Translations under genes and position numbers: made by a program | IMG/VR virus record: IMGVR_UViG_3300042259_000159 | Length of the DNA stretch: 64,000 nucleotides | Source: a virus | Strand: one strand, 5' to 3' | In this document: piece after piece, positions 1-64,000 of the stretch | Position numbering within the stretch: the first letter of the stretch is position 1 | How the letters are laid out: every line of letters starts with the position of its first letter | The notes under the pieces: generated by a model | What the model was told of the DNA's origin: nothing | The model's database searches: none | What the model saw: the letters and a program-made list of their open reading frames with translations, nothing else

Positions 1-1
1 A

Positions 2-1516
2 GAAACATTCAAACGTTTTGGTGTAAGAATGGCCCGTTCCAGCGACGGTCTTTCTGTTTCAGCTATATATTACCCCTTTTATTCTCAGGACAAGAAGGTT
101 TGTGGATATAAGAAGCGCGACCTGACAAAAGACAAGCATGAGAGAGGCCACTTCACTGTGATAGGGCATGTCGGGGTAGATTGCATGCTGTTCGGGCAGA
201 ACCTTGCAAAAAAATCAAAGAAGGTTTTTATTGTTGAGGGAGAAAACGATGTACTGGCTTCATATCAGGCCATGAAGGACTTCATCCTTAAAGGCAAGCC
301 AGAATACAGAAACATGGAACCACCTGTGGTAGGCTTGTCATGTGGAACAGCAAATGCAGCAGCTGCTGTTGCAACAAACATAAGTTTTATAAACAGTTTT
401 GATGAGGTCGTTCTTGGTCTTGACAATGATGAAGCAAACCTTGTCGAAAAAAGAAAAGGGGTGAAGAAGGGGAAAGAGGCTACGGAGGATGTTGCAGGCA
501 TCCTTATGCGCGACAATATCTTTGTGGCGCACTACGAGGATGGATTTAAAGATCCAAACGATTATCTCATGCAAGGTAAGAGCACTCTTCTTGCAAACAC
601 GCTCATGTTTACAAAAAACAGGTATGTTGCAGAGAAGGTGGTGGGTGCCTCAAGCTTTTCTTTTGAGGAGATTATTGCTGAAAAAGAAAAAGGTGTTTAT
701 GTAGAGTCTTTCCCGAAAGTTATGGACATGATATATGGGATAAGAAAAAGGGAGATGATTGTTATTACCTCAATGTCCGGTGTTGGTAAAAGCTATTTTA
801 CATCAGAAATAGGTTACAGTCTTCTGGAGAAAGGTGCCACAGTGGGAGCAATTTTCCTTGAAGAAGAGGGTAAAGAGACAGTGCAGAGGATTGTGGCAAG
901 AAAGGCCAAGATAAACTTCAACAAGTTCAGATTTGCTTGCAAGAGCCTTGCCTCTATTGAGCAGTTGAGGCAGGCATACGATTGGACAACGGGGAAAGAT
1001 ATAGGGAAAGAAAGGCTTTATACCCTTAACCATTTTGGTTCCTTGCGTATTAATGACTTGATGAATAAGATAAAGTATTTGACATATGTTTGTAAATGTG
1101 ACTATATCCTTCTTGACCATTTAAGTGCTGTTTTGTCTGGACAAGATAGTAAAGATGAACGCAAGGAATTTGATATCCTTATGACCGAGCTTGCTGCTTT
1201 TGTATCCTCAAACGATGTTGGCATCATTGCCGTGTCACATCTTAATAGAAATGCAGCAGAGGAGATTAGAGGTCTTTCAAACCTTAAAGAACCTAAATGG
1301 ATATGCACCAAGAAGGAAGACCTCAGGGGTTCAGCGAGCCTTGAGCAGTTCTCATGGATAATTCTTGGGATTGACTTTGAGGTTAGACCTGATAGAACCA
1401 GAGGAAGAGCACGGATTACCGTTCTTAAAAATAGACCTCTGGGAACAATCGGTGTTGGTGATGTTTTTATATTGGACAATGATACTGGCCTCTTTATTAA
1501 CGCAGATATTGTATAG
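2..1516 (+). CDS. DNA primase/helicase (TOPRIM + DnaB-like helicase), 5'-partial at window edge
   Basis: Frame is open to the window start; TOPRIM-like FIVEGENDVLAS; Walker A ITSMSGVGKSY; T7 gp4-like domain order. Confidence 0.8.
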   Translation, partial: ETFKRFGVRMARSSDGLSVSAIYYPFYSQDKKVCGYKKRDLTKDKHERGHFTVIGHVGVDCMLFGQNLAKKSKKVFIVEGENDVLASYQAMKDFILKGKPEYRNMEPPVVGLSCGTANAAAAVATNISFINSFDEVVLGLDNDEANLVEKRKGVKKGKEATEDVAGILMRDNIFVAHYEDGFKDPNDYLMQGKSTLLANTLMFTKNRYVAEKVVGASSFSFEEIIAEKEKGVYVESFPKVMDMIYGIRKREMIVITSMSGVGKSYFTSEIGYSLLEKGATVGAIFLEEEGKETVQRIVARKAKINFNKFRFACKSLASIEQLRQAYDWTTGKDIGKERLYTLNHFGSLRINDLMNKIKYLTYVCKCDYILLDHLSAVLSGQDSKDERKEFDILMTELAAFVSSNDVGIIAVSHLNRNAAEEIRGLSNLKEPKWICTKKEDLRGSASLEQFSWIILGIDFEVRPDRTRGRARITVLKNRPLGTIGVGDVFILDNDTGLFINADIV

Positions 1517-1529
1517 AAGGAGTAGTGAA

Positions 1530-3950
1530 ATGAGATTCTTTACAATGGACTCTGAAGGAGATGGACTTGTAGATGAAATAACTAAGTTCCACTGTATTGT
1601 CTTCAAGGAGTATAAAAAGGAAAACATTTTTGTGTTTGTCGACAAAGAAAGAATGACAAAAGACATCTCAAAAGGTATAGAAAATGTATTCTCTAAATAC
1701 CGTTTTACTTGGGGGTATATAGAGGATTTTCCCAGATTCCTTAAGAGTGATATTGTTGACGGATTTCATTGTCATAACTTCTTCGGATTTGATCAGAAGG
1801 CCATTGAGAAACTGATACCGGAAATAAAGTTTAACCCCTTCATCAGACGTGAGGGGGTTCCGAGTACTGTTAATGTTGGTGGTTTTGAAAGAGACATACA
1901 CATTTATGACACCCTTCCAATGAGCAGAACGCTGCACCCAGACAGACCCCTACCTTCTGGGTGTCCTGCTAGGATTAAGAACCCTATAACAGGGAAGATG
2001 CAAAATGTTGGCCCCCACGGTTTTCAGGCTTGGGGATACCGTGTTGCAAGAGCAAAGCCGCAGATCGATGATTGGATAAATGACACACTTTTTAACTATA
2101 TACAACGGTGTGTTGCAGATACTGAAATCGGTGAAAAGGTTTGGGATGCCCTAAGGGTGGAGGCTCAAGACATAGCCACGGGTGGGGATTGGAAAAAACC
2201 GCTTAAGACATCAATGATAGATTTTTTTCTGTTTTGTGGTCAAGAGCAGGAAGGTGCCTTGTTGGATAAAGAGAAAGCGAAGACCCTTTGGGAAAGTATA
2301 AATAAAATGATGAAGGAGATAGCAGATGATGTAAATGCCTATCTTCTTGAGAAGAATGTTAGAAGGCCCCTTCCAAAAACAAAACAACCTAAATATCCTG
2401 CACAAACGTTTAAAAAAGACGGCACTCTAACAAATAATGCACTCAAGTGGTGTGATAGGGTTGGTATACCAGAAAAAGACGCTGAGAAGGCCATTCTGTG
2501 CATAAATAAGGCACTTAAAGAAGGGGATGAGAGTGTCCTTGAAAGGTATGTTTTGACGGAACAAGTCACTATTGCACACGATGCAGCCATTAAGGAGTAT
2601 CTTGTGGAAGAGGGTTGGGTTCCTACTCTTTGGAATATAAAAAACGCTTTTGTGAATCAGAAGAAAAAGGACTACACTCCTGAAGAGGTAGATGCAAACA
2701 TTGCAAAGTATATCAGTGAACTGAAGACAAGCCCTTATAAAAGATTTATTCTTAAAGAGTTGGATTGGGAAGGCATGGACACTGATAGAGCTTTAAGTAC
2801 CGAATCCTTCAGGAAGCATGTAAAAAGTAAAGGTAGGCAGCTTCCCACAACACCTAAAATAAAGGATGCCGCCACGGGTCGTATATGTCACAACCTTGAA
2901 GAGATGGATGGTGATTTTGCAAAGAAGGTTGTGAAATATGGTAGTTTGGAAAACAGACGTAATGTAATTCTTAGTGATAATGGAACTGGTTGGCTAACAC
3001 ACCCTAGACTTGAAAGGGACGGAAGAATACCTGCCAGCCATACAGGAACCACAAATACACACAGAGTTAAGCATTCAAACATCGTTAATATACCCAAGCC
3101 CGATCCTAAGGTTCTTTTGGGGTATGAGATGCGTGATCTTTTTGTTGCTCCTGAAGGGTGGATGTGTGTTGGGTGGGATAGTGCCGCTCTTGAAAACAGG
3201 GTTGCGGGGAGTGCTGCATACCCCTATGATGGGGGCAGATATGCAGATATTCTTCTCTTAGCGGACAGCCATACCCTTAATGCCCAAGCTTATTCTAAAG
3301 CAGCGGGGAAGGAAATCACAAGAAATAATGGCAAGTCTGTGACGTATGGAATTTTATACGGAGCACAGGCAAAAAAGGTTGCAAAAATGCTTGACATTTC
3401 CGTGGAAAAAGCACAAGATGTTATCAATGCTTTTTGGGATTCCAACGATGGTTTGAAGAAGTTTAAAGAGCATCTTGAGGCTTATTGGGAGAGCACAGGG
3501 AAAAAATACATCCTCGGACTAGATGGTAGGAAGGTTTATACAAGAAGTAAGCACAGCCTTGTAAATGCAGCCTTCCAATCCTGCGGTGCCATTCTTATGT
3601 CGCACACTATGGTGGAGATTGAGTATAGAAGGAGAGAGCAGGGTCTTATTGCTCCTCGTTGGGGATTTTATCATGATGAGGGGCAGTATTATATTCCTTT
3701 TACAAAAGATAAAAGTCTTTTTGATTTTGTGATTCAGGATGAAAAGGATACCCCAAAACCAGATGACAGGATGTGGACAAAAGCAAGAGAGATAAAAGAA
3801 GGCAAGGCGGCAGGCAAGTTTGTGAGGTATTACAGCCGTTTTGGAGAGTTGTGTGTTGAAACCCATAGGGATGTAGGTGTAATGCTTGGTATGAATATTC
3901 CTCTTGACGGGGAATACATGGTTGGTAAGAGTTGGGCACAAACACATTAA
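1530..3950 (+). CDS. DNA polymerase, family A (T7 gp5-like)
   Basis: ATG at 1530 follows GAAGGAG at 1516-1522; N-terminus MRFFTMDSEGDGLVDEITKFHC and motifs KGLDGRKVYTRSKHS, YHDEGQY resemble T7 DNA polymerase as recalled. Confidence 0.85.
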   Translation: MRFFTMDSEGDGLVDEITKFHCIVFKEYKKENIFVFVDKERMTKDISKGIENVFSKYRFTWGYIEDFPRFLKSDIVDGFHCHNFFGFDQKAIEKLIPEIKFNPFIRREGVPSTVNVGGFERDIHIYDTLPMSRTLHPDRPLPSGCPARIKNPITGKMQNVGPHGFQAWGYRVARAKPQIDDWINDTLFNYIQRCVADTEIGEKVWDALRVEAQDIATGGDWKKPLKTSMIDFFLFCGQEQEGALLDKEKAKTLWESINKMMKEIADDVNAYLLEKNVRRPLPKTKQPKYPAQTFKKDGTLTNNALKWCDRVGIPEKDAEKAILCINKALKEGDESVLERYVLTEQVTIAHDAAIKEYLVEEGWVPTLWNIKNAFVNQKKKDYTPEEVDANIAKYISELKTSPYKRFILKELDWEGMDTDRALSTESFRKHVKSKGRQLPTTPKIKDAATGRICHNLEEMDGDFAKKVVKYGSLENRRNVILSDNGTGWLTHPRLERDGRIPASHTGTTNTHRVKHSNIVNIPKPDPKVLLGYEMRDLFVAPEGWMCVGWDSAALENRVAGSAAYPYDGGRYADILLLADSHTLNAQAYSKAAGKEITRNNGKSVTYGILYGAQAKKVAKMLDISVEKAQDVINAFWDSNDGLKKFKEHLEAYWESTGKKYILGLDGRKVYTRSKHSLVNAAFQSCGAILMSHTMVEIEYRRREQGLIAPRWGFYHDEGQYYIPFTKDKSLFDFVIQDEKDTPKPDDRMWTKAREIKEGKAAGKFVRYYSRFGELCVETHRDVGVMLGMNIPLDGEYMVGKSWAQTH

Positions 3951-3976
3951 AAACTTTTAGTAAAGAAGGAGAATGT

Positions 3977-4225
3977 ATGAATCTTTATGTAGTAGAAACA
4001 CCTGTTATGCCTAAGAATGATTGGGATACCTATCACAGAGCCTTTACGAGGGTAGAGGCTGTTGATCCCCTCCATGCGGTTAAGATAATTCTGTCTCAGC
4101 TTGACGATAAGGAAAAATACCGTGATTACATTGTGAGCTGTGATGGTATGTGTGATGACAAGGGTGTTTCTTGTCAAACCCTTATTAGGGTTGATACAGC
4201 AGGAATTTCAACATATTATATTTAG
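3977..4225 (+). CDS. hypothetical protein
   Basis: ATG preceded by GAAGGAG; ORF track frame. Confidence 0.5.
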   Translation: MNLYVVETPVMPKNDWDTYHRAFTRVEAVDPLHAVKIILSQLDDKEKYRDYIVSCDGMCDDKGVSCQTLIRVDTAGISTYYI

Positions 4226-4233
4226 GAAACAAT

Positions 4234-4584
4234 ATGAACATCTTTAACAAAACAGATAAAGAAACGGCAGACGACCCAGAAAACGAAGGCATGTTCTTTA
4301 CCCTAGCCAAAAACTTTGATGATGACTTTGATTCACAAGAACAAAAAGAAAAACATAGTGGGTGGGTAAAAATTGCGGTAGGGGAATTGGGGTGTAATGC
4401 CGTTCTTGATTATGAAAAAGGCATTTCAGACTTTGCACTTGAAATGCTCAAAGAAGATATAAAGGATCAGAATGTTGATCTTGGAGAGGTTGGTGTGTAC
4501 ACGTTTAACATAAATGTGGACTGTGAATCAGATTACTATGGTGACTATGATTGTTACCTTGAATATGAGAAAATTGAAGACTAA
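4234..4584 (+). CDS. hypothetical acidic protein
   Basis: ORF with upstream AGGAAA RBS-like sequence. Confidence 0.5.
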   Translation: MNIFNKTDKETADDPENEGMFFTLAKNFDDDFDSQEQKEKHSGWVKIAVGELGCNAVLDYEKGISDFALEMLKEDIKDQNVDLGEVGVYTFNINVDCESDYYGDYDCYLEYEKIED

Positions 4585-4624
4585 ACACTACTGACCGAAT
4601 TAAACAAAAAGGAGAGTTGATCAT

Positions 4625-5017
4625 ATGAATTATAAAGAACACCTTATTGCAAACATGAAAGTTGCTGCCAACTCATTTAAAATGATGGTATTTCATGCCT
4701 TGCACGGTATCATTCCTTGCAAATACACAAGTCATGATTATTGGGCTGTCAACGACAATTCAAAGGATATCAAAACATCGGAGTTTATTCCCTGCAAAGA
4801 GCGATTGCCGGAAAACAAAGGATATTATTGGGCTACTGTTAAAGAATCGGGTAGCCCGTATAGTGAAACCGGCACTAGTTACTATATAGAAACAGTTTGG
4901 TACAGCCCTGAAAATGGAAATGGCTGGTACATTGCGAATTGCCGCAAAGATAATCCTGATTGGACATTTGAAGTTACTGCGTGGATGGAACGCGCCAAGC
5001 CTTATAAAGGAGATTGA
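4625..5017 (+). CDS. hypothetical protein
   Basis: ORF preceded by AAAGGAGAG. Confidence 0.5.
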   Translation: MNYKEHLIANMKVAANSFKMMVFHALHGIIPCKYTSHDYWAVNDNSKDIKTSEFIPCKERLPENKGYYWATVKESGSPYSETGTSYYIETVWYSPENGNGWYIANCRKDNPDWTFEVTAWMERAKPYKGD

Positions 5018-5119
5018 TAGTGCCCAAGAACTACATACCTGTTTGGACGGGTTGGGGAGGGCAAGCCCTACTTGTAGATAAAGCGTGAAACGCTTTGTTT
5101 CTAAAACCTATATTTTCTA

Positions 5120-5148
5120 TTGACAAAAGTGTTCGGTCTTGATAGGTT
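5120..5148 (+). promoter_or_regulatory. sigma70-like promoter (TTGACA-N17-TAGGTT) sharing an extended motif with the promoter at 11068
   Basis: ctattgacaaaag...gttgtatttaac; the same extended motif recurs at 11063-11104. Confidence 0.5.
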
Positions 5149-5188
5149 GTATTTAACGAAACAACATAAACAAACAAAAGGTTCAGAC

Positions 5189-5599
5189 ATGCGTAAAACT
5201 CTTTTTATTATTCGGGGTGCTTCCGGTTCCGGTAAAAGCACTCTTGCTGATGAGATTGATAACATTTTGCAGGTTTGGGAAGCAGATATGTATTTTACAG
5301 ATGCCATTACTCAGGAATATAACTTCATCCCTAAACTCCTCCCGCTGGCTCATAAGTGGTGTCAAAATCAGATCCGTAAGTGTATGGAGCGCGGTGACAA
5401 GAGAATTGCTGTGGCAAATACCTTTACAAAAAACTGGGAAATGAAACCATATCTTGACATGTGTGAAGATTTTGGTTACACTCCTTTCGTAATTCGCTGT
5501 GAGAATGCTTTTGACAATATCCACGATGTACCTGAAGATGTTGTCAAGAAACAACGCGAACGTTTTGAAGATTATGGAGTAACTAAAGATGTCTCGTAG
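5189..5599 (+). CDS. P-loop nucleotide/polynucleotide kinase-like protein
   Basis: Walker A GASGSGKST; architecture resembles the kinase domain of T4 Pnk (recall only). Confidence 0.55.
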   Translation: MRKTLFIIRGASGSGKSTLADEIDNILQVWEADMYFTDAITQEYNFIPKLLPLAHKWCQNQIRKCMERGDKRIAVANTFTKNWEMKPYLDMCEDFGYTPFVIRCENAFDNIHDVPEDVVKKQRERFEDYGVTKDVS

Positions 5600-5819
5600 G
5601 GTATACACAAAAACTATCAAGACAGAAAAGGAAGTCGCATTTACCGAATTAACATGTGACGAGTGTGGCAGAAAAGAAGAAACAAGCGCAGACGAATTGT
5701 TCGGATGGGATGCTATGACGTATGGTGGTAAGGTATACGATATATGCCCCTCGTGTGCTGAGGCTTTGGCTACTATTGTACAATCTATGAAAATAGAAAA
5801 GCAAGAAAATCTATACTAA
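5589..5819 (+). CDS. zinc-ribbon protein
   Basis: CDECG...CPSC cysteine pairs. Confidence 0.45.
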   Translation: MSRRVYTKTIKTEKEVAFTELTCDECGRKEETSADELFGWDAMTYGGKVYDICPSCAEALATIVQSMKIEKQENLY

Positions 5820-5842
5820 CCTGTTATAAGAAAAGGCTAACT

Positions 5843-6376
5843 TTGGACATCTTCTTTATAACTTTTATTCTGTGGTTTGGAGGGGAGACTATTCCCGATG
5901 ATCTCCTGCACGATACAATCAGTGAGGTTGTCGATATTGTATGTTCTCAGCACCACATACCGGACAAGGAAAGTTTTAAAAGGCTTTTATATGAGACTGC
6001 TCAATATGAAAGTGAGGGTGGAATATATATAGAACAGCTTTCCGGAGGAGGAGCAAAAGGTATCTATCAGATAGAGCCTTTCACAGCGGAGTGCATAAAA
6101 AGCAATTGGATGAAATATAACGCTTCCAGCGGTGTTGAGACACTTTATAAAAATGCCTATGAAAGCGGCATGGGCTTGGAGTGGAATCTAGAGGTTAATC
6201 TGGGGTTTCAAACACTTATAGCCTCTTTGATTTACATTTCAAGAATGAATAAAAAAGACCATGCCCTAATAAAAACCTTGACAGGAAGGGCAAAAGTGTA
6301 TAAGAAGTATTTTAATACACCACTTGGAAAAGGAACAGTTCAAGGGTATATAACCAAAAACAAAAAGGAGAAATGA
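5843..6376 (+). CDS. hypothetical protein (TTG start)
   Basis: ORF track; no in-frame ATG near the 5' end. Confidence 0.4.
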   Translation: MDIFFITFILWFGGETIPDDLLHDTISEVVDIVCSQHHIPDKESFKRLLYETAQYESEGGIYIEQLSGGGAKGIYQIEPFTAECIKSNWMKYNASSGVETLYKNAYESGMGLEWNLEVNLGFQTLIASLIYISRMNKKDHALIKTLTGRAKVYKKYFNTPLGKGTVQGYITKNKKEK

Positions 6377-6633
6377 TGAGTATTTACACACCGAAAGAGG
6401 TAGCAAATGTAGCAATGGATATCGTTCTGAAGGAGGGCATTGCACGTCTTGAGTATGATAAAGATTTTATCCGAAAGATTGAAAACACCCTTCAAGAAGC
6501 AGGGTACTTTAAGGTAAACATTACCGATGCACAGAAGCGTCACATTGCAAAAGCAATGCTTAAGGATGTGACACGATGGCATGAAAGTCGCCGTAAATAT
6601 ATGGCAGAAAGCCGTGGACATAAGAACTGGTAA
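6373..6633 (+). CDS. hypothetical protein
   Basis: ATGA overlap with upstream stop; AAGGAG upstream. Confidence 0.5.
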   Translation: MMSIYTPKEVANVAMDIVLKEGIARLEYDKDFIRKIENTLQEAGYFKVNITDAQKRHIAKAMLKDVTRWHESRRKYMAESRGHKNW

Positions 6634-6915
6634 GTCTTAATTCCTCGACTGGCCAGTCCCATTCAGACGTTTAAGGAGTACAAATGCTTGCTTTTTGTTC
6701 GCAAGACGAGTTTGATTTTTCAGAGGAAAAACAGGAAAGACGTGTAAACCGTATGAAGAAGGGAAGTAAACGGCTTACTAAAGAAGATCGTAAGAAGATA
6801 GTTAAACAAAGGCGTATACTTAAGAACAAAGAGGGCTTCAGGGATGAAGAGCATGATGGTGAGTATATCTAGCGCACCACACTCAAAATGCCTGAGAAAA
6901 AATAAGGAGAACACT

Positions 6916-7404
6916 GTGGAAAAGATGAGTGAAAATATGAGCCTCTATGATTTTATTCTTGAGGATCTTGCAAAACTTAAAGGTACTACGAAATACGGGC
7001 ACTACCGTCACAAAATGTTAAAGCTGCTTCCACGTATAGGCTTTTTGGGTGATGCCGGTTACTACCCCTTTGGAGGATGTACTGTAGCACTTGAGTTCAC
7101 TAATGTAGGTGTTGCTATAAAATACGGAGTATGCAACGAGGTCGATCGCTTTGTTAAAAGCCTCGGAAGGGCTTGTGCAAGATCAAAAAAGCCCTCACAA
7201 TTTTATCCGTATGAGAAACTTCTAGAAGACATCCTTCAGGATGAAGAATGCCTTACGGATGACAGCCTTGCATGTAAGCTTGATATCGCACTGACAACCC
7301 TAGATACCTTTAGACGCATGATCATACAAAGAGCCTACCAGAAAGCCGAGGAAGGTCTTAAGAAGGCAGGATTTAAAGAGAAAACATTCTACATTCTGAA
7401 ATAG
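6916..7404 (+). CDS. hypothetical protein
   Basis: GTG 6 nt after AAGGAG (6904-6909); in-frame ATG at 6925 is an alternative start. Confidence 0.45.
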   Translation: MEKMSENMSLYDFILEDLAKLKGTTKYGHYRHKMLKLLPRIGFLGDAGYYPFGGCTVALEFTNVGVAIKYGVCNEVDRFVKSLGRACARSKKPSQFYPYEKLLEDILQDEECLTDDSLACKLDIALTTLDTFRRMIIQRAYQKAEEGLKKAGFKEKTFYILK

Positions 7405-7478
7405 GCATTTATCACCTTGACAAGCATCTTATCTTAGGATAGGGTGCTTTTATTATTTTCAATTACAAGGAGGATGCT

Positions 7479-8855
7479 ATGGAGATGTTTTTTAGCAACA
7501 AAGAGGTTATCAGGGCTTGGGAAAATGTTGTGAAAAAACTTAACGCCAGCGGTTTTAAAGGTGCCATTGTTGGCGGTGCAGTTAGGGATGTTTTTATGGG
7601 AAAGACTCCCACAGATATAGACATTGCTACAAATGCAACACCAGAGGAGGTTTGTAGCATCTTTAAAGGTGCTAAACTTGTTGGTGAAAGCTTTGGTGTT
7701 TGCCGTTGGAATGGCTATGAAATTGCTACTTATCGAAACGATGTCCACAACGGTATTGGTGATACTTGTTGCACCGTGAGGTATACAGACGATCTCATTG
7801 AAGACCTTAGGCGTAGAGACTTCACAATGAATGCTTGTGCATATGAGAGGCATCCTGACGGGACAACGCATTTTGTTATGGCACAGGCAGGTTGTCTGGA
7901 TGACATCGAGAATAAGCGTCTTGATTTTGTAGGCAATGCTGAAGATAGAATCAGGGAAGATCCCAACCGCAGCTTCAGAGCATACCGCATGATTTGCAAA
8001 ACAGGCTTTCTGCCGTCATATGCTACAGCAAAGATAATATACAACAGAGGTATTGTTGAAAAATATCTTCCGTACATTGCACCTGAGAGGATAGGTAAAG
8101 AGCTTATAAAATCTATGGAGGAGCCTTTCTCTTGGAATTTTTTTAGGTGTCTTTACAGGTCTGGTATTATGTACACTCTCATCCCTGAGATGGCACAGGC
8201 TTGGAATATTTGGGGAGGAAAATACCATGCAGAGTACGTTGGTGAACACCTTATGGCTGTTGGTATGGGTATCTCTGCAAAATTCCCCTTGCTGAGGCTT
8301 GCAGGGTATCTGCATGATGTTGGTAAGGGGGTAACACACGAGGATGGCAGCTTCATCCGGCATGAAAAAGAGGGCGTGCATATTGCGCGGAGGTTTCTTA
8401 AAAGCCTTAAGTTCTCTACAAAAGATACAGAGAAGGTTTGCAATATAATTCGTTGCCATATGCGTAGATTTGGTGAGAATGAAACGCCTGCTACAAACAG
8501 GCGAACCCTTGCATATCTTGCAAAACACAATGTCTGCACATACGATTTCATCCGTTTGCGGATTGCGGATCACAACGGCAACTTTGCATGCAAGAAGATG
8601 AAATTCAGAGATATTAAGTCCCTTGTCAGATGTTGGGACACCTATCAGTTTGAAAAACAAGCTGCCCATAGTAGGAAAATGCTTGCCATTAATGGCAGGG
8701 ATATTATGAAAGAGTTTAATATCCCTCCGTCAAGACTTGTTGGGGAGATGATTGAATTTGCCCATAATATTGTTCTTGACAATGTTGATAAAAACGAATA
8801 TAGTATCCTTATCAATGAAATTAAAAAGCGGTTCGGAGGTAGCAATGGCGAATGA
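7479..8855 (+). CDS. tRNA nucleotidyltransferase (CCA-adding enzyme) with HD phosphohydrolase domain
   Basis: Pol-beta nucleotidyltransferase motif GGAVRD...DIDIAT, RRDFTMNA; HD motif HLMAVG...YLHDVGK. Confidence 0.75.
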   Translation: MEMFFSNKEVIRAWENVVKKLNASGFKGAIVGGAVRDVFMGKTPTDIDIATNATPEEVCSIFKGAKLVGESFGVCRWNGYEIATYRNDVHNGIGDTCCTVRYTDDLIEDLRRRDFTMNACAYERHPDGTTHFVMAQAGCLDDIENKRLDFVGNAEDRIREDPNRSFRAYRMICKTGFLPSYATAKIIYNRGIVEKYLPYIAPERIGKELIKSMEEPFSWNFFRCLYRSGIMYTLIPEMAQAWNIWGGKYHAEYVGEHLMAVGMGISAKFPLLRLAGYLHDVGKGVTHEDGSFIRHEKEGVHIARRFLKSLKFSTKDTEKVCNIIRCHMRRFGENETPATNRRTLAYLAKHNVCTYDFIRLRIADHNGNFACKKMKFRDIKSLVRCWDTYQFEKQAAHSRKMLAINGRDIMKEFNIPPSRLVGEMIEFAHNIVLDNVDKNEYSILINEIKKRFGGSNGE

Positions 8856-9033
8856 ACTTAATCTAAGGCTTAAGCTTAACGATGTGGAGAGGGAGGCAGC
8901 CACCTACAGGGCGGTATGCAAGATGTTGTTTAATAGAATGTCTTCAGCAGGAGACCTTGCATTCATCCACAAAAAGGATCTTCAAAAAGCACTTGACAAA
9001 TATAAGGAGGTATCACAAGATGCAAATATATAA
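8845..9033 (+). CDS. hypothetical protein
   Basis: ATG after GGAGGTAG. Confidence 0.45.
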   Translation: MANELNLRLKLNDVEREAATYRAVCKMLFNRMSSAGDLAFIHKKDLQKALDKYKEVSQDANI

Positions 9034-9439
9034 ACCGAGCCACTTCAGGATTGAAGAACTTGTTGACAAAAAAACTTTCAACGACAGAGGCGAGAAGGCT
9101 TGGCAACTTTTGGATGACAGGGCTTTGTTTGTTCTTCAGCTTCTCAGAAAGCGTTATGGACCCATTACAGTTAACAACTGGCTGTGGGGAGGGGACAGAC
9201 AGTGGAGCGGCCTTAGAACAAAAGAGTGCAGTATTGGTGCAACATATTCTCAGCACAGGTTCGGAAGAGCCTTTGACTGTCTTATTAAAAACGCCACTGC
9301 CGAAGAAGTTAGAAAAGATATGCTTGACTTCTGGCCAAAACAGATGTATAACTTCCCTATCACGATGGAAGACGATGTAAGCTGGTTCCATTTTGATACG
9401 CGGCAACAGGAAAATCCAGTAACCATTTTTAAACCGTAA
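9020..9439 (+). CDS. endolysin, peptidase M15 (L-Ala-D-Glu / D-Ala-D-Ala peptidase-like)
   Basis: SQHRFGRAFD (SxHxxGxAxD) and downstream WFHFD; ATG 9020 after AGGAGG. Confidence 0.7.
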   Translation: MQIYKPSHFRIEELVDKKTFNDRGEKAWQLLDDRALFVLQLLRKRYGPITVNNWLWGGDRQWSGLRTKECSIGATYSQHRFGRAFDCLIKNATAEEVRKDMLDFWPKQMYNFPITMEDDVSWFHFDTRQQENPVTIFKP

Positions 9440-9440
9440 A

Positions 9441-9468
9441 GGCGAATATCTGCCTAGCGTAACTCATA
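9441..9468 (+). repeat. 28-bp exact inverted copy of the tnpB 3' end / right-end sequence (second copy at 35548-35575)
   Basis: ggcgaatatctgcctagcgtaactcata here equals the reverse complement of 35548-35575. Confidence 0.8.
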
Positions 9469-9882
9469 GGATACATGGACTTCGCAAGTACAAGAATCAA
9501 ATTAAAAAGGAACTTTAACTATGGATATAGCGGTATCACACAAGATACGACTGCCGTGGTTCCCCTCCAAATCCTTCTGTGCTAAATCTTAACGCCTGTG
9601 GACAGAATGACCTCTGTATCTACCAACCAATGGAAGATATAAGTCAGCTGGTTGAAGCAGGAATTAAGTCCGGATTAATAGAAATTAATAGGAATTAAGG
9701 AGCAGATGAATATGTTGATTACGAACAATAAAGAACACCTTCGCTCATACCATGATATCATGCGTCTTTGGAAGATTGGTATCTTCACAGACAAGGCAAA
9801 GGATAAGTATTTGAATAAGCTTTATATTCGTGCTATGCACGACGGTAGGGTTCTTACAGAAAAAGAACATTGAGGGATAGCA

Positions 9883-10224
9883 GTGGACAATGTACCTTTT
9901 CTTGACCTTAATAGGGTCTCTGTAAATATGCTTATCAAAGCACCTGAATTACTTGTTAAAACAGATGCACAGATACATTCCGTAAAACACATTATAGAGG
10001 ATCTGAATCTAGATGCTGTTAAACTTGTAAAGATGGCCGTCCTTCTACGTACTCTTTTGAGGCAGAGGAGGTATTATAAAGAGATCACGGCCTTGCATAA
10101 TTCAATGTGTGTTGATAGTGAAAGGGTACTGAACTGGAAAAAGAAAAGCGATAGGCGGTTGATGGGGTATAAAGATCAATCCGAGCAACAGCTTGAATAC
10201 TATGAGAAGAAATACAATCTCTGA
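9883..10224 (+). CDS. hypothetical protein
   Basis: ORF track. Confidence 0.45.
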   Translation: MDNVPFLDLNRVSVNMLIKAPELLVKTDAQIHSVKHIIEDLNLDAVKLVKMAVLLRTLLRQRRYYKEITALHNSMCVDSERVLNWKKKSDRRLMGYKDQSEQQLEYYEKKYNL

Positions 10225-10239
10225 TACAGGAGGAGAAAG

Positions 10240-10431
10240 ATGAAGATGGGTTTTATGACTATTCTGGGTCTTATCTTTATTACGCTGAAACTTACAGGGC
10301 ATATCCTGTGGTCTTGGTGGTGGGTATTGGCACCTTTCTGGGGTCCAGCAGTAATTGCACTGATTTGCTTGATTTGTTTTGTAGCAAGCAACCTGCTGTT
10401 TAATACGAACAAAGGCAAAAATAGACTTTAA
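10240..10431 (+). CDS. small membrane protein, candidate holin
   Basis: 63 aa, two hydrophobic segments, AGGAGGAG upstream; lies ~800 bp after the endolysin. Confidence 0.4.
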   Translation: MKMGFMTILGLIFITLKLTGHILWSWWWVLAPFWGPAVIALICLICFVASNLLFNTNKGKNRL

Positions 10432-10449
10432 GATTAATTTAAAAACCGC

Positions 10450-10478
10450 TTGACAAAATCAGGCGGTTTTTCTATTGT
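10450..10478 (+). promoter_or_regulatory. sigma70-like promoter (TTGACA-N17-TATTGT) embedded in a hairpin
   Basis: aaccgcTTGACAaaatcaggcggttttt; near-identical element at 16911-16947. Confidence 0.5.
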
Positions 10479-10616
10479 GTTCCTACGGCAACGAGGAAAA
10501 GAACACAAATACGCAACAAACAAAAGGGGAAATAAAGATGAAATGGTTGGAACAGTTTGAACCTATCAGTAACACCACAAATGTAAAAGCAATTTATGAA
10601 GTTGCAGGTATCGTAG

Positions 10617-10889
10617 ATGGTCTTGGGGGATCTTTCTGACGAAACATTCAGTAGCTGGCAGGATGTTTTCAAGAAGTGCACGCCTCTTTATGCAGACTGC
10701 GTAGGAAGGAGTACATATCAGGTTGTCACCTATCTTAGAGAAATTAATGAAATGACCTACCAAGAAGCTGTTTCCTACATGTTACAGGAGATGCTCCCTT
10801 TATTTGGAAAGCCCATCTTCTGGCACAGTAAACATATACAGCTTTGGGATTATCTCTCAAAGCACGGTGTTAGTAAGAAGAAGGCGTAA
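10617..10889 (+). CDS. hypothetical protein; possibly fused to the upstream short ORF 10539-10640 across a G5 tract
   Basis: Two overlapping frames switch at ggggg (10622-10626). Confidence 0.4.
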   Translation: MVLGDLSDETFSSWQDVFKKCTPLYADCVGRSTYQVVTYLREINEMTYQEAVSYMLQEMLPLFGKPIFWHSKHIQLWDYLSKHGVSKKKA

Positions 10890-11067
10890 GGCTCCTATAG
10901 ACTTTTCAAAGAACTAGTTGGGGCATCAACTAGTGGAGTAGGGCATGTCAGACTGGAGAAATCTAGCAATGCCTGTTGATACCAGAATCCCAAGAACTTT
11001 AGCCTTGGGAGTATGTCAAGGACAAGTTGTGAATCGATTTGTTTTTTACAAAAAACACAAATTTCTA

Positions 11068-11096
11068 TTGACAAAACTTCTTAGCTTGGATATGTT
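11068..11096 (+). promoter_or_regulatory. sigma70-like promoter (TTGACA-N17-TATGTT)
   Basis: ctattgacaaaac...gttgtatttaac, paralogous to 5120. Confidence 0.5.
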
Positions 11097-11142
11097 GTAT
11101 TTAACAAAAACATTTTTTACATCAGAAAAAGAGAGAAGATCA

Positions 11143-11298
11143 TGATGTATAAAGAAATGACAATCATGCAGTTTTTGGCAAAACTGGCAAATGCCTCTGG
11201 AGATGAGGCACTTGACCTTGTTGGGGAATGGCAATGTGGAGGTCTTGTTGTTGGTGGAATCAGTCTTGATGATGCTGAAGAATTTGAAGCTAAATAAA
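11143..11298 (+). CDS. small hypothetical protein (51 aa)
   Basis: ATG after GAGAGAAG, downstream of the promoter at 11068. Confidence 0.35.
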
Positions 11299-11324
11299 AC
11301 ACATTTAATAAAAAAGGATTGACA

Positions 11325-11759
11325 ATGACCGAAAACAATTGTACAAAGTTTCTTGCACGTGAGAAGTACGAGGAAGCATGGATTTGCATGATAACAGCAC
11401 TGGAACATATTGAGAGTGCAAAATACCTTATCGGGCTTTGTAACAGTGTGCATGTCGGCGATGCAACCTATAACCTGAATCGTGCCACCGATGATATGCA
11501 AACGGCACACAGTTTCTACAAAGAATTCTTCGATACTCTGACGATTGGTTGTGATGACGAGGATGAACAAAATGTTTATCAAAGTGAGGAAGAAATTAAC
11601 GAGGCACTGTGTGACCTAGACATAATGGGGATAGACAGTAAAACTGTATGCATTTCTTGTTTTTATTGTGGGGGTATTTGCCCCAAAGACCCCGTTAGTT
11701 GCAATCAAGCAACACATTTTTATAAGTTCCTTCACAAGGATACAGGAGAGCGAGCATGA
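11325..11759 (+). CDS. hypothetical protein
   Basis: ATG 7 nt after AAAAAGGA. Confidence 0.5.
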   Translation: MTENNCTKFLAREKYEEAWICMITALEHIESAKYLIGLCNSVHVGDATYNLNRATDDMQTAHSFYKEFFDTLTIGCDDEDEQNVYQSEEEINEALCDLDIMGIDSKTVCISCFYCGGICPKDPVSCNQATHFYKFLHKDTGERA

Positions 11760-12094
11760 ACAAGTGTCAAGAAGAAATCCTTACTTTTGTTGTTGGGGTG
11801 GTTGCGGAGATGGAGCGTGAAACAGGAGCGGATATTTTTGTAAGTTACTCTCCCCACGTGTCTTGCATCAATGTTAATTTCCACGCTAATAAGTGGATAA
11901 GTGGACATGGATCAGATTTTGATGTGGTGTTTTATCTTGATTCTGAAGAGTATGATGATATAGCTGAAAGTTTCCTGTCTCTGGAGAATGCTAGGGATTT
12001 GATTGAAAAGCATCAACAAGATACCCTGCTTAGAAAGCAAAAAGCCATTAAGGAACTTGAAGAGCAGCTTAAACGCCTGAAAGAAGAGCAGTAA
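11756..12094 (+). CDS. hypothetical protein
   Basis: ATGA overlap with upstream gene. Confidence 0.5.
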   Translation: MNKCQEEILTFVVGVVAEMERETGADIFVSYSPHVSCINVNFHANKWISGHGSDFDVVFYLDSEEYDDIAESFLSLENARDLIEKHQQDTLLRKQKAIKELEEQLKRLKEEQ

Positions 12095-12103
12095 GTATTG
12101 AGG

Positions 12104-12128
12104 CCGGAAATAATCCGGCCTTTTTTAC
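12104..12128 (+). terminator. rho-independent terminator
   Basis: GGCCGG-aaataa-TCCGGCC hairpin followed by T6. Confidence 0.6.
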
Positions 12129-12290
12129 GTCTAAATCCAGAGGACTTTTTCATTTTAAAAGGTCTAGAGAGGTTTTTCATTTTGGGAGGTCTAAAGAACA
12201 TTTTCAATTTACAACCAAAAGTAAAAAGTCTAGAGAACATTTTTAATTTGAGGTCTAAAGAGGATTTTCATTTTCAGATTTTTGTATGAA
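12121..12290 (+). repeat. tandem ~27-bp imperfect repeats (GGTCTA[A/G]AGA...TTTTCATTT); first ~90 bp identical to 16694-16782
   Basis: Direct reading; five units here, three in the second copy. Confidence 0.8.
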
Positions 12291-12400
12291 AATGATACTC
12301 ATTATCACCGATAATGGTCGTTGAAAACGACATTCATTATCAACGATATTGATAATCATTTTCAATGATATTGAGTTTCATTATCAATCTAAATAGTAAC
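12290..12400 (+). repeat. cluster of CATTATCAA(C/T)G / TGATAA repeats
   Basis: cattatcaccgataatgg, cattatcaacgatattgataatcatt, cattatcaatc. Confidence 0.7.
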
Positions 12401-12659
12401 TATTACTAATAATAAAAATTGTGCAGGGGCGGTTTATAATGGATCTTAACCATGTGCCGGAATGCCTTTGATTTTTTCCTCGCTGGCAAAGACAGAATAT
12501 TAAAAATGCAAACGGCGGTCAAGCGGAAAATGAAAAAATATTAAAAATATTTTTTCGGCTTGCCATATCATTATATAGACGCTATATCCATCCCATACCA
12601 CAGACAATGAATGGAACGCGGAGGAATGGAGTTTTTATTAAAAATCGTCTGAAAAACAC

Positions 12660-12690
12660 TTGACAGTGATTCCGCTTTGTGTTTAGTTTT
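12660..12690 (+). promoter_or_regulatory. sigma70-like promoter (TTGACA)
   Basis: cacTTGACAgtg upstream of the gene at 12725. Confidence 0.4.
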
Positions 12691-12724
12691 TCACCTACAA
12701 GAACACAAAAAAGAGGTAAAGAAA

Positions 12725-12874
12725 ATGCCAACCATGTATCAATTTGCTAGTGCAACGCCCTACATCATTATTATTGTATCCATGCTGATCTGTGTCGGGA
12801 TCGGATCAACCCTTTCCAGTAAAAAAGATAGTAAGCACGCTTGGAACACAACATACAACGGTAAAAATATCTAG
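12725..12874 (+). CDS. small membrane protein
   Basis: Hydrophobic core PYIIIIVSMLICVGIG; GAGGTAAAG upstream. Confidence 0.45.
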   Translation: MPTMYQFASATPYIIIIVSMLICVGIGSTLSSKKDSKHAWNTTYNGKNI

Positions 12875-12884
12875 GAGGCTAAAA

Positions 12885-13067
12885 ATGTCTGATTTTCTTA
12901 CTCTTTTCAAGAGCATTGCGGCGGAGGTACTGGCCGAAGAGGAAACATCCCGCGCAGCTGCTACTACACTTGACGCTTGGCAATGGGCAACGGATGAAAC
13001 GGACGGATTGCCCGAACAGGTATGCAAACATATAGGTCTGTGGGAGGAACAGGAAAATGAAAGATAA
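12885..13067 (+). CDS. hypothetical protein
   Basis: ATG after AGGAGG. Confidence 0.45.
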   Translation: MSDFLTLFKSIAAEVLAEEETSRAAATTLDAWQWATDETDGLPEQVCKHIGLWEEQENER

Positions 13068-13172
13068 GCAGGTTTTGATTGATCTTGTCACGGCTTGCGG
13101 ATACATTTGCATTCTTTTTGCTATCCTTTATATATGCCTTTTTATACATGCAGCCTAGTCGGGAGGTGTGAA

Positions 13173-13403
13173 ATGCTTTTTTCAGATTTTTGTAGGGCGC
13201 TCCAGTGCACGCCGCTTGCCGGTATCCGGATTATTGAGGAGTGGGCAGAAAAGCACAGTACAGTCACCTGTAAAAATATTGTACCGTTCCGGCCTTGGCG
13301 GGCTGGACAAATATATGTTAATGAATTGTGCCCTGAAATATTTGACACCGTATATAAATGGTTTATCGGCAGGGGGGTAGTAAATAATGAAGACAAAGAG
13401 TGA
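13173..13403 (+). CDS. hypothetical protein
   Basis: ATG after GGGAGGTG. Confidence 0.45.
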   Translation: MLFSDFCRALQCTPLAGIRIIEEWAEKHSTVTCKNIVPFRPWRAGQIYVNELCPEIFDTVYKWFIGRGVVNNEDKE

Positions 13404-13674
13404 AAAAGATTTTTTCATGAAAAACTTTTGTTCCTATGGTTTTACACGCAAAAGCGTTTTGGCACTATATGACGCTGTACAGGAGTGGGAAGGCAAAGAA
13501 CAGGATACATACAATTTAGACGGTATACACGGCTACATACAGGAATGGCTTGCAATTAATCCGCCGGAGGTATTAGCATGCAAAATAACGTTACGCCGTG
13601 CCCGTGCCGATGATATTAACGCCGATCCAGAACAAATAACACTGTGGAGGAGGAATGCCGGTAAAAATACTTAA
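13387..13674 (+). CDS. hypothetical protein
   Basis: ORF track. Confidence 0.4.
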   Translation: MKTKSEKDFFMKNFCSYGFTRKSVLALYDAVQEWEGKEQDTYNLDGIHGYIQEWLAINPPEVLACKITLRRARADDINADPEQITLWRRNAGKNT

Positions 13675-14005
13675 AAATTGCATGGATGGATATAAAGATG
13701 CTATATTTTTTACCGAGGAGGATAAAAACGGCTGGACAGGAAACGAAACATTTAGTATGGAAGCGGAGGAGGTGATTTTCAAAGACTGCTCGCACTTTGT
13801 GGATACCATTATAGGCTATTTACCTATTGATTTTTGTGAATATGATCAACTAGGCTTTGATTTTTGGCTTACACGCAACGGGCAAAACGCTTTTGCAAAG
13901 CGTATAATGCTTTACAATGGTGCAGCAAAAATACTAACACAGGTATCTGAAGTTTTTGGCACTGTTTATGCCTACGCTGAAAATGATGAAATATTTTTGA
14001 AATAA
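13655..14005 (+). CDS. hypothetical protein
   Basis: ORF after GGAGGAATG. Confidence 0.45.
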   Translation: MPVKILKNCMDGYKDAIFFTEEDKNGWTGNETFSMEAEEVIFKDCSHFVDTIIGYLPIDFCEYDQLGFDFWLTRNGQNAFAKRIMLYNGAAKILTQVSEVFGTVYAYAENDEIFLK

Positions 14006-14008
14006 CGC

Positions 14009-14040
14009 TTGACAATGCTAAAAGTACAGATTAGAACAAG
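14009..14040 (+). promoter_or_regulatory. sigma70-like promoter (TTGACA)
   Basis: cgcTTGACAatg upstream of 14064. Confidence 0.4.
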
Positions 14041-14063
14041 ACAAACAACAGCAAAAAAGGAGC

Positions 14064-14660
14064 ATGGAAATGAAAATTATCGAAGCTTTTGAAATGTGGG
14101 AAAATGAAGTGCAGCCCTTCATCGTTGAAAAATACGGTGAAAATGACTTTCCGGCACTTGCGGAAAGCTGGAATGACTTCACAGACATTCTTTGCAAGGA
14201 CGGAGAATTGACGTCCTTGCAGTATCACTATGCACCGGCATATGATGAAGGTATGCCCGACGATGATCTGGAGTACATCCTTGACCAGCTTGGCATTGAG
14301 TTCCATTGCGAGACCATACCTGCACGTACAGACGGGCTTATGTCTGATATGCCTGCCGGTACGCGGCACTTTGAGTGCACATTCTATCAGGGCAACACTC
14401 CGGCTCTTGTTGTGCAGTACTCGCAAGGTCCTGCACACATGGGCATGCCCACTCGCGAGGAGGTTTTGCAAAGCATCATGCAAGATATCGCCTATGCCGA
14501 TTACGATTTTGAGGAGTTTTGCAACGAAATGGGCTACGATACTGACAGCAGGACGGCAGAAAGTATCTATAATGCAGTAGTGGAACAAAACGAAATTGTC
14601 CAAGCCATGTTTACGGCGGATGAAATTGCCGATCTTCAGCAGCTTTTTTACGATTTTTAA
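14064..14660 (+). CDS. hypothetical protein
   Basis: ATG after AAAAGGAG. Confidence 0.5.
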   Translation: MEMKIIEAFEMWENEVQPFIVEKYGENDFPALAESWNDFTDILCKDGELTSLQYHYAPAYDEGMPDDDLEYILDQLGIEFHCETIPARTDGLMSDMPAGTRHFECTFYQGNTPALVVQYSQGPAHMGMPTREEVLQSIMQDIAYADYDFEEFCNEMGYDTDSRTAESIYNAVVEQNEIVQAMFTADEIADLQQLFYDF

Positions 14661-14670
14661 CGAATAGTGC

Positions 14671-14699
14671 TTGACAGGTGCTGTATTAACCTATAATAC
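14671..14699 (+). promoter_or_regulatory. sigma70-like promoter (TTGACA ... TATAAT)
   Basis: gtgcTTGACAggtgctgtattaaccTATAATac. Confidence 0.5.
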
Positions 14700-14738
14700 A
14701 GTACCTACTCAACCACTATTAAAAACGGAGTAAAAGCC

Positions 14739-15323
14739 ATGCGTGAAATTATTACGAAAATTTACCGCTTTGAGGAATTGTCTGAAAAATCCCAAGCCCG
14801 TGCACTTGAAAAATATCGTGACATTTTTGTGTCTGATAGCCTTTGGTATGAGGATTTGCTTGAGGAATACAAGGCATGCCTCGAAAAATGTGGGTTCTAT
14901 GATGCAGAAATACTTTTTTCTGGCTTTTTCTCGCAAGGGGATGGAGCCTGTTTTGACGCACAACACATTGACGTTGCGGAAGTGCTCAATGCAATAATTA
15001 TGACTGATCAGGCATGCATTGACCGCGAATTTATCCGCTTTTACACACTGGCGAATCATGATGCAATCGAGTGCGACATTCTTCAGCGGTCATCCCTTTA
15101 TGTTCATGAGCATACCAGATACATAGGCGCGGATAGCCCGTTTTTGACTGAAATGGAAACAAAACGCCTTGAGGAAATTATTGAAAATTTTCGCCTTGAT
15201 CTGTGCTATACCATATACAACCGCCTTGAGGCGGAGTATCAATATCAGACCAGTGATGAAGTTTTGCGTGAGTTTTTCATTGATATGGAATGCGAGTTCT
15301 ATGAAAGCGGGAAGATGGTATAA
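14739..15323 (+). CDS. hypothetical protein
   Basis: ATG after GGAGTAAAAG. Confidence 0.5.
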   Translation: MREIITKIYRFEELSEKSQARALEKYRDIFVSDSLWYEDLLEEYKACLEKCGFYDAEILFSGFFSQGDGACFDAQHIDVAEVLNAIIMTDQACIDREFIRFYTLANHDAIECDILQRSSLYVHEHTRYIGADSPFLTEMETKRLEEIIENFRLDLCYTIYNRLEAEYQYQTSDEVLREFFIDMECEFYESGKMV

Positions 15324-15383
15324 CTATCAAAAATAGTTAGCAATGTTTGAGAGGAAAGAAAAATAATTTTTTATAAAAACCGC

Positions 15384-15411
15384 TTGACAGGTGTAGGGCA
15401 TATTTGTATGG
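15384..15411 (+). promoter_or_regulatory. sigma70-like promoter (TTGACA-N16-TATGGT)
   Basis: ccgcTTGACAggtgtagggcatatttgTATGGT. Confidence 0.45.
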
Positions 15412-15445
15412 TTGCCCTACAGACAACAAAAAAGGACGGTTAAAA

Positions 15446-15721
15446 ATGACAAAGCTTGAAAAACAGAACGCTAAAAAATGGGATGAAATTTGCAACCTCC
15501 TCCGCGCCCACGGCTATGAAATGGACCGTTATGGCAATATGGTCAAGGGCGAAAAGGGTAGTGCCGTGAGATATAAGAAGATGGCTCGCAATGTGCGCAA
15601 AGAGCGTGATTTTTATACGGAAGGGTATGACGGGAAAATGGAAAGGCTTTGGCGTAAAGTGTGGTCCATACCGCTTAAGCAGCTTGCCATTGTGGATGGA
15701 AAAATAACAAAAAATAAGTGA
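15446..15721 (+). CDS. hypothetical protein
   Basis: ATG after AAAGGACGG. Confidence 0.45.
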   Translation: MTKLEKQNAKKWDEICNLLRAHGYEMDRYGNMVKGEKGSAVRYKKMARNVRKERDFYTEGYDGKMERLWRKVWSIPLKQLAIVDGKITKNK

Positions 15722-15809
15722 TTTGGTGCATTGCGGGGAATCCTGAAAATAATCCTGACAGGATTCCCTGCCCCAGCGTGTCAAAAAACAAAACAGATTG
15801 GAGGATACA

Positions 15810-16037
15810 ATGATAGATGAAAATATCCGCTTCATTAGCATAGAACACGATTATCAGAATAGTGCGGTTCGAAGCTGGTTTAATGTTGACGGTCAGGATT
15901 GGTGTATTCACCTTTCCACTATGACAGGGGAGCGAACTATGCTTGACAGTGAGGGCTATCCAGTTTATCCGCGCAATAGACGTGAAGATGCTATCTGGCG
16001 TAGGCTTTTGCAACACGTATATAGGGAGCAGGTATGA
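15810..16037 (+). CDS. hypothetical protein
   Basis: ATG after GGAGGA. Confidence 0.45.
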   Translation: MIDENIRFISIEHDYQNSAVRSWFNVDGQDWCIHLSTMTGERTMLDSEGYPVYPRNRREDAIWRRLLQHVYREQV

Positions 16038-16291
16038 AAAATATAAAAGCAGTGGATAGAAAAAAGGACCTTTCCACAGGAACCATTGAGTTGATTCATT
16101 GGTTTCAGGATCAAGCGCACTGGCAAAAGGATCCGTGTTTCAATAGGATGTGCATTCATGTCGCTGATTGCCTTGAGTGTGGGACAATTACACCGATGGA
16201 GGGTTATGATATACAGGCATATGTACATCTATACGGATTATTCCCGGAGTGGCCGAAGGCGCGGGCGTCAAACTACTCACATACCATCTAG
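16034..16291 (+). CDS. hypothetical protein
   Basis: ATGA overlap with upstream gene. Confidence 0.45.
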   Translation: MKNIKAVDRKKDLSTGTIELIHWFQDQAHWQKDPCFNRMCIHVADCLECGTITPMEGYDIQAYVHLYGLFPEWPKARASNYSHTI

Positions 16292-16309
16292 TACACCAAG
16301 GAGCATATT

Positions 16310-16639
16310 ATGACCACAGTGAAAAGATTACAGAAGCTGGTTGAAGACATTGCAAGAGACATTGAAAACGGCGTAATTGATTGCGAACCCGTGGACGGTG
16401 AAGAGCCTACGGCATTTGATTACCTACAAAACGCACTTGCTATTGAGTACATTGTCAGCAGCAGGAAAGAATATCTTGGCGCACGCATCATGGTTGCATG
16501 TGGCGGACCTGATATCTGGATTAATACACGCACAAACACTGTGGAAGGCTACTGGGGCTCTAATGCAGCCGTGGCCATGGCCTCGGCATTGTTCCGCCGT
16601 CACGGAAAAGCGCTGGAGGAATTATACTTGTGTAGTTAG
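16310..16639 (+). CDS. hypothetical protein
   Basis: ATG after AAGGAG. Confidence 0.5.
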   Translation: MTTVKRLQKLVEDIARDIENGVIDCEPVDGEEPTAFDYLQNALAIEYIVSSRKEYLGARIMVACGGPDIWINTRTNTVEGYWGSNAAVAMASALFRRHGKALEELYLCS

Positions 16640-16673
16640 GGGCTACGTTAAAATTAGCAAAAACTTCAAAAAA

Positions 16674-16700
16674 GGCGTTGACAAGGTTGACGCCTTTTTT
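16674..16700 (+). terminator. hairpin plus T6, probable terminator
   Basis: ggcgttgacaaggttgacgcc followed by tttttt. Confidence 0.45.
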
Positions 16701-16782
16701 ACGTCTAAATCCAGAGGACTTTTTCATTTTAAAAGGTCTAGAGAGGTTTTTCATTTTGGGAGGTCTAAAGAACATTTTCAAT
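16694..16782 (+). repeat. second copy of the ~90-bp tandem-repeat element
   Basis: Identical to 12121-12209. Confidence 0.8.
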
Positions 16783-16918
16783 CCGATGCAGCCTTTGCCG
16801 CGTATAGCCGTGACCGCATTGGTTTGGATGGAGAACTGGAGGGATTGTATGCGTGTAAGCCTCCGCTAACACACATAAGGCTGCTTACAGTAAAAATAGA
16901 AAAACTATTCAAAACCGC

Positions 16919-16947
16919 TTGACAAAACCGGGCGGTTCTTCTATTGT
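16919..16947 (+). promoter_or_regulatory. sigma70-like promoter (TTGACA-N17-TATTGT) in a hairpin
   Basis: accgcTTGACAaaaccgggcggttcttcTATTGT; paralog of 10450. Confidence 0.5.
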
Positions 16948-16988
16948 GTTCCTAACGAACACAAACACTCAACAAAGAGAGGTAAAGA

Positions 16989-17333
16989 ATGTTTCCTATC
17001 AAGATGAATGTCAAGCATTTTTATGCCGCCAGAAAAGCGTTCCTGCATGCATTTATGCGCCACAACAACCCCGACAGTATATTCGACGAGACAGATTGCG
17101 CGATCAATGCCGTAAATCGTGAAAGAATCTATAAAAAAAGAGAAAAGGACGCGTTTGTTGTTGGATTTCTTGCGTTTTTGTCTGATATTGACAATATCAA
17201 AGAGCTGTACAGACAGCACGGGGAAGATGCTGTTATGAAGACTTGGCTAGTAGACAAAAAACTGGTGCTTACCGGTGACGAAGATATGATAGACGATGTT
17301 CTGTATAGGGTAGGGCTCAAGGTAGCTAAATAA
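16989..17333 (+). CDS. hypothetical protein
   Basis: ATG after GAGAGGTAAAG. Confidence 0.5.
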   Translation: MFPIKMNVKHFYAARKAFLHAFMRHNNPDSIFDETDCAINAVNRERIYKKREKDAFVVGFLAFLSDIDNIKELYRQHGEDAVMKTWLVDKKLVLTGDEDMIDDVLYRVGLKVAK

Positions 17334-17574
17334 TCAAAAAACCTCAAAACAACATAAATAACAGGAGCACACTATAACTGACCGCACATTCTTTATCCAC
17401 CTTATATCCGGCCACGTTGCTACGCTCGAAGAGTGGAGGGCAGACTATAAGTCAATGGATGCAGAACTATGGCACGGCAAGCCCGCTGAAGAGTGCAACC
17501 CTGATGAATGGCTTAAAGACGGCCTCCTTGAGGAATATGAAGCGGATCCCAACGAATAAAGCAGTTACACCACA

Positions 17575-17600
17575 GAGGCACCTATGAGGTGCCTCTTCTT
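17575..17600 (+). terminator. rho-independent terminator
   Basis: Perfect 8-bp stem gaggcacc/ggtgcctc, loop tatga, then ttctt. Confidence 0.55.
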
Positions 17601-17949
17601 ATGCCTACTAGCGCCGTTATCAGGGTAACGGCAGGAATCAGCGGGAAACATGTATATAAGGAAAGAAAAACTAAAAGATAACCTAGGACATACGTAAGAG
17701 GTAAAAAGCATTAGAAGGCGCATAAGGGGCACTAAATATGCCCCTTATTTGTTTGTGTGTCTAATAGGCTTTGTGTGTGCAAAAAGGCTTGTATAGCGGC
17801 TTTATCATGGAAGCCGCGCATACAGGCAAGGCTTTTAGCACTATATATGCACAGATACGGTGTATCCGTGAATATGGTTAATAATCTCTAAATACCTGCC
17901 CGAAAGATATGAAATATCTTGAGGGGGGAAACACACAATAATCCTCCTG

Positions 17950-18240
17950 TCAAGTGTTACTGATTTTGAATATCATTATCAATGGAGATATTGTCATTGA
18001 ACAGCATAACGCTGTTATACACACGGATCAATTAATTCCCATCGATCAGCATTTCGCTGGTGCTGCTGGAATCAACACTTGTTGAGATAATGACATCCAT
18101 TATCAATGCTGTTCAATGGCCGTTTTCAACGGCAATGTTTCACGTGAAACATTCCTGATCAGAATACTGGCAAGAAACATTGATAACGACAATCTTTATC
18201 AACGTATCTGGCGATCCTTTCAGGTTAACACAAATCTGGA
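17950..18240. repeat. TTATCAA(T/C)G repeat cluster with dyad symmetry (cattgaacagcat / atgctgttcaatg)
   Basis: Direct reading; non-coding. Confidence 0.7.
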
Positions 18241-18279
18241 AGAAAGTAAAGTAATATAAATTTTAATAAGGGGTTGACA

Positions 18280-18960
18280 TCTTCCTGATATTTTGATATT
18301 ATAGAAAGAGAGGCGTATGGGGAGGGGGGAGGCCTTAAGCACCGGTATACTTATATACCAAGTACCCCTATAGGTTCATGCCGGATATTTGCCCAAGTAC
18401 CCCTATAATGGTATACCGATATACTTATACACACCATATCTGCACACAGAAGGTATAGGGGGATATTTCCTGCTAGGATATTTCCACACAAAAAGGGGGA
18501 GTATATGGGAGGGATATTCCTGAAGGGAATAGATATTTTAGACAGGTATATATATATTATCTCTATGCTATATATACTCTATATATGTATATTCCATATA
18601 TACATATTTCTTCTTATTCTATTCTTCTATTTCTACTAATGAGATATATACATATTAGGACAGCATATGCATGTGTCTACATCACATGTAGACACATATA
18701 TACACATTCCCTTTCCTAACGGACAGCCGTATTATAACATATTTTTTGGATTTTGTCAAGAACTTTTTTGTATTTCACATGGAAAATATTTCATACCGGC
18801 TATTCCTTTTGGGAATAGCCTATTCCATTTTGGAATAACCATTCCTAGGGGAATAGCCTGTTCCCAGAGGGAACAGACATACCCGAAGGGAATAGATATG
18901 CCCATTGGAAATAGCAAAAGCCCACACACCTGTAAAGATATGTGGGCTGATAACATTAAC
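18280..18960. repeat. iteron-like array (TTCC-N5-GGAATAG units) plus TA-rich low-complexity repeats
   Basis: At least 6 units such as ttccttttgggaatagcc, ttccattttggaataacc, ttcctaggggaatagcc; aagtacccctata twice. Confidence 0.7.
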
Positions 18961-19018
18961 AGTGTTAATAACATTAGCGAAGCTAATAATATTTTATCCT
19001 ATCAATCAATACCTGTAG

Positions 19019-19249
19019 CTACGTGATCGAGGCAGAGCACCTGTGGTCGAGGTAGAACACCTTGCCAATGCAGAAGGTATGCCCTTCCTTCATAATGCGG
19101 AATGTTGCTTGCATGGGCACATTTACCTCCACTACCCACTGGATGCCTTGTTCAGGCCAGAAACTCAAGCTGCCGTTAAACTCAAAAGGCTTTGCTTCAC
19201 AACCCTTCACAGCGGTATTTATCTCTTCCATACCATCTTCACCAGTCAT
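19019..19249 (-). CDS. hypothetical protein
   Basis: ATGA overlap with the methyltransferase stop. Confidence 0.4.
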   Translation of the reverse strand: MTGEDGMEEINTAVKGCEAKPFEFNGSLSFWPEQGIQWVVEVNVPMQATFRIMKEGHTFCIGKVFYLDHRCSASIT

Positions 19250-20100
19250 GACTCCACGGAATCAAGCAAACTTGGCTGCTTATTTCTACGGCTAATAGCC
19301 TCGGCGTCTAGCCGCTTAGCGATTATCTCGCAGTACTTTTCTTCGCGCTCTATCAGGATCCAGCGGCGGCTAGCACGCTCGGCTGCAACTGCTGTTGTGC
19401 CGCTGCCCGCGCAGAAATCAAGCACTGTTTCACCTTCGTTGGTGTAGGTTTTGATGAGGTATTCCATTAGGGCAACAGGTTTTTGGGTTGGATGGAGTGC
19501 TTCAGAGTCTTGGCTAAATTTAATAACACCGCGAGGGTAGTTTGTAAATTCTTGTTTATAGCTTTCAGATTTGGTCAGATCATTATGTACACTTGTCCTA
19601 TCCCCATTCTCTTTTAGAGAATCCTTCCGTGTCTTTGTCCCCGTGTTTTTTACCACCTTGTCCACCTTTACAAGCCCCTGCGCGTTATAAGTTGGCTGCT
19701 TGCGGTAGAATACAAGCACGTCCTCAAATCCTTTTAGCGGCATCCTTTTGGCATTGGGGAAATTTGTTGGACGACCTTTCTCCCAGACCCATGTGTATTT
19801 AAGCATTTTGAGATTACTAGCCCCCAAAAGACTTGTAAACGGCTGGCTAGCAGTCATAACAACAGCCCCACTAGGCTTGATAGCCCGCTTCAACTGCTCC
19901 CACATTGGCTCTAGCGGAATAATGCTATCCCACTTACACGCCGTCATTCCAATTCAGCCGTAGGGTGGATCGCATAACACCAGGTCTATAGAGCCGTCTG
20001 GGATATATTTCATAACCTCAAGACAATCTCCATGAACCAACGTGTTAGGCAATACGCACCCTACGTGCTGTATCTCCTTTTCGTTAGTTATAGTAAACAT
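19246..20100 (-). pseudogene. DNA methyltransferase (N6A/N4C type) interrupted by a single in-frame TGA after the DPPY motif
   Basis: Minus-strand reading ...LVLCDPPYG-TGA-IGMTACKWD...; C-terminal FCAGSGTTAVAAE motif I; start overlaps the HNH stop (TAATG). Confidence 0.65.
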
Positions 20101-20642
20101 TAAATAAAATACTCCTGTATGTTTAGTTTCAAATTATTCCAATCTGTTTGTGTCATATCATTTTTGCACCTATTTTCAAACCACGACAAAAACTGCAAGT
20201 TTTCTATGTCATTAGTTCCTCCTTTTGCTTTTGGTGTTATGTGGTCTATTGATGGCTTTTTGTATTTTTCTTTACCGCCGCTAACCCATCTTTCATAAAT
20301 CCTATTAAATTGATCGTCATAGTAAAACCTACTTATATAACTTTTGTACCATTCAGTTGATATGTCCCATCTGCCTGAACGATTCGTAATTACATCATTT
20401 AACAGCTTTAATTTATCAAAATCCTTAAACTGCATTAACCAATCAGTCGTTACGTCAAACCTCAAGTGTGTTGCCATGTTGTTATAATTGCGCTCAATAT
20501 CACAATTAAATTTTTTAACACCTCTTAGATTCTTGGGCTTTCTGGTCTGTACCCCATTTCTCTTCAGGATTCTTGATATTAGTTTGTGATTAGTACCTAG
20601 CTTATCCGCTATAGAGCGCATTGAATCGCCACTTTTGTACAA
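20100..20642 (-). CDS. HNH homing endonuclease with N-terminal HTH
   Basis: SIDHITPKAKGGTNDIENLQFLSWFENRCKND. Confidence 0.7.
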   Translation of the reverse strand: MYKSGDSMRSIADKLGTNHKLISRILKRNGVQTRKPKNLRGVKKFNCDIERNYNNMATHLRFDVTTDWLMQFKDFDKLKLLNDVITNRSGRWDISTEWYKSYISRFYYDDQFNRIYERWVSGGKEKYKKPSIDHITPKAKGGTNDIENLQFLSWFENRCKNDMTQTDWNNLKLNIQEYFI

Positions 20643-20647
20643 TTCAA

Positions 20648-21049
20648 CTAATGGATAAATAGGTAATCCCCAATCTCCTCGGGGCGTTTAGCATTTTTTA
20701 CCTGCTCATTATAAGGAAGAACCAAGAGTTCACCAACAGCATCCCTTTTGGATACAGGCAGTTTTTCTTCCAGCCGTTTTTGCATAGACTCGGAGTCCAT
20801 TCCCATCAACAGCTCAAAAATCTCCAAATCTTTTAGACGATTATCGGTGGCAGGTAGAAGCGATCCAAGTATACAGGCTTTATTGAGTATCAGGGGTTTG
20901 CGCCCTTTCCAGTAACTGCCAAGAGCGGTCAATGTTTTGCTCTGAACAGCGCTCTGTTCTTTAAAACTTTCAGCGGATATTTTTTGCACTGGAAAGAGAT
21001 GTTCAATCAGTGCCGGTTTATCTTTCCATTCGAACGGTTTCAGTGCCAT
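20648..21049 (-). CDS. hypothetical protein
   Basis: Start MALKPFEW overlaps the upstream stop (TGATG). Confidence 0.4.
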   Translation of the reverse strand: MALKPFEWKDKPALIEHLFPVQKISAESFKEQSAVQSKTLTALGSYWKGRKPLILNKACILGSLLPATDNRLKDLEIFELLMGMDSESMQKRLEEKLPVSKRDAVGELLVLPYNEQVKNAKRPEEIGDYLFIH

Positions 21050-21279
21050 CAGATATCTCCCTTTTCTATAAATCCAACAAGAGGAAGGACTTCTTGTTTT
21101 GCTTGTATATTGTACATCTGGCAAAGATCAGTAAGATTGTCAGAAGATGTAACCCACTTACCAACCTGATTTTTGACATCGAAAAAGGTAACACCCTTAT
21201 TGTGATTGCATGGTAAGAGGTTTTCAAAAAGATTATGGCACCCCCTTAAGGAGGGCTTTTGTATCATAACACCTTCCAC
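21049..21279 (-). CDS. hypothetical protein
   Basis: ORF track. Confidence 0.35.
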   Translation of the reverse strand: MEGVMIQKPSLRGCHNLFENLLPCNHNKGVTFFDVKNQVGKWVTSSDNLTDLCQMYNIQAKQEVLPLVGFIEKGDI

Positions 21280-21423
21280 AGGTGGGACAAAATATTAAAC
21301 TGGTTAGTTCTGTTTGGTGTATAGTCATCAACACACCCTCCCATCACTTGTCATTTGCTTGCTCCTCTGTGTTTTTTGTATGGTTTTATAGCCTCGGCAT
21401 CGCCCCTGCTTTCTGCCCATTGC

Positions 21424-22248
21424 TTAGATGATTGCTTTATTCTCATGTGCACTCTCAATGCGCCGCTTGGCAATGTTGAAATAGCCTTGGTCTAGCTCAA
21501 TACCGATAAAGCAGCGGTTCAGCAGCTTGGCCATCTTGCCAGTCGTACCGCTGCCCATGAAGGGGTCGAAAATCGTATCGCCTTCGTTTGACCAGCTTGA
21601 TATATGTCTTTGCGCTAATTTTTCAGGAAAAATTGCAGGGTGCTTAAACGCCTCACTATCCATTGTTGAGTGACCTTTACCTGTCGTTATGTACCATATA
21701 TTTCCATCTATCTTATCTAATCCAACTGGTTTCCTTTTCTTGCCACTTCTGGCACTGCGCATTTTTTCAGTTGTAGATGAAAAATAACTGTTCTGACGTG
21801 AAGTTTCTTTTTCCGGATATTTTGTCGGAACTCGAATGGCGTTAAAGGTTTTAGGTCTACCCTTACTAAAAACAAACATATACTCAAAATCTTGTTCGTA
21901 TCTGTTGTGGTTTTTCGGTAGTGCGTTTTTATGGTATATCATCGTATCATGCAGCCGGAAGCCGCACTCCATAGCCCACAATGCTTGCTTAAAGCTAGTA
22001 CCTGTCTCACTACCCTTAATCGTGGCGTCACCAACAACCCAAACAACAACCCCACCATCTTTAGTAACACGGTATAGGTCTTTAATAACCGCCTTCCAAA
22101 CATGCTCTCCCCACAACGCATTATTGCCGTTATAAGTGCGCAGATTATCGTATGGTGGGCTTGTTACCGTTAAATCAACAATACCATCAGGTATTTCTTT
22201 CATCCGCTCAAGGCAATCGCCTAGCATCAGCTTAATCATCATCACCAC
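21424..22248 (-). CDS. DNA methyltransferase (beta-class N6-adenine/N4-cytosine)
   Basis: Motif IV SPPYD near the N-terminus, motif I DPFMGSGTTG near the C-terminus. Confidence 0.8.
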   Translation of the reverse strand: MVMMIKLMLGDCLERMKEIPDGIVDLTVTSPPYDNLRTYNGNNALWGEHVWKAVIKDLYRVTKDGGVVVWVVGDATIKGSETGTSFKQALWAMECGFRLHDTMIYHKNALPKNHNRYEQDFEYMFVFSKGRPKTFNAIRVPTKYPEKETSRQNSYFSSTTEKMRSARSGKKRKPVGLDKIDGNIWYITTGKGHSTMDSEAFKHPAIFPEKLAQRHISSWSNEGDTIFDPFMGSGTTGKMAKLLNRCFIGIELDQGYFNIAKRRIESAHENKAII

Positions 22249-22444
22249 CCATCAGCCCGTCAAACAAATCATCGGTATATCCTTCAATTTTCCCTTCAAT
22301 ATGCCCATCAATCCATGCCCCACCGTATGTTTTAGGGTAGGGGCTAGTAACACCTTCTAGCTTGTTACGGCTATCCTGTTCACAACACAAGGGGATGTAC
22401 TTGTTCTGTTCATTTTCACAATCCACCTCAATCACATATCTCAT
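22232..22444 (-). CDS. hypothetical protein
   Basis: ORF track. Confidence 0.35.
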   Translation of the reverse strand: MRYVIEVDCENEQNKYIPLCCEQDSRNKLEGVTSPYPKTYGGAWIDGHIEGKIEGYTDDLFDGLMGGDDD

Positions 22445-22465
22445 GATTTCTCCTTTTATTCGCTC

Positions 22466-23182
22466 TTATATTTCCGAAAGACGCTTGTTTCCCCTGAACC
22501 TTTTACCTTCCGAGTAATTTATTCTCTCCTCAAGATCAAGCATCCTCGCCCACAATTCCGGCTTATTATTTTTAACAGCCAAAAGGCTGTCCAAGGGTTG
22601 AAGGGGGCAGCAATAGCAGGATACCCTATTCATGTGTTTGTAGAGGCCCCCCCAATCAAAGCCCCTATCATAGCAGTATTCAAGGGCTGATTTTTCGTCC
22701 ATATCCCACTCTATCAAAGGAAAACGAAGAATCCATCCATGTTTTTCAGCATTAGCATTCATTGTTCTAGAGAGCGCCCTCTCTGATTCATCTTTTGCAA
22801 AGCCAATACACTTAACAATGTTACCATCTATTTTTTTATAGCTCATCCCCCTCAAATAGTAATCAAAAGCTTTTATCTTTTCTCTTGTACACCACCTTCT
22901 AGACGGTGATGGCCATCCAACACCACGGCACCTTACTTCTTTAGTCCCCCTAGAGACCACTTCGTGCTCCGTAAGCCAATAATCAAAGGGTTTGTTTGGT
23001 TTGAGTATGGTGATTTTGCGAGAAATATAGTCTTCAACCTTTTTGATATGATCATACATCTCGGGAAATTCCCAACCTGTGTCAAACATAACAATGTCTT
23101 CAATCTTTTCTCCACATTCAATGGCCTTCAAAAGCATTGCTGTAGAATCCTTTCCCCCGCTAAAACTAAAAAATTGTCGCAT
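22466..23182 (-). CDS. PAPS reductase-like PP-loop ATP pyrophosphatase family protein
   Basis: PP-loop FSGGKDS; C-terminal cysteine cluster SCYCCP. Confidence 0.6.
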   Translation of the reverse strand: MRQFFSFSGGKDSTAMLLKAIECGEKIEDIVMFDTGWEFPEMYDHIKKVEDYISRKITILKPNKPFDYWLTEHEVVSRGTKEVRCRGVGWPSPSRRWCTREKIKAFDYYLRGMSYKKIDGNIVKCIGFAKDESERALSRTMNANAEKHGWILRFPLIEWDMDEKSALEYCYDRGFDWGGLYKHMNRVSCYCCPLQPLDSLLAVKNNKPELWARMLDLEERINYSEGKRFRGNKRLSEI

Positions 23183-23462
23183 ATACTACTCCTTTTTGCA
23201 ATCTAACGTTTATTAACATATTTTCCTCTGACAGGTACTCCCCTGTAAAGCACAGGTGTATCAAAATAGTACTCTTCTGTCAACCTGTTTAGAGGAGTAT
23301 AATGCCAAGTTTGGTTTTTATTTGATGTCCATGAAAAATGAGGAAAGGGGAATATCTTTTCACAATTAACCCTCCCTCCACATGTAATTTGTTTCCAGAT
23401 TGCCCAGATAAGACAGTTACCGTACCGCATAAACTTACCACGTATAAAAGAGGATATAAAAG

Positions 23463-23774
23463 TTAAAGTTTGTCATCCAACCCCTTTATCCACCGACTAT
23501 ACTCTGTATCTGAGAGGCCAAAATATTCTTGAAGGGTAACACCTTCACATTCATCGCCACCATACCGCTTATCGATCATGTTGTCAACAATTTTCCTGTT
23601 TATCTTTTGAGGCTTATTTAATGTTGATGCCACATACTTAACATCTAGAACGTGGTATACATACAGGAGAACAATCCAAATAAACGGAGTCATCCCACTA
23701 AAGGTGGCATAAAGGGTCGCTACAAACAAGGTAGCAATAGTGGCAAAGTAAGAAACAATAAAAACAGGGTACAC
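23463..23774 (-). CDS. membrane protein
   Basis: Long hydrophobic N-terminal segments. Confidence 0.35.
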   Translation of the reverse strand: MYPVFIVSYFATIATLFVATLYATFSGMTPFIWIVLLYVYHVLDVKYVASTLNKPQKINRKIVDNMIDKRYGGDECEGVTLQEYFGLSDTEYSRWIKGLDDKL

Positions 23775-23785
23775 GGCAACACCTC

Positions 23786-24037
23786 CTAAATATGTTCTTC
23801 TATAAGATTCTTTGTACTTATAACACAGAACCTGATGGAGCTATACAGCCCAAGGAGCAAACCTGTGGTAATGAAGCCGCTAACAACTATGCTTCCTGAC
23901 AAAGCCATAACCAGAAGATAGGCAAAGAAGAGACAACCACACAACGATCCTGCAAAATCAAGCAGTGTTTTAAAGCCTTTCATGTTGTTCTTTCTCCATA
24001 ATATATTGACAAATAACTTTTGCTGCTTTTTCGTCAC
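23786..24037 (-). CDS. membrane protein
   Basis: Hydrophobic segments. Confidence 0.35.
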   Translation of the reverse strand: MTKKQQKLFVNILWRKNNMKGFKTLLDFAGSLCGCLFFAYLLVMALSGSIVVSGFITTGLLLGLYSSIRFCVISTKNLIEEHI

Positions 24038-24524
24038 TTACTAGGTTTATAAAAGGTATATTATACTCTATAAGAAAGTTTTTTATCTTAATATCTACCT
24101 CTTCAGCCTCTTTTACATCCTTTTGGGTGCGTCCCTTTGAATCATAGGGGAACTTTTTATTTCTTTCCAAGAGGATGTTAACGTTGTCATATGCATTGAA
24201 AGTTTCAACAACAAGGTGTTGAAATGCGTTTTTAGGAACAAAACCATCAACCTTGCAATAGATGGCTGATAGGAGTATAGGGCTGTCTGTAACCACGAAG
24301 TCTGCCTGCCCATAGATACTTTTCTGTTGCAGTAGCTGTTTTGCGAAAATGTAGAGTTGCTCTTCTTGGAGAATCTTCTCTCTGCCCTGATATACCAAGC
24401 TTTTAGCATACTCTGTTACCAGTTCAGTGCTCAGATGTCTCCTTTTCATTACTGAGAAAAGATCCGCAGCGACAGTGCTTTTACCGGCACAAGGCCCACC
24501 AAAGATGTTGATTATTTTAGTCAT
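23970..24524 (-). CDS. P-loop NTPase (nucleoside/nucleotide kinase-like)
   Basis: Walker A GGPCAGKST. Confidence 0.55.
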   Translation of the reverse strand: MTKIINIFGGPCAGKSTVAADLFSVMKRRHLSTELVTEYAKSLVYQGREKILQEEQLYIFAKQLLQQKSIYGQADFVVTDSPILLSAIYCKVDGFVPKNAFQHLVVETFNAYDNVNILLERNKKFPYDSKGRTQKDVKEAEEVDIKIKNFLIEYNIPFINLVSDEKAAKVICQYIMEKEQHERL

Positions 24525-24862
24525 TATCCCTCCAAACCTTCTTCAACAATCCACCAATTCTTTACAAGGAGTGTGTGGTATACACTCCCGTCCTCCAAAG
24601 ACACCACACACGCAAGAGGGATTCCATCATATATACCAATAACCTCTTGAATAATAAAAACACACCCCTCCTCTACCTGACACGGCTCATACTCCTCAAC
24701 AAAATAATCATAGAGATTACCATCCTTGAGAACAATAACGGCAAGCATCCCCACCAAAACCTCTTTAGTTTGTGTAACAACGGCTGTACCGTTTGAGGTG
24801 GCCTTGCTACCAATCAGAGAAGCTGCGCTACTATCTCTTACAAGGCTCAGGAGAAATACCAT
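24524..24862 (-). CDS. hypothetical secreted/membrane protein
   Basis: Internal Met followed by a hydrophobic stretch; overlaps the next ORF. Confidence 0.3.
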   Translation of the reverse strand: MVFLLSLVRDSSAASLIGSKATSNGTAVVTQTKEVLVGMLAVIVLKDGNLYDYFVEEYEPCQVEEGCVFIIQEVIGIYDGIPLACVVSLEDGSVYHTLLVKNWWIVEEGLEG

Positions 24863-25046
24863 CCCCACAAGCAGATAAATTATTAGTAAAGTCTTCTTCT
24901 TCAACAAAATACTCCTTTTTTTGTATTCTTGCTTTATATTCTTCCCCACAATCCAAACAAACAACGGATCCCGCTGTGTAGACACCGTCCGGTTGTTCTT
25001 CAAACTGAAAAACACATCTCCCTGAGCACTTCGGGCAAACCATCAT
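24831..25046 (-). CDS. zinc-ribbon protein
   Basis: CPKC...CLDC. Confidence 0.4.
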   Translation of the reverse strand: MMVCPKCSGRCVFQFEEQPDGVYTAGSVVCLDCGEEYKARIQKKEYFVEEEDFTNNLSACGDGISPEPCKR

Positions 25047-25270
25047 ACCGAATCCTCCTTTTCATTCATCTCTTTTAGGCATTGTAAACAGATATGCTCC
25101 CAATCTTCATCAAACTTAACCTTCTTTGATTCCACGATGGAAGCGATGGGGTATATGACCTCGTAATCATCTGTTACCCCGCAGCAGTCACAAAGGAAAG
25201 CCTCTTTCAAATACTTCATAACAACCTCCATGAAAAGAATATACACATAACAAAGAAGAAAGTCAAGCAA
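25043..25270 (-). CDS. zinc-finger protein
   Basis: CDCC...CLQC. Confidence 0.4.
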   Translation of the reverse strand: MLDFLLCYVYILFMEVVMKYLKEAFLCDCCGVTDDYEVIYPIASIVESKKVKFDEDWEHICLQCLKEMNEKEDSV

Positions 25271-25302
25271 AAAAAAAAGGAGAGCCGAAGCTCTCCGTAA
25301 AT

Positions 25303-25701
25303 CTACCCTTTCTGACTTCTCTCAATGTAGTCATCAATGAGGGCATCTTTCTTTTTAATCCTTCCATCCAGATCGACACCTTCTTTGAAGGCTTTTGACT
25401 TAATCTCCTCAATGGAGAGATTCTCAAGCTCCTCCCGCAAGGTGTTTTCCGCTCCTGTGGCAACCTCCTGCATCTTCTCTTCCTCTTTTACCGTTGTCTC
25501 AACCACAACACTCTCTGGGTCATTGATAGCCTCTCCCGCACTTTTAGGTACGGTTACAGAATATTGACTGCCAAAACGGTTCATTTTTACACCCGCAAGA
25601 GACACACCAGCAACGCCAAGACAGTAGGCAATACGTGCATAATCACGATGGTTGAACGCACTGTAAACATAAAAATCAATAAGCTCTTTTGTATAAAACA
25701 C
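25303..25701 (-). CDS. hypothetical protein
   Basis: ORF track. Confidence 0.45.
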   Translation of the reverse strand: MFYTKELIDFYVYSAFNHRDYARIAYCLGVAGVSLAGVKMNRFGSQYSVTVPKSAGEAINDPESVVVETTVKEEEKMQEVATGAENTLREELENLSIEEIKSKAFKEGVDLDGRIKKKDALIDDYIERSQKG

Positions 25702-25702
25702 C

Positions 25703-26830
25703 TTAATCCTCCCTGATATATTGTCCTACAGTATTCCCTTGCGGAATACCATCTTTCGAAAACTCCTGAAACTTAACATTAAGCCACTTGCCAATATAGC
25801 TGTCTTTGTACTTTATAATTTGCTCTCTATAGGCATCCTCCCCCATAGGTCTAACTTCAAAAATCTTTTTATTCTGGGTTTCACAGACAAACATACCTTG
25901 GCGGTATGCAACACACCCGTCTGTATTATAGATTGGTTTTGTTTCCACCACATCTACAATTTTAAACTCATTATCCATAAAGCTTTTATATTTCCACAGG
26001 TGAGGAGACCTAGTACATTCATAGGGGGCATCTATTCTTATTATTATGCCCTCAAATCCTTGCTGAACACGTTCGTTACATATCTTCTCCAAGGAATCAC
26101 AGGAAGGCAGTCTCATATCCTTCTGCTGGAGGAGGGTGTTTGGGGTAAGAAAGGCAGTTCTTTCCCTATAAGTAAGATGCTCCATCCCCTTAATATAAAC
26201 ATCAAATACTACAAAGTCAATATCATATATTTCAGCATTACCTGTCTTTACAAATGAGTTGATATCTTGTAAGGGCATCCCGTGCTTATAAAACTCCCCA
26301 TCAAGTATTACATTCTCCTCCTTGGCCTTCATCCCTCTTGCAATCCTTGATATAAGAGCCTCTGACTGGTAATACGCACGGCATTGTAAAGGCACCTTGG
26401 AATATTCTACATTTTTACGTGAGAAAAACAGCCTTCTCCTGTCAACTTCTTGGAAGGTGGCTCGTAACCCGTTTAACTTATTTTGAAGCACCACAGACCC
26501 GCCCACGGCCATTTTTTCCATACGTCTATAGTTTTTCCTTCCGTCCTGCGCCTTCATAGGGTAGAAGGTGGAACCCCACTGTTCAATATCTTCGACATAC
26601 CCTTTACGCTCTATCTGCTTCCTGTGCAGGGCGGCAGCTTCAAGACGTGCCTGTTCCTCTGCTGTTGTCTCATTTGCTTTCCCTATATTCTTACCGTTGC
26701 AAACCGTTTTTCTTTTTGTTTGTTTACCGCCCTGTGTTCCGTGGATAACAGTGAAGGAATCTCCCTCAACAAAGATCCTCCACTCCCTGATTTTGCCTTT
26801 TCTATCTTTAGCATATAGTGTGGAAAACAC
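25703..26830 (-). CDS. ATP-dependent DNA ligase (T7-like)
   Basis: LDGEFY, EGIIIR, WKYKSF resemble T7 ligase motifs as recalled. Confidence 0.7.
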   Translation of the reverse strand: MFSTLYAKDRKGKIREWRIFVEGDSFTVIHGTQGGKQTKRKTVCNGKNIGKANETTAEEQARLEAAALHRKQIERKGYVEDIEQWGSTFYPMKAQDGRKNYRRMEKMAVGGSVVLQNKLNGLRATFQEVDRRRLFFSRKNVEYSKVPLQCRAYYQSEALISRIARGMKAKEENVILDGEFYKHGMPLQDINSFVKTGNAEIYDIDFVVFDVYIKGMEHLTYRERTAFLTPNTLLQQKDMRLPSCDSLEKICNERVQQGFEGIIIRIDAPYECTRSPHLWKYKSFMDNEFKIVDVVETKPIYNTDGCVAYRQGMFVCETQNKKIFEVRPMGEDAYREQIIKYKDSYIGKWLNVKFQEFSKDGIPQGNTVGQYIRED

Positions 26831-26884
26831 AAAGAACCCCTGTACATAAAAAGTTTTCTGGAATAAAACAAAGGAAATACATAA

Positions 26885-27118
26885 TTAACCTTTATTCAGA
26901 AGAGATGTTAGCATTTCTGTAAAAGCCGCTACCTCGTCCATCTCGTCTGAGAAGTTTTGTTTGTGAACAACCTTAACCACCCTATTGAACAAAGCAGGCT
27001 TGATATCAAACTCCTCTTTGGCAGTTTTTGCCAACTCTTTGCGCTGCTCTTTTATTTGATTTTCTTCTTCCATAAGTACTGCTGCCGATTCAATCATGTT
27101 CTTAAGCTTCTGTTCCAT
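26885..27118 (-). CDS. hypothetical protein
   Basis: ORF track. Confidence 0.45.
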   Translation of the reverse strand: MEQKLKNMIESAAVLMEEENQIKEQRKELAKTAKEEFDIKPALFNRVVKVVHKQNFSDEMDEVAAFTEMLTSLLNKG

Positions 27119-27127
27119 AATTCCTCC

Positions 27128-27679
27128 TTATTTAACTCCTGTGCTTCCGTGACCACCACGATTTTTACCACTGAGGCTATCAACCTGTTTCAAAACAAAA
27201 CCCTCACTGCGCATCGTGGATGTTACCCTGAATTGGCAAACCCTATCATTTTTTGCTACTCTCCCATCACGCATAGCTATGACAGGGAAAAGCCACTCAT
27301 CCCCCTCACCGCAGTAGGTGTTATCAATAATGCCCATACTATTAGTGAGAAGAAATCCATAGTTTTTAAAGGTGGAAGATCGGGGAACAACATGTGCCTC
27401 GCTTCCCTCTGGTAGCTGCACTGCTATGCCAAGGCGGATTCTTAAATAATCGTTAGGATAATAATACCAATATTGTCCAGTATTTACCAAGGGCTTAAAA
27501 ATAATCTCCCCTGTGCTTTTACACATATACCCTTTCTCAATGCTAGAAACACGAAGGTCAATCCAATCCCCGATATCAATTACCTCCGGCGGGATAAGGT
27601 CTTTATCCAAAACCTTAAAACAAATCTCCTTTCTCAAAACTACCTCCTTTTTAGGGGGTCGTAACCCCCTTTTTTTCAA
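27128..27679 (-). CDS. dut: dUTPase
   Basis: PRSS, GIIDNTY, NRGGHGSTG motifs of trimeric dUTPases. Confidence 0.75.
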   Translation of the reverse strand: MKKRGLRPPKKEVVLRKEICFKVLDKDLIPPEVIDIGDWIDLRVSSIEKGYMCKSTGEIIFKPLVNTGQYWYYYPNDYLRIRLGIAVQLPEGSEAHVVPRSSTFKNYGFLLTNSMGIIDNTYCGEGDEWLFPVIAMRDGRVAKNDRVCQFRVTSTMRSEGFVLKQVDSLSGKNRGGHGSTGVK

Positions 27680-30600
27680 CTAAATGCTTTTATCTACAAA
27701 CTTTCTCTGTGGAAAATCAAATTCCCGCCTTGTTTTATTCCAAGCTTTTACGGGTGTAAAAAACCCAACAACCCTTGTCAGCTGTGTACTTATATCTTCC
27801 GAACATATGGGGCATGTACTGAAGGAACCCATAGAGACATGGGAGTTGATACACTCAGAGTATACGGTATTAATGGCAAAATGTTCACATCCACAACCCA
27901 AAGCAAAACAGATAATTTTCTTGGCCTGCTCTCTTGTCAGCCTCTGCCCGACAGTGGCATGAACAATCCCCCCGCCTGTTAGGTTTTTAGTATATTCTCC
28001 GTCAATTCTGAGCCTGTCCCACAGAGATGCCTCTTCCCACAAAGGAACAAACTGGTTTGCATAGAGAGGGTATTCTATAAAAGTATCGCCGTGAATGATC
28101 TTATCTGCGCTGCAAACTTTTACAGCCATACTCTCTGCTGGGATTTGCTCAATGTTGAAGACATATCCTGCGTTCTTCTTGGTATACAATCTAGCTTTTC
28201 TGTTAAGAAATGTCAAGATCTTTTTCTTCAAATCCCCCTCAACACCGAACCTTTGTTTAAGAACCTTTTCACACTCGTAAAGACCAAGAATACCAAACGT
28301 TGAAAAGAGCCTGTTGAGGTCTATCCACCCACGCGTTATAAAAGGCTGAAGACCTATTTGTTCAAGGACATGAATCAAGACCTTATGAGCAATCAGAATA
28401 TCTTTAGCAGCCTCTACACGGTACGTGTATATTTTCCAAAAATCATCAATACTCTCGGCCTCAATTGCCATCTTGTTGAAATTAAGAGTAACAACTCTAT
28501 GGCTCCCGATGCTGGAAAGAACACCGGCACCGAAAGAATTGGAGGTGGATGCCACATCTAACATCTCTTCATCATTGATCAATCGGCAACAGCTAGCGAT
28601 CTTTGTGCTCTCAGATGTGAAAATATTGTAGCGCGAAATGTCTCTATTAAGAAATATTTCCAAACTCTCTTCGTCTGCAAGGATGTAATCATCGCCGTCC
28701 TTAGTTTTTGAAATGTTCATCGTGCAAACAGGGAACCTGTAAGGCATCCCGTTATTTGAGGGATCTCCTTTATCAAAGATGTCTAGGAATATTTCCTGCA
28801 ATTCAAAAACATAGTCAACACACTCTTCTATATCTACAACACCACCATCTGAAAACATCCACAAAAGATGTTCCTTTATGATGTACCTGAGTTTGTGTTT
28901 ATCAAACACCGATACATTGGTAAAGGGACTCTCAACTCCGTCACGACTCAAATGGTTTACGCTGTGAATAAGCTGTTGAAACTCGTTTTCTATCTCTTTC
29001 CTCACAGCCTTATCGTTTTTAAGCACATCAAGGGGAACCTTATTCTTTATCATGAGAAGGTGAGCAACATCTATAAATACAGTACCTATGGCTAGAGCAC
29101 CAGCAACATGCGATGACATTTGGTGGATTGTCTCACACAGGGCGGCAATATAACTATTAACTCTTTTTGCCGGTTTAGAGGGCAATACTCCAAAAGTTCT
29201 TCCTTCTGTAATGAGATTTGTTGCGTTTAAAGAATAACAATTATGTTGCACCATTCCGTTTGCATAAAAACGGCCCGTTGCTGTTGTCAAATCATATACG
29301 TCTTGAAGCTCCTCTCTAAGCTTTCTTGTACTAGGAATGTCTTCAAGATTAAACCTGATGATTTTTACAACCCTGTTGCTTTCGCCCTTGGTGTTTGCTT
29401 TTTCATTATACTTATCATAGTCTTCTTTATGCATCTTCATCTTATCAGAAAGATCAACCATCTTATTCGTACTTGACGGGACAAAGGAAAGGGCATAAAT
29501 CGAATTAGAAATATCACTCCCTTTTATCCTTTTTCTAAGGCATCGAATACCTTCAATGCCTCTAAGGACGTCATAAAGTGTGTTTATTACTGCCATAGAC
29601 TGCAAACAAATCTCCACCCTGCCATTCTTTTTGTAGGTATATCCGTCCGCGTCTACAAGCCCCGCAACAAGTGCCTCTACAGAATCATTTGTCCAAGAGA
29701 GGATGTTCTTAGGAAGAACCTTTGTGAAGCTATTTTCTTTGTTCCCGAAACCAAAAAAGGCACTTACAAGAAAATTCATATCATAAGAAGACCAATTAAT
29801 CTGTCTCTCGACTTTATCACTGGGCTTAAAAAGATTCGCATCAGGAAACAAGTCTTTTATGATACTATAAATTCTTGAGTTATCAATATCGTTTTGATAA
29901 ACACTGCAAAGCGTTCCCCCTCTTGTAAATCTGAAAGAGCCTTTTATGTCCTTACCGTTCATTACGCCATCATCAACACAATACCCTTCAAAGTTCCCAT
30001 CACCAAGCATAAAGCCAAGAAGGTAGGCCAGCTTTTCTGGAACAATTATTGTTTTTTCCACGGAGGGCAAACAAGTCTCTGTCAAAACAGCATCCCCAAC
30101 AGAAAGTTCTGAGGCTATTTTTTCAGTTCCATCTTCCATATAGATTGGGTGGTTGTCTGTTACCAAAGCAAAGTGCCCTGCCTCTGTCTGATACAAAGAG
30201 AATCCTGTATCCGTTTTATGCTTGATAATACGTTGTACAGCAACCCATCCATTGTTTGTATCCCAAACCTCTATATTAACTTTTTCACTCACATTGCAGG
30301 CCAACTTACCGGAACGACCTTTTGCGGTGTTCTTGTTAGTGATGTTCGCACTCACATTATTACGCAGCATTGCTGTTGTAATCTCTAGATCTCTTGTAAG
30401 GCCTTTTGTGTTAATTTCCTCATGCGTACCCCTATTTTCGGAGTGTATTGCAAACATATTGAAAAGCTTTTTAAGAGGAATACAAATAATCTCTCCGTTA
30501 ATTCTGACAAAAACAGGCGTGTTTCCATAATACGAATATGGAAGGTTTAGCTTCGTGCTGTCGGAGATGGGAAGACTGAAATCCAACATTTCTCCTATAA

Positions 30601-30982
30601 GCCTTTTAGCCCTCTTCTTGCCGTAGAGTTCCTTCATAACACGGTAGAGGAAATCGTACCCTGCAATTTTTTTCTGGGGGGCACTTGCCTCACTCTGTAT
30701 TCCGGCAATTGTCTTCTCATTCTTATTAGCATTGTCATCAATAGAGACATCATTAATGTTTGCATTTAATTGTTTTTGAAACATCTTGAGAAAGTCTGTA
30801 TTGTCCTGCGAAAGACCATGCAGACGCATAAGTTTTTCAGCTTTTGTATCAATCTCTTCTTGAGAAAGGGTTGTTTTACGAGAAAGATTCCTTTTCAAAG
30901 CCTTAAGCATCTGTTTCCGTGTGTATTCAATCTCAGCATCATTTGTAAAAGATGAAGAAAAACCTTTAGCTATGCTATTCAA
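27680..30982 (-). CDS. nrdD: anaerobic ribonucleoside-triphosphate reductase NrdD (class III), interrupted by an intein
   Basis: C-terminal glycyl-radical-like TRVVGFF and CPICS zinc site; long ORF; likely TTG start at 30982 (AAGGAG 9 nt upstream) overlapping the nrdG stop; track ORF extends to 31051. Confidence 0.8.
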   Translation of the reverse strand: MNSIAKGFSSSFTNDAEIEYTRKQMLKALKRNLSRKTTLSQEEIDTKAEKLMRLHGLSQDNTDFLKMFQKQLNANINDVSIDDNANKNEKTIAGIQSEASAPQKKIAGYDFLYRVMKELYGKKRAKRLIGEMLDFSLPISDSTKLNLPYSYYGNTPVFVRINGEIICIPLKKLFNMFAIHSENRGTHEEINTKGLTRDLEITTAMLRNNVSANITNKNTAKGRSGKLACNVSEKVNIEVWDTNNGWVAVQRIIKHKTDTGFSLYQTEAGHFALVTDNHPIYMEDGTEKIASELSVGDAVLTETCLPSVEKTIIVPEKLAYLLGFMLGDGNFEGYCVDDGVMNGKDIKGSFRFTRGGTLCSVYQNDIDNSRIYSIIKDLFPDANLFKPSDKVERQINWSSYDMNFLVSAFFGFGNKENSFTKVLPKNILSWTNDSVEALVAGLVDADGYTYKKNGRVEICLQSMAVINTLYDVLRGIEGIRCLRKRIKGSDISNSIYALSFVPSSTNKMVDLSDKMKMHKEDYDKYNEKANTKGESNRVVKIIRFNLEDIPSTRKLREELQDVYDLTTATGRFYANGMVQHNCYSLNATNLITEGRTFGVLPSKPAKRVNSYIAALCETIHQMSSHVAGALAIGTVFIDVAHLLMIKNKVPLDVLKNDKAVRKEIENEFQQLIHSVNHLSRDGVESPFTNVSVFDKHKLRYIIKEHLLWMFSDGGVVDIEECVDYVFELQEIFLDIFDKGDPSNNGMPYRFPVCTMNISKTKDGDDYILADEESLEIFLNRDISRYNIFTSESTKIASCCRLINDEEMLDVASTSNSFGAGVLSSIGSHRVVTLNFNKMAIEAESIDDFWKIYTYRVEAAKDILIAHKVLIHVLEQIGLQPFITRGWIDLNRLFSTFGILGLYECEKVLKQRFGVEGDLKKKILTFLNRKARLYTKKNAGYVFNIEQIPAESMAVKVCSADKIIHGDTFIEYPLYANQFVPLWEEASLWDRLRIDGEYTKNLTGGGIVHATVGQRLTREQAKKIICFALGCGCEHFAINTVYSECINSHVSMGSFSTCPICSEDISTQLTRVVGFFTPVKAWNKTRREFDFPQRKFVDKSI
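29240..30298 (-). other. intein with LAGLIDADG homing endonuclease domain inside NrdD
   Basis: Hint block B VTDNHPIY; LAGLIDADG motifs LAYLLGFMLGDGNF and LVAGLVDADGY; C-terminal VQHN followed by Cys; N-terminal boundary uncertain (may extend to ~30535). Confidence 0.7.
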
Positions 30983-31490
30983 AGCAGTAAACTCCTTCTT
31001 TTGTAAGTTTAACATAATTATTATTATAAAGTTCTTGGTTAGACGAACCAAGTACGAGTTTTGTCCTTTGCCCTTTTGTTGTATCTGACTGGTGCAGTTC
31101 TTTTATATACTCTCCTGTTTTTATAAATTTGAAACCGTTAAGATTAAGGTATTTAACAGTGTCAATATCGTATCCAGTATAAATACATATGTTAAAACAC
31201 CCACCGTATTGTTCTAAGAACTGTGCTGTAAACCCTCTGTTGCAGGAGGCTAGCGGATCTCCACCAAGAAGTACAATATTATTTGTGCGGTATTTTAAGG
31301 TCTCCTGTTTACAATGGTTGTAGAAGTCTTCAATGGAAAATTCCACACCACCCTGATATTCAGGGTTTTGCAGGGAGGGGTTATGACACCCCTTACAGGA
31401 AAAATCACACCCACACATAAAAAGACTTACTGCCCACCCATCCTTTGAGGGGTAGTCTGTAAATGTCATCTCAGAACCTGCAAATCTCAT
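30975..31490 (-). CDS. nrdG: anaerobic RNR activating enzyme NrdG (radical SAM)
   Basis: CGCDFSCKGC radical SAM-type cysteine motif; adjacent to nrdD. Confidence 0.75.
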   Translation of the reverse strand: MRFAGSEMTFTDYPSKDGWAVSLFMCGCDFSCKGCHNPSLQNPEYQGGVEFSIEDFYNHCKQETLKYRTNNIVLLGGDPLASCNRGFTAQFLEQYGGCFNICIYTGYDIDTVKYLNLNGFKFIKTGEYIKELHQSDTTKGQRTKLVLGSSNQELYNNNYVKLTKEGVYCFE

Positions 31491-31492
31491 TT

Positions 31493-32089
31493 TTATCCTT
31501 CTCTTTCCAGAGCAACATCTATAAGGGATTGGAACTCCGGCGGGAGGCTGTTATACATTTTTTGTGCCATTTCCCTTATTTCCCACTGTGCGTCTTTTGC
31601 CATACGGAGTTTTAGAAAATTGATTAATGCTCTTAGATTCATTGTTACCATAATTTTTGTGGTAGTTGCGTTCGGGAACACAAAACGTGCATCCTCTTTT
31701 TTAACCCCAGCATCAAGCAGGCGATTGTATGTGTCCCATATAACCTCCATTGTATCTTCATAAAGATCACGAATATAGCCATCCTCGTGCTCTGATATGC
31801 TTGGTGGAGTGACATAAGAAGGCTCTTCTGTCTTTACATACCTTTGACTTGCCTGTGTATATGATGCAATACGGTGTCTTACCTGTTGATGTGTTAGTGC
31901 GCGGGATACCCCTGTAATTTCAAAACAAAAAGCAGAATGCTCCACAACACTTTCGTGTCCTTTCTTAATACACTTTTTAACAAGCGCTGTATCACTCGCA
32001 CCCCCATTGTCAGAAACACTTTCATAGGGTATTCTGGCAGCACGACAAATAGTTGTGTATTTCAAACAATCAACAAGTTCTACTTTCAT
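31493..32089 (-). CDS. thyX: flavin-dependent thymidylate synthase ThyX
   Basis: ThyX motif RHRIASYTQASQRY; ATG at 32089 after AAGGAGG. Confidence 0.8.
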   Translation of the reverse strand: MKVELVDCLKYTTICRAARIPYESVSDNGGASDTALVKKCIKKGHESVVEHSAFCFEITGVSRALTHQQVRHRIASYTQASQRYVKTEEPSYVTPPSISEHEDGYIRDLYEDTMEVIWDTYNRLLDAGVKKEDARFVFPNATTTKIMVTMNLRALINFLKLRMAKDAQWEIREMAQKMYNSLPPEFQSLIDVALEREG

Positions 32090-32253
32090 TACGCCTCCTT
32101 TTTTACCCAAGATGTGGGCTTATAATCATTGCCTATTCGGCAGTTTTTACACTCTACCTTCCTGTGGTGTCTATAGGGGCCACTTGCACAGCTTATGCAT
32201 GTAAGATTTGTCTCAACATGCCCACGGTTTTTCCTCTCTACAAAGACATTCAT
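32089..32253 (-). CDS. small zinc-ribbon protein (54 aa)
   Basis: CISC...CKNC; GGAGAAACG RBS; below the ORF-track length cutoff. Confidence 0.3.
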   Translation of the reverse strand: MNVFVERKNRGHVETNLTCISCASGPYRHHRKVECKNCRIGNDYKPTSWVKKEA

Positions 32254-32435
32254 CGTTTCTCCTTTTTGCGTTGATAGGTGAATTTAATATTCCCAACCCT
32301 TGCAGGTATAACACTCTTTTCAATAACACGCCCACATGCCTTTTCAGGAATGGAGAAGGTATCTATAATTTCCCCATTACTATTAAACACCACTATAGTA
32401 TCCACAAAACCCCCTAAAGGCTGAAAAAGCCGCTT

Positions 32436-33410
32436 TTAGCGGCAAAAATAAATGTCTGGTGAGAAGGTTAGAAGATCTTTTGTATGCACTGAGTATGAGA
32501 TATCGTTCAAATCCTGTGCTTCGTGTAAAATATCAAACACAAGGAACCCGAAATCTACTGTTCCAGAACATTTCCTCTCTCCGAAAATTGTCTTTGGACC
32601 TTGAAGAGATGGACAAGACATCGCCATATATTTTGTTGTACTGTTTGCAATGTGGTAGTGAACATGCCCACGGAGAATTACATCGCTTTTAGGCTGCATC
32701 TTTTTCTCTTCCCATAGGCGATTCCAGACATATTCTTTCGAAAGCTGTGTTGCCCTCCCGTGAGGGATTCCACTACTTCCAATGGCATGTCTGAGGTCAA
32801 AAAGAATCCCATTAATATCTACCCACAACCTACCATCAAAAATAGCACCTATCTCTTTAGCTAGAACCTCTTCAAAATCCTCACCACCGGCATATGTATG
32901 GTAACCTGTCCCACCAACTAGAAAAATATTCTTACACGGGATTGAATCGAAGACTTGAACAGCTATATCTACTTGCTCGTTGAGGGATGAGGTTATCAGT
33001 CCATTTCCACCATCCTTAGATGCCTTGCCATCAATTGCATCGCCTATGTGAAAAAGTGCATCGATATGGCCTAAGGATGAAACCCCTGTAGAGAAAAAGT
33101 CCCACATCTCTTCTTGCATAGAGGCAATCTTCTTTCTTTCCTCTTTGCTTCCTCCTTGAACGTTAAACATCCAGTCTGGAGGTGTCAAACCAACCTTACT
33201 TCCGCAGTGGGTATCCGAGATAACCAAAACCCTTGAGAAATCCCTTTTACACCTTTCCTCCTCTTTTTCCCACTTTGTGAGACCCTTATACTTATCCTTA
33301 AGAAAGTCGTGAACAGAAGATTTTGGAACCCCTGTTGCGGCAGAAATCTGCCTTATAGACTTCCCAGCCTTTTGCATTATAAGAGCAACCTCTTTCTGAT
33401 ATTCCTCCAT
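32436..33410 (-). CDS. metallophosphoesterase with N-terminal HTH
   Basis: Calcineurin-like motifs SDTHCG, GDAIDG, GGTGYH, GHVHYH. Confidence 0.65.
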   Translation of the reverse strand: MEEYQKEVALIMQKAGKSIRQISAATGVPKSSVHDFLKDKYKGLTKWEKEEERCKRDFSRVLVISDTHCGSKVGLTPPDWMFNVQGGSKEERKKIASMQEEMWDFFSTGVSSLGHIDALFHIGDAIDGKASKDGGNGLITSSLNEQVDIAVQVFDSIPCKNIFLVGGTGYHTYAGGEDFEEVLAKEIGAIFDGRLWVDINGILFDLRHAIGSSGIPHGRATQLSKEYVWNRLWEEKKMQPKSDVILRGHVHYHIANSTTKYMAMSCPSLQGPKTIFGERKCSGTVDFGFLVFDILHEAQDLNDISYSVHTKDLLTFSPDIYFCR

Positions 33411-33447
33411 CTAACCTCCTTTACTCCTGTTTTTGGGAATAGAAATA

Positions 33448-33486
33448 TGGTACTGGCAGCGGGATTCGAACCCACACTGAAGGGGG
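33448..33486 (-). other. tRNA 3' fragment (T-arm + acceptor 3' strand + CCA)
   Basis: GTGGGTTCGAATCCCGCTGCCAGTACCA; acceptor complements the 5' end ACTGGTA at 34153. Confidence 0.55.
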
Positions 33487-33489
33487 GAT

Positions 33490-33950
33490 TTACTTATCTC
33501 TCTGGTAGTAGTGCTTTGATATTGCACTTCTTTCCATTTTTTGAATTTTTTTATTCTGAACGTCGGACCCATAACGTCCAGAACACGTTCTGGAACAAAA
33601 GGGCCCAGCTTTATTTTTAATGTTTCTCTGTGTCACCGTTGGCGTAAAAAGAGAATCGCAATATGGACACTTTACTTCTTCCACTCTCACCCTTACCACA
33701 TCAAGCGAAGCATGGGAGGATCTACACAAAACTTGTAAATTTTCAATTTTGTTGTTCAGTGGATTTCTATCAATGTGGTCAACTGTCTCAGATGGATCTA
33801 AAACTCTGCCCAGATGCACTTCCATTATAATTCTGGAAGCCTGTTTAGCAGTTCTTTTAATTCCATCATATAAAACAATGACCAGTCTACCGTCTTTCCT
33901 TAAATATGGCCCATAAATTTTTTTACACTCTGGGTACAATTTTTGAATGT
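33490..33950 (-). CDS. HNH homing endonuclease
   Basis: HIDRNPLNNKIENLQVLCRSSH; track ORF extends to 34023 but that overlaps tRNA-Leu, so the start is uncertain. Confidence 0.6.
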
Positions 33951-33953
33951 GTT

Positions 33954-34037
33954 TGGTAGGAGAAGAGAGATTCGAACTCTCAAGGAATAATCCGTCGAGG
34001 CTTAAACTCGATGTGTTTACCATTTCACCATTCTCCC
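33954..34037 (-). tRNA. tRNA-Leu (anticodon UAA), type II, CCA encoded
   Basis: Manual fold: acceptor GGGAGAA/TTCTCCT, anticodon loop TTTAAGC, long variable arm, T-loop TTCGAAT. Confidence 0.65.
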
Positions 34038-34045
34038 GTATTTTT

Positions 34046-34067
34046 TATCTACCATTCCGCCATTCCC
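34046..34067 (-). other. orphan tRNA 5' fragment (Leu-like acceptor + D-arm)
   Basis: GCGGGAATGGCGGAATGGTAGA with no matching 3' half. Confidence 0.4.
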
Positions 34068-34076
34068 GCATTTATT

Positions 34077-34153
34077 TGGTACCCACTGTGAGATTCGAAC
34101 CCACACTAATCAGTTTCTAAGACTGATGCCTCTGCCAAGTTGGGCTATACCAG
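34077..34153 (-). tRNA. tRNA-like gene (class I, anticodon UAG) with mismatched acceptor stem; probably chimeric or disrupted
   Basis: D-arm, anticodon arm TCAGT-CTTAGAA-ACTGA and T-arm fold, but 5' ACTGGTA does not pair with 3' AGTGGGT. Confidence 0.4.
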
Positions 34154-34184
34154 TATTATGCTTATTATTTTATTTTGAAAGGCC

Positions 34185-34235
34185 ATATGTATACACATAT
34201 ATATATATACATATATATATGTATAGAGCAACCAA
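34185..34235. repeat. TA-rich microsatellite
   Basis: atatgtatacacatatatatatatacatatatatatgtatag. Confidence 0.8.
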
Positions 34236-34412
34236 AATGGTTAAATAAAAAGGTGTTTTGTGGAGACACCAAACTCCTCCAGTTTTAGTGATCTGGAAAC
34301 AATAAGCGGCGCAGGTGCTCTTTAAAACACGTGCTACCAAGCGTATAAATTGTCTAGGGGATTTCACCAAACACATTATGTTATTGGAGGGATCTTTCCC
34401 TAGACTCAGTAA

Positions 34413-34485
34413 AGCTCCTGACAGGACTTGAACCCGCAACCGGCTGATTACAAATCAGCTGCTCTGCCAGTTGAGCTACAGGAGC
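34413..34485 (-). tRNA. tRNA-Thr (anticodon UGU), CCA not encoded
   Basis: Manual fold: acceptor GCTCCTG/CAGGAGC, D-arm GCTC..GAGC, anticodon loop TTTGTAA. Confidence 0.7.
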
Positions 34486-34489
34486 AGAA

Positions 34490-34561
34490 CAGAGGGAGAA
34501 GGATTCGAACCTTCGAATGACGGGACCAAAACCCGTTGCCTTACCGCTTGGCTACCCCTCT
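34490..34561 (-). tRNA. tRNA-Gln (anticodon UUG), CCA not encoded
   Basis: Manual fold: acceptor AGAGGGG/TCCCTCT, anticodon stem ACGGG/CCCGT, loop TTTTGGT. Confidence 0.65.
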
Positions 34562-34569
34562 AAATTTTT

Positions 34570-34646
34570 TGGCTCCGGCGGCAGGATTTGAACCTACATT
34601 CGCAATGGTTAACAGCCATTTGCCTTACCAATTCGGCGACACCGGA
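34570..34646 (-). tRNA. tRNA-Asn (anticodon GUU), CCA encoded
   Basis: Manual fold: acceptor TCCGGTG/CGCCGGA, anticodon stem AATGG/CCATT, loop CTGTTAA. Confidence 0.65.
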
Positions 34647-34691
34647 ATGAACTTTTTATTTGTTATCAGCATTGTTTTGCTTTATTTTAAA

Positions 34692-34770
34692 TGGTCTCGG
34701 TGATTAGATTTGAACTAATGATTATTCCTGCTCCCAAAGCAGGTGCCATACCAAGCTAGGCGACACCGAG
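34692..34770 (-). tRNA. tRNA-Pro (anticodon UGG), CCA encoded
   Basis: Manual fold: acceptor CTCGGTG/CACCGAG perfect, anticodon stem CCTGC/GCAGG, loop TTTGGGA. Confidence 0.6.
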
Positions 34771-35251
34771 ATCAGGTGTGGTACCAAACTCCACTATGGG
34801 CAGAGGTTATAAGAAGGTCCGTACATGATATAGACAGATATTCTTCCATAACAGCGGTACGGACGCTGTCTCATTTTTATATCTTTCAGTGTGCTATTAC
34901 GCCAAAGGGAAATTAAGCCTTACCAGTTACGGGGTGCCCTTTTACTATCCACAAAGAATTTCAAATCGCGTGCATTCTAAGTATCGGAAAATTCTACAAC
35001 CACTTAAAGTACACCTCGTTTAAGAGATAGCGACCTGTGCTTCGTCCCACTCTTTAAAGGATGGCTGCCTCAAAGCCCACCTCCTGAAAAATGCATGAAG
35101 GATTATCCCTCCTTCGCTAAATACAACCTATCAATTTTAAGGGTTCTTGTCAAGAACATTTTAAGGTTTTTGAAATTTTTGTTGAACGCTGATTTGCTAC
35201 GCGGGTACAGCGTTCGAAACCTCGATAGCATCCTTGCCGTTGGCAAAGCTG

Positions 35252-35393
35252 TCAGGAGCCGCAGGAGGAGAATTGAACTCCTCTGGCATCAACACGCAGT
35301 CACCACAACTACATCTACCGTTACGGGTATGGCTCCCCATCCTAGTCACCTGTTGATACCTTATAGGTTCAGCCCTACCAAGGGCACTGCGGC
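35252..35393 (-). ncRNA. tRNA-like structured RNA (~142 nt) with 7-bp acceptor-like stem and T-arm; possible intron-containing or disrupted tRNA
   Basis: GCCGCAG ... GAGGAGTTCAATTCTCCTC CTGCGGC; body too long for a standard tRNA. Confidence 0.3.
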
Positions 35394-35399
35394 TTAAGT

Positions 35400-35620
35400 G
35401 GGTTGGTTGGTGCAGATTGTGAACGTACCCCCGCCTATAGAGGCGGAAGCTTCCTGCTTCAGCGAGAACAGCACCAGTAACTCCGAAGAGTTGTGGCGAA
35501 TTACACTCTCTCCACAGGCGTAAATTCCCGTGCGACCCACGGTACTTTATGAGTTACGCTAGGCAGATATTCGCCCAGCTTCTTCTCTAATATTTATTGC
35601 AGCGTTCTTGTCACGGTTAT
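35400..35620 (-). ncRNA. putative TnpB guide (omega) RNA region overlapping the tnpB 3' end and right end
   Basis: Position relative to tnpB; subterminal hairpin CCGCC-tataga-GGCGG at 35431-35446; no direct RNA evidence. Confidence 0.35.
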
Positions 35621-36795
35621 GATGACTGCCACACTTAAGGCAATCCCATTCCCGCACAGACAAGTCTTTGGTATCCTTGTTCTGGTAGCCACAGACATGG
35701 CATAGCTGACTGCTTGGATACCATTTGTCTATCTTGATAAGTTGCTTACCCTGCCATGCAAGTTTGTATTTCAGCATACTTGTGAACATGCTCCAGCCGT
35801 TGTCGGATATGGATTTACCAAAGTTGAACTTGCCACCCTTCTTTCGCTTCGCCATGTCCTTTACGCTAATGTCCTCTATGCCAATCACATCATAGCGGTC
35901 TGCAAGATAACGAGCTTTCTTATGCAGGAAGTCGCGGCGTTGATTAGCAATTTTCTCATGGAGTACAGCCAAACGTAGTCTTTGTTTATTCCTATTACGG
36001 CTCCCTTTTTGTCTCTTGGAGAGTTTTCTTTGTGCCTTGATCAATCTCTTTTCGGCTTCCCGTAAGAAATTTGGATAATCGGCGTTGTCCTCATCGGAAG
36101 CAACATACATCCCGTGCATAGCAAAATCCAATCCAAGAAAATTCTTCGGTATGATGGGAAGTATTTGGTTTTCATACTCCACCAAAATACTAATATAGTA
36201 TTTTCCTGACGGTGTTTTACTTATGGTTACAGTCTTTATGGTGCTATTCTCCATCAATGGACGATGCAGACACAGCTTTACCCAACCTATTTTCGGCAGC
36301 TTGACTTTGTTTCCCTCGATTCTTACAGAGCCATGTTGGTTGTTCGTAGAATATGAAGCATGACCCGCTTTCTTCGACTTGAAGCGTGGCTTGCAAAAAT
36401 GCTTCCTATTGCTCCAAAAGTTGTTATACGCCTTGTTCAGGTTTATTTGGGCATTGGCGAGAGCAAGGCTGTCAACCTCTTTCAGCCAAGGAAACTCTTT
36501 CTTGTACTGTGCAGGTGTGTTGTTCAGCCTCTCTCCTGTTTCCTTATAGTGATCAAGACGATCTCCAAGCATCTTGTTATAGATGAATCTGGCACTGCCG
36601 AAAGTCTTGGCAAACATAATCTTCTGTTCAATTGTCGGGTAGAGTCTATATCGGTATGCCTTATTCACTATAATCACCTGCCTTGATTTTCTATGTATTT
36701 ACGAATTGTCTCAAACGGAGCAATTATCTGGCTCAACTACTTACGTAAATTCGCTAGACACACCTTCATCCCCCACCTTAGAGGTGGAGGGCTTC
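35425..36795 (-). mobile_element. IS200/IS605-family element, TnpB-only (IS1341-like)
   Basis: tnpB ORF flanked by similar subterminal hairpins at 36773-36787 and 35431-35446; no tnpA seen. Confidence 0.7.
35559..36677 (-). CDS. tnpB: TnpB (IS200/IS605 OrfB, RuvC-like RNA-guided nuclease)
   Basis: N-terminal YRYRLYPT; C-terminal zinc finger CHVCG...CLKCG; 372 aa. Confidence 0.85.
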   Translation of the reverse strand: MIIVNKAYRYRLYPTIEQKIMFAKTFGSARFIYNKMLGDRLDHYKETGERLNNTPAQYKKEFPWLKEVDSLALANAQINLNKAYNNFWSNRKHFCKPRFKSKKAGHASYSTNNQHGSVRIEGNKVKLPKIGWVKLCLHRPLMENSTIKTVTISKTPSGKYYISILVEYENQILPIIPKNFLGLDFAMHGMYVASDEDNADYPNFLREAEKRLIKAQRKLSKRQKGSRNRNKQRLRLAVLHEKIANQRRDFLHKKARYLADRYDVIGIEDISVKDMAKRKKGGKFNFGKSISDNGWSMFTSMLKYKLAWQGKQLIKIDKWYPSSQLCHVCGYQNKDTKDLSVREWDCLKCGSHHNRDKNAAINIREEAGRISA

Positions 36796-36799
36796 TGGC

Positions 36800-36843
36800 G
36801 GGTTAGGTTAAATCCCTTGTGTCTACTAATTCCACCAATCGGG
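36800..36843 (-). other. partial tRNA-Leu-like 5' fragment next to the IS left end
   Basis: GCCCGATTGGTGGAATTAGTAGACAC duplicates the 5' end of tRNA-Leu at 36940 but lacks a foldable remainder. Confidence 0.4.
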
Positions 36844-36853
36844 CTAAAATCTT

Positions 36854-36940
36854 TGGTGCCCAATGCAGGACTCGAACCTGCACGCCATTTCAGGCAGGAG
36901 GGCTTAAACCTCGTGTGTCTACCAATTCCACCAATCGGGC
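36854..36940 (-). tRNA. tRNA-Leu (anticodon UAA), type II, CCA encoded
   Basis: Manual fold: acceptor GCCCGAT/ATTGGGC, anticodon loop TTTAAGC, long variable arm. Confidence 0.6.
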
Positions 36941-36949
36941 TAAAATCTT

Positions 36950-37033
36950 TGGTGCCTCAGACAGGATTCGAACCTGCACGGATCTCTCCACTTGGTCCTA
37001 AGCCAAGCGTGTCTGCCATTCCACCACTGAGGC
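36950..37033 (-). tRNA. tRNA-Leu (anticodon UAG), type II, CCA encoded
   Basis: Manual fold: acceptor GCCTCAG/CTGAGGC perfect, anticodon stem CTTGG/CCAAG, loop CTTAGGA. Confidence 0.65.
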
Positions 37034-37477
37034 TGAAATTTTAATTAAAGTTTGACATACTCCCCACGGATAAATCCGGGGGATTCTGGATTCAAACAGC
37101 AACGGCGGGTGCAAGCACCCTTCTGTCTGTCATTGAGGCAGTCGCCTTAGAACCAGCCGCTGCACCGAACTCGCTACCGCTGGGCGCTCTGCAAGAACAC
37201 ACTCCCAGATATGTATGCCAATAGCAATTTTTGTCATGTTTCATGTTTACCTCCGCTCGCAGGTGAGCTATTCGTTATATGTCGTAAAATTCATGGCTCG
37301 TGTATTTGCACGGGATTACCCCATGCAAAACGTGCAGGAAGGCAAGCACAGCCTGACGCACGGCCTCCCTTAATGCCTTTTTTGCTACGGCAAAATTCGC
37401 CATCATGTGCTTAAAATAGATCATCATATAACCAGTCAATCAACCGGATTTGCTATGCTCTCCGGTTATTTCGGTCG

Positions 37478-37888
37478 TTAGCCTTCCATCGCCAGCTTGA
37501 TTGCCCGGCGAACTTTCCCAAAATCGTGAATCGAAAACAGGCATCCGCCGAAATTATACCGGCAGACCATCTCCGCATCCAGCCAGCGCAACACCTCCAG
37601 CATTTCAGGGGCGGCTGCAATAAGTTTGGCGTTGGCCTCCATGATTGGCACGCGTCCTTGCACGCCACGGGCAGAGGTTGCACATACCGGGTTGCCGTTG
37701 CAATCCTCTACTATCAACCGGCCTTTTCGGTCCGGCACAACTCCGGCAGTAACCGACCACGGGCCGGGACTATGCACAGGATAATCTTCCCTGTTGTAGG
37801 CTGTTTTCCCATCCGTTATAATTGTCGGCGTTTCGCTATCTTTGCAAACCTTTCCCCGATATGTATTTCCGTCACCGTAGCTATTCAT
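37478..37888 (-). CDS. hypothetical protein
   Basis: ORF track; appears GC-richer than the phage backbone. Confidence 0.4.
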   Translation of the reverse strand: MNSYGDGNTYRGKVCKDSETPTIITDGKTAYNREDYPVHSPGPWSVTAGVVPDRKGRLIVEDCNGNPVCATSARGVQGRVPIMEANAKLIAAAPEMLEVLRWLDAEMVCRYNFGGCLFSIHDFGKVRRAIKLAMEG

Positions 37889-38115
37889 TGGTGTTATCTC
37901 CTTCTTCGGCCATTATTCTTAAAAATTCTTCAAAGTTGTATGCGGCCTTATTCGTCATCTCTATACACCTCCACTTGCTCATGTGATTGTCGGAAACTTT
38001 CGGCAACTTTTTCGGCGACATCTTTTGTCATTAGGCCAGTCCTATACCACTCTCCGGCTTGTTCGTTAATCCATCTCCAGTATTTCACTCGATAATTAAC
38101 ATTTTTTGGCATTGT

Positions 38116-38382
38116 CTATCTCCTCCGCAAGTTGCGCTCTCTGGTCAAGCCACCATTTTTTTCTGACACGTCTTTGTCTCTTTCAATCGTGTAGAGAAGG
38201 TTTTCGGATTTGTCTATCAATTCCTGTAATTGATGATATATTTTCCGGTATTCGTCGTGCGAAATATCCAAAAGTTCCCGCATTCCGTCTCTGGTATTCT
38301 TAAACAACAAGCAATCTGCATCACCACGAGAAAGGCCAAGGTTTGCTTCCATATAATTAAACGGGCAAACAGGCTTTTTCAT
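38116..38382 (-). CDS. hypothetical protein
   Basis: ORF track. Confidence 0.35.
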   Translation of the reverse strand: MKKPVCPFNYMEANLGLSRGDADCLLFKNTRDGMRELLDISHDEYRKIYHQLQELIDKSENLLYTIERDKDVSEKNGGLTRERNLRRR

Positions 38383-38639
38383 GTTGTCTCCTTTATTTCT
38401 TCAATAAGTGTTTCCAGGTCTGAACACTCCTGCTCAAGTGCCTTGTGCAGTGCTTTATTCTCATGAGCACCTTGCATTTCCGAGTACAGCCGCCCGAGCA
38501 ACGATGCTTCCAAGTATGGCAAAACCCTTTTCAACAGTTCACCTCGCAACAAATTTTCAGTAACCTGCTTTTCTTGGTGGTTCTTCATCAGGCAAGAACC
38601 GCAAATAATATTCTCGCTGTGGTTACAGGACGTTATCAT
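38379..38639 (-). CDS. hypothetical protein
   Basis: Overlapping start/stop with neighbours. Confidence 0.35.
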   Translation of the reverse strand: MITSCNHSENIICGSCLMKNHQEKQVTENLLRGELLKRVLPYLEASLLGRLYSEMQGAHENKALHKALEQECSDLETLIEEIKETT

Positions 38640-38878
38640 ACAAACCCCTCAAAATAGCATAACGGCAGCCAACCCCGAATAAGGTGCGTGTCGTGACCAT
38701 CTATCAAGAACCTATCTTCACAACATATCCAATCATACTCGCCGTCGTCTTTCGCGTCGTTCTCCGGAGCAACATTAGAAAACCACGCACTACAAACTGT
38801 TCCGTCATGCAAAAACAACAATATCTGCTGACCGTTTGTCGGTAGTGTTTCCGGGCCATTCAATCGTATTTGATTCAT
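38636..38878 (-). CDS. hypothetical protein
   Basis: ORF track. Confidence 0.35.
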   Translation of the reverse strand: MNQIRLNGPETLPTNGQQILLFLHDGTVCSAWFSNVAPENDAKDDGEYDWICCEDRFLIDGHDTHLIRGWLPLCYFEGFV

Positions 38879-39088
38879 TTACAGTCCTCCAAATGTATTT
38901 TCCATTGCCGTAAACCCGCAGCCTTTTCCATCTGCAAGCGTTTCAACTGCGGCATTAAAACCACGGACGAACGCCGGTGGCGGGTCCGGTATGTCGTCAT
39001 CGTCAGTACCCCAATACTTACGCCAGCTATCCATCATCGTTTTGTTAATCATTTCACTCATCTTCAAAGCCCTCCACGTGCAAATCAT
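38879..39088 (-). CDS. hypothetical protein
   Basis: ORF track. Confidence 0.35.
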   Translation of the reverse strand: MICTWRALKMSEMINKTMMDSWRKYWGTDDDDIPDPPPAFVRGFNAAVETLADGKGCGFTAMENTFGGL

Positions 39089-39544
39089 TGCTCAGATCCA
39101 AGTCAACAAACACCTGCGCCGGTTCCTCTTCCTCGCCGTAATTACCCGATTGCCTGACGGGGCCGGTGAGTATTCTGATGTCTCTTATCATGCATAACAA
39201 CTGTGATCCGTCGAAAGAGAGATTAAACAGCTGAGACAGTTATGCAGGCGTTAACGTTCTTATTATATAGCACAGGAGAAACACTTTGTCAAGCTTTTTA
39301 TAAAACTATTTTAAAAAAGAACTGTTTCGCTGTACATAATTCTGACTTAAGGCCTAGAACAAATAGTAAAACCGGAGGAGGAGCTTCTTTTCATCTAGGA
39401 TGTGACTTCCATGTCTGATAGGCTTTCCGGCGTGTTAAGAAGAATATAACAAACAACACAGGCCTTGTCAAGTGTTTTCTTACATCCCTTATGAGACTCC
39501 TTATTGTTTATATCACAACACCCTGCTGTCATTGCTTCTTCCTC

Positions 39545-40254
39545 TTAGATAGTAAACAGTTTTTCAACACCTTTCTTGCTTCCCGTGTTCTTTGTCAGGC
39601 TGCTTACAATTTCTTTTTTCCAAATGCAAGTAAAATCTTCTGGAGCATTATATTCTGAAACAAACACCTTATGTCCCTCATTAGCCTTATCTCTGCACCA
39701 CTGCCAAAACAACTCATGGTCAAAATCATTAGAGTACTTTGTTGTCCCTGAATAGGGCGGATCACAGTAGATTAAGCTGTTACTGGGGATATGTAGCTCA
39801 TCATAAGGACAACACAAAAATTCTACATTTTGAATTAGCGAGGACTGTTTTATTGCTGATTGCTTACTACGTTTTGTTTGTATTATCATGTTTTCAATAT
39901 CACCTTTTGTTCCTGCTTTGTCCCGCCTATACCCCCCAAAAAATTTACCACCAAAAGACATTGAAAATGCTGTAAATCCAGTTAAACCATCAATATTTTT
40001 GTGTTTTTTCATTGAATTGTACATATCTTCTGTAATAATTTCAGGAATACTTTTTGGTGCATCGCGTATAAGTTTTAATGCTTCTATTACATACGGGCTG
40101 CAATGGCGGCCCCAATACGATTCCCATCAACCTTATCAATCATGTTTCCACCTCCAACAAACGGTTCAACCCACCACTGGTCAGGTTTTCTTTCTGCAAG
40201 CATAATTGGGAGGATATACTTTGCTATTCTGTTTTTACTTCCCATGTATTTCAT
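39545..40254 (-). pseudogene. dam: Dam-like DNA adenine methyltransferase, frameshifted
   Basis: N-terminal part (MKYMGSKNRIA...EPFVGGG) ends at TAA 40091-40093; C-terminal part with IYCDPPY continues in another frame; frames overlap over a CCC run. Confidence 0.65.
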
Positions 40255-40329
40255 ACTTACCTCCTGTTTTTGTTTTAGTTGTAAGGTGCTTTTACCTGTC
40301 AATATCAAACTACCCCTATTCCCCCTGTT

Positions 40330-40470
40330 TGTCAATACCTTATTCTTATCTAAACATAAGATATATATATTATATATATATTCTTTATATAATATAAATA
40401 TATATACTTTATATATAGTATATTTATATAATATATATATGTATATAATATATATACTCCTACTCACTAC
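40330..40470. repeat. TA-rich low-complexity repeat upstream of dam
   Basis: atatatattatatatatattctttatataatataaatatatatac... Confidence 0.8.
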
Positions 40471-40603
40471 GAGACACATACATAATATATACATTAACCC
40501 TTCCTGCAAAGGAAGCCGTAGGATACCATAAAAAAGAGATTTTGTCAAGCATTATTTTAAGAAATGTTAAAAATAATTTCCTAACCTAATCTCTATTTTT
40601 TAC

Positions 40604-40632
40604 TTGACAAAAAGACTTTATTGTGTTATAAC
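40604..40632 (+). promoter_or_regulatory. sigma70-like promoter (TTGACA-N17-TATAAC)
   Basis: tacTTGACAaaaagactttattgtgtTATAAC. Confidence 0.45.
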
Positions 40633-40652
40633 ATAATAGAGGCTAATTTTAT

Positions 40653-40847
40653 ATGGAGGAAAATATGATATACACATACAGGTGTTCAATCTGCAACAAG
40701 CTTTTTACCTCGCACGAGGATGTATACGATGTATACTTAGAAAGCTTTGTTTGTCCTGAATGTCTGCGTGAGGGAAATATCTCCGCTGTCTATGGCGAGG
40801 ATTTCTTAGATTCGCTGGACATGTTCGACAACCCAGAAGATCTTTAA
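40653..40847 (+). CDS. small zinc-ribbon protein
   Basis: CSIC...CPEC; GGAGGA RBS. Confidence 0.45.
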   Translation: MEENMIYTYRCSICNKLFTSHEDVYDVYLESFVCPECLREGNISAVYGEDFLDSLDMFDNPEDL

Positions 40848-40882
40848 TAAAGTATTTTATCAAAAAATAATTAAATAAAGAC

Positions 40883-40910
40883 TTGACAAATGGTTAAAAG
40901 TGTGTTATAA
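40883..40910 (+). promoter_or_regulatory. sigma70-like promoter (TTGACA-N16-TATAAT), candidate late/packaging promoter
   Basis: acTTGACAaatggttaaaagtgtgtTATAAT. Confidence 0.5.
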
Positions 40911-41050
40911 TAGGTTTTGAATTAATAATTAAAAATGATAATGAATTTCATTGTCTTTTGTAATCTTCTAAGATGTCTTAGATAGGCATCCGAAAAGTAT
41001 AGGGGAGTTTCCCTCCTTTTCTCCCCTATAAAATATTAACAGGAGGTAAT

Positions 41051-41371
41051 ATGGCTAGGCCGAAAGGTACAACAAAAGAGGTTCTTATGAACAGGAAGCT
41101 TCTTGCACAACTAGACATTATCAAAGAGAAGGTGTCTGATGATGTTGTAGAGGCTTATGAAACACTGGCCTTCTTGATGAGGGATAAGGCATCCTCTTCA
41201 AGTGTAAGAAAGGGTTCAGCGGAACAAATCATTGGTCTCCACAAATCTTTTTGCAAGGAAGCAAGCGGTGATGTTGAGGATGTAGAGGAGGTAATGGAAG
41301 ACGGTAGGACTTCTGGCGGGGGTATGGGTAAAATACTCAGCCTGAAAATGGTAGGAGGAGGCAATGACTAA
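41051..41371 (+). CDS. putative terminase small subunit
   Basis: Immediately upstream of and overlapping terL exon 1; ACAGGAGG RBS. Confidence 0.4.
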   Translation: MARPKGTTKEVLMNRKLLAQLDIIKEKVSDDVVEAYETLAFLMRDKASSSSVRKGSAEQIIGLHKSFCKEASGDVEDVEEVMEDGRTSGGGMGKILSLKMVGGGND

Positions 41372-41438
41372 ACTCGCACCTGCATCAAGAAAGCAAGAAA
41401 TGATGCTGGGTGCTGATGCCCAAATGACGGTAATTGGT
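41364..41438 (+). CDS. terL: terminase large subunit, exon 1
   Basis: MTKLAPASRKQEMMLGADAQMTVIG, then a stop in the intron; joins to exon 2 to give VIGGAAGSGKS. Confidence 0.6.
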
Positions 41439-41922
41439 AGATAACTGCCCTGTACACAGGAAACTGTGTATGTGTATCTCATTAAAACGGGGAACCCTAA
41501 GTGTACACGCATAAGGGAATCCCGTGACTACGCAAGCCGAAAAAGGAGTAGGCATGAAAAATTTAGGATTTATGGGTTTTGATAAGTGTGCGGATATGTT
41601 CTGACCTAGAGAAGGGTTTTTCATGCTCTTCTACTGTAAGGAGGAATAAGGTTGGAACAAGCACGGTACATAGGATCTATAGAAGAAAAACGCATACTTC
41701 CATATCTAAGAATTTTTCTTGGGAGTAGTTGTAACGACTAGTTCATAAGAACGTAAGACACAAGTAGTCCTTAAGTGCAAGGACAAGGTGTTTGAAACAT
41801 GAGACACTCTAACAAGTAATGTTGAGGGTGAAGAGATAGTCTGAACTGTATAGAAATATACAGCAGGAGAACATTTTAATGTTTTTCCGGCAGATGCCTT
41901 ACGAACATCTGTGAACATTTTG
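41439..41922 (+). other. group I intron 1 in terL (no ORF)
   Basis: R-like gtaacgactagtt at 41731 and S-like gaagagatagtctgaact at 41830; ends in G; boundaries +/-3 nt. Confidence 0.6.
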
Positions 41923-42199
41923 GGTGCCGCAGGTTCGGGAAAGTCATACATAATGAATATGATACCTTTGAGGTATGTCGATTGCCCCAACTTTAGGGGG
42001 ATTGTCTTCCGAAGGGAAACGACACAGCTTACAGGTGAAGGGGGGATGTGGGATACAGCAACGGAGATATACTCTGAGCTGCCTAAAAATATCAGGCCCA
42101 AAATATTGAAACATAACCTGAGAATGATTTTTCCGAATGGGGCAAAAATTAAGTTTTCACACATGGAAAATGATAATGATTTCAGGAAACATCAAGGGT
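41923..42199 (+). CDS. terL: terminase large subunit, exon 2 (Walker A)
   Basis: GAAGSGKSY ... FSHMENDNDFRKHQG. Confidence 0.65.
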
Positions 42200-42453
42200 T
42201 AATTAGTAGCCCCTTGTGTTGGTGACAGCGCAAGCAAACTAACCTAATTCGGTGGAAGCCCAAACATGTAGGATGTGGGTGATACCGAGCAAGCCACGGC
42301 GTGTGTAACGACTAGTTCTTAGGAACGTAGGCCCAAGCGGGTCGAAACGGTTAGCATCTTATTAAGATGAAGATATAGTCTACTCTGCATGGAAACATGC
42401 AGCGGACACTTTATGTGTCGGGCAGATGTTAGCGCCATCTGTTGAATATTATG
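42200..42453 (+). other. group I intron 2 in terL
   Basis: R gtgtgtaacgactagttcttagg at 42301; S gaagatatagtctactctgcatggaaacatgcag at 42369. Confidence 0.6.
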
Positions 42454-42562
42454 TACAATATACCCTGATATGCTTTGATGAGGCAACACATTTCACTTTC
42501 CAACAAGTTGAATACTTAATGTCACGTATGAGAAGTAAAAGTAAGTATGCTTCTCGTATGGT
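42454..42562 (+). CDS. terL: terminase large subunit, exon 3 (Walker B)
   Basis: QYTLICFDEATHFTFQQVEYLMSRMRSKSKYASRM. Confidence 0.6.
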
Positions 42563-42846
42563 TCTGTCGTGGATTACGCGACATGTATGGCGAAAGCTGT
42601 ACTGGCAACTGTGTGAACTCAGGGAAACCTTAGCTGCTGCAATTGGGCAGAGGAAGAAGGCAATCCTGAGCGAAGCCTTCCCACCGGGAAGGAACGTGCA
42701 ACGACCATCGAAAGCGTAACACCTGTTACAGTGAGTAGAGTACACCACACATGTGTGGTGGAAGCGCACAGCCCCTAACATGTAACGATGAGGGTGAAGA
42801 TATGGTCTGAACCTACAGAAATGTAGAAAAAGGTAAACAAATACAG
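42563..42846 (+). other. group I intron 3 in terL
   Basis: Shared 48-bp motif caatcctgagcgaagccttcccaccgggaaggaacgtgcaacgaccatc; S-like gaagatatggtctgaacc at 42796. Confidence 0.55.
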
Positions 42847-43162
42847 GATAATCGGTAACCCAGATCCTGATAGTTGGCTTTTGCCTATGGTAGAGTGGTA
42901 CTTAGATGAACAAGGATACCCCGACCAGTCTAAAGATGGGGTTGTAAGATGGTTCATTAGAAAGAATGGTGAGTTTATCTGGAGGGATACAGAAGAAGAA
43001 ATCTATAGAGATTTTGGAACAGGCCCGTCTATACGCCCTGTATCCTTTACATTCATCTCTGCAAATATCTATGATAACCCTATTATGATAGAGACCAATC
43101 CAGACTATCTTGCAATGCTTGAAGGCCTCAACGAGGTTGATAAGGCAAGATTACTACGCGGT
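42847..43162 (+). CDS. terL: terminase large subunit, exon 4
   Basis: IIGNPDPDSWLLPMVEWYLDEQGYPD...; the NP motif is only in frame once intron 3 is removed. Confidence 0.6.
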
Positions 43163-43444
43163 TAACAGTGGCCGCATATAGTAGTGATATTATATGAAAA
43201 ATTGTGTGAATTCAGGGGACACCTAAACAGGCAACGCTTTGTGCTGTAGGCAATCCTGAGCGAAGCCTTCCCACCGGGAAGGAACGTGCAACGACCATCC
43301 TGAGTAGGAGTAGGGCCAAGCGGTTCCGAAGCGCACAACATCTCATTGAGATGATGATATGGTCTGATCTATATGGAAACATATAGCTGACACGGTGTAT
43401 ATTACGTGTCGGGCACGTCTTAGCGAGACGTGCTGAACAAAATG
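43163..43444 (+). other. group I intron 4 in terL
   Basis: Same 48-bp motif at 43250; S-like gatgatatggtctgatctatatggaaacatatag at 43371; 3' end ...ctgaacaaaatg. Confidence 0.55.
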
Positions 43445-44167
43445 AACTGGTATGCTAGACCACAGGATAGTGGATACTTTAAAAGAGATTGGCTGCAACG
43501 TTGTGTTGAGGCACCTACTGATACAAAGTGGGTACGTGCTTGGGATAAAGCAGCTACAGAGCCGAGTGACACAAACCCCTCTCCTGACTATACAGCTTGT
43601 ATAAAGATGGGGAAAGATAGAGCAGGAAACTACTACATTGCTGGCGATTTTGTGGAAGAAAACTATGATGAAGACAGCAAGACATATGGCAGGTTCAGGA
43701 AAAGAGCAGGTGCAAGAGATAATATCATCTTGAAACAGGCACTTGCTGATGGCCATGATTGTGAGGTTGTTCTTCCTCAAGACCCCGCTGCTGCGGGTAA
43801 GACGGAATACATTGAATCAGCAAAGAAATTAATAGAGCAAGGTATCCGTTGCAGAAAGGATGTGGTTGCATCTAACAAATCTAAGCTAATAAAGTTTTCA
43901 CCGTTTTCTGCATCATGCGAGAATGGGCTTGTTTACATCTTGGATGCAACATTTACCCAAAAAACATTGAATGCATTTTATACAGAGCTTGAATCTTTCA
44001 ACGGAGAAGCAAGCACAAGAACACGAAAGGATGATTGGGTTGACTGCACAGCAATGGCATTCAACTACCTATCTAAAAAAAGTGTACTTCCCAATTTTAC
44101 ACTAGATGAGTGGGGAGGTACATCGGTAAAAACACCCCTCTCAATTGTGAGGGCCAACTTTCATTAA
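43445..44167 (+). CDS. terL: terminase large subunit, exon 5 (nuclease domain)
   Basis: WVRAWDKAAT...DYTACIKMGKDRAGNYYIAGDFV; the five exons total 1500 nt (500 codons). Confidence 0.65.
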   Translation, partial: NWYARPQDSGYFKRDWLQRCVEAPTDTKWVRAWDKAATEPSDTNPSPDYTACIKMGKDRAGNYYIAGDFVEENYDEDSKTYGRFRKRAGARDNIILKQALADGHDCEVVLPQDPAAAGKTEYIESAKKLIEQGIRCRKDVVASNKSKLIKFSPFSASCENGLVYILDATFTQKTLNAFYTELESFNGEASTRTRKDDWVDCTAMAFNYLSKKSVLPNFTLDEWGGTSVKTPLSIVRANFH

Positions 44168-44178
44168 GGAGGGCACTG

Positions 44179-44885
44179 GTGGTAAAAGAGGGCAGCAAGT
44201 CTGCTACAAAAACAACCACTTCTAAGAAATTCAACCTATCTGAAAAAGGGTATATAGGACTTAATCAGGTAAATGGCCGCATTTATGAGGAAAGTCGTGA
44301 TGCTTTAAGGTTCCCTAATGCGACAAAGACCTTTAAAAAGATGTCCTATGACCCTGTAATATCCGCTGCAAATTCCACAATAGATCTTATGATAGGTCGT
44401 GTGCAGTGGTTCTTCGATGTTCCTGATACAGCCAGTGATAAGGCAAAAGAAGCAGCAGAATTTTTAAATTACTGTATGAACAGCATGGATATGGGAACAT
44501 GGGAAGATTTCATTACTGAGTGTGGTAGCTATAGACGTTACGGCTTTCACATAGCGGAAAAAGTCTACAACAAGGTTAAAGAAGGGAAGTGGAAGGGAAA
44601 GTATAAGTGGAAAAAACTACCAACAAGAGCACAAGACACCATTGAAGAGTGGGTCTTTAGTAAGGATAACAGGGAGCTTTTAGGCTTAAAACAGTCAACA
44701 AGAAATGTGACACACCCACTGGCATTAAAGAGCCTTACAGGCTATATAGAAATACCAAGGTCAAAATTCATACATTTTGCCTACGATGGGTATAGAGATA
44801 ACCCAGAGGGAAGAAGCCCGTTAGTTGGTGCCTACATCCCTTGGACATATAAAACACTCATAGAGGAATATGAGGCTGTCGGCGT
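44179..44885 (+). CDS. portal protein, exon 1
   Basis: GTG start 6 nt after AAGGAGG; portal-sized product after splicing. Confidence 0.55.
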
Positions 44886-45826
44886 TAATTATAGCGCCTT
44901 TATGTATTGATACATAAAGCAAACTCCCTTAATTCAGGGGAAGCCCTAACGTTGAGACGAGGGTAATCCTGAGCGAAGCCTTCCCAACGGGAAGGAACGT
45001 GCAACGACTAATAAGTCAAATAAACAACACATTAGTGTATGGAGAGTATTTTATGAAAACTTCAAAAGAAATTAGGAACCTTGTCATTGCTATGCTGTTT
45101 GGAGACGGCACATTGAATGCTAAAGGTTATTTGAGCATGCGTCACTGCATAGCGCAAAAAGACTATATAGATTGGAAACGAAAACTTCTAGTAAGTGGTA
45201 TATCTATGACTGACTGTTATTATGTTAGTAATAACGGGTATGGTGCATATGAAGTTAGAAGTAGAGTTTACAAATTTATGAAGCAATATCGTAAGGTAAT
45301 TTATGGTAGTGGTAGAAAAAACATTACAGACCGTAGAATCCTGAATAAGCTCACGCCGCTTGGTTTATCCATATGGTATATGGATGATGGCGGGTTATCT
45401 CAGAAGAAAAACAAGGATGGTGAAGTAGTAGCAAACGAGCTGATACTTAACACATATCTTAGTAGAGAAGACAACCAGAAGATTATTGATTACTTCAATG
45501 AAGTTTGGGGTATAAGATTTACTCAGGTAAAGAATAGAGGTCTTTATCGTCTCCGTTGCGGTACAGCGGAGGCTAGGAAATTTATAGAAATCGTAAAGCC
45601 ATATGTCTCCCAAGTACCGAGTATGGCACACAAAATGAAGTTAAAAGTAAAATAGTCTGACTATCGAACACACGTAATTTTTACGGAAGTTAGTAGAGTA
45701 GAACCAAGTGGTTCGAAACGGGGAGGTTCTTAGAAATAAGAACATGATATAGTCTGGTCTGCATGGAGACATGCAGGAGTTCATAAGAGAACCGGAGAAG
45801 ATTAACGACCTTTTCTGAACACAACG
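44886..45826 (+). other. group I intron in portal gene carrying a LAGLIDADG homing endonuclease ORF
   Basis: 48-bp shared motif at 44960; S element gatatagtctggtctgcatggagacatgcagg at 45746; 3' end ...ctgaacacaacg. Confidence 0.6.
44999..45655 (+). CDS. LAGLIDADG homing endonuclease (intron-encoded)
   Basis: LVIAMLFGDGTL and LSIWYMDDGG motifs; probable start at ATG 45053. Confidence 0.7.
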   Translation: MQRLISQINNTLVYGEYFMKTSKEIRNLVIAMLFGDGTLNAKGYLSMRHCIAQKDYIDWKRKLLVSGISMTDCYYVSNNGYGAYEVRSRVYKFMKQYRKVIYGSGRKNITDRRILNKLTPLGLSIWYMDDGGLSQKKNKDGEVVANELILNTYLSREDNQKIIDYFNEVWGIRFTQVKNRGLYRLRCGTAEARKFIEIVKPYVSQVPSMAHKMKLKVK

Positions 45827-46070
45827 AGCTAAAGACCTTGGGGGTATTCCTCTTATAGGTGTGGATGTTGATTACCTTGCTAAAGCACAGGAGAACCCTG
45901 CATCAGCAGAAGCCGCTGTTGTAGAGGCACTGAAGCGTGATGCAGCAAATATGCATTCAGGTGATCAATCCTACATGCTCCTTCCTCTTGCTTACACACA
46001 GGATGGGGGGAAACCACTCTTTGATTTTAAACTTGTTGGAGTGGACGGTGGTTTGCAAATAAGCCACGGT
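45827..46070 (+). CDS. portal protein, exon 2
   Basis: In-frame continuation (V)AKDLGGIPLIGVDVDYLAKAQ...ISHG. Confidence 0.5.
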
Positions 46071-46401
46071 AGATGGAAACATCTATAAAAATAAACCTAT
46101 CTAATTGCTGGGAAGTCTTGTTAGGCTTAATGTACAATACAGAGTGGTGACACTCTGCGATACTGTAAAAATCATTAAGATAGAGATAATCAGCAGCCAA
46201 GCTTAAGCCTCCAGACAGATAAAGGAGGAGGCTTTTGAAGGTTCAACGACTAGTTCTTAGGAACGTAGGCCCAAGCGGGTCCAAACGGTAGGGTTCCTCC
46301 AGTGCGGCTGAGGAATAAGATATAGTCTAGTCTGTATGGAGACATACAGGTGCAGGTAAAGCTGCCGGAAAGGTCTAGCGAGCCTTTTTGAATACTAAAC
46401 G
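46071..46401 (+). other. group I intron 2 in portal gene (no ORF)
   Basis: R ggttcaacgactagttcttaggaacg at 46241; S gaataagatatagtctagtctgtatggagacatacagg at 46313. Confidence 0.6.
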
Positions 46402-46941
46402 GGAAAGCAATATAATACTGATGATATTATAAAAAGAAAGCAGAATGAAATATTAATCTTGTATCTTGCTGATGTTTTAAAGCTTGGTACAGATACGCAC
46501 GGCAGTTTTGCGCTTGCTGATAGCAAGAATGCTTTACTCGGCTTTGCTATTGACCGCCATTTGAAGTTTATAGCTCAAACATTAAAAAGAGATTTGGTTG
46601 TACAAACCCTGAACATAAATGGTTTCGATCTCGATAAAAGCGAAATTCCCACTCTCCAACACACAGAGCTTGACAGTGTAGATATAGATGTCTTTTCTAA
46701 GTTTATCCAGCGTGTTGCTGCTGTTGGATACCTGCCGCGAACACCGGAGCTTATCAACGAGGTTCTCAAGAAGGGGGACTTCAAATATCGTATAGATGAA
46801 GAGATGAGTAACGAGGAGTTTGATAAACTCTTTCCTGAGGCTGTTTCAAGATCGGGTGATGGGATGAAGAGTGCAGGAGAAGGAACGTCAAACAAGGTGG
46901 GTGGTGCAGATAACAGTACGTCAAACAAGGAGAACGCTTAA
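46402..46941 (+). CDS. portal protein, exon 3
   Basis: Open frame from the intron 3' G; three exons total 1491 nt (497 codons). Confidence 0.55.
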   Translation, partial: GKQYNTDDIIKRKQNEILILYLADVLKLGTDTHGSFALADSKNALLGFAIDRHLKFIAQTLKRDLVVQTLNINGFDLDKSEIPTLQHTELDSVDIDVFSKFIQRVAAVGYLPRTPELINEVLKKGDFKYRIDEEMSNEEFDKLFPEAVSRSGDGMKSAGEGTSNKVGGADNSTSNKENA

Positions 46942-48228
46942 ATGGGGAATATAAATAGGGTACTAAGCTATTTTGAAAACAAACCTCAGCTTATTGAGCC
47001 TAAAACAGCGAGTACCATTCTTGAATTTCTTGAACTAAGAAACAGTAAAGGTTTTGAGGCAGGTAAAAACAAGCCTGAAGCCTTCACCAAGAAGCACTTC
47101 GATTACAAAAAGAATGTCGAGGGTAAGAGGGTATCCAAGAAAACAGCAATAATGAATATTGAGGGACCTCTTACATATAAAAAGACAGGGTGGGAGGCCC
47201 TTTGTGGAGGATGCTCTTATCAGGCAATCCATGAAGGTGTTGCACAGGCCATTGAGGACGGCATTGAACACATTGTTATGAATGTTGATAGTGGTGGGGG
47301 GGAGGCCTACGGTGTTTTTGAAACAGCCGAAGAAATAAGGAAAATGTGTGATGATGGAGGTGTTAAGCTAACAGCCTACGTTGACGGCTTGTCTGCATCT
47401 GCCGCATATGCACTTTCCTGTGTTTGTGATGAGGTTGTTGCAAACAATTATGCTGAAGTGGGTTCTATCGGTGTTGTAACTCGGCTTGTGAATAGTACAG
47501 AAGCACAAGAAAAGGCGGGGTATAAAACAACATATATCTATGCAGGCGGAAACAAAATTCCCTATGACACAGACGGAGGTTTTAGGGATGAGTTTTTGAA
47601 AGATATACAGGCAAAAGTGGACAATCTTTACGATGCCTTTGTTTCCCATGTAGCTGAAGCAAGAGGTATGGATGAAGAAAGTGTGAGAAACACAGATGCT
47701 AAAGTTTTTACAGCAGTAGAAGCAAAAGAGAAGGGGTTGGTGGATAAGATTATGTCTAAGGATGAATTTTTGAATTACATAATGGAGGAAGACGGAATGA
47801 GTGCAAAAAAGCAAGGGGAAACCCCTGTGGCTGAAGCAGAAGAGCAGAAGAAGGTGGAGATGGCTGATACCGGTATCGACGCAAAAGCTATCAAAGAACT
47901 TATGGCCCAGAATGAACAGCTTCGCAAGATGAATGCTGAATTTTCTGAGAAACTAAATAAGCTTGAAGAGCAGAAGAAGGCAGAATATAAGCAAATGGTG
48001 CAGGATGCTGTTAATGGTTATAGCTTCCTAACCGAAGAAAGCAAGGTAGGGCTTACATCCTTCTTGATGTCTAATAATGATGCTGTCTGTGTTATTAATG
48101 CCCTTAATGAGGCGAGCAATGCGCTGGCTGCTGCCGTAGAGGAAGAAAAAGGTCACGGTGCCGAATCTAGCACCACAGGCCCAGAAGATGCCATGACCGC
48201 TGCCCTTAAAAACGTACTGAAGAAGTAA
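46942..48228 (+). CDS. prohead protease (ClpP/S49-like) with C-terminal scaffold-like coiled-coil domain
   Basis: Ser-protease-like GGGEAYG...GLSASAAYAL region, charged helical C-terminus; position between portal and capsid. Confidence 0.6.
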   Translation: MGNINRVLSYFENKPQLIEPKTASTILEFLELRNSKGFEAGKNKPEAFTKKHFDYKKNVEGKRVSKKTAIMNIEGPLTYKKTGWEALCGGCSYQAIHEGVAQAIEDGIEHIVMNVDSGGGEAYGVFETAEEIRKMCDDGGVKLTAYVDGLSASAAYALSCVCDEVVANNYAEVGSIGVVTRLVNSTEAQEKAGYKTTYIYAGGNKIPYDTDGGFRDEFLKDIQAKVDNLYDAFVSHVAEARGMDEESVRNTDAKVFTAVEAKEKGLVDKIMSKDEFLNYIMEEDGMSAKKQGETPVAEAEEQKKVEMADTGIDAKAIKELMAQNEQLRKMNAEFSEKLNKLEEQKKAEYKQMVQDAVNGYSFLTEESKVGLTSFLMSNNDAVCVINALNEASNALAAAVEEEKGHGAESSTTGPEDAMTAALKNVLKK

Positions 48229-48238
48229 GGAGATATAA

Positions 48239-48598
48239 ATGACTAAAGTTGCAACAACAAATGCTTTTGTTACCGATGTTGTAAAGAAAGAACTTTGGAT
48301 GGAAGAAAAGTGGTGCCGTGAGGCAGGTACTGTTACGGTTGTTGATGGTATGGATGTTGGGCAGGTTCTTGAGAAATCTGGTGATACTTGGGCCGCCATT
48401 GCAGCCGACCCCATAGGGCAGGTAGGTATTCTTGTGGATGAAACTGTCGTTGAAAAAGACGCAGGAGACCACACCCTTGCCGTCCTTGTTAGTGGTCCCG
48501 CTATTGTTTTTGCCGGTGCACTAACCCTTGGAGGAACAGCCACTGAAGCTGCCGTTATTACAGCACTTGAAACCGCAGGTATCCGCGTAGATAAATAA
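48239..48598 (+). CDS. putative head decoration protein
   Basis: Small Gly/Ala/Val-rich protein directly upstream of the major capsid gene. Confidence 0.4.
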   Translation: MTKVATTNAFVTDVVKKELWMEEKWCREAGTVTVVDGMDVGQVLEKSGDTWAAIAADPIGQVGILVDETVVEKDAGDHTLAVLVSGPAIVFAGALTLGGTATEAAVITALETAGIRVDK

Positions 48599-48608
48599 GG
48601 AGATTTAG

Positions 48609-49664
48609 ATGGCCGTAAGAGATTATAACAACTACAATAGAATTATTGACCGCACCGAGATGGTGCAACTTATCCCCAATCAGGCAGGCTATATCAACGA
48701 TTCTGGCCTGTTTGAAGGCGAAGGTGTTGCTACAGAAACTGTAATTTTTGACCGTGAAGAAACCACTTTTAGTCTTCTTCCCACTGTAAACCGCAGAGGT
48801 GGTGCACCGACAAAGCGTAAAGAGGATAGAGCAGACACTTTTGCACTTGTTCTCCCCTACTTCCAGACCACAGACCTTATTACAGGCTCTGATGTTCAGG
48901 GCCGGAGAATGGTTGGAACAGATGCAGACCCTGAAACTGTTGCTAACGTTATGGCTAAGAAGATGCGTAGGATGCGTCTTGAGGCGGATCAGACGAACGA
49001 ATACATGAAGCTACAGGCACTGAAGGGTAAAACTGTTGCACCGGATGGTACTGTTATCGCTGATATGTTTACCAAGTTTAATCTTGACCCTGCTGATTAT
49101 ACTTTTAACTTTAAGCTTGATGACGCCACTACCGATGTTGATGTAAAGGTGGCCGAGTTTAAACGTGCCTTTGTTCGCAGCGCAAAAACAGGGCGTATGG
49201 GGGCAATCAATGCCTTGGTTAGCCCTGAGTTCTTTGATAAGCTTACCTCGCATGAGAAGGTACAGGAAGCGTACAAATACTATGCTGCAAATGTGAACCC
49301 GATGCGTGATGATATGCAGCGTATGACTGCATACGGCATTGTGGATGTCTTTGATTACAAGGGTGTTCGTTTTATGACCTACGACATTGACTTCCCTATG
49401 CCCGATGGCACAACTCAGGCCGCATTTGATTCTGATACAGCATTGGAGGGTGGTAGGACATTTGTTACCGGCCTTCCTGAGGTTTACCGTACCGTATGGG
49501 GTCCTGCCAATACGCTTGAAGGTGCAAACCAGATTGGACAGGAAATGTTCATGTATCAGTATACCGACCCCAAAGGAAAGTTTATTGAGCTTGAACTTGA
49601 AATGGCTCCTCTGCACTGGATGAACCATCCGCAGCTTTCTTGGAACCTTGTTTCCACTCCTTAA
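48609..49664 (+). CDS. major capsid protein (lambda gpE-like)
   Basis: 351 aa; position and size; resemblance to the phage capsid E family by recall. Confidence 0.65.
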   Translation: MAVRDYNNYNRIIDRTEMVQLIPNQAGYINDSGLFEGEGVATETVIFDREETTFSLLPTVNRRGGAPTKRKEDRADTFALVLPYFQTTDLITGSDVQGRRMVGTDADPETVANVMAKKMRRMRLEADQTNEYMKLQALKGKTVAPDGTVIADMFTKFNLDPADYTFNFKLDDATTDVDVKVAEFKRAFVRSAKTGRMGAINALVSPEFFDKLTSHEKVQEAYKYYAANVNPMRDDMQRMTAYGIVDVFDYKGVRFMTYDIDFPMPDGTTQAAFDSDTALEGGRTFVTGLPEVYRTVWGPANTLEGANQIGQEMFMYQYTDPKGKFIELELEMAPLHWMNHPQLSWNLVSTP

Positions 49665-49772
49665 AGTCTATGTATGGCTTTTAAGCGGATAATAAGAAAA
49701 AACAAAAGCCACATAAAACGCACAAGAGGGGGAGGGAGGAAGGCTCCTCCCCCTTTTTCTTTAGGGGGGAAA

Positions 49773-50126
49773 ATGCCTAAAATAGTTATGACAACATCTG
49801 TTTCCTTTATCATTCCCCTTATTATATCTTTCGCAGGTACTTATTATGCTTTAAAAGAGAATGATGCCCTTACAGAGATGCGTATTAAGAATATAGAAAC
49901 AACTATATCTGGTGTTTGTAGCGACATTAAGCACCTTAAAGAAAGCAACGAAGATATAAAGGCCAGTCATCGAGAGATAAAAAAAGATACAGAGGTTTCA
50001 AAAGACACTTTCAATCGTCTGAACATTACACTTAAGTCTTTGAGTGAGAGCCTTCAAAGCATGGCTATAAGTATGGGAAGGATGGATGAAAGGCTCAAAA
50101 CAATAGAGGAACGGAGGAGTAGGTAA
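49773..50126 (+). CDS. hypothetical membrane-anchored protein
   Basis: ATG after GGGGGGAAA; N-terminal TM segment. Confidence 0.4.
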   Translation: MPKIVMTTSVSFIIPLIISFAGTYYALKENDALTEMRIKNIETTISGVCSDIKHLKESNEDIKASHREIKKDTEVSKDTFNRLNITLKSLSESLQSMAISMGRMDERLKTIEERRSR

Positions 50127-50506
50127 TGGATTTACTTATGCAACTGAGGGTGCTGATCGGTGACATCTCAGAACCATACATTCTTGATGACGATATCTTA
50201 CAACACTACCTTGATAAAAATGGTGGGAACATCTCTCTGGCAGCTAAGGAAATCATGCCTATAATCCTTGTCAACCTCTCTACCACCTCTGTCAGGGAGA
50301 GGGAGGGGCAGGTAGAGGTCTTCGGTTCTGAGAGGGTTAAAAACTATCTTGATACACTTGAGCATCTTAATAGTACAGGAAGCAGCCTCACAAAAAGCTA
50401 CGCTCCACCTATTGTTGGCGGGGTAAGAAGGTCAGAAGTAGATAGGGTTAGAAAAGACCCTGAAAGCGTTTCTTGTGGTTTTAAAATAGGCATGTTTTCA
50501 GAATGA
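50126..50506 (+). CDS. putative head-tail connector protein
   Basis: Gene order only. Confidence 0.35.
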   Translation: MDLLMQLRVLIGDISEPYILDDDILQHYLDKNGGNISLAAKEIMPIILVNLSTTSVREREGQVEVFGSERVKNYLDTLEHLNSTGSSLTKSYAPPIVGGVRRSEVDRVRKDPESVSCGFKIGMFSE

Positions 50507-50967
50507 CAACTTTTAGTTTAAACCTTAAAGGTATACGAAAAGTAGAAATCGGCATGTTGAAAACAGAGGAAACATCCTCTGGTGCTGGTTTTTTTAAAGA
50601 CCAAGTACACCCAGAGCATGACATCCCTCTTGCAACAATAGCAGACAAAAACAATGAAGGCTTTACAACACCAGAAGGAAGAAAGGTTCCGGCAAGACCC
50701 TTCTTTGATTACGCCGTAAATACGTGTGACTCTGTTGTGGCTGATCCTTTTATAAGGGGTGCAGGAAAAATTGCCTCAGGGGATAAAAATGTTCGGGGAA
50801 ATCTTAAAAATGCCGCTGATACTATGGCTGAATGGATATCGATGTATATCAAATCTGATGAACTCTATGAGCCAAACGCACCATTTACTATAAAGAAAAA
50901 AGGGTTTGATAAACCTTTAACGGAAACTGGGTATCTTTCTGAAAATGTTGAGGGGAGGTTGTTATGA
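50503..50967 (+). CDS. putative head-tail joining/neck protein
   Basis: Gene order only. Confidence 0.35.
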   Translation: MTTFSLNLKGIRKVEIGMLKTEETSSGAGFFKDQVHPEHDIPLATIADKNNEGFTTPEGRKVPARPFFDYAVNTCDSVVADPFIRGAGKIASGDKNVRGNLKNAADTMAEWISMYIKSDELYEPNAPFTIKKKGFDKPLTETGYLSENVEGRLL

Positions 50968-51323
50968 AGTGGAGACCAAAACTTCTTCCAAGAAGGGAGT
51001 ATTCTGCAATTAGGACAAACTCTATTCTTGATGAATATAATCTTAGTACAAAAGTAGAAGAGCCGTTCTCTGTGGAAAACAGTTCTGCACCCCAACCAGT
51101 CACTGTGGATGACAATATACCCCTCCCCGAAGGGCTTGCTAATGCAGAGCTGTATAAAATATATACAACAACACCGTTAAGAGGTGTTAAGACTGGTACG
51201 ACAGAGTTAGCAGATATAGTTATCATAGATGGAGAAAAGTACACGGTTGTGAGAAGTAAAAAATGGAGTGCAGGCTTACTTGACCATTATGAAGTATATC
51301 TTGCAAAAAACCCCAACGGATAA
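50964..51323 (+). CDS. hypothetical structural protein
   Basis: Gene order. Confidence 0.35.
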   Translation: MKWRPKLLPRREYSAIRTNSILDEYNLSTKVEEPFSVENSSAPQPVTVDDNIPLPEGLANAELYKIYTTTPLRGVKTGTTELADIVIIDGEKYTVVRSKKWSAGLLDHYEVYLAKNPNG

Positions 51324-51328
51324 GCCCT

Positions 51329-51844
51329 ATGGATATTGAAAAAGATACATATAAAGTTTTACACGACTTCATAACTCAGGCCATAGGAGAAAAACCCTAT
51401 CTTATGGAGGAGGGTTTTGTGAGGCCAAATGGGGGGTATGTTGCGTGCAAGCTTATGAATGTGAACAAGCTTACAACTGGTTCGCACCGTATGCCACCAA
51501 CAGACCCTTCAGGTGTTGAGAGGTTTGCTGTAGAGATGCTTCTACGTTGGCATATCCATGCATATAGAGAAATGAGTATTGAGAAGCTAACAGCGATAGC
51601 CTACAGGCTTAATGATAGGAATGTGAGAAGTATCCTTTCAGATGGTGGCCTTGGTTACAAAGGCCATTCTCAAATAACACAAACAACAATATCTAGGGAT
51701 GGGGTAGAAAGAGAAAAGCAGGCATACTTTGTTGTAGATTTTTACTACGTCTACGAGGATACTGTATTTGTTGGCAAAGAGGTACCTTCTGTCATTGAAG
51801 AGGCAGAGGGTGTCGCCCCAGACTTAAAAAGTATAGGAGAATAA
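51329..51844 (+). CDS. hypothetical structural protein (tail completion-like)
   Basis: Gene order. Confidence 0.35.
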   Translation: MDIEKDTYKVLHDFITQAIGEKPYLMEEGFVRPNGGYVACKLMNVNKLTTGSHRMPPTDPSGVERFAVEMLLRWHIHAYREMSIEKLTAIAYRLNDRNVRSILSDGGLGYKGHSQITQTTISRDGVEREKQAYFVVDFYYVYEDTVFVGKEVPSVIEEAEGVAPDLKSIGE

Positions 51845-51845
51845 T

Positions 51846-53207
51846 ATGGAAATGGAGCGTATTGTTGATGTGCAGGTGAGTATAGCGGCACGGCCAATTA
51901 CTCAAACAGGGTTTGAAACACCCCTATTTATTGCACCTCATACGGTTTTTGATGAAAGATTTAGGATTTATACAAGTTCTCAGGCAGCAGTAGAGGACGG
52001 TTTTGATGCTGAAAGTGATGTTGTACGTGCCCTTACAGCCTTCTTCAGTGGTAACTTTGCACCTGCACAGGTTATTATAGGCACACGGCAGTTTGAAGAC
52101 TATACTATAATAATTCCGACAGGAAGTTATGATGCAACTGCAAAGTTTGCTATAAAGGTTGTTGCAAAAGATTCCTCTTCAAAGGTATCTGAATTTGTAG
52201 AATATACTCCTTCTGTTTCTGAAGACCAAGATGCAGTGGCAACAGCATTGGCTGCTGCAATTAAAGGGGATGTGGCTCTTGGCTCCCTTGTTTCAGCATC
52301 CGCTATTGGTGGTGTTATTACGGTGACAGCAAAGACAGGGGCAAGAATACTATATCTTGGCAAGAGCATTCAAGATGAGGATGCTGTGGATGTTGTTTTT
52401 GAAACAACAAACATGGAGGATATTGCCGATACATTGACCGCCATTACACAGCAAACCAATGATTACTTTTTCATAACCTCCCACAGCAGGAGCGAGGTAG
52501 ATATCTTGCAGCTTGCTGCTTATGCAGAGGCAAATAAGAAGATTTATGCTGTTGCTACCTATGATGCGGATATTCTCAATCCCGCTGTTATAGACGATAT
52601 TGCCTCGCAGTTGAAGGATTTGCAATATGAACTAACTATGCTTATTGCACAAGACGAAAATCAGGTTGGGGAATATCACGAATGTACAGCTATAGGAGAA
52701 ATGGCTGCACTACAGGCAGGAAGTTCTACCCTCCACGGCAAGACGCTGCAAGGTGTCACTGTAAGCAAATTCTCTACAACACAGGAAGAAACAATCCTAG
52801 GGAAAAATGCAAACATCTACACAATGATTGCTGGTGTTGGGTTCTTCCTTGATGGAAAGATGTCTGATGGAACATTCTTTGATATTCAGCGTGGGAGGCT
52901 GTGGCTTGAAACCAGAATGGAAGAGGATATTTTCCTGCTAATCAAGCAGAAAGCAGATCTGGGAATGAAGATACCCTACACAGACGAAGGTGTGGGCATG
53001 GTTGTTACTGTTATGGAAAGACGCCTACAGAACGCCGTAGATGTTAACTTCCTTGCAGCAACGCCAAGATTCAAGGTGAAACCGCCTCTTGTTGCTAACA
53101 TTCCTACAATTGATAAAGTAAACCGTTTCCTTCCTGATATTCCTTTCGAGGCAACACTGGCTGGAGCGATTCATAGAATAAAGATTAAAGGTATTGTAAC
53201 GGTTTAA
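51846..53207 (+). CDS. putative tail sheath protein
   Basis: 453 aa, immediately upstream of a tube-sized gene, chaperone and tape measure. Confidence 0.5.
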   Translation: MEMERIVDVQVSIAARPITQTGFETPLFIAPHTVFDERFRIYTSSQAAVEDGFDAESDVVRALTAFFSGNFAPAQVIIGTRQFEDYTIIIPTGSYDATAKFAIKVVAKDSSSKVSEFVEYTPSVSEDQDAVATALAAAIKGDVALGSLVSASAIGGVITVTAKTGARILYLGKSIQDEDAVDVVFETTNMEDIADTLTAITQQTNDYFFITSHSRSEVDILQLAAYAEANKKIYAVATYDADILNPAVIDDIASQLKDLQYELTMLIAQDENQVGEYHECTAIGEMAALQAGSSTLHGKTLQGVTVSKFSTTQEETILGKNANIYTMIAGVGFFLDGKMSDGTFFDIQRGRLWLETRMEEDIFLLIKQKADLGMKIPYTDEGVGMVVTVMERRLQNAVDVNFLAATPRFKVKPPLVANIPTIDKVNRFLPDIPFEATLAGAIHRIKIKGIVTV

Positions 53208-53218
53208 AGGAGTAATAA

Positions 53219-53692
53219 ATGGCAGAATTTTTAGGAACTTATGATCCTGAAAAAGTTCAAATCCAGTTGAACTTTGAGAATGTTACAGGGTTTGCTCAAG
53301 GTAGTATGGTAACTGTAACACGGAACGAGGACAGGACAACAGAGCATGTAGGTACGAAAGGTGAAGTTTCCAGAGCCATAAACCGGAACAACACCTATAC
53401 AATCAAATTCACCCTTCAGCAGACAAGCCGCTTTAATGCTGTGTTGAACGCACTTTCAAACGGCGATGATCTTCTGGGTGTGCCCACCATCATTCCCTTA
53501 AGGGTTTTTGATCCAAACTCCTATGAGCAGGTTTTTGCCGCAACCTGTTGGGTAAAGACCGAACCAGAGCGCGATTGGAGTAACGAAGTAGGTACACGTG
53601 AATGGACGCTTTTCGCGGTGAGTGTTGGTGTAACACCAAACGAGGTTACTTCTCTTCTTGGTGCAGCAGGAAACGCAGCAGGTATTTTATAA
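53219..53692 (+). CDS. putative tail tube protein
   Basis: 157 aa between sheath-like gene and chaperone. Confidence 0.5.
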   Translation: MAEFLGTYDPEKVQIQLNFENVTGFAQGSMVTVTRNEDRTTEHVGTKGEVSRAINRNNTYTIKFTLQQTSRFNAVLNALSNGDDLLGVPTIIPLRVFDPNSYEQVFAATCWVKTEPERDWSNEVGTREWTLFAVSVGVTPNEVTSLLGAAGNAAGIL

Positions 53693-53732
53693 ATGATGGG
53701 GGGGTAATACCCCCCCTTAATAAGGAGGATTT

Positions 53733-54161
53733 ATGTCTATAGAAAAAGAGTTTAGCATCAACGGTTTTGAGTTTAAAGCTAAGAAATGGAACCTTCCCCG
53801 TACATTGGAGTATCAAGGGCAGATTATGAAAATACTCACAGAGCCTCTGTCCACAATGGCCTCTGTAAGTAACGGAACACAGGACGATGATATTGTAGCA
53901 GGGGCTATCACTGCTGTTCTACTATCCACAATAGGCGAGATAGATTTCCCACAAATAACAAAAATACTTTTCTATAATGTTACCACAAAGAACAAAAACG
54001 GTGTAGAGGTAGAATGTACCCTTGAAAGGTTGGATGAGCTGGGTGTAGATTTTGATACAGTTATTCTTCTTTGTGCAGATATAATTTTATTCAACTTTGG
54101 AGCATTTATAAAAAACGACTTCGCGGGTCAGCTAACAAAGAGGATGATGATAGAACAATAA
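53733..54161 (+). CDS. tail assembly chaperone (G-like)
   Basis: Position upstream of tape measure; overlapping -1 frame ORF. Confidence 0.55.
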   Translation: MSIEKEFSINGFEFKAKKWNLPRTLEYQGQIMKILTEPLSTMASVSNGTQDDDIVAGAITAVLLSTIGEIDFPQITKILFYNVTTKNKNGVEVECTLERLDELGVDFDTVILLCADIILFNFGAFIKNDFAGQLTKRMMIEQ

Positions 54162-54370
54162 CCGCTGATCCGTTATTTAAGAAGTATAAGAAGACAACAA
54201 TCCTTACAGATGAGGATTTTTTCTTTCTAATGCCTATTGTTGACCCTGATTGTGGTGTATATGTAGATTGGAGTTCATTAGACTTAGAAACATTTACAAA
54301 GATAACAGAGATGAGGAACTTCATTATAGAATACCGTAACAGAGAGTCTAAACAAAATTCAAAGGGGTAA
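53733..54370 (+). CDS. tail assembly chaperone frameshift fusion product (GT-like)
   Basis: Join of frame 0 (53733-54116) and -1 frame (54116-54370). Confidence 0.5.
54110..54116 (+). promoter_or_regulatory. -1 programmed ribosomal frameshift slippery heptamer A_AAA_AAC
   Basis: Heptamer in the chaperone frame; the -1 frame continues KKRLRGSANKEDDD... to 54370. Confidence 0.55.
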
Positions 54371-56245
54371 ATGATGGCAGAACAGAAGGTTGTTGCAGAA
54401 CTAATTGCAAAACTTGAATATAGACTTGATAATAGGTCTAAAAGTAGGCTTAAGGAATTTGAGAATAACTTAATAAGGGCTACAAGAAGACAGACAGACC
54501 TTACAAGAAATATCAGGACAGAAGCATCTACTGTTAAAGAACTAAACAAGGTGAAGGATAAGGCTGCTAGAGACGAAGAAAGGCGCATTACACGCCTTGC
54601 CAGAAATCAACTCCGTTCAGGAACGGCAAGATGGAACAAGATAAAGAGGCAAGAGATCCGTGACAGGAAAATGCTGCTTCGTCTTGAAAAGCAGCAGGCT
54701 GCTGAAGAGATCAGGCAACGTAAAGAGTTTATAAGGCAGGAAAATAAAAGGCTCGGCGGTATCCCAGAGAGGGGTACTTGGGCCGCTTTTAACAGGCTAC
54801 GCGCTGCTGCTGTTGCCGCCACAGCCACCTTTGGTGCGTTTCAAATAGCAAGTTCTGTTATCCAACAAGGTCAAGCGATGAACAGGCTTCAGAGTAGTCT
54901 TATTGCTATTGAAGGAAATGCAAAGGATGCCTTCCATACATTCCAATTCTTAACAAAAGAATCTCAGCGACTTGGTCTAGATATCGAATCTATGGCTGAT
55001 AGTTTTATCAACCTAGCCGCATCCTCTAAAGGGCAGATTACAAAAGAAGAAGTAAGAGAGCTTTTTACAGGATTTTCAGAATACGGAAGAGCTTTTGGTG
55101 TAAACCAGTTTAGAATGGAAAAAGGTCTTACCGCACTAGCTCAGATGGCAGGCAAAGGCCAAGTCATGATGGAAGAACTAAAACAACAGTTTGCAGAACA
55201 GGTTCCGGGTGGTATGCAGATCTTTGTACGAGCAACCGGCAAGACTGTGGCTGAAATAATGGAGCTATCCGCAAAAGGCGAACTGCTTGCAAAAGATGTT
55301 CTTCCTAAGGTAGCTAAAACAATGGCTATAATGGCTAGAGAAGGTGGTGCACTAGAACGAAGACTAAAAGACGGTGACACAGCACTTGGGGCATTCTCAA
55401 CGCAGTGGAAGCTTATGACAAAGACAATGACAGACACAGGGATGAACGCTGCTATGGCCGCGTTATTCAACTCCCTTACAAGTCTTCTTGAGATTTTACA
55501 GCCGCTTTCATCCTTCTTTGGTGGTTTTTCTCAAGGATTCATCTTTGCAATAGTGGAGCCTTTCCATCTTCTTGCAGACGCTGTTTATAATACTTTCCTT
55601 TTTATTGACAGAGCTTTCGGAACAAACTCACGTCAAGCCGTGCAAAACTTCGGGGAAGAGGTTGGTAAGATAGCTGGTATTCTTATAGGAATGGTAACTC
55701 TTTGGAAGGGCTTTCAATTTGTAAAGAAAATACCGCGTATGGTGGCCGATATCCTGTATGTAAGAAGGATAGAGGGAGCCACAATGAGTGGTGGCGTATC
55801 TCCTATGGGTAAGTCAGGAAAAAAGGGAGGCATGGGCGGACTTGCCGGTGCTTTCTCTAAAAAAAGTGCCATGAAAGCAGGTGGAGCAGCTTTACTTGTT
55901 GGTGGTTTGGCAACGGCCTTAAGCAGTGATACTGTTTCAGACTTTGCAAAGAATGTTACAAGTCTTGCAGCAGGCGGTGCAGGCATGGCTTTGGGTATGA
56001 AGGCAGGTGCCGTTGCTGGTGCATTAACAGGCCCACTTGCACCTATTGCTATACCAGCCCTCACAGTTATAGGCGGAGCAGCAGGCGGAATGCTTGGAAA
56101 CTTCGCAGCAGACGTGGCAATAGATGGCATAACCGTTGTAGTGGATGGTGAACCACTAAATGCAAGAATAGATGGTGCTGTGGAAGCACGGATGCAAACA
56201 AGTACAAAAAGCGCACAAGCAACACTACCAAGGAGTATGCGATAA
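54371..56245 (+). CDS. tail tape measure protein
   Basis: 624 aa; coiled-coil N-terminus, Gly/Ala-rich hydrophobic C-terminus; follows the chaperone pair. Confidence 0.75.
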   Translation: MMAEQKVVAELIAKLEYRLDNRSKSRLKEFENNLIRATRRQTDLTRNIRTEASTVKELNKVKDKAARDEERRITRLARNQLRSGTARWNKIKRQEIRDRKMLLRLEKQQAAEEIRQRKEFIRQENKRLGGIPERGTWAAFNRLRAAAVAATATFGAFQIASSVIQQGQAMNRLQSSLIAIEGNAKDAFHTFQFLTKESQRLGLDIESMADSFINLAASSKGQITKEEVRELFTGFSEYGRAFGVNQFRMEKGLTALAQMAGKGQVMMEELKQQFAEQVPGGMQIFVRATGKTVAEIMELSAKGELLAKDVLPKVAKTMAIMAREGGALERRLKDGDTALGAFSTQWKLMTKTMTDTGMNAAMAALFNSLTSLLEILQPLSSFFGGFSQGFIFAIVEPFHLLADAVYNTFLFIDRAFGTNSRQAVQNFGEEVGKIAGILIGMVTLWKGFQFVKKIPRMVADILYVRRIEGATMSGGVSPMGKSGKKGGMGGLAGAFSKKSAMKAGGAALLVGGLATALSSDTVSDFAKNVTSLAAGGAGMALGMKAGAVAGALTGPLAPIAIPALTVIGGAAGGMLGNFAADVAIDGITVVVDGEPLNARIDGAVEARMQTSTKSAQATLPRSMR

Positions 56246-56941
56246 ATGGCTACAACACAACAAATGGCCCTCCTGTTTGGGGGGCCAACTTCAAGGGTTT
56301 TACAGGGAACAAGATGTGTTATTTTTGATGCAGTAACAAAAGAAGAAACTACAATATCCTCCAAAATTACAAAACACCCAATACAAACAGGAAGCCCTGC
56401 AAACGACCATGTTACTTTAGAAAATGAAAGATTCTCTTTTAAAGTTTATGTATCTAACGAACCTGTTTATGAATCAGATAGAAACCTCATCCTCTATGGG
56501 GAAGAGTATATAAGAAATATTTTTGGAAGTACAACAGCAGATAATGCTGGCTTTAGTAGTAAGTATAACACATTTCGTAGTAAATACGCATATGACCTCT
56601 TAAAAGCCCTCTGGGAAAAGAAAGAACTCATAACTATAAACATAGCACATGATACCATTGAAAACTGCGTTATAGAGAAGATAGTTTTTGTAGAATCTAC
56701 CTATAATGAACTAAGTGCAGACATCACTGTTGTGAAACTTAATTTTATAGAAGAAGAGACTCAGTATATAGTAGAAAGACTTAAACCCGATGTTCAAGAG
56801 CAAAAAAACAAGGGTAATACTACGCCAATAGATGCAAAAGAAGATACTTATCGCCTCCCGTTTGAGAGGTGGAAAGAACTTAAGAGGTCTAGCACAGACA
56901 GGATGGCAGAAGATAAAGTCCCAAGTGAATATGAGAGGTAG
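56246..56941 (+). CDS. tail/baseplate protein (Mu gpM-like position)
   Basis: Gene order. Confidence 0.35.
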   Translation: MATTQQMALLFGGPTSRVLQGTRCVIFDAVTKEETTISSKITKHPIQTGSPANDHVTLENERFSFKVYVSNEPVYESDRNLILYGEEYIRNIFGSTTADNAGFSSKYNTFRSKYAYDLLKALWEKKELITINIAHDTIENCVIEKIVFVESTYNELSADITVVKLNFIEEETQYIVERLKPDVQEQKNKGNTTPIDAKEDTYRLPFERWKELKRSSTDRMAEDKVPSEYER

Positions 56942-56946
56942 GCTGT

Positions 56947-57972
56947 ATGTATTTTATTCGTAAGTATATTCTAGACGTTGGTGCTCCTGTTGATTTTGAG
57001 AGCGTTCCTAAGGGGGAGTTAATAAGTCTGGATAAACTACTTGATGAAGACATCATCATTAAAAGATACACCTTTAAAGAAAATAACCTCAGGTTCAACA
57101 TAAAAAAGAACAACAAAGAGGATAGTAATCAGGCTGTTTTTGCTATATTCAATCCATCCAAATCTTTCATATCCTTTCTTAATGCCAACCAAGGCGACAA
57201 AATGGCGGTGAGATTCTATGCAGGATATGAAGATAACATAAAAGAACTTTTCTCTGGGACACTGAGCTTCTTCTCTGACACTTTCAAAGGCGAAGATCGG
57301 ATAGTGGAGCTTGCCTGCAATCAAGGCGCGGTCCAATGGCAAGAGGCGAGAACAAAAAGAACTTTTAATGCAGGCACAAGCTATCAAGAAATTGTTGATA
57401 GTTTTATTGCTGACATGAAGGTTATAAAAGACGGTGTGATGCCGTTTGAAGGGTCTATACCTGTGGCAAGGACATATAACGGACCAACATGCCCTCTGCT
57501 TAAAGAACTTGTTAATGATATGAATGCCAGTTTCACAATAGATGACGGCAATAGTATACAAATAGTGGAAAAGGATAAGCACAGAGAAGAAGTTTATATC
57601 CCTGTTATAACAAAAGATAGTGGTCTTATAGGTGATGTGGATATGTGGGACGACAATGCAGATACAAAACCAAAAGACAAAAGTAAGAAAAAGACAGGAT
57701 ATAAGGCCAAGGTTTTCCTAGATGGTGGGTACAAAATAAACACGGCAATTTACCTCGAATCAAGAACTGTCAACAGTGGCGAAAGGACCAAATTTAAGGT
57801 TGAGAAAGTGGAACATACTGGTGAATATAGGGGTGAGTCTTGGGAAACAGTTCTTTATCTTAAAGGGGATACAGCACCACAGGAGAACCCCTCCTCAGGT
57901 CTTCCAGAGGTTGGTGCTGAAGATATTGTTATTAATGGAGTAACAAAACCTGTTACTATAAGGGTGAGATAA
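56947..57972 (+). CDS. baseplate hub-like protein (Mu gpN / P2 gpD-like position)
   Basis: Gene order. Confidence 0.35.
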   Translation: MYFIRKYILDVGAPVDFESVPKGELISLDKLLDEDIIIKRYTFKENNLRFNIKKNNKEDSNQAVFAIFNPSKSFISFLNANQGDKMAVRFYAGYEDNIKELFSGTLSFFSDTFKGEDRIVELACNQGAVQWQEARTKRTFNAGTSYQEIVDSFIADMKVIKDGVMPFEGSIPVARTYNGPTCPLLKELVNDMNASFTIDDGNSIQIVEKDKHREEVYIPVITKDSGLIGDVDMWDDNADTKPKDKSKKKTGYKAKVFLDGGYKINTAIYLESRTVNSGERTKFKVEKVEHTGEYRGESWETVLYLKGDTAPQENPSSGLPEVGAEDIVINGVTKPVTIRVR

Positions 57973-58694
57973 TGGATGTACAAACAACACTGAATCTTAT
58001 AGATACATATATGCTTGATTTTGTTAAAATACTGCCTTGTGTTGTTACTGGTGTCAACTATAATAAGACCACATGCAATGTCCAGCCTCTTGTTAAGACA
58101 AGGTACGAGGATAAGCAGGAATATTATGCTGCCTATAATGATGTACCCTTCATGGTGTATAGTGCATTAAGGGGAAGCGCAAGGATAACAATACCCCTGT
58201 CTGTTGGTGATAATGTCATTGTTCTTTTCTCTGATAGGGATACAGCAAACGTACTTACATCTGATGGGTTGCAGGCACAGGATAGTATATCATATACACT
58301 TAATGGTAACTTCCCCATTATGGCTATACCGGCATTCTATACACCACCGAGTGCTAAACCTGTTGATAGTGATGATGTAATTATAGAAAATGGGGTAACT
58401 TCTATAGTGGTAAAACCTGATGGTGAAACACACCTTCTCTCTTCTAAAAAGGTATATATTGATACCACCAATGCAGAGATAACAGGAGACACCCTTATTA
58501 AAGGGAACCTCACTGTCATGCAAGATATAAAAACGATGAAGAATATCTTTGCTGATGGCGAGGGAGAAGGTTCTGGAAATTGTTATATAAAAGGTGTTGT
58601 TACAGGGTTGACAGATGTGGTTGCAGGTACTATATCATTAAAAGGACATACACACACAGGAGACAGCGGAGGAACAACATCACCACCAAACTAA
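57972..58694 (+). CDS. baseplate spike protein (gpV-like)
   Basis: 240 aa with Gly-rich C-terminus GDSGGTTSPPN; position. Confidence 0.45.
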   Translation: MDVQTTLNLIDTYMLDFVKILPCVVTGVNYNKTTCNVQPLVKTRYEDKQEYYAAYNDVPFMVYSALRGSARITIPLSVGDNVIVLFSDRDTANVLTSDGLQAQDSISYTLNGNFPIMAIPAFYTPPSAKPVDSDDVIIENGVTSIVVKPDGETHLLSSKKVYIDTTNAEITGDTLIKGNLTVMQDIKTMKNIFADGEGEGSGNCYIKGVVTGLTDVVAGTISLKGHTHTGDSGGTTSPPN

Positions 58695-58704
58695 AGGAGA
58701 AAAT

Positions 58705-59040
58705 ATGGCTGTTATTATACCCATGTTTGCAGATCCAAACTATGTAGAGTCTATAAAGCTTGATGATAAATATTACAAAGTGTCTTTCAGATGGAATAGC
58801 TCAGAAGAGGCATGGTATATGGCCATGAGGATGGGAACAGACTTCGGATTTATAACAAAGCTTGTGCAGGGTATAGATCTTTTAAAACCATACAACTATC
58901 ACCAAGATGCACCAAGAGGGGAACTTTGGTGTGTTGCAGAGGAAGAACGTCTTTCATTCTCTTCCGTGGATAGTGAAAATAGAAGCGCTTTTCTTATGTA
59001 CTTTTCAGAGAATGAATTAAAGCCCTACGAGATGGGATAA
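58705..59040 (+). CDS. hypothetical baseplate-associated protein
   Basis: Gene order. Confidence 0.35.
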   Translation: MAVIIPMFADPNYVESIKLDDKYYKVSFRWNSSEEAWYMAMRMGTDFGFITKLVQGIDLLKPYNYHQDAPRGELWCVAEEERLSFSSVDSENRSAFLMYFSENELKPYEMG

Positions 59041-59043
59041 GAT

Positions 59044-59529
59044 ATGTTATATGATATAATGCTTGGAAAAGATAATGATATAGTAAGGGACAGTGGTGAT
59101 TTTGAAACAACAAAAACAGACTTTGAAAGGCTTCGACAACAGATATCTATTTCATTGAAAACTTGGATGGGCGAGTGGTTTCTTAATACAACATTTGGCA
59201 TACCTTACCGGCAAAAACTGTTACAGAAAGGAATAACAAAAAGTGAAGTTGATGCCGAGTTTATCAGAGTGATAAATAGTTTTGATGAGGTTAGGGAAAT
59301 AACATATTTCAAAAGTGAGATAGACCGTGTAAACAGGTCTTATGGTATGTCTTTCCATGTATCCACCTTGTTTGGAACAATGAGGTTTTCTGTTCTTGTT
59401 GGTGAAAGAGTACAGTCCCCGCTTAACGATATAATAAACGGTGAGCCGTGTATTTATGGGACAATGGACAAGGAGAGTATATCTTCTATGTATGAACTAA
59501 TAAATATAACTCTTCCAACAAACTTCTAA
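59044..59529 (+). CDS. baseplate wedge protein (gpW/gp25-like)
   Basis: 161 aa directly upstream of a J-like gene. Confidence 0.45.
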   Translation: MLYDIMLGKDNDIVRDSGDFETTKTDFERLRQQISISLKTWMGEWFLNTTFGIPYRQKLLQKGITKSEVDAEFIRVINSFDEVREITYFKSEIDRVNRSYGMSFHVSTLFGTMRFSVLVGERVQSPLNDIINGEPCIYGTMDKESISSMYELINITLPTNF

Positions 59530-59538
59530 GGAGGGTTT

Positions 59539-61059
59539 ATGTACGGAATAACAAAAGATGGATTTGTAAGACCCACCTTACAAGAGATACTTGACGATGT
59601 TAAAGATGCCTTCATAGGAAAATTTGGTCAAGGCATCCTTCTTACAGATAGTAGTGTTGCAGGAAAGTTAGCAGCCATTCAGGCCGAAAGAGAAAATGAA
59701 CTTTGGAAGCTGATGGAGGCAGTCTATAGTAGCACCACACTAAACGGTGCTGAAGGGAAATATCTGAACGATATACTTGCTAAGAGAGGCCTTTTCAGAC
59801 GTTCTGCACAGGCCGGTTCAGGCACAGTGCACATAAAGACGGATAGCACATGTCCGAATAGTACAATCATAAGCAAAGGCACACAGTACAAAGGTAATAA
59901 CGGACAGATTTACAAGGCAGAGCAAGATGTTCTGGTTACGGACTTTGTTTCTGGTTTTATGATAAATGCATCAGATGTAAAGATAGGACCATATGAATTT
60001 TATATGGACGACATAAGCGGAGGAGAAACATACCGCTTCGTATATACTGTCAAACCAAAGATTGAGGATGGTTTGTCAACACAAACGCCAGATCCAGAAA
60101 GTGTTAGAACACTCTTCTCATCTCTTGTTAGCTTTATAAACAGTGTATCTGGGAATGTGTTTTCGCAATATTGCCATATAAAAGACGATAACCTTTATGT
60201 CGGATATAACAGTAATAAGGTTTTCACAGCACTTCCGAAGTCTGTCTCTATGTACTTTACATCGCCTGTTGGTGAAAAGTATACAAGTATCCCTGTTGTG
60301 TGTACTAAAAAGGGATTATATCCACTTGAAGCGTATGGTATTCAGGACATGATCCCAAAACCTGTTGGTCTCGTATCTATTGAAAATGTTGCACCCTTTT
60401 ATTCTGGAAACGATGTTGAAACAGATGATGAATACAGGTTAAGACACTCTTCAAACAAAGCGGTCTTAAGCAGGGGCACACCTTCTTCAATGATAGAAAC
60501 CTTGCAGAATATGAGCGGGGTAGAGGATGTTATCCTTTATGAGAATCCAACAGATGACATAAACCACTCACCTGCTAAACCACACACAGCAATGTTTGTT
60601 GTTCTTGGAGGAGTTGCATCTGATATTGTGAAGGAACTTTATAAGAACAAACCCATAAAGACAGTCTTGGACGGGGAATACTCTGAAAAAGTATTGACTG
60701 CTGACGGCAGGTATGAGCGTGTTGGCTTTACACCGGCAGTGCAGAAGCAGATAACTGTAAAGATTGAGTATACAACAAAGAATGCATTGCCTTTAAATAT
60801 TAGTGAAAAAGAGAATATAAGCAATGCCCTTAAAGCATCTGTACAAAGTTTAAGCATAGGGGAAAGTGTACAGTCAGAGCAGCTTGTTGCCTCTGCCTTG
60901 TCAAACATCAGCTTTTCAAGGATAAAGACACTAAAGGTTTTTGTAAAGTATACTGGTTCTGGAGATGAAACATATAAAGAGGGCCAACTAAAAATGGCAT
61001 TCAACGAAGCAGCCAACTTGCTTGTCGAGAATATACTCTTTATACAGGGGAGAGGCTAG
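59539..61059 (+). CDS. baseplate J-like protein
   Basis: 506 aa, position in the V-W-J-I order. Confidence 0.5.
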   Translation: MYGITKDGFVRPTLQEILDDVKDAFIGKFGQGILLTDSSVAGKLAAIQAERENELWKLMEAVYSSTTLNGAEGKYLNDILAKRGLFRRSAQAGSGTVHIKTDSTCPNSTIISKGTQYKGNNGQIYKAEQDVLVTDFVSGFMINASDVKIGPYEFYMDDISGGETYRFVYTVKPKIEDGLSTQTPDPESVRTLFSSLVSFINSVSGNVFSQYCHIKDDNLYVGYNSNKVFTALPKSVSMYFTSPVGEKYTSIPVVCTKKGLYPLEAYGIQDMIPKPVGLVSIENVAPFYSGNDVETDDEYRLRHSSNKAVLSRGTPSSMIETLQNMSGVEDVILYENPTDDINHSPAKPHTAMFVVLGGVASDIVKELYKNKPIKTVLDGEYSEKVLTADGRYERVGFTPAVQKQITVKIEYTTKNALPLNISEKENISNALKASVQSLSIGESVQSEQLVASALSNISFSRIKTLKVFVKYTGSGDETYKEGQLKMAFNEAANLLVENILFIQGRG

Positions 61060-61670
61060 TGGATTACACCTATATTTCAGATAATAAGAACTTTGTAGAA
61101 GACACCCTTAATCTTATAACACAACAATATTATGGAAAAGAGAATATAAACAGCCTTGTAGAGATTATAGCGGACCGCTATCTAAACATAAGGGATAATA
61201 TATCCTCTTTGATAGACAAACGACTACTGAACACGGCTGTAGGAAGAAGTCTTGATGATATTGGTGAACAGATGAACATATATCGTCTTGAGGAACAATC
61301 TGACGAGCAATATAGGGCCATGATATGGCTATATATCCTTGCCCAAGAAAGCGACATAACAAGAGATGACATCGTTAATCTATTGAAAGCATTTACAGGT
61401 GGGGAGGCTGTTTGGATTTATAAGGGTTATAAGGATGATGTAGATGTGAACATGTATACTTGGTGTATCGGCGGTGTTGAGTATAAGGATTTTCTCGTTG
61501 GGATATTTCCACTCAACACTTCACTGAGGATATGCTCTCATGGCAGAGGTTTCTTTTTCGGGTTCAATGAAGATGACGCTTTTATAAAAGGCTTCGGTAC
61601 AATAACAGAAGAAGAGGGCTACGAAATGACAGCAGGGTCACTTGCATCTCTTGTATATACATCAAAATAA
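61059..61670 (+). CDS. tail protein (P2 gpI-like position)
   Basis: Gene order. Confidence 0.4.
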   Translation: MDYTYISDNKNFVEDTLNLITQQYYGKENINSLVEIIADRYLNIRDNISSLIDKRLLNTAVGRSLDDIGEQMNIYRLEEQSDEQYRAMIWLYILAQESDITRDDIVNLLKAFTGGEAVWIYKGYKDDVDVNMYTWCIGGVEYKDFLVGIFPLNTSLRICSHGRGFFFGFNEDDAFIKGFGTITEEEGYEMTAGSLASLVYTSK

Positions 61671-61679
61671 GGAGGATTA

Positions 61680-62339
61680 ATGGCTAGACCGGAATTTTAT
61701 CCAGAGTGGGCACGGGTAGAACAAATGCTTCCTGTGGCAGAGACAATAAACAAAACAAGACCAAAAGAAAGTCTAAGAGATGTCGGTTATGATAAAGATC
61801 AAGTTCCTACCGCACAAGAGTTCAACTGGCAATTAAATAATATTTATGAATGGATCAAAGACTTAGATGAAAGGCTTCTTTCAGGTACACTTAACCTTGA
61901 AGATGTTTATCCTGTTGGTAGTATTTACATAAACAGAACGGATAGCAGGAATCCATCAGAGATACTTGGGGTAGGTACATGGGTAAGCCTTGAAGGCAGG
62001 GTTCTTGTTGGTGTTGGTACGGCGCAGGATACAAGAGGGGAAACAAAGGTTTTTGCAGAGGCAGAAACAGGTGGTGAGTTTAGTCATGTCCAAACTGTCG
62101 AAGAACTCGCTGTTCACAGGCATACCTTGCGTTCAGATAATGGAAGCGGAACACCGTTTGAAGTAAGAGGTCTTGGAAACTCAAGCGTTCTCATAGGTAA
62201 TGATGACCTGCGTGGATCCTTAGGCTACTTTGACAAATCACTTACACTAGACCCTTGGGTTGGTGATAGTGGAGCAAGTCAGCCTATGAATGTTGTTCAG
62301 CCTTATACAACTGTCTACATGTGGGAACGCATTTCTTAA
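61680..62339 (+). CDS. putative tail fiber/collar protein
   Basis: Gene order. Confidence 0.35.
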   Translation: MARPEFYPEWARVEQMLPVAETINKTRPKESLRDVGYDKDQVPTAQEFNWQLNNIYEWIKDLDERLLSGTLNLEDVYPVGSIYINRTDSRNPSEILGVGTWVSLEGRVLVGVGTAQDTRGETKVFAEAETGGEFSHVQTVEELAVHRHTLRSDNGSGTPFEVRGLGNSSVLIGNDDLRGSLGYFDKSLTLDPWVGDSGASQPMNVVQPYTTVYMWERIS

Positions 62340-62348
62340 GGAGTTATA

Positions 62349-63977
62349 ATGGGAAAAAGTACATATCCAGCCACAAATAACCAAGAGGCTGTAGACCTTA
62401 ATATACTAAATGCAAATGCTTTTCATATGGTCCTAAATGGTGATGCAACAACCGATGTTCCTACATATGAGGGGAACGGGACAATCCCCTCTGTAGCGAA
62501 GGCACTACACACAATGGCAGCTTATAAAGTACCTATTCCTTGGGAAGAAGGCGTATCTGAAGCAGACATCCTTCAGCCAAGGGTTTTTGCTGACAATATT
62601 TTTGTACCCATAAGAGTGCCCGCTGTTATGGACAGTATACCGAGTGATCTGTATTGGAAACTTTATTTCCCCACTGTAGGGGAGAGTTTAAATGATACAG
62701 GAGAGAATTATTTTAGGGAGGTTCTTGAGGAAACAAAGTCCACATTTGTCGTGCCTTTTGATATAAAAACATACCTTGTTAATGGTGTAGAAAGACCTCA
62801 GGTGACTGTTTTTGTACATAAAGGAAACGATGTTGTAGAGAAGATAGACGTAGCAGAGTTAACATATGTAGATAAAAATACATTTACACTATTAAACCCA
62901 GCAACAGCGGGTAATATAGTGGAAATATATTCCACCACCATTGCTGCATTCACTATTGTTGGTGCAATACGCGATGATGTTTATCTGGCTAAAGACGCTG
63001 TTCATGCAGATAGGCTTGTAGCAGAGCAGGCAAGTACAGATGCACAGGATGCACGAGATGTTGCTATCGCTCAGAGGGATGTAGTTATAGCAGAGGGAGA
63101 TACTCAGGTAGCCAGAGTTGTATCAGAGGGTACACAGCAGGTTGCGTTGGCTACGGAGCAGGCCGTAAGAGCAGAGGCCGCTGCTAGTGTTGCAGAGGAG
63201 GCATCTTCTAAGGCATATGCACCTCAATCCATCATTAAAGCCACGCTGGGGGCGCGTCCCGACGGCTGGACGGTTGCTGACTGTGACGCGCCTGTAGCTA
63301 GCCTGTCCTACAGTGGCAACGTGGTGACGGTCGAGGCGGGGCTGCAAGTAGCCTACGCTGACAACGGTAGAGTACAGCTTTCTGAGGAACTGACATCTCC
63401 ACAAGTTGTTGACCTGTCCCCGGCGGCTGACGGGACGCACTATGTATACGCTGATATAGCTGAAGACGGGACTTTCTCCGGTTTTGGTGCGACTGCCGTC
63501 GCGCCTGAGGTCGGGGCGGAAAAGGCCGACACATTGGCCGACCACTTCAACCCCGCAGAGGTTGTAATGTACAACGTCGCGGGTTCACCCGTCCGCCGCG
63601 TCTACATCGGAACGGCTGTAAAATCGTCCGGAGTGGTTACGAGTGTTCACTGCTATAGCCTTGGAACAGTAGTCACTATGCCCATAAACAGAGGCAACCC
63701 TGTGGCTACGAAGTCCCTTGTTCTTGATGAACTTCCTTATGCCTACAGCAGGATGATGCAGGTTGAACCGCAGTTGTACGGTGAAGGCATATGGGGCAAA
63801 GCTGGATGGATTTACACGTCTGCTGGGCTCGGTGTGTCAGCCACCGTGAGGAAAGAGGCAATCCGAGTGGTGACAGGTACCGGCCTTACTGCACAGTATG
63901 CGTCTATTGGTGGTGACTTTAATGCAAACATACCGAGTCCGGCAAAAATCCGCGTCACGGTGCACAGGGGGTACTAA
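62349..63977 (+). CDS. tail fiber protein
   Basis: 542 aa, Ala/Val/Thr-rich with AQ...EQA repeat segment; distal tail module. Confidence 0.5.
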   Translation: MGKSTYPATNNQEAVDLNILNANAFHMVLNGDATTDVPTYEGNGTIPSVAKALHTMAAYKVPIPWEEGVSEADILQPRVFADNIFVPIRVPAVMDSIPSDLYWKLYFPTVGESLNDTGENYFREVLEETKSTFVVPFDIKTYLVNGVERPQVTVFVHKGNDVVEKIDVAELTYVDKNTFTLLNPATAGNIVEIYSTTIAAFTIVGAIRDDVYLAKDAVHADRLVAEQASTDAQDARDVAIAQRDVVIAEGDTQVARVVSEGTQQVALATEQAVRAEAAASVAEEASSKAYAPQSIIKATLGARPDGWTVADCDAPVASLSYSGNVVTVEAGLQVAYADNGRVQLSEELTSPQVVDLSPAADGTHYVYADIAEDGTFSGFGATAVAPEVGAEKADTLADHFNPAEVVMYNVAGSPVRRVYIGTAVKSSGVVTSVHCYSLGTVVTMPINRGNPVATKSLVLDELPYAYSRMMQVEPQLYGEGIWGKAGWIYTSAGLGVSATVRKEAIRVVTGTGLTAQYASIGGDFNANIPSPAKIRVTVHRGY

Positions 63978-64000
63978 TGGCAATTTACGCAAAAGTAGGC
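63977..64000 (+). CDS. hypothetical protein, 3'-partial at window edge
   Basis: ATG overlapping the upstream stop (TAATG); runs off the window. Confidence 0.3.

Follow-up and report, generated by a model that had tools for sequence, protein, structure and literature searches.

A predicted polynucleotide kinase and a CCA-adding enzyme in a tRNA-carrying phage with no detected RNA ligase

In phage T4, the repair of tRNA by Pnkp and Rnl1 serves as a counter to the anticodon nuclease PrrC. Phage-encoded tRNAs and RNA-repair enzymes are now recognized as counter-defences against tRNA-cleaving immunity (PMC7824862, PMC11555353, PMC10802454). A first-pass annotation of the phage sequence studied here (a 64,000-nucleotide stretch of DNA, hereafter referred to as the window) described a Pnk-like kinase, a CCA-adding enzyme, a metallophosphoesterase and an ATP-dependent ligase, and proposed that they form a toolkit for repairing or maturing tRNAs during infection. 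Does this phage encode a tRNA-repair pathway that it can complete by itself? The phage genome is a circle of 70,190 bp (~70.19 kb), 91% of which lies inside the window, and the remaining 6.19 kb is contained in the sequence L008. All four ORFs and the tRNAs are present where the first-pass annotation placed them, and the four enzyme genes are scattered over 28 kb on both strands. Here we report that the kinase and the CCA-adding enzyme suit a role on RNA or tRNA, that the ligase and the metallophosphoesterase do not, and that no RNA ligase was detected. On balance, we favour the reading that the phage has two genuine RNA-end enzymes and not a complete repair pathway, with the ligase and the metallophosphoesterase belonging to DNA metabolism. 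As an RNA-repair gene set, it is ordinary and incomplete.

A stand-alone Pnk-type kinase

The kinase gene (positions 5189 to 5599, plus strand) encodes a stand-alone Pnk-type P-loop protein of 136 residues, a predicted 5′-OH polynucleotide kinase. Its ATG start at 5189 agrees with the N termini of its homologs, and gene callers also took an upstream start at 5129. The protein matches Pfam AAA_33 (E = 1.6e-9) and phrog_2071 (E = 4e-32). The P-loop (GxxxxGK(S/T)) reads RGASGSGKST, in which 41 homologs share G10, G13, G15 and K16 without exception. D33 is likewise invariant, and hhalign places it on D35 of T4, the general-base aspartate located ~20 residues past the P-loop. The same program aligned the family profile with the kinase domain of T4 Pnkp at a probability of 97% (E = 1e-10), using a T4 Pnkp sequence verified to be 100% identical to the annotated pseT. 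A phmmer search of the kinase against the PDB was uninformative, and the assignment required structure. In a fold search, CthPnkp (14.4), T4 Pnk (13.3), PSTK (12.8), Pnkp1 (11.8) and PNKP (11.5) scored highest and NMP kinases reached only ~7.6, so that the fold resembles polynucleotide kinases more than it does (d)NMP kinases. The structure model thus indicates that the kinase is structurally a polynucleotide kinase and not a dNMP kinase, and the fold search and the hhalign alignment to T4 Pnkp agree with its description as Pnk-like in the first-pass annotation.

The kinase differs from its characterized counterparts in two respects. Unlike the kinase modules of T4 Pnkp and CthPnkp, it carries no fused HAD or metallophosphoesterase phosphatase. 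Furthermore, the T4 Pnk residues Arg38, Asp85 and Arg126, the last in the lid, which we take to provide acceptor and transition-state contacts, are not conserved in the hhalign alignment (an alignment of profiles, not of structures). F36 and N77 occupy the first two positions, a short H-D-V-P segment occupies that of the lid arginine, and the sole invariant arginine of the family is R9, ahead of the P-loop. Because these equivalents are not conserved, substrate binding and the true substrate may differ, and the kinase could act on a substrate other than 5′-OH polynucleotides. Most likely, it would move the γ-phosphate of an NTP to 5′-OH polynucleotide ends by means of Lys16 and Ser17, with Asp33 as the general base, a healing step that would precede ligation by an ATP-dependent RNA ligase. 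We infer this activity and substrate from three observations: the fold, the aligned aspartate and the linkage of the family to RNA ligases.

Linkage of the kinase family to RNA ligases

The kinase family is tied to RNA ligases by both gene neighbourhood and gene fusion. An RNA ligase gene is adjacent to, or less than 2 kb from, the family kinase in L001, L002, L003, L018, L015, L016 and L019, and the kinase is fused to OB and RNA_ligase domains in P0369 and to a CNPase domain in P0235. L014 has a family kinase with no RNA ligase nearby. A minimal polynucleotide kinase with ties to RNA ligases is the best reading of phrog_2071, a family of ~14,000 representative clusters that is mostly unannotated ("AAA ATPase").

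The closest comparison is provided by the sister phage L019, which shares 92–97% nucleotide identity with this phage. Its orthologous kinase is directly followed by a 423-residue RNA ligase composed of a PHA02142 OB-fold (tRNA_bind-like) domain and a PF09414 RNA_ligase domain, with no sequence match among solved structures. This architecture may be Rnl5/DraRnl-like, and such a ligase is absent from both the window and the genome. A ~40-bp sequence at the 3′ end of the kinase gene (positions 5537 to 5577, plus strand) matches L019 at both 8349–8389 and 9723–9763 by blastn and pairwise alignment, and the two L019 copies bracket an RNA ligase cassette of 1.33 kb that this phage lacks. A near-identical pair of phages differing in the sealing ligase thus offers a natural system for testing when RNA sealing pays.

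This repeat-flanked site raises the question of whether the kinase is an orphan, left behind after loss of the RNA ligase or encoded by a lineage that never acquired one, and has little function, so that only the CCA-adding enzyme matters by maturing the CCA-less tRNAs. L004, L005 and L006, which carry the CCA protein of this phage and also lack the ligase, are consistent with such a history. However, the kinase ORF is intact and retains every family-invariant residue, it is 87% identical to the L019 protein with no frameshift, and a stand-alone kinase with no visible ligase also occurs elsewhere, in L014. We therefore consider an orphan kinase unlikely.

CCA-adding enzyme and its predicted tRNA substrates

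The second gene (positions 7479 to 8855, plus strand) encodes a class II CCA-adding tRNA nucleotidyltransferase of 458 residues with a C-terminal HD phosphohydrolase domain, the architecture of E. coli Cca. The protein matches the Pfam PolyA_pol head (E = 6e-22), HD (E = 1e-12) and tRNA_NucTran2_2 (E = 6e-11) families, and PolyA_pol_RNAbd. Its GGAVRD (G32 to D37), DxD (D46 and D48), RRD (R112 to D114) and EDPxR (E160-D161-P162-x-R164) motifs are invariant with those of E. coli Cca. The metal ligands of the HD domain (H…HD…H; H250, H257, H279-D280 and H295) are also conserved, and the TIGR00277 HDIG model scores above its cut-off (33.5 versus 27.6). The fusion of a CCA-adding enzyme to an HD phosphohydrolase described in the first-pass annotation thus holds at the level of domains, motifs and HD residues. 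As in E. coli Cca and the phage tRNA nucleotidyltransferases of phrog_2244, the head and neck of the nucleotidyltransferase precede the HD domain and the motif residues are the same, whereas identity to E. coli Cca is just 26% and the protein continues into an additional tRNA_NucTran2_2-like region at its C terminus. Of 435 phage records, just 24 align with 80% or more of the protein.

Among the NCBIfam models, those for CCA enzymes rank first, yet under their equivalog cut-offs (NF009814, 164 bits against 290), and the pcnB model scores 128 bits. Because the scores fall under the curated equivalog cut-offs, membership is assigned at the superfamily level. The best sequence match in the PDB is, by a small margin, E. 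coli poly(A) polymerase, and the enzyme may have an A-adding or poly(A) activity instead of CCA addition.

The tRNA block (positions 33954 to 37033, minus strand), as delineated by ARAGORN and Rfam, comprises eight tRNAs (Leu-UAA twice, Leu-UAG twice, Thr, Gln, Asn and Pro) and is interrupted by a TnpB element. The CCA end is encoded in six of the eight. The exceptions are tRNA-Thr(UGU) (34413–34485) and tRNA-Gln(UUG) (34489–34562), neighbours within 34413–34562 on the minus strand and predicted obligate substrates of a CCA-adding enzyme; the first-pass annotation had counted at least seven tRNAs and named the same two as lacking CCA. The tRNA-Leu region was also considered as the site of a group I intron or an IStron, a reading rejected because Rfam identified no intron in it; its one match, to RAGATH-18 and under threshold, lies 3′ of tnpB.

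CCA maturation and repair by the phage enzyme is plausible on these sequence grounds. The enzyme would most likely add CCA to the transcripts of phage tRNA-Thr and tRNA-Gln, and would probably restore trimmed 3′ ends on tRNAs of both phage and host. By analogy with the annotated phosphohydrolase activity of E. coli Cca, its HD domain could remove 2′,3′-cyclic phosphates or 3′-phosphates. A CCA-adding enzyme encoded in a tRNA-carrying phage has precedent in many known phages (PMC7824862). Vibrio phage helene has a CCA enzyme and no detectable kinase in its first 9 kb; therefore, the linkage between the CCA enzyme and the kinase is not a conserved cassette.

A DNA ligase in a nucleotide metabolism module

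The ATP-dependent ligase (positions 25703 to 26830, minus strand; 375 residues) is assigned by profiles, PDB matches and gene neighbours as a DNA ligase that is part of a DNA and nucleotide metabolism module, not of a tRNA kit. Its best Pfam match is DNA_ligase_A_M (E = 1.5e-14, 54.7 bits), DNA_ligase_OB_2 scores slightly under its cut-off (26.5 versus 28 bits), and PF09511 does not match. The protein also passes the cut-off of Pfam RNA_ligase (PF09414), a weaker match from the same clan (35.9 versus 54.7 bits). It further matches phrog_114 (E = 1e-46) and is a DNA ligase in NCBIfam, and its PDB matches are exclusively DNA ligases (ASFV 6imj, T4 6dt1 and 4d05). The resemblance to phage and ASFV DNA ligases extends to a 340-residue alignment with the ASFV enzyme, a KxNG-type adenylation motif I (KLNGLR) and the OB domain. 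Among the matches listed, all the full-length phage homologs are annotated as DNA ligases, and the protein resembles the DNA ligases of phages that carry a separate Rnl1 as well. The flanking genes encode ThyX, NrdG, NrdD, a dUTPase-like protein, DsbA and an AAA_28 protein. The enzyme differs from other phage DNA ligases in its divergence (at most 32% identity to any phage record) and in the weaker RNA_ligase cross-match. Together, these comparisons indicate that it is a replicative or repair DNA ligase. The ligase reported by the first-pass annotation therefore exists, but its role in tRNA repair does not follow, since DNA ligases are its top matches at each level of comparison. Of the two assignments that the annotation itself had named as evidence against its proposal, that of the ligase to DNA ligases was found, and that of the kinase to dNMP kinases was not.

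With a DNA ligase encoded and no RNA ligase detected, the kinase might serve DNA, preparing 5′-OH ends left by host nucleases or homing endonuclease nicks for the phage DNA ligase, and the CCA enzyme would separately act on the 3′ ends of tRNAs. T4 Pnk and mammalian PNKP, which are among the structural neighbours of the kinase, act on DNA; the kinase gene lies within the DnaB–PolA early block; and DNA ligase genes are also found near the kinase in L001–L003. We nevertheless regard a DNA substrate as improbable, since RNA ligases are the partners to which the family is linked most tightly and repeatedly, the RNA_ligase and CNPase fusions included, and L019 pairs the orthologous kinase with an RNA ligase bearing a tRNA_bind-like OB fold.

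Metallophosphoesterase and other phosphatase candidates

The metallophosphoesterase gene (positions 32436 to 33410, minus strand) encodes a 324-residue protein that combines an HTH with a DP1/Mre11-like metallophosphoesterase domain. Pfam Metallophos matches it under threshold (E = 0.0057). The family alignment nevertheless keeps the metal residues D66/H68, D124/D127, H171, H208 and H249/H251, and the complete motif set (DxH, GDxxD, GNH-like, H and GHxH) occurs together with a β-sandwich fold. The modelled fold is that of a metallophosphoesterase, with the DNA exonucleases DP1 and Mre11/SbcD as its top structural neighbours. Compared with Mre11/SbcD and DP1, the archaeal PolD small subunit, the protein has an N-terminal HTH extension and lacks both the DP1 OB domain and a PolD partner. 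The model suggests that it is probably a DNA 3′–5′ exonuclease and not an RNA end-healing phosphoesterase. Thus, a metallophosphoesterase with conserved metal residues is present, as first annotated, but its place in a tRNA kit is not supported by its structural relationship to DP1 and Mre11. In a tRNA-bearing phage, an ATP-dependent ligase and a metallophosphoesterase should not be taken to signify RNA repair without family assignment.

A tblastn search with the isim and Amme-3 phosphoesterases, small proteins that accompany kinase and Rnl1 cassettes, gave no match in either the window or L008. Outside the window, a HAD-like ORF with a DxDxT motif (L008:4836-5417) matches phrog_415 (E = 8.7e-5); it has no PDB or phage match, and its homologs are confined to its own cluster (98% identical). 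In BLASTP against the phosphatase domain of T4 Pnkp, the match is limited to the DxDxT motif. This ORF could encode a Pnkp-type 3′-phosphatase, and it and the HD domain of the CCA enzyme are the sequence-based candidates for 3′-end healing.

Search for an RNA ligase

No RNA ligase (Rnl1, RtcB or other) was detected across the ~70.19-kb genome by Pfam look-ups and scans, which covered the called genes and the larger ORFs in two stretches without gene calls, or by tblastn. Among the scanned genes, there is no PF09511, further PF09414-type or RtcB gene, the sole PF09414 match being the cross-match of the DNA ligase itself, and tblastn with four RNA ligases (three Rnl1 proteins and the L019 ligase) was negative over the genome. 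A 290-residue ORF in the 6.19 kb outside the window, considered as an Rnl1-sized ligase, was rejected on account of its SSB-like acidic DDIPF tail and a phrog_4477 match. Because many small ORFs of the genome carry no annotation, a novel RNA ligase could lie among them. In the absence of a detected RNA ligase, healing and sealing as a counter to anticodon nucleases is incomplete in this phage. In contrast to T4, with its Pnkp and Rnl1, this genome, as read from its sequence, appears unable to complete such a pathway alone. With the sealing partner missing, the kinase would rely on a ligase in trans, prepare DNA ends that the phage DNA ligase would then seal, or represent the leftover of a two-gene module.

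The first-pass model, in which the kinase, the CCA/HD enzyme, the metallophosphoesterase and the ligase constitute a self-sufficient, T4-like repair of tRNAs cut by anticodon nucleases, draws on the Pnk-like kinase, on HD and metallophosphoesterase folds that could in principle heal 3′ ends, and on the secondary RNA_ligase match above cut-off. The metallophosphoesterase gene also lies ~0.5 kb from the tRNA block, although it is 27 kb from the kinase gene. This model is very unlikely, given the DNA-ligase OB domain of the ligase and its ThyX, NrdDG and dUTPase-like neighbours, the dedicated Rnl1 that related phages carry beside the same kind of ligase, the proximity of the metallophosphoesterase to the DP1 proofreading exonuclease and Mre11/SbcD, the negative search for cassette-type phosphoesterases, and the dispersal of the four genes over two strands.

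Also improbable is a ligase-independent or trans-complemented system of RNA-end maintenance formed by the kinase, the CCA enzyme with its HD domain and perhaps the HAD-like phosphatase. Such a system might make broken tRNA ends ready for sealing, either by a host ligase or by the phage DNA ligase working on RNA; alternatively, host RNA fragments might be 5′-phosphorylated, blocking RtcB-type repair and committing them to decay. Under this reading, near-identical strains would have or lack the adjacent RNA ligase according to the tRNA-targeting defences of the hosts to which they are adapted.

Surroundings of the locus

Two ORFs lie between the kinase and CCA genes. Neither qualified as a repair enzyme: the 177-residue ORF matches phrog_3108 (unknown function) and the 186-residue ORF has no Pfam or PHROG match. 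By eye, a motif in the former resembles that of lytic transglycosylases. Megablast of positions 5000–9500 against phages gave zero matches. The closest phage by CCA protein, Nitratidesulfovibrio phage SRB7757, has only the CCA protein, ThyX and one small ORF in common with this phage and offers no useful synteny. Elsewhere, the phage has many homing endonucleases, and a separate dNMP-kinase-like gene (AAA_28, phrog_2107) is located in the nucleotide module. A scan of positions 3900–9600 for promoters and terminators did not exceed chance expectation; at 7422–7449, 5′ of the CCA gene, there is one hairpin accompanied by a T-run.

A polynucleotide kinase-type enzyme from a family linked to RNA ligases

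The P-loop kinase of 136 residues encoded at 5189-5599 (plus strand) matches Pfam AAA_33 (E = 1.6e-9), phrog_2071, which is annotated as "ATPase" (E = 4e-32), and, weakly, the polynucleotide kinase family phrog_505. We found 313 homologs, and a profile search put the family at about 14,000 representative clusters, consisting mainly of stand-alone proteins of 120-150 residues. R9, G10, G13, G15, K16, D33, N77, T78, E84 and Y88 are invariant in the kinase alignment. In a profile alignment that covers residues 1-146 of T4 Pnkp (97% probability, E = 1e-10; the T4 sequence was checked against the annotated pseT), D33 of the family falls on D35, the general base of the T4 enzyme. R38, D85 and the lid residue R126 of T4 Pnkp have no conserved counterpart in this family.

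Genes for Rnl1-type RNA ligases lie directly beside kinase homologs in Aeromonas phage 2L372X, Pseudomonas phage Amme-3, E. coli phage isim and Vibrio phage F88, where a small phosphoesterase often accompanies the pair. In two metagenomic contigs, PF09511 genes are located 1-2 kb from kinase homologs, and no ligase was seen in one further contig bearing a homolog. The family also includes fusion proteins, in which the kinase is joined to OB and RNA_ligase domains (P0369) or to a CNPase domain (P0235). Furthermore, the phage has a separate dNMP-kinase-like gene (23970-24524; AAA_28, phrog_2107) in its nucleotide module. Together, the T4 Pnkp alignment, the RNA-ligase neighbourhoods and fusions, and this separate gene identify the 136-residue enzyme as a Pnk-type kinase, and the assignment to dNMP kinases, which the first-pass annotation had named as evidence against its proposed tRNA-repair toolkit, thus falls away.

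The encoded ligase is assigned to DNA ligases

The 375-residue ATP-dependent ligase (25703-26830, minus strand) contains a DNA_ligase_A_M domain (54.7 bits, exceeding a same-clan RNA_ligase match of 35.9 bits) followed by a DNA-ligase OB domain. It matches the ATP-dependent DNA ligase family phrog_114 (E = 1e-46), NCBIfam likewise designates it a DNA ligase, its PDB sequence matches are exclusively DNA ligases (ASFV, T4 and Lig E-type), and each full-length phage homolog among the matches listed carries a DNA ligase annotation. It also matches the DNA ligase encoded by isim and that encoded by Amme-3, phages with a separate Rnl1 as well. The neighbouring genes encode ThyX, NrdG, an intein-containing NrdD, a dUTPase-like protein, DsbA, AAA_28, a PAPS reductase and DNA methylases. 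All lines of evidence agree in identifying the enzyme as a DNA ligase. In 27680-31051 (minus strand), the nrdD gene, which encodes the anaerobic ribonucleotide reductase, carries a weak Intein_splicing match, with ThyX and NrdG (Fer4_12) alongside.

The window sequence is also present on a 70,213-bp JGI contig. In L008, a locus holding the part of the genome beyond the window, the window's final 60 bases precede its first bases by 6,190 bp, and the length of a 91,584-bp contig is accounted for exactly as 70,190 + 21,394 bp on this circle. Therefore, the genome measures about 70,190 bp (~70.19 kb) and is either circular or circularly permuted. Public contigs that exceed this length (one of 91.6 kb, others reported up to 117 kb) appear to be more-than-unit-length representations, the arithmetic check applying to the 91.6-kb contig only. 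The window contains 91% of the genome and the remaining 6.19 kb was inspected in L008 (2333-8522), so that the search for the missing ligase partner could span the whole genome. Precomputed Pfam matches of the called genes, together with our scans of the remaining larger open reading frames (ORFs), revealed no Rnl1 or RtcB, and PF09414 was matched by the DNA ligase alone, as its weaker cross-hit.

An RNA ligase follows the kinase in a sister phage

The nearest kinase relative (87% protein identity) is encoded on the ENA contig L019, which is 97% identical to the window in DNA sequence over DnaB-PolA and 92% over the kinase. On L019, a 423-residue protein starts right after the kinase, with an 8-bp overlap, and matches the PHA02142 OB fold (E = 5e-10) and the RNA_ligase domain (E = 2.6e-7), with a weak tRNA_bind signal. 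Within this lineage, the kinase does occur together with an RNA ligase. By tblastn, no trace of the 423-residue ligase was detected in the 70-kb genome. On L019, the ligase cassette of about 1.33 kb is flanked on each side by a ~40-bp sequence corresponding to the kinase gene's 3′ end, and window positions 5537-5577 match both copies (L019 8349-8389 and 9723-9763); at this repeat-flanked indel, the window therefore has the allele without the ligase. The RNA ligase is also missing from three other contigs (L004-L006) that bear the exact CCA protein of this phage.

Phosphoesterase and phosphatase candidates

The metallophosphoesterase (32436-33410, minus strand) has a sub-threshold Metallophos match and an N-terminal HTH, and is more likely to act as a DNA nuclease than in RNA end healing. 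Its predicted fold is that of a DP1-like exonuclease (the small subunit of archaeal PolD), and its one match in the phage collection is from a Methanomicrobiales virus. The small phosphoesterases of the kinase-Rnl1 cassettes have no tblastn match in the genome. Beyond the window, a 193-residue orphan ORF (L008:4836-5417, minus strand) adjoins a 5′-3′ exonuclease gene and has an N-terminal FDLDNTL motif (DxDxT, HAD-type); it has no homologs outside its own cluster, and its matches to phrog_420 (E = 1e-5) and to phrog_415, annotated as "polynucleotide kinase" (E = 8.7e-5), are weak. This ORF could encode a Pnkp-like 3′-phosphatase or a nucleotidase.

The CCA enzyme and the tRNA block

The 458-residue CCA enzyme (7479-8855, plus strand) comprises PolyA_pol head, RNA-binding, HD and tRNA_NucTran2_2 domains. 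CCA tRNA nucleotidyltransferase models top its NCBIfam matches (164 and 150 bits, against 128 bits for pcnB; all under the equivalog cut-offs), and its PDB sequence matches to E. coli poly(A) polymerase and to the Bacillus CCA enzyme are near-equal. In an alignment with E. coli Cca, annotated as a fused CCA nucleotidyltransferase/phosphohydrolase, the GGAVRD, DxD carboxylate, RRD and EDPxR motifs and the HD ligands H250, H257, H279-D280 and H295 (phage numbering) are identical, indicating that the CCA/HD fusion represents the standard E. coli-type architecture and not a new one.

ARAGORN and Rfam identified eight tRNAs on the minus strand (33954-37033), six of which encode their CCA; reading of the 3′ ends confirmed that tRNA-Thr (34413-34485) and tRNA-Gln (34489-34562), both on the minus strand, lack it, as had been claimed. 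Given these two CCA-less tRNAs, their maturation is the simplest reading of the CCA enzyme. Repair of damaged tRNA 3′ ends, a role already put forward for such enzymes of phages in general (PMC7824862), is also plausible.

The four ORFs of the proposed toolkit are thus present as described, and half of the proposal holds: a role at RNA ends is credible for the kinase and for the CCA/HD enzyme, but the ligase and the metallophosphoesterase are assigned to DNA metabolism and no RNA ligase was detected. Plausibly, the phage matures and rebuilds tRNA 3′ ends and phosphorylates 5′-OH ends, but we infer that it cannot, on its own, seal a cleaved anticodon loop. The analysis offers a proposed function for the phrog_2071 family, together with a ligase-plus/ligase-minus strain pair.

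Several irregular features occur in the tRNA block. A short fragment resembling a tRNA-Leu 5′ end (34049-34071, minus strand) lies ahead of the intact tRNA-Leu(UAA), and the neighbouring 69-nt "tRNA-Leu(UAG)" (34077-34145, minus strand) lacks a long variable arm and has the lowest Rfam score (37.8 bits). The longest form of an HNH endonuclease ORF (33490-34023, minus strand) overlaps the tRNA-Leu at 33954-34037, and the spacer separating the tRNA groups contains an imperfect, AT/TA-rich palindrome (34184-34224; ATATGTATACACATATATATATATA...).

Introns, a TnpB element and split genes

Selfish elements are unusually abundant in the genome: it has five introns and an intein, and its genes include several of the HNH type, one LAGLIDADG gene and a tnpB. 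The tRNA block is interrupted by an IS605-family element of the TnpB-only kind (35418-36800, minus strand), which encodes TnpB (35559-36677, minus strand) with the domains HTH_OrfB, OrfB_IS605 and TNB. By eye, the two ends of the element show similar subterminal hairpins, and a sub-threshold RAGATH-18 match (35451-35518) lies immediately 3′ of tnpB. The element adjoins a third, truncated tRNA-Leu(UAA)-like copy (36793-36884), which ends after the anticodon region and is 84% identical to 36889-36980.

Comparison of L019 9723-10065 with window positions 5589-5671 and 35418-35634 shows that, in the sister phage, the small zinc-ribbon ORF after the kinase is a chimera: its first 27 residues match the window ORF 5589-5819, and the remainder is the TnpB C terminus. 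The 217 bp that follow share 97.7% identity with the 3′-terminal part of the window's TnpB element. A remnant of this insertion sequence is therefore located at the kinase locus of the sister strain.

Five group I introns reach the Rfam gathering score on the plus strand (42190-42402, 42559-42828, 43153-43386, 44876-45191 and 46043-46349). As the flanking ORF fragments match Terminase_6N (41911-42225), Terminase_6C (43430-44167) and Portal_Mu (44110-44910), three of the introns appear to interrupt the large terminase gene and two the portal gene. A LAGLIDADG endonuclease ORF occupies 44999-45655. Elsewhere, adjacent minus-strand ORFs (39545-40024 and 40087-40548) correspond to the C-terminal and N-terminal parts, respectively, of a DNA methyltransferase of the D12 class (Dam-like). 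Its gene looks split, whether through a frameshift, through an intervening element or through an error of assembly.

Follow-up and report, generated by a model that had tools for sequence, protein, structure and literature searches.

The region from 9441 to 9705 (plus strand) of the 64-kb stretch of viral DNA analysed here, the window, is very probably the non-functional remnant of a second, IS607-type element. This element, IS-2, comprised a serine recombinase gene (tnpA), a tnpB gene (tnpB2) and a RAGATH-18-derived guide RNA. The first-pass annotation had interpreted 9441-9620 as a second copy of sequence from the tnpB element located at 35.4-36.8 kb (IS-1), for instance a solo right end. 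A transposon and guide-RNA remnant devoid of TnpB is indeed located just downstream of the putative endolysin gene, and it extends to 9705. Its derivation from the tnpB1 element did not hold: apart from a 28-nt patch, the region belongs to a different element.

The remnant starts with this 28-nt patch (9441-9468, plus strand), an exact match to the tnpB1 3' end and the adjoining start of the IS-1 right end. The tnpA relic follows at 9468-9518 (plus strand), the 3' end of an IS607-type serine recombinase gene with 16 codons, RIHGLRKYKNQIKKEL, and a stop. Twelve of the 16 residues match RIYGLRKYAKQIEKEL, also ending in a stop, which is encoded upstream of a TnpB2 homologue with 67% identity in L139. 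The 44-aa ORF in L139 matches positions 151-186 of 187 in the IS607 family transposase model NF033518 with E = 9e-9, a score below the cut-off. Upstream of the relic, there is just the IS-1-derived 28-mer and the putative endolysin stop; the left end with the recombinase sites is missing.

tnpB2 is present as two pieces. The first 31 nt (9521-9551, plus strand; MDIAVSHKIRL...) are identical to the sibling contig L100. A 37-nt deletion junction (9552-9588, plus strand) replaces 1,053 nt of tnpB2 (L100 147-1199). Within the junction, CTAAATCTT (9582-9590) alone is recognisable as tnpB2. Directly after it, a 24-nt stretch with the 5' hairpin of the guide RNA, ACCCTCGGCTTGAGGG, is missing, and the guide-RNA scaffold of about 187 nt is therefore incomplete in the window. 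The last 35 codons, NACGQNDLCIYQPMEDISQLVEAGIKSGLIEINRN, occupy 9589-9698 (plus strand; stop at 9696-9698) and are out of frame with the 5' stub. The window thus retains 11 codons of the N-terminus and 35 of the C-terminus, which are in different frames, but no intact ORF for a RuvC-type TnpB, a protein of about 330-433 aa in IS607-family elements. For the 30 nt at 9552-9581, L100 offers no matching template of at least 11 nt; the longest match has 8 nt. In the window itself, the sole match of 11 nt is at 5876 on the opposite strand and was taken as chance. The 30 nt could be a scrambled residue or filler. Read in frame, they encode ...PWFPSKSFC, a faint echo of the TnpB zinc-finger motif FPSSKTCSICG.

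The 3' part of the remnant carries the truncated guide RNA (omega/reRNA-2). The RAGATH-18-type core hairpin at 9595-9663 (plus strand) consists of CCUGUGGA, a long stem and GUUGAAGCAGGAA. The 3' part of the scaffold covers 9664-9705 (plus strand) and includes a terminal hairpin (9669-9693). The right end of IS-2, ...AAGGAGCAG, was placed at 9705 (plus strand) by comparison of the window with L135-L137: the element itself is identical, and the flanks diverge sharply after ...GGAGCAG. The consensus right end of the TnpB2 family is ...AGCAG. The would-be guide, ATGAATATGTTGATTACGAA (9706-9725, plus strand), is the start of ORF55 (9706-9873). Searches of IMG/VR with the copy-specific strings CCTGTGGACAGAATGAC and CTGCCGTGGTTCCCCTCC recovered the source contig only, and among GenBank phages the region 8800-10300 had no nucleotide relatives.

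The intact form of tnpB2 is known from sibling phages. A look-up of ORF55 identified contig L100, which codes for the same protein and, ahead of its gene, for a TnpB of 397 aa. Window positions 9410-9551 are identical to L100 5-146 (142/142), and 9589-9700 to L100 1200-1311 (112/112). In L100, tnpB2 (116-1309) is located between the putative endolysin gene and ORF55. TnpB2 has the domains HTH_OrfB_IS605, OrfB_IS605 and Cas12f1-like_TNB and reached 295 bits with NF040570 (cut-off 100). It shares 34% identical amino acids with TnpB1. Four assemblies besides L100 encode a 99%-identical TnpB2 at the same locus; the agreement of five independent assemblies makes chimerism unlikely. The deleted form is also reproducible, with 265/265 identical nucleotides in five loci from four other contigs and four samples.

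The protein family models alone do not tell the two elements apart. The IS200_TnpB model NF038281 and the IS607_TnpB model NF038280 gave 353 vs 249 bits for TnpB2 and 421 vs 170 bits for TnpB1, and both proteins missed both curated cut-offs (425 and 350 bits, respectively). The IS607-type label of IS-2 was chosen afterwards from the tnpA relic, the guide-RNA core and the TAM-like motif, and not from a TnpB protein match. Beyond the phage's own cluster of 99%-identical TnpB2, the nearest protein is the 67%-identical one in L139; relatives in IMG/VR do not exceed 55% identity. Genes for TnpB are frequent in phages, and homologues were present in 426 GenBank phage records. A copy of IS-2 with an intact left end and tnpA was not found, and no database protein shared words with the frame of the tnpA relic in a search for an intact tnpA of this lineage.

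The structure of the guide RNA is in line with the assignment. The region 9595-9661 folds as a long, fully paired hairpin, the architecture of RAGATH-18, although the stem sequence is unrelated. Covariation across six members of the TnpB2 family backs the 5' hairpin, P1 and P2, and the terminal hairpin at 9669-9693 shows compensatory changes in comparison to L139. The Rfam model RF03064 (RAGATH-18) matched over its full length in L100, in a sequence identical to the window (24.8 bits), in L139 (30 bits) and in L143 (27.3 bits), all below the gathering score of 44.9 bits. A scan of window positions 9300-9900 against Rfam returned chance-level matches only and did not report the RAGATH-18 copy at E ≤ 10. 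RAGATH-18-derived RNAs guide IS607 TnpBs of about 390 aa, with a 187-nt scaffold and AGGAG or GAGGG as TAM (PMC11061315). In ISFba1, cleavage is abolished by disruption of PK1, a scaffold pseudoknot between stem-loops of the segment farthest from the guide (PMC11061315). By analogy to ISFba1, the truncated guide RNA would be inactive. Given the absent nuclease gene and the incomplete scaffold, the IS-2 stub is most likely inert. It has neither a promoter-like nor a terminator-like site within 9441-9705. The stub is located between a promoter-like site (8776-8804) and the only terminator-like site (10441-10471) and is therefore probably co-transcribed within an endolysin-ORF55 unit.

The locus between endolysin and ORF55 exists in three states in related phages: empty, with an intact tnpB2, and with a decayed tnpB2 as in the window. 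Empty alleles (L013 and L144-L147) have two small ORFs of 56 and 70 aa in place of the element. In these alleles, AGGAG or GGGAG immediately precedes the 20 nt by which the element is followed in occupied alleles: L147 has AGGAG and then ATAAGTATGC..., and L013 and L144-L146 have GGGAG and then ATGAATATGTTGATTACGAA. By sequence, a motif like the IS607-type TAM (published as AGGAG/GAGGG) is present at the unoccupied sites. The guide of the window and L100 matches L013 and L144-L146 in 20/20 positions. Empty and armed alleles were present together in two metagenomes, 3300036466 (L144 and L136) and 3300043122 (L145 and L137).

These states may suggest TnpB homing or competition between related phages. 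The disarmed allele would be kept because the insertion separates TAM from target and so confers immunity at no nuclease cost, and the IS-1-derived 28-mer would be a break-repair scar at a contested site. We consider this scenario unlikely. Retention of the remnant for a function, either immunity to cleavage by the TnpB2 of co-infecting siblings through the separation of TAM and target or use of the guide stub in trans by that TnpB2, is quite unlikely. The empty, armed and disarmed alleles in related phages, two of them in the same metagenomes, the TAM-like motifs beside a 20/20 guide match and the invariance of the remnant across samples are in agreement with it. TnpB-driven retention and homing were reportedly established for IS200/IS605 elements by Meers and colleagues in 2023. 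Against a function stands the deletion of the 5' hairpin of the guide RNA, a region that would be essential by analogy with ISFba1. Immunity requires no particular sequence and is hard to distinguish from neutral persistence, and the activity of TnpB2 and the TAM are putative at this locus. The complete conservation of the remnant across samples is most simply a sign of recency, although selection is also compatible. We favour an inert remnant of IS-2.

The 28-nt repeat that had drawn attention to the region is genuine. As the first-pass annotation stated, positions 9441-9468 (plus strand) are the exact reverse complement of 35548-35575 (minus strand); the repeat search in the 64-kb window recovered them as pair I4. 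On the IS-1 side, the 28-mer spans the last tnpB1 codons (...EAGRISA; tnpB1 ORF 35559-36677, minus strand), the TAG stop and 11 nt beyond. An exact 28-mer is expected about 1e-7 times in 64 kb by arithmetic; the inverted identity is real and cannot be chance. Its identical position in at least nine independent assemblies excludes an assembly artefact. In comparison to the majority IS-1 allele, which has an A before GGCGAA, the match grows to 29 nt, starting from 9440.

The exact 28-mer is confined to the Phascolarctobacterium-type sublineage of IS-1, in copies with 94-96% TnpB identity. It is altered in relatives at about 87% identity, and the segment is absent at 57%. This restriction to one sublineage indicates copying from IS-1 and not the reverse. 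The 28-mer starts inside the IS-1 hairpin GCUGGGCG/UGCCUAGC; no IS-1 structure is preserved, which points to a fragment captured at a recombination or deletion junction. In every occupied allele it lies between the putative endolysin stop codon and the tnpA relic, upstream of tnpB2 and not in the tnpB2 right end. We infer its capture at the junction that resulted from the loss of the left end, of most of tnpA and of about 385 nt of phage DNA. It may derive from an IS-1 copy that was adjacent or nested, or represent templated filler. A reading of the 28-mer as native tnpA coding sequence (SVTH vs SIIH in L139) was rejected: the sequence has homologues throughout the IS-1 family, in which it encodes the C-terminus of TnpB1 and forms a hairpin. 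Another inverted pair at a similar distance, I2 (10976/37052), is out of register with an inverted segment and was taken as coincidence.

The first-pass annotation had also proposed that the two copies pair for an inversion. A working recombination pair that flips the intervening 26 kb is highly improbable. The perfect inverted identity over 28 nt would permit it; 28 nt is near the minimum length for homologous recombination. Inversion would create the junctions endolysin-28mer-AAGTACCGTGG and tnpB1-28mer-GGATACATGG. All IMG/VR occurrences of the 24-nt core (6/6) have parental and not recombinant flanks, and the flanks are the same in all contigs carrying the remnant. The inversion would also part tnpB1 from its own guide RNA, and a non-systematic look beside either 28-mer copy identified no invertase gene. 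We propose instead that the inverted 28-mers share common descent from IS-1 and are not a working pair.

The resident element IS-1 (35419-36807, minus strand) is an IS200/IS605-family element without tnpA, with boundaries defined by five copies in different IMG/VR contexts. Its tnpB1 codes for 372 aa and matched TnpB family models. The left end, CCTAACCCGCCAGAAG..., starts at 36807, next to the target-adjacent motif TTTAA (36808-36812, minus strand); TTTAA precedes 38 of 42 copies of the family. The right end is ...GGGGTACGTTCAC at 35419, and the flank past it, AATCTGCACCAACCAACCCA (35399-35418, minus strand), is the guide of guide RNA-1. IS-1 relatives carry a Y1 (IS200-like) transposase. An exact look-up of the TnpB1 protein for more junctions returned no record. 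The closest relatives of TnpB1 (94-96% identity) are in Phascolarctobacterium genomes, which suggests the host: these are probably gut phages of Phascolarctobacterium.

A RAGATH-18-like core is present in IS-1 (35451-35518, minus strand) as a full-length match of 27 bits (E = 0.01), below the threshold. It also occurs in the IS200/IS605-type IS-1 family (loci L031-L089), with Y1 transposase and TTTAA TAM. A publication of 2024 describes RAGATH-18 as co-occurring exclusively with IS607 TnpBs (PMC11061315).

The insertion context of IS-1 differs between the window (35100-37040, minus strand) and the sibling L004 (2380-4380). In the window, TTTAA is inside the 5' half of a third tRNA-Leu-like copy (36808-36844), and the right end abuts non-tRNA phage DNA. 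In L004, IS-1 splits a tRNA-Leu(taa) cleanly, and the right-flank sequence of the window is found about 370 nt onward. The difference implies that DNA beside the right end was deleted or rearranged in the window lineage.

Alignment of 9420-9720 with the IS-1 right end showed that the 28-mer alone was recently shared, essentially the outcome that the first-pass annotation had named as counter-evidence. The remaining similarities are short core motifs of the guide RNA that two distant TnpB families have conserved. This applies to one of the two further right-end-like strings noted earlier, acgcctgtggacaga, which is located at 9592-9606 and not at about 9578. Its region matches IS-1 in 18 of 21 nt around ACGCCTGTGGA, a score reached by one of 300 shuffles. 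The "acgcctgtgga" string within the earlier description is the conserved guide-RNA core common to both TnpB families. A second shared core string, GAAGCAGGAA at 9654-9663, had been missed. The pattern CCTGTGGA-N-GAAGCAGG has two sites in the window, at 9595-9661 and in IS-1, and none in 100 shuffles. The other string, ctaccaaccaatgg, is at 9620-9633, beyond the interval noted, and not at about 9603. Its counterpart, found by an 'accaaccaa' match, is 35399-35418, outside IS-1 in flanking phage DNA. In L004, this sequence is phage DNA about 370 nt off the element, so that the resemblance is coincidental. atctaccaaccaa was considered as a target of the IS-1 guide and rejected: it has a 1-nt gap in the seed region, lacks TTTAA and corresponds to the loop at the tip of the RAGATH-18 hairpin.

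An origin from the resident IS-1, as a solo right end or an orphan guide RNA, that is, a diverged second copy of the IS-1 right end, is hardly tenable: the 28/28 identity and the strings ACGCCTGTGGA and GAAGCAGGAA in the same order speak for it, but in sibling phages the 28-mer sits upstream of a different tnpB, and the region has no continuous similarity to the right end with GGGGTACGTTCAC, the best match beyond the 28-mer being the 18 of 21 nt. IS-1 relatives down to 45% TnpB identity all keep GGAGAGAGTGTAAG..., the terminal hairpin and GTTCAC, and the flagged region lacks all three. Its stem sequences, spacing (124 vs 27 nt) and 3' end (...AGCAG) fit the TnpB2 family. The closest TTTAA motif, at 9428-9432, is separated from the 28-mer by 8 nt and is not followed by a left end.

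Several other features of the window were observed. A CCA-adding enzyme with PolyA_pol, HD and tRNA_NucTran2_2 domains is encoded at 7479-8855 (plus strand), just upstream of the gene for a weakly M15-like peptidase. Eight tRNA genes, among them duplicated pairs of Leu(taa)/Leu(tag), are located at 33954-37033 (minus strand). A 91-nt exact direct repeat (12118-12208 and 16692-16782, 4.6 kb apart) contains sub-repeats of 25-27 nt (GAGGTCTAAAGAAC...TTTTCA), candidates for reiterated binding or regulatory sites. AT-rich nested palindromes and short tandem units at 40337-40456 (arms of 40-45 nt, 71-85% complementary) have an appearance resembling a replication origin. Five group I intron matches (RF00028, 51-96 bits) within about 4 kb at 42190-46349 (plus strand), together with the internal repeat families D2, D4 and D9, suggest a heavily intron-invaded gene or gene cluster.

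The formation of the remnant may have started with the insertion of IS-2 into an ancestral phage immediately 3' of AGGAG/GGGAG, just ahead of ORF55. A leftward rearrangement would then have deleted the left end, most of tnpA and the phage DNA with the two small ORFs. A 28-29-nt fragment of a Phascolarctobacterium-type IS-1, the 3' end of tnpB1, would have stayed at the junction with the endolysin stop. Sibling phages have this form, with tnpB2 intact. In the window lineage, tnpB2 would subsequently have lost 1,053 nt, including the 5' hairpin of the guide RNA. The outcome is a nuclease-less stub with a truncated guide-RNA scaffold, probably a passive passenger in the endolysin-ORF55 transcription unit. 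The order of events is deduced from the alleles; as no IS-2 copy found has an intact left end and tnpA, insertion followed by deletion and the arrival route of the 28-mer are putative. The remnant alone is a dead transposon stub, and the 28-nt repeat thus requires no new mechanism. It is an ordinary transposon relic in an informative setting. Of most interest is the three-state locus, a compact natural system in which homing of IS607-type TnpB between phage genomes, and the decay of such elements, could be tested.

The sibling allele resembles the IS607 TnpB/RAGATH-18 elements described for ISFba1 (Cell Res 2024, PMC11061315). Its TnpB has 397 aa in comparison to about 390 aa, a RAGATH-18-type core is located between 5' and 3' scaffold segments, and a serine-recombinase tnpA relic lies upstream of tnpB2. 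Further similarities are AGGAG/GGGAG directly 5' of the target in empty alleles and a guide drawn from the DNA just past the right end. Unlike these elements, the window has no nuclease gene and no 5' scaffold hairpin, and the left end and most of tnpA are absent in every IS-2 copy found. The tnpB2 ORF runs through the guide-RNA region, whereas the published reRNA is separate from the coding sequence (PMC11061315). IS-2 is also phage-borne, and its Rfam scores are below the gathering threshold.

IS-1 is similar to the IS200/IS605 omega-RNA elements of the ISDra2 type, with TTTAA at the left end, a fixed right end ...GTTCAC, a guide RNA overlapping the tnpB 3' end and a Y1 transposase in relatives. 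The flagged region differs from IS-1: it has just 28 nt and the guide-RNA core motifs in common and lacks the terminal hairpin and right end of IS-1. The allelic states also recall homing endonuclease genes, for which the model of Goddard and Burt is said to describe a cycle of invasion, fixation and degeneration. As in that cycle, a single locus has empty (putatively cleavable), intact-nuclease and decayed-nuclease alleles. It differs in that the nuclease is RNA-guided and transposon-derived, and homing between the phages would be deduced from the distribution of alleles.

What the first reader, a model, noticed from the sequence alone, without database searches (positions are those of the whole stretch)
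10440..17600. Cassette-like island of about 20 individually promoted small ORFs, apparently GC-richer than the backbone
Between ~10.4 and 17.6 kb almost every small gene (50-200 aa, no recognisable domains) has its own TTGACA promoter and strong RBS; several are separated by hairpin terminators, and the island is bracketed and punctuated by repeat elements (12121-12400, 16694-16782, 17950-18240). This organisation is typical of early host-takeover or anti-defence loci and is a good place to look for uncharacterised inhibitors of host immunity.
Basis: inference. Interest (0 to 1): 0.6.

Follow-up and report, generated by a model that had tools for sequence, protein, structure and literature searches.

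The report
Variable small-gene region of a gut phage
This is a real stretch of about 19 small phage genes of unknown function, arranged in seven short promoter-driven units, that gains and loses genes between close relatives; it is an ordinary kind of phage accessory region, not foreign DNA, and nothing in it matches a known immunity inhibitor.

Summary
The window is a roughly 92-117 kb myovirus known only from metagenomes. Its host is probably a Negativicute such as Phascolarctobacterium.

Confirmed:
- About 19 plus-strand genes of 33-196 aa lie at 10.5-17.6 kb. Twelve are under purifying selection (dN/dS 0.03-0.38).
- TTGACA is enriched on the plus strand (12 of 33 copies, 3.7 expected).
- Hairpin terminators and the named repeats are present.

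Not confirmed:
- GC is not higher: 0.414 in the island and 0.414 in the window.
- Genes are not individually promoted. There are about 7 promoters for about 19 genes, in units of 1-6 genes.

No ORF matches a known anti-defence family or solved structure in Pfam, NCBIfam, PHROGs or PDB; PADLOC, which models defence rather than anti-defence proteins, also gave nothing.

Relatives at about 87-93% nucleotide identity keep the gene order but differ by whole small-ORF insertions and deletions. One such junction, and probably a second, lies at a repeated composite terminator-promoter hairpin unit. One window gene is frameshifted and truncated. The closest known analogue is the T4-type hyperplastic region with PeSL cassettes.

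Leads:
- The "22-nt repeats" are arrays of Fur-box-like palindromes (7 sites, 0.02 expected).
- A 27-nt repeat array is more conserved than the flanking genes.
- Two 195-aa proteins have confident models with no solved-structure match. One family has about 11,000 clusters and also occurs in phage terminal repeats and on conjugative plasmids.

The parts
10441..10478 (+). Composite terminator-promoter unit 1. The hairpin AAAAACCGCTTGA/TCAGGCGGTTTTT carries the -35 TTGACA (10450), and the -10 TATTGT follows the T-run.
   Evidence: family D3; -17.1 kcal/mol, z = -5.7. Relatives carry a 393-aa gene immediately upstream of this unit.
10538..10889 (+). Disrupted gene: two ORFs (10538-10639 and 10617-10889) that form one 200-226 aa gene in relatives. 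Here it is frameshifted in a G-run near 10626-10630 and lacks the C-terminal ~89 aa Cys-rich part.
11068..11096 (+). Promoter P11068 (TTGACA-17-TATGTT), conserved in relatives. It drives genes 11142-11297 (51 aa), 11325-11759 (144 aa) and 11756-12094 (112 aa).
11142..12094 (+). Three genes of 51, 144 and 112 aa, all acidic. The 144-aa protein has a CX2CX2CX3CP motif and only 3 detectable relatives in 5.8 billion proteins.
12100..12122 (+). Intrinsic terminator ending the P11068 unit.
   Evidence: -17.9 kcal/mol, z = -5.3
12118..12280 (.). Array of five 27-nt direct repeats (consensus about AGGTCTARAGARNNTTTTCATTTT). The first 91 nt (12118-12208) are repeated perfectly at 16692-16782. The array is 99-100% identical in relatives whose flanking genes are 87-93% identical.
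   Evidence: No RNA-fold signal.
12288..12388 (.). Array of Fur-box-like 19-bp palindromes at 12288, 12345 and 12367. A fourth is split by a 13-bp hairpin insertion. Relative L097 has four in tandem at exactly 22-bp spacing.
12660..12688 (+). Promoter-like site P12660. The TTGACA is conserved in relative L088, but the -10 element is weak.
12725..14005 (+). Six tightly packed or overlapping genes: 12725-12874 (49 aa, membrane), 12885-13067 (60 aa), 13057-13158 (33 aa, membrane), 13173-13403 (76 aa), 13387-13674 (95 aa) and 13655-14005 (116 aa, phrog_1915).
   Evidence: dN/dS 0.03-0.37 against relative L088.
14009..14660 (+). Promoter-like site P14009 plus gene 14070-14660 (196 aa, pI 4.1, phrog_4273). 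The AF2 model has pLDDT 96 and no PDB match. The family occurs in Burkholderia AH2, Xylella Salvo/Sano, PAK_P1-like and Rheinheimera phages.
14671..15323 (+). Promoter P14671 (TTGACA-15-TATAAT, with the -10 inside the hairpin 14676-14705) plus gene 14739-15323 (194 aa, pI 4.4, phrog_5162). The AF2 model has pLDDT 94 and no PDB fold match. The family has about 11,000 clusters.
15373..15419 (+). Composite unit 3: AAAAACCGCTTGACA, then a hairpin (15393-15420) enclosing the -10 TATGGT. Relatives carry extra ORFs (66 aa plus 37 or 66 aa) inserted just upstream, where the window has only 15334-15358.
   Evidence: (D3, D6, D13)
15446..16639 (+). Four genes: 15446-15721 (91 aa, basic), 15810-16037 (75 aa), 16034-16291 (85 aa) and 16310-16639 (109 aa). 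Relative L087 has an extra 74-aa ORF between the first two.
16668..16782 (+). Terminator hairpin (16668-16700) overlapping the second copy of the 91-nt repeat (16692-16782, three 27-nt units). The repeat begins inside the 3' arm and T-run of the terminator in both copies.
   Evidence: -17.3 kcal/mol
16892..16954 (+). Composite terminator-promoter unit 2 (hairpin 16913-16937, TTGACA 16919, TATTGT). It is 91% identical to unit 1. Its upstream flank matches the flank of unit 1 in the relatives.
16989..17596 (+). Genes 16989-17333 (114 aa) and 17455-17559 (34 aa, acidic), then terminator 17574-17596.
17962..18200 (.). Second cluster of Fur-box-like palindromes (17962, 18086, 18182), closing the island upstream of promoter +18274.

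Best explanation
The region is a hyperplastic accessory-gene region of a novel myovirus, not an imported island.

Anatomy (shown). About 19 small genes are organised in seven short transcription units read by the host's primary sigma factor. Four promoters are embedded in or next to stable hairpins. In two units (10441-10478 and 16892-16954) the hairpin is an intrinsic terminator that carries the -35 hexamer in its stem and loop.

Expression (inferred). Each such unit ends the upstream transcript and restarts transcription. That insulates and separately tunes each small operon.

Evolution (partly shown). These units are repeated at 68-95% identity over 47-63 nt. Together with the 91-nt repeat that starts inside two terminators, they are recombination substrates. 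Whole small ORFs are therefore gained, lost and decayed between close relatives, and the insertions and deletions lie in intergenic spacers; one junction, and probably a second, abuts a composite unit.

Function (inferred, not shown). The proteins are mostly lineage-specific, and many are acidic or membrane peptides. They probably act on the host soon after infection, in takeover, counter-defence or superinfection exclusion.

Repeats (inferred). The conserved non-coding repeats are DNA-level protein-binding arrays: Fur-box-like operators and 27-nt direct repeats. They would regulate this region or serve replication.
For: Genes are real and conserved in order
- dN/dS is 0.03-0.38 for 12 genes.
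- Synteny holds in L087, L088, L089, L097 and L098.

Composition is native
- GC is 0.414 in the island and 0.414 in the window.

Promoters and hairpins
- TTGACA is enriched, 12 of 33.
- The -35 elements are conserved in relatives while the spacers diverge.
- Hairpin energies are -12 to -19 kcal/mol.
- The units are repeated (families D3, D6 and D13).

Gene flux (one junction, probably two, at a composite unit; the rest in intergenic spacers)
- Abutting unit 1 (10441-10478): relatives have a 393-aa gene at window 10440.
- Probably just upstream of unit 3 (15373-15419): 66 aa plus 37 or 66 aa ORFs at 15334-15358, though the similarity resumes at window 15359, before the unit.
- In an intergenic spacer with no unit: 126-aa plus 78-aa ORFs at 11301, where the adjacent TTGACA overlaps the start of gene 11325 and is not a promoter.
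- In an intergenic spacer with no unit: a 74-aa ORF at about 15712-15785.
- The relatives' unit 1 shares its upstream flank with the window's unit 2.
- Gene 10538-10889 is frameshifted and truncated.

The ORFs are mostly orphans
- Only 3 hit any PHROG.
- The 144-aa ORF has 3 relatives in 5.8 billion proteins.

Published precedent
- PeSL cassettes in T4-type hyperplastic regions are strong sigma-70-like promoters plus terminator stem-loops that mediate ORFan insertions and deletions (PMC2839356, PMC4122927).

Repeats are constrained DNA elements
- The 27-nt array is 99-100% identical in relatives, against 87-93% in the flanks.
- It shows no RNA structure.
- Fur-box-like sites number 7, against 0.02 expected.
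Against: - No expression data exist. The timing (early, middle or late) is inferred only from promoter type and position. The late module also uses a consensus host-type promoter.
- Three of the seven promoters have weak -10 elements or a 15-nt spacer.
- Only short contigs of relatives are available, so flux is documented at four junctions only. The right end (16.7-17.6 kb) has no relative to compare with.
- Recombination at the units is inferred from shared flanks and junction positions, not observed. Only the junction at unit 1 abuts a unit directly; those at 11301 and about 15712-15785 have none.
- No deletion variant between the 91-nt repeats was found.
- The protein functions are entirely unknown.
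Confidence: 0.6

Rival explanations
1. This is a dedicated anti-defence locus. Most of these ORFs would be inhibitors of host immunity such as restriction, CRISPR or abortive infection, expressed immediately on DNA entry.
For: - Small, acidic, orphan proteins sit behind host-type promoters.
- Cassette-wise turnover between close relatives is typical of arms-race genes.
- The 14739-15323 family lies in terminal repeats of jumbo phages and in an SSB / RadC / strawberry-notch stretch of a conjugative plasmid.
Against: - No match to any anti-defence family or solved anti-defence structure.
- Acidity is not significantly enriched over other small ORFs.
- The two widespread families are strongly conserved, with invariant polar residues. 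That looks more like housekeeping early functions than arms-race inhibitors.
- There are no functional data.
Confidence: 0.25
2. The 4.57-kb block between the two perfect 91-nt direct repeats (12209-16782) is a recently inserted foreign or mobile cassette. It would have integrated as a circle by one crossover in the repeat.
For: - The direct repeats are perfect and start inside two different terminators.
- The genes in the block are slightly GC-richer (0.431) than the left part (0.396).
- Short-read assemblies break exactly at the repeat.
Against: - The GC difference is within normal variation (z = +1.35), and the segment to the right of the block is just as GC-rich.
- The 91-nt sequence is also 100% conserved in two diverged relatives. 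That points to functional constraint rather than a fresh scar.
- Relatives carry the same genes in the same order.
- There is no integrase or recombinase, and no empty-site variant was found.
Confidence: 0.12
3. The repeat regions are the essential feature. They would form an iteron-type replication origin, or a control locus with operator arrays bound by host Fur or a phage regulator. The small genes around them would be ordinary middle genes of the replication module.
For: - Five direct repeats lie next to an AT-rich stretch (GC 0.33) with palindromes, downstream of primase-helicase and DNA polymerase.
- A second partial array lies 4.5 kb away.
- The arrays are more conserved than the genes.
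- Fur-box-like sites are far above chance. One sits just downstream of the late promoter at 40883.
Against: - No initiator or DNA-binding protein was identified nearby.
- The 27-nt spacing is not in helical phase.
- GC skew follows transcription direction and gives no origin signal.
- This reading does not exclude the main explanation.
Confidence: 0.3
4. Many of the small ORFs are chance reading frames in non-coding DNA.
For: - Several are only 33-60 aa.
- One called ORF (10945-11145) overlaps a promoter and has a poor coding score.
Against: - dN/dS is 0.03-0.38 for all 12 ORFs that could be tested, including the 33-aa and 49-aa ORFs.
- Ribosome-binding sites are strong and the packing suggests translational coupling.
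Confidence: 0.03

Closest known systems
Hyperplastic regions with PeSL (promoter-early stem-loop) cassettes of T4-type phages (Arbiol et al. 2010, PMC2839356; Comeau et al. 2014, PMC4122927)
   Same: - Repeated composite units of a near-consensus sigma-70-type promoter plus a terminator stem-loop.
- The units are concentrated in a region of small, non-essential ORFans.
- Close relatives differ by insertion and deletion of whole ORFs; one junction, probably two, lies next to a unit.
- Shared flanks indicate exchange between units.
   Different: - The phage is not T4-like. Its tail sheath is only 32% identical to its best matches, which are rV5-like phages.
- The -35 hexamer lies inside the terminator hairpin rather than beside it.
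- The -10 consensus is TATTGT-like.
- Only about 3 clearly homologous units were seen.
- Mini-circle formation was not tested.
Early or host-takeover gene clusters of lytic phages, such as the T5 pre-early region and the SPO1 terminal-repeat host-takeover module (from my own knowledge of the field, not tested here)
   Same: - Many small genes of unknown function, each or in small groups behind strong host-type promoters and ribosome-binding sites.
- Homologues of one gene lie in terminal repeats of other phages.
   Different: - The region lies internally, downstream of the replication genes. It is not shown to be in a terminal repeat or to enter the cell first.
- No homology to T5 or SPO1 takeover genes was found.
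- Timing is unknown.
Anti-defence islands in the leading regions of conjugative plasmids (Samuel et al. 2024, PMC11541004, listed)
   Same: Homologues of gene 14739-15323 occur on 94 plasmids, 33 of them conjugative. In one plasmid the homologue lies in an SSB / RadC / strawberry-notch stretch.
   Different: - Only one of about 19 genes is shared. The 14070-14660 family is absent from plasmids.
- None of the known leading-region anti-defence genes (ArdA, KlcA, PsiB, Acr) is present here.
- I did not confirm that the plasmid stretch is the leading region.
Fur boxes (19-bp GATAATGATAATCATTATC, or the 7-1-7 form TGATAATnATTATCA)
   Same: - Seven sites have 3 or fewer mismatches to the 19-bp consensus, against 0.02 expected.
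- One relative has an 18/19 match and four boxes in tandem at 22-bp spacing.
   Different: - The sites lie in a phage genome, 70-270 bp from the next promoter, apart from the one downstream of P40883.
- Neither Fur nor any other binder has been shown.
- The host's own Fur consensus is unknown.

Membership tests
PeSL-type hyperplastic region (T4-type phages) | Composite unit of a strong sigma-70-like promoter plus a stem-loop that can terminate transcription | tested here: met
   10441-10478 and 16913-16947 each have a hairpin with a T-run, TTGACA-17-TATTGT, and energies of -17.1 and -11.9 kcal/mol. Terminator and promoter activity were not measured.
PeSL-type hyperplastic region (T4-type phages) | Several sequence-related copies of the unit within one genome region | tested here: met
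   Family D3 has 3 copies at 68-91% identity over 47 nt. Family D6 has 4 copies of AAAACCGCTTGACA. Alignment A5 shows them together.
PeSL-type hyperplastic region (T4-type phages) | The units flank ORFans that differ between closely related phages, and the ends of insertions and deletions lie at the units | tested here: inconclusive
   Relatives differ by four insertions or deletions, at window 10440, 11301, 15334-15358 and about 15712-15785. Only the first abuts a composite unit (unit 1), and the third lies just upstream of unit 3. The junctions at 11301 and about 15712-15785 have no unit beside them (one search shows the TTGACA at 11319 overlaps the start of gene 11325). Flanks are shared between unit 1 of the relatives and unit 2 of the window. 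Only four junctions could be examined.
PeSL-type hyperplastic region (T4-type phages) | Recombination between units produces excised mini-circles | not testable with these tools
   This needs inverse PCR on infected cells or virions.
PeSL-type hyperplastic region (T4-type phages) | The host genome is a T4-like myovirus | tested here: not met
   The tail sheath is 32% identical to its best matches, which are rV5-like phages. There is no close DNA match in 50,697 phage records. This is therefore an analogue in another lineage, not a member.
Known anti-defence proteins (anti-CRISPR, ArdA/KlcA/Ocr anti-restriction and others) | Sequence or profile similarity to a described family | tested here: not met
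   No hits above threshold in Pfam, PHROGs, NCBIfam, PADLOC or PDB sequences, for every ORF of 75 aa or more that I submitted (85 aa for PDB sequences); the shorter ORFs were not run against every library.
Known anti-defence proteins (anti-CRISPR, ArdA/KlcA/Ocr anti-restriction and others) | Fold similarity to a solved anti-defence protein | tested here: not met
Toxin-antitoxin antitoxin (database names 'YeeU-like antitoxin' and 'antitoxin of toxin-antitoxin stability system') for gene 14739-15323 | A match to an antitoxin family model or fold, and an adjacent cognate toxin gene | tested here: not met
   The names come from other records' annotation. None of 34 family members hit an antitoxin model in Pfam, and NCBIfam gave none. 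There is no fold match. The neighbours in the window are unrelated small ORFs with their own promoters.
Horizontally acquired genomic island | Base composition deviating from the backbone | tested here: not met
   GC is 0.414 in the island and 0.414 in the window, at the 59th percentile of equal-sized windows.
Horizontally acquired genomic island | Flanking direct repeats and a recombinase | tested here: inconclusive
   A perfect 91-nt direct repeat flanks 12209-16691. There is no integrase or recombinase, and the repeat is equally conserved in relatives.
Fur-regulated operator | A match to the 19-bp Fur-box consensus | tested here: met
   Seven sites have 3 or fewer mismatches, against 0.02 expected. 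Relative L097 has an 18/19 match.
Fur-regulated operator | Binding by Fur and overlap with a regulated promoter | not testable with these tools
   Only site 40937 lies within a transcribed leader, about +20 of P40883. Binding needs a gel-shift or ChIP experiment.
Iteron-type replication origin | Three or more direct repeats next to an AT-rich region, with a cognate initiator gene | tested here: inconclusive
   Five 27-nt repeats lie next to AT-rich DNA (GC 0.33). No initiator was identified, and the spacings are 27, 27, 39 and 25 nt.

The most novel reading that the evidence does not exclude
There are two readings the evidence does not exclude. They could hold separately or together.

(1) The ultraconserved 27-nt repeat array and the tandem Fur-box-like palindromes could form a switch. 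These palindromes flank the right half of the region, and one sits on the leader of the late-gene promoter. A virulent gut phage would use them to couple its gene expression or replication to the host's iron status through host Fur, or through a phage mimic of it.

(2) The 14739-15323 family could be a so-far unrecognised "first-entry" establishment or counter-defence factor. It has about 11,000 clusters, a confident fold absent from the PDB, and an invariant Q-G-D-G / Y-x-H signature. It is shared by phage early regions, terminal repeats and conjugative plasmids.
Probability: 0.12. Interest if true: 0.7.

Novelty: new member of a known kind. Interest (0 to 1): 0.4.

Why it matters
- The region shows that regulatory cassettes which insulate transcription units and also promote gene shuffling, known from T4-type phages, occur in an unrelated myovirus of an anaerobic gut bacterium. 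That helps explain how orphan genes turn over in uncultured phages.
- It gives a defined, compact set of about 19 verified small genes to screen for host-directed functions.
- It flags two very widespread protein families with no function and no solved fold.
- It flags conserved non-coding arrays, Fur-box-like and 27-nt repeats, that are directly testable as regulatory or replication elements.

Tried and rejected
1. Close DNA relatives in annotated phages: none by megablast. The sensitive search found only a 120-nt patch.
2. Close relatives in IMG/VR and JGI metagenomes: searches with single proteins and with a near-identical alignment returned only the same phage or a 2-kb contig. Synteny therefore had to rest on five short contigs.
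3. Co-occurrence of island genes around 80 distant homologues of gene 14739-15323: essentially none.
4. My recollection that the 66-aa ORF inserted in relatives might be DUF2829 / Tad2-like: no Pfam hit, so rejected. It hits only phrog_35422, of unknown function.
6. The annotation "RNA polymerase binding protein" in Acinetobacter phage CP14: that record's annotation is plainly unreliable, for example 60-aa ORFs named "DNA polymerase".
7. Rfam: nothing in the island.
8. RNA structure in the 27-nt array: z-scores of +0.9 and +0.2.
9. The 27-nt repeat in other viral contigs: only one chance match.
10. A variant with the block between the 91-nt repeats deleted: not found. Assemblies simply break at the repeat.
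11. Literature on phrog_5162, phrog_4273 and phrog_1915, on "YeeU-like" phage proteins, on Phascolarctobacterium myoviruses, and on Fur boxes in lytic phages: nothing relevant.
12. Acidic-protein enrichment: not significant.

Full report
CONTEXT

The window belongs to a tailed phage with three blocks.
- A plus-strand replication block (1-9.4 kb) holds a primase-helicase, a family-A DNA polymerase, a CCA-adding enzyme and an M15 peptidase.
- A minus-strand block (19-41 kb) holds two DNA methylases, a ligase, NrdD, eight tRNAs and a TnpB-like transposase.
- A plus-strand myovirus structural module (41-64 kb) holds the prohead protease, sheath, tape measure and baseplate.

Window positions 4739-25323 are 100% identical to a 70-kb JGI metagenome contig. 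The same phage is IMG/VR contig 3300042267_000152 (91.6 kb), and its proteins also sit on a 117-kb contig. No annotated phage is close. Megablast finds nothing, and the tail sheath is only 32% identical to rV5-like phages. The TnpB-like gene is 94-96% identical to copies in Phascolarctobacterium genomes and 83-94% identical to copies in other Negativicutes. The host is therefore probably a gut or rumen Negativicute (inference).

CHECKING THE OBSERVATION

Genes. A codon-usage and ribosome-binding-site gene model and JGI's calls on the identical contig agree on 18-19 plus-strand genes of 33-196 aa between 10538 and 17559.

Related contigs at about 84-93% nucleotide identity could be recovered by exact look-up of homologues (L087, L088, L089, L097, L098). 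Genes 12725-16639 occur there in the same order. All twelve show dN/dS of 0.03-0.38, including the 33-aa and 49-aa membrane peptides. The genes are real.

Domains. None is recognisable. Pfam, NCBIfam and PADLOC give nothing significant. PHROGs gives three hits, all to families of unknown function: 13655-14005 to phrog_1915, 14070-14660 to phrog_4273 and 14739-15323 to phrog_5162.

GC content. The "GC-richer" claim fails. The island is 0.414 and the window is 0.414. The right part is 0.431 (z = +1.35) and the left part is 0.396.

Promoters.
- Plus-strand TTGACA is truly enriched: 12 of the 33 copies in the window, against 3.7 expected, p = 1.4e-4.
- Only seven copies are intergenic and followed by a plausible -10 element. 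P10450, P11068, P15384 and P16919 have a 17-nt spacer and TATTGT, TATGTT or TATGGT. P14671 has TATAAT after a 15-nt spacer. P12660 and P14009 have weak -10 elements.
- In relatives the -35 hexamers are kept while the spacers diverge.
- The layout is therefore seven units of 1-6 genes, not one promoter per gene.

Terminator hairpins are real.

Two details correct the gene list.
- 10538-10639 and 10617-10889 are halves of one gene that is 200-226 aa in relatives. In the window it is frameshifted in a G-run and has lost its Cys-rich C-terminal third.
- 10945-11145 contains promoter P11068, scores poorly as coding sequence and is probably not a gene.

ANATOMY OF THE REGULATORY UNITS

At 10441-10478 and 16913-16947 a strong hairpin carries the -35 hexamer in its stem and loop (AAAAACCGCTTGA...TCAGGCGGTTTTT, -17.1 and -11.9 kcal/mol). 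A T-run and the -10 element follow. Each is a terminator and a promoter in one 40-nt unit. The two copies are 91% identical over 47 nt. A third unit (15373-15419) shares the AAAAACCGCTTGACA head and has a hairpin around its -10 element. P14671 likewise has its TATAAT inside a -19 kcal/mol hairpin.

COMPARISON WITH RELATIVES: GENE FLUX

Mapping L097 and L098 onto the window shows five differences.
- Relatives carry a 393-aa membrane-protein gene exactly where the window has unit 1.
- The relatives' unit 1 has the upstream flank AAAAATAGAAAAACTATTCAAAACCGC. In the window that flank belongs to unit 2 (16892-16918), so flanks have been exchanged between units.
- L097 has 126-aa and 78-aa ORFs inserted at window 11301.
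- L087 and L089 have a 66-aa ORF plus a second ORF (37 aa in L087, 66 aa in L089) inserted between gene 14739-15323 and unit 3. L087 also has a 74-aa ORF between 15721 and 15810.
- The window's 10538-10889 gene is decaying.

None of the variable ORFs has a known function. Most island ORFs have few or no homologues beyond this phage group. For example, the 144-aa ORF has three relatives in 5.8 billion proteins.

This is the behaviour described for T4-type hyperplastic regions. There, PeSL cassettes (strong sigma-70-like promoter plus terminator stem-loop) flank non-essential ORFans and mediate their shuffling (PMC2839356, PMC4122927). The present phage is not T4-like, so I treat this as an analogue in a new lineage, not as a member.

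THE REPEATS

The 91-nt perfect repeat (12118-12208 = 16692-16782) begins inside the 3' arm and T-run of two otherwise different terminators. It contains three of the 27-nt units. The first array has five units (12133-12274).

In L097 and L098 this array is 99-100% identical to the window, although the neighbouring genes are 87-93% identical. It is therefore a constrained element rather than a fresh duplication scar. It shows no RNA-folding signal on either strand, which favours a DNA-level protein-binding array.

The "22-nt repeats" turned out to be Fur-box-like palindromes.
- The 19-bp consensus GATAATGATAATCATTATC, allowing 3 mismatches, hits seven distinct sites: 12288, 12345, 12367, 17962, 18086, 18182 and 40937. 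Only 0.02 are expected.
- The 7-1-7 form gives 17 hits against 6.3 expected, 11 of them in the two clusters.
- Relative L097 has four boxes in tandem at exactly 22-bp spacing, one matching 18/19.
- In the window the second box is split by a 13-bp hairpin insertion.
- Site 40937 lies about 20 nt downstream of the start of the perfect promoter at 40883, which heads the structural module.

Whether host Fur or a phage protein binds these sites is unknown. I found no literature precedent for such arrays in a lytic phage.

THE TWO LARGER PROTEINS

Gene 14739-15323 (194 aa, pI 4.4)
- It belongs to a very large family: 11,123 clusters at 50% identity with E <= 1e-3, more than 600 IMG/VR loci, 207 annotated phages and 94 plasmids.
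- Ten columns of the 34-sequence family alignment are invariant: G62, F63, Q66, G67, D68, G69, A70, Y121, H123 and Y160.
- In jumbo phages it often lies in the terminal repeats.
- In a Celeribacter conjugative plasmid it lies in an SSB / RadC / strawberry-notch stretch.
- The database names "YeeU-like antitoxin" and "antitoxin of toxin-antitoxin stability system" are not supported by any model or fold test here.

Gene 14070-14660 (196 aa, pI 4.1)
- Its model is also confident (pLDDT 96), with no PDB match.
- Homologues occur in Burkholderia phage AH2 (the first gene of a divergent early-looking operon), Xylella, PAK_P1-like and Rheinheimera phages, but not on plasmids.

Both families are conserved under purifying selection. 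That pattern argues for a defined biochemical role. It says nothing about what that role is.

INTERPRETATION

The best-supported reading (confidence about 0.6) is a native, hyperplastic accessory-gene region. Composite terminator-promoter units insulate its short operons, and the same units act as recombination substrates.

That its products act on the host early in infection is a reasonable inference. The evidence is host-type promoters, orphan small proteins, and one family that recurs in first-entering DNA of other elements. It remains untested, and the specific anti-defence reading gets about 0.25.

The foreign-island reading is disfavoured, because composition is native and relatives share the arrangement. 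The repeat arrays probably have a regulatory or replication role of their own. That role is compatible with the main reading and is the most interesting open point.

VERDICT

This is a new member of a known kind of phage genome region, with moderate interest (0.4).

Noticed in passing
window 42190-46349 (+): Five group I introns (Rfam RF00028, 51-96 bits) lie within about 4 kb at the start of the structural module: 42190-42402, 42559-42828, 43153-43386, 44876-45191 and 46043-46349. They probably split packaging or head genes. This is an unusually dense cluster.
   Followed up: no
window 33954-37033 (-): A TnpB-like transposase ORF (35559-36677) is 94-96% identical to copies in Phascolarctobacterium genomes. 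It lies between two duplicated tRNA-Leu(taa)/tRNA-Leu(tag) pairs (33954-34145 and 36854-37033). This looks like a recent insertion-sequence acquisition from a Negativicute host, possibly with a duplication of the tRNA pair.
   Followed up: partly
window 18270-18900: Two consensus promoters converge: +18274 (TTGACA-17-TATTAT with TG) and -18759 (TTGACA-17-TATAAT with TG). They face each other across about 450 bp of TA-rich low-complexity DNA with several short repeat families and 20-nt GGGAATAGCC-type repeats (18791-18883). There is no convincing ORF and no Rfam match. This could be an antisense RNA pair or an origin.
   Followed up: no
window 40883-40955: A perfect TTGACA-17-TATAAT promoter heads the structural module. 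It is followed at about +20 by a Fur-box-like palindrome (40937-40955) of the same type as the arrays at 12.3 and 18 kb.
   Followed up: partly
window 11325-11759 (+): The 144-aa acidic ORF carries a CX2CX2CX3CP motif typical of 4Fe-4S ferredoxins. It has a weak NCBIfam hit to ferredoxin III (E = 0.003, far below the cut-off). Only three homologues exist, all in relatives of this phage.
   Followed up: partly
L097 880-2829, corresponding to window ~8840-8850: A relative carries a 649-aa RlaP-type nucleotidyltransferase with a LAGLIDADG domain, inserted right after the CCA-adding enzyme gene. It is absent from the window.
   Followed up: no
window 9020-9439 and 10240-10431 (+): An M15-peptidase, endolysin-like gene (phrog_894) and a conserved 63-aa membrane protein (phrog_1374) sit between the replication genes and the island. 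These possible lysis genes lie far from the structural module.
   Followed up: no
window 10626-10630: The frameshift that splits the 205-aa gene lies in a run of five G. The same split protein is found on four independent JGI contigs, so it is probably real rather than a sequencing error. Slippage or programmed frameshifting was not excluded.
   Followed up: partly

Follow-up and report, generated by a model that had tools for sequence, protein, structure and literature searches.

A constrained array of two-part direct repeats behind a terminator in an uncultured gut phage, and arrays of similar build in Felix O1-like phages

The window, that is, the whole stretch of 64,000 nucleotides analysed here, corresponds to the final 64 kb of a metagenome contig of 117,169 bp from an uncultured, contractile-tailed gut virus. 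The phage carries genes for a T7-type primase-helicase, a PolA-type polymerase, an anaerobic ribonucleotide reductase, ThyX, a ligase and several DNA methylases, together with eight tRNA genes and five group I introns, and its capsid gene is found on an IMG/VR contig other than the 91.6-kb contig that overlaps the window. No GenBank phage matches it at the DNA level, and its primase-helicase is 44% identical to that of Pseudomonas phage vB_PsaM_M1, a member of the Ounavirinae (the Felix O1 subfamily). An IS605-type TnpB of the phage is 94-96% identical to copies from Phascolarctobacterium and 81-94% identical to those of other Negativicutes. On the strength of this one mobile gene, the host is likely a Phascolarctobacterium (Negativicutes).

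Several other features of the window are worth recording. The tnpB gene (35559-36677) lies between two duplicated tRNA-Leu(taa)/tRNA-Leu(tag) pairs (33954-37033, - strand), and its insertion looks to have duplicated part of the tRNA cluster. The five introns (Rfam RF00028, 51-96 bits) are unusually dense and are located at 42190-46349 on the + strand, at the start of the structural/packaging module. In the ribonucleotide reductase ORF (27680-31051, - strand, 1123 aa), only residues ~550-1122 match phage NrdD, and an additional domain, an intein or a fusion could account for the N-terminal half. Two ORFs at the divergent strand switch (40087-40548 and 39545-40024, - strand) give partial matches to Dam-type (D12) methyltransferases and may represent a split or decayed methylase gene; the first contains a long AT/TA simple repeat (40341-40458, GC 0.02), which may be the most AT-rich spot of the window and a candidate unwinding region. 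A 1.1-kb non-coding gap at the convergent strand switch (17560-18670; also 18800-18915) contains TA repeats, repeated CCAAGTACCCCTATA words, GGGAATAGCC-type repeats and, on the - strand, a perfect TTGACA-17-TATAAT promoter.

Genes run on the + strand from position 1 to ~17.5 kb, and between 9 and 17.5 kb they are small ORFs, mostly acidic in product and mostly without family matches. Many of these ORFs are preceded by a hairpin with a TTGACA -35 box in its loop (10441-10471, 16672-16700 and 16913-16937), followed by a TATTGT-type -10 box after the T tract. Such composite promoter/terminator cassettes occur at 10441-10478, 12652-12690, 15376-15412, 16672-16700 and 16911-16947, and it is exactly at these points that the gene content of close relatives differs: two of them (L133 and L134) depart from the window at cassettes, where indels begin and end. 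Comparable elements of T4-type phages, termed PeSL, combine an early promoter with a terminator stem-loop and mediate gene shuffling (PMC2839356, PMC4122927). The window cassettes share the PeSL design (a -35 box inside the loop, a -10 box that follows the T tract, and repetition between small genes), but their sequences are unrelated.

The small-gene block contains a single long non-coding gap (12095-12724), which the repeat array opens. The upstream gene, coding for 112 aa, ends in an intrinsic terminator at 12100-12127 on the + strand (GAGGCCGGAAATAATCCGGCC followed by T6, a 9-pair stem with 6 GC pairs), whose hairpin and T tract (12100-12122) immediately precede the array. The array itself, designated copy 1, spans ~150 bp and consists of five head-to-tail units on the + strand, four intact and one degenerate. 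Each unit is a two-part, 23-nt direct-repeat site, GGTCTARAGA-N3-TTTTCATTTT, in which box A (GGTCTARAGA, where R is a degenerate position) is separated from box B, TTTT(C/T)A(A/T)TTT, by a gap that is constant at 3 nt in every unit. The units start at 12128, 12161, 12188, 12227 and 12252, and the last one ends at 12274. Unit 1 (12128-12156) is the degenerate one, its box A being split by a 4-nt insertion (CGTCTAAA[TCCA]GAGGACTTTTTCATTTT). Unit 2 (12161-12183, GGTCTAGAGAGGTTTTTCATTTT) has no mismatch to the consensus, unit 3 (12188-12210, GGTCTAAAGAACATTTTCAATTT) has one and unit 4 (12227-12249, AGTCTAGAGAACATTTTTAATTT) has three; unit 5 (12252-12274, GGTCTAAAGAGGATTTTCATTTT) is extended by a tail, CAGATTTTTGTATGA, up to 12290. 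The original prediction of five units thus stands, with the first one disrupted. Its description of contiguous ~27-bp tandem repeats proved only roughly right: the repeats are direct, with spacers of 4, 4, 16 and 2 nt between the units and box B start-to-start distances of 27, 27, 39 and 25 nt, which are out of helical phase (multiples of ~11 or 22 bp).

The motif is confined to two places. A search of the window for GGTCTARAGANNNTTTTCATTTT with up to three mismatches returned six matches, all within copy 1 and a second copy, against 0.02 expected from shuffled sequences. The 9-mer core of the motif occurs just once outside the copies, and an exact scan of the overlapping 91.6-kb IMG/VR contig found the motif at these two places alone. 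The second copy results from a 91-nt block at 12118-12208 that is repeated with 100% identity at 16692-16782; the identical duplicate noticed earlier is therefore real, with coordinates (12121-12209 and 16694-16782) that were off by 1-3 nt. This repeat also explains the single assembly break observed at the array, in the contig L125. The last 10 nt of the 12100-12127 terminator belong to the duplicated block, which in both places opens within the 3' arm and T tract (GCCTTTTTT) of a terminator.

Behind the terminator and the array, the gap continues with dyad repeats, an AT-rich stretch, ATTGTGCAGGGGCGG, TATAAT, ~200 nt of conserved non-coding DNA and a promoter cassette. The dyads are four Fur-box-like sites (TGAnnnTCATTATCA) at 12287-12390, spaced by ~22 nt within the conserved non-coding block, and their number varies from ~3 to 5 among relatives. 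They differ from the Bacillus-type sequence TGATAATnATTATCA by 1-3 mismatches, and one dyad of the related contig L129 (GATAATGATAATCATTCTC) matches the 19-bp E. coli Fur consensus at 18/19 positions. Further Fur-like dyads are found in the convergent gap (four, scattered at 17961-18206 within 17.6-18.7 kb) and in the AT-rich region near 40.9 kb (one, at 40931-40950). The dyads could be sites for host Fur, serving iron-dependent control or the titration of Fur by replicating phage, or they could be operators for a phage protein. The AT-rich stretch at 12391-12440 (+ strand) closes the most conserved block with ATTGTGCAGGGGCGG at 12418-12432 and TATAAT at 12435-12440. GC content falls to a minimum of 0.12 within 12332-12426, which places this segment among the four most AT-rich spots of the window, although the region at 40.3-41.0 kb is far lower (GC 0.02-0.08). 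About 240 nt downstream of unit 5, a lone inverted box B (TTTTCATTTT) lies on the - strand at 12521-12536 and is conserved in three relatives (L127, L129 and L136). The conserved neighbouring genes encode acidic products without Pfam matches, and no Pfam DNA-binding or Rep domain was detected in twenty neighbouring ORFs.

Homologues of the flanking 112-aa and 60-aa proteins led us to seven related contigs from other samples, which represent five haplotypes. In all seven, copy 1 directly follows the terminator. The array is 96-99% identical among these relatives vs 82-93% for the flanking genes. Against L127, it shows 2 differences in 159 nt, compared with 41 in 339 nt for the upstream gene (88% identical); against L136, the array is 98% identical and the two downstream genes 82-83% (Fisher p = 1e-5 and 9e-7 for the array-versus-gene contrasts). 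The positions at which the array does vary are informative. Five of the eight are in spacers, two are the degenerate R of units 4 and 5, and one falls in the broken unit 1, where the A>G change at 12135 in L136 is the sole variable box A site outside the degenerate R. In unit 4, variation among relatives is confined to that R position (12233). Consequently, variable sites number 0/87 at fixed core positions and 8/72 elsewhere (p = 0.0014). The core was defined from unit-to-unit comparison within the window alone, so that this test is independent of the definition, although it rests on eight variable sites, the relatives being few and close. Conservation extends beyond the array, since the most conserved block covers 12098-12440 (96-100% identity to L136, dropping to 52% at 12561-12724), and part of the signal could stem from a recent exchange of this block in its entirety. 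As judged from these comparisons, the array is real and under constraint, kept almost unchanged by selection. The stem of the terminator is likewise kept among relatives, with a loop that is flipped or changed; when the hairpin at 12104-12117 is compared with its counterpart in the contigs L126-L130, the loop is exactly inverted between relatives (AAATAAT vs ATTATTT) above an unchanged stem, which looks like a flip of the hairpin and not like point mutation.

Copy 2 appears to have a different history. It contains units 1-3 at 16702-16730, 16735-16757 and 16762-16782 (+ strand), with the third ending 2 nt early, at 16782. It begins inside the terminator/promoter hairpin at 16672-16700 (+ strand), which carries a TTGACA -35 box and whose -10 box has been replaced: this position reads ACGTCT in the window and TATTGT or TATTAT in the other cassettes and in L133. 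Comparison of the window cassette (..GGCGTTGACAAGGTTGACGCCTTTTTT|ACGTCT..) with the intact cassette of L133 (AAAAAGGCATTGACAAGGTTGGTGCCTTTTTCTATTAT) shows that the 91-nt block took the place of the -10 box. On the right, copy 2 abuts the 3' remnant (16783-16862, + strand) of a paralogue of the upstream 109-aa gene, itself a member of a large family. The remnant was missed by BLASTP and was identified with a profile of 120 family members, which matches its last 27 codons in frame 1 (positions 80-106 of 106, E = 2.6e-5). The two closest relatives, L133 and L134, share their samples with L126 and L127, and in neither does copy 2 follow the orthologue of the 109-aa gene; in L134, this orthologue runs straight into the next gene. 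L134 is devoid of the whole segment between two direct repeats, CAAAAAC(T/C)TCAAAA, located at ~16655 and ~17335 (16655-17350 in the window), and the window ORF that follows the second repeat is probably a pseudogene, its start codon having been lost in the window (ATG>ATA, ~17375).

The absence from the closest relatives, the start inside a hairpin, the replaced -10 box and the remnant at the other end indicate that copy 2 is a recent product of recombination. It is, on this evidence, a lineage-specific partial duplicate, a recombination scar as opposed to a second designed site. It was made by recombination at the GCCTTTTTT end that is common to the two terminator hairpins, combined with an illegitimate join, in a cassette-mediated shuffling of the kind described for T4-type phages. 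This likeness to PeSL elements accounts for the origin of copy 2 and leaves the role of the array unexplained. Both copies do follow a hairpin plus T tract, as initially noted (12100-12122 and 16672-16700), but treating the two copies as equivalent is misleading: conservation is limited to copy 1, whereas copy 2 is lineage-specific with its left junction inside a terminator, and its position is a consequence of how it arose.

A number of known element types were considered for copy 1 and rejected. The two ORFs that run over the array (35 aa on the + strand, 75 aa on the - strand) are both broken by a 1-nt indel in L129 and L130, which rules out a coding repeat. A CRISPR array would require unique spacers of ~25-40 nt, vs 2-16 nt here; the original prediction had already set this possibility aside, correctly. 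The likeness to CRISPR arrays and RNA anti-CRISPRs is limited to short direct repeats in a phage and to a loose similarity with the 5' part of the Cas12a repeat. A mimic of that repeat was rejected as well, as neither a repeat hairpin nor a 3' handle (TCTACT..GTAGA) is present anywhere in the window. Moreover, when the array was compared with two published Cas12a repeats (sequences checked against PMC10583194), 27 and 311 of 2000 shuffles scored as well (p ~0.014 and 0.16), and other sites of the window score equally. Tandem sigma-70 promoters reach only 9/12 matches, on the - strand, and need a 27-nt spacing that fails for units 4 and 5. The motif is not a phage-wide promoter either, being absent from the rest of the window and of the 91.6-kb contig. 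Sites for known host regulators (SinR, CtsR, CodY, LexA, MetJ, boxA and others) gave partial short-consensus matches that were inconsistent from unit to unit. DNA searches with the array yielded nothing useful in phages near and distant, no match in bacterial genomes and, among metagenome contigs, only the contig of L128; the array block gave weak matches to plasmids, restricted to its Fur-like part, and a loose two-unit pattern retrieved chance matches only in viral contigs.

A more productive lead came from Erwinia phage FIfi106, in which GTCTGGAGAGGTTTTTCATTTT is identical at 21 of 22 positions to the last 22 nt of unit 2 (GTCTAGAGAGGTTTTTCATTTT). With up to two mismatches allowed, 0.017 matches would be expected by chance in the Ounavirinae loci, and 0.12 in the entire set of loci scanned. 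The match lies inside a 459-bp intergenic gap, on the gene strand, within four direct repeats that start just past a terminator. This gap matches 273 Ounavirinae GenBank records, and when Kolesnikvirus is compared with Felixounavirus, the repeat part is the only portion of the gap that aligns. Arrays of the same build are present in FIfi106, Pistou and Escherichia phage AYO145A, each on the gene strand and directly preceded by a terminator, with a small-gene block downstream that ends in a convergent non-coding gap of 1.1-1.5 kb. None was found at the start of the FIfi106 genome, nor in vB_PsaM_M1, the nearest GenBank relative of the window phage by its primase-helicase. Gap-free alignment of twelve units from three phages over the 23 columns of boxes A and B gives the consensus GGTCTAGAGAGnTTTTTCATTTTnAAATTGTGCATAnAG.

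In AYO145A, the T tract of the annotated orf014 terminator (8354-8401) already forms the beginning of the array (8392-8600). Downstream come ~200 nt, a promoter, small genes over ~6 kb, a convergent gap of 1.5 kb that is rich in repeats and, finally, opposite-strand genes, which is the order of array, small genes and convergent gap found in the window. Felix O1-like phages have, at the place of the convergent gap of the window, a similar repeat-rich gap of 1.4-1.5 kb (14.9-16.4 kb in AYO145A) full of CTTGTTA and GTCTnTAAAG words. In the same genome (NC_028825.1), terminators at 3515, 5308 and 8393 are each trailed by TTTTT(C/A)ATTT(C/G).., which corresponds to box B, and the tail at 3515 continues into a solitary full unit (..TTTGTGCAGAG).

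The arrays of the window and of the Felix O1 type thus share four to five direct units on the gene strand, placed at or just past an intrinsic terminator, and have boxes A and B in common, with GGTCTAGAGAGnTTTTTCATTTT as family consensus; the window units display the Felix O1-type succession of a GGTCTnGAGAGG-like box A and a box B (TTTTTCATTTT). They also share a layout in which the array precedes ~5-6 kb of small genes with sigma-70-type promoters, a repeat-rich convergent gap of 1.1-1.5 kb and opposite-strand genes. The Felix O1-type unit is however longer (~38 nt vs 23 nt), owing to a third part, ..AAnnnGTGCA(G/T)AG, which is absent from window units 1-4. In the window, this part is seen only in the unit 5 tail, which resembles it (..AAnTTGTGCA..) in alignment, and in a lone copy at 12418-12432 (ATTGTGCAGG at 12418-12427). 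Because the third part is mostly missing, we class the window array as a variant and not as a typical Felix O1-type member. Furthermore, the dyad cluster is specific to the clade of the window phage, and the hosts belong to different phyla. A tblastn search with 25 window proteins against the corresponding regions of AYO145A, FIfi106 and Pistou gave no hit at E <= 1e-3, so that the link to Felix O1 is founded on the motif and on genome layout; intermediate forms were not found in IMG/VR. The unrelated flanking genes, the lack of an array in vB_PsaM_M1 and the missing intermediates speak against a simple common origin. On the grounds of motif and layout, we place the window array in a family of terminator-proximal arrays that Felix O1-like phages carry as well. 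The family appears to be undescribed: the array is annotated in no GenBank record, we found no published description of Felix O1-type arrays, and the array is missing from the repeats listed in the paper on the Felix O1 genome, which describes temporal control as not understood (PMC3185647).

It could be argued that the array has no function of its own and is a by-product of slippage or recombination at terminator tails, carried along with a conserved regulatory block. Box B does resemble the ordinary terminator tails of AYO145A, copy 2 demonstrates that such pieces are copied by recombination at terminators, and high conservation characterizes the entire block 12098-12440, not the array alone. 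We nevertheless judge this explanation improbable, since variable sites avoid exactly those positions that the units have in common (p = 0.0014, see above) and since 273 Felix O1-like genomes retain an array at the same site, amid flanking non-coding DNA that has diverged beyond alignment.

A packaging or genome-end element, akin to the arrays of short repeats that flank the T7 terminal repeats, was also considered. Short direct terminal repeats do occur in Felix O1-like phages (PMC3185647; 608 bp in PMC4837284; PMC11984208), and gene direction does not change across the gap, as would be the case at the junction of circularised ends. The start of Fifi318 set by PhageTerm is nonetheless located ~1.3 kb upstream of the terminase gene and not at the array (PMC11984208), and the terminase-side module of the window starts near 41 kb. 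With the assembly break in L125 accounted for by the 91-nt repeat, a genome-end function is considered very unlikely.

An action at the RNA level, with the units serving as sites for an RNA-binding protein or as processing or decay signals, in a read-through transcript or in a - strand transcript that starts in the dyad region, is a possibility to which we give little credence. The orientation relative to transcription is identical in all lineages examined, box B doubles as the U tract of the terminator in AYO145A, and a - strand promoter-like sequence (TTGAAA-18-GATAAT, 12365-12336) points into the array. On the other hand, a strong terminator precedes the array and should leave little + strand RNA. 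The fold z-scores of the array on the two strands (-1.87 and -1.72) are barely better than those of shuffles, no compensatory substitution or covariation is seen among relatives, and Rfam 15 returned no match at gathering score and nothing credible at E <= 10 in 12050-12750. A structured RNA or a known RNA family was rejected on these grounds, and the earlier suggestion of a small repeated RNA finds no support; the alternative offered at the time, an iteron or operator array, remains apt as a description, as the putative sites are direct, two-part and non-coding and substitutions avoid their core.

The main rival explanation is a replication origin, in which the units would be iterons, or primosome-loading or priming sites for a replisome made of the T7-type primase-helicase and PolA, the dyads a second class of sites and the AT-rich stretch the unwinding region. 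Five repeats of iteron size (23-bp core) adjoin dyads spaced at ~22 nt and an AT-rich segment, the replication genes lie upstream in the same direction of transcription, and the number of dyads differs among relatives, as is often so for iterons. GTC, which we take to be the core of T7-type primase recognition sites, is present in every intact unit. As in the iteron regions of R6K, P1 and the lambda ori, and in the two-locus ori/crr system of P4, direct repeats of ~20 bp with an asymmetric two-part site stand next to AT-rich DNA, and the second partial set 4.6 kb away is reminiscent of P4. Unlike origin iterons, however, the array has an off-phase spacing that is no multiple of the helical repeat, a second set that is not conserved and no initiator gene, Rep-type or other DNA-binding, detected nearby. 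In addition, the motif is common to very distant phages, whereas iterons usually co-vary fast with their initiator; the AT/TA-repeat region of the divergent switch is far more AT-rich than the stretch behind the array; and GC skew does not turn at 12 kb. Taken together, these points lead us to regard an origin as rather unlikely, if the most serious of the competing explanations.

Based on the above data, we propose that the array is probably some kind of protein-binding array acting at the DNA level. The units look like protein-recognition sites in that their two-part core is fixed, the spacers and the R position are free, the orientation is direct and there is no coding or RNA signal, although spacings of 27/27/39/25 bp would be unusual for a cooperative array. 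Each 23-bp unit would be the site of a sequence-specific DNA-binding protein, with presumably one molecule per unit. The loaded array, the dyads and the AT-rich stretch would form a protein-DNA complex that marks the border between the replication-side gene block and the cluster of small early-type genes. Such a boundary element would reinforce the terminator by limiting read-through and would govern access to the promoter region that lies downstream. Within the protein-binding interpretation, a boundary role behind the terminator is slightly preferred, doubtful as it is, because units or box B-like tails are found at terminators (copy 1 in the window, FIfi106, three in AYO145A) and because the orientation is constant. 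It should be kept in mind that any element opening an intergenic gap follows a terminator, which makes this association by itself weak evidence for a boundary. The full proposal, a cis-acting protein-binding array that marks the border of a transcription unit, is put forward tentatively, as slightly more open to doubt than to belief. Protein binding, the nature of the binder and the boundary function are what we infer from the features described above; no candidate binding protein was found for the array. A bolder version, of slim probability, is that the units are recognised by a factor common to Erwinia/Escherichia and Phascolarctobacterium, likeliest RNA polymerase or a protein that travels with it, and that the arrays constitute a new class of terminator-coupled boundaries.

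Two consequences are of general interest. An exact repeat in the early region of a phage can be a scar of recombination between terminator cassettes, not a second functional site. In addition, a recognisable form of array is common to Felix O1-like phages and to a distant gut phage with a host of another phylum. Since Felix O1-like phages are widely used for typing and biocontrol, an array at a fixed place of their genomes provides a concrete and cheap handle on the timing of transcription and the start of replication in Felix O1. If a shared factor does recognise the units, the arrays would be the cis element still lacking from an explanation of temporal control in Felix O1-type phages (PMC3185647). 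The array family is widespread and is experimentally accessible through the cultivable Felix O1.
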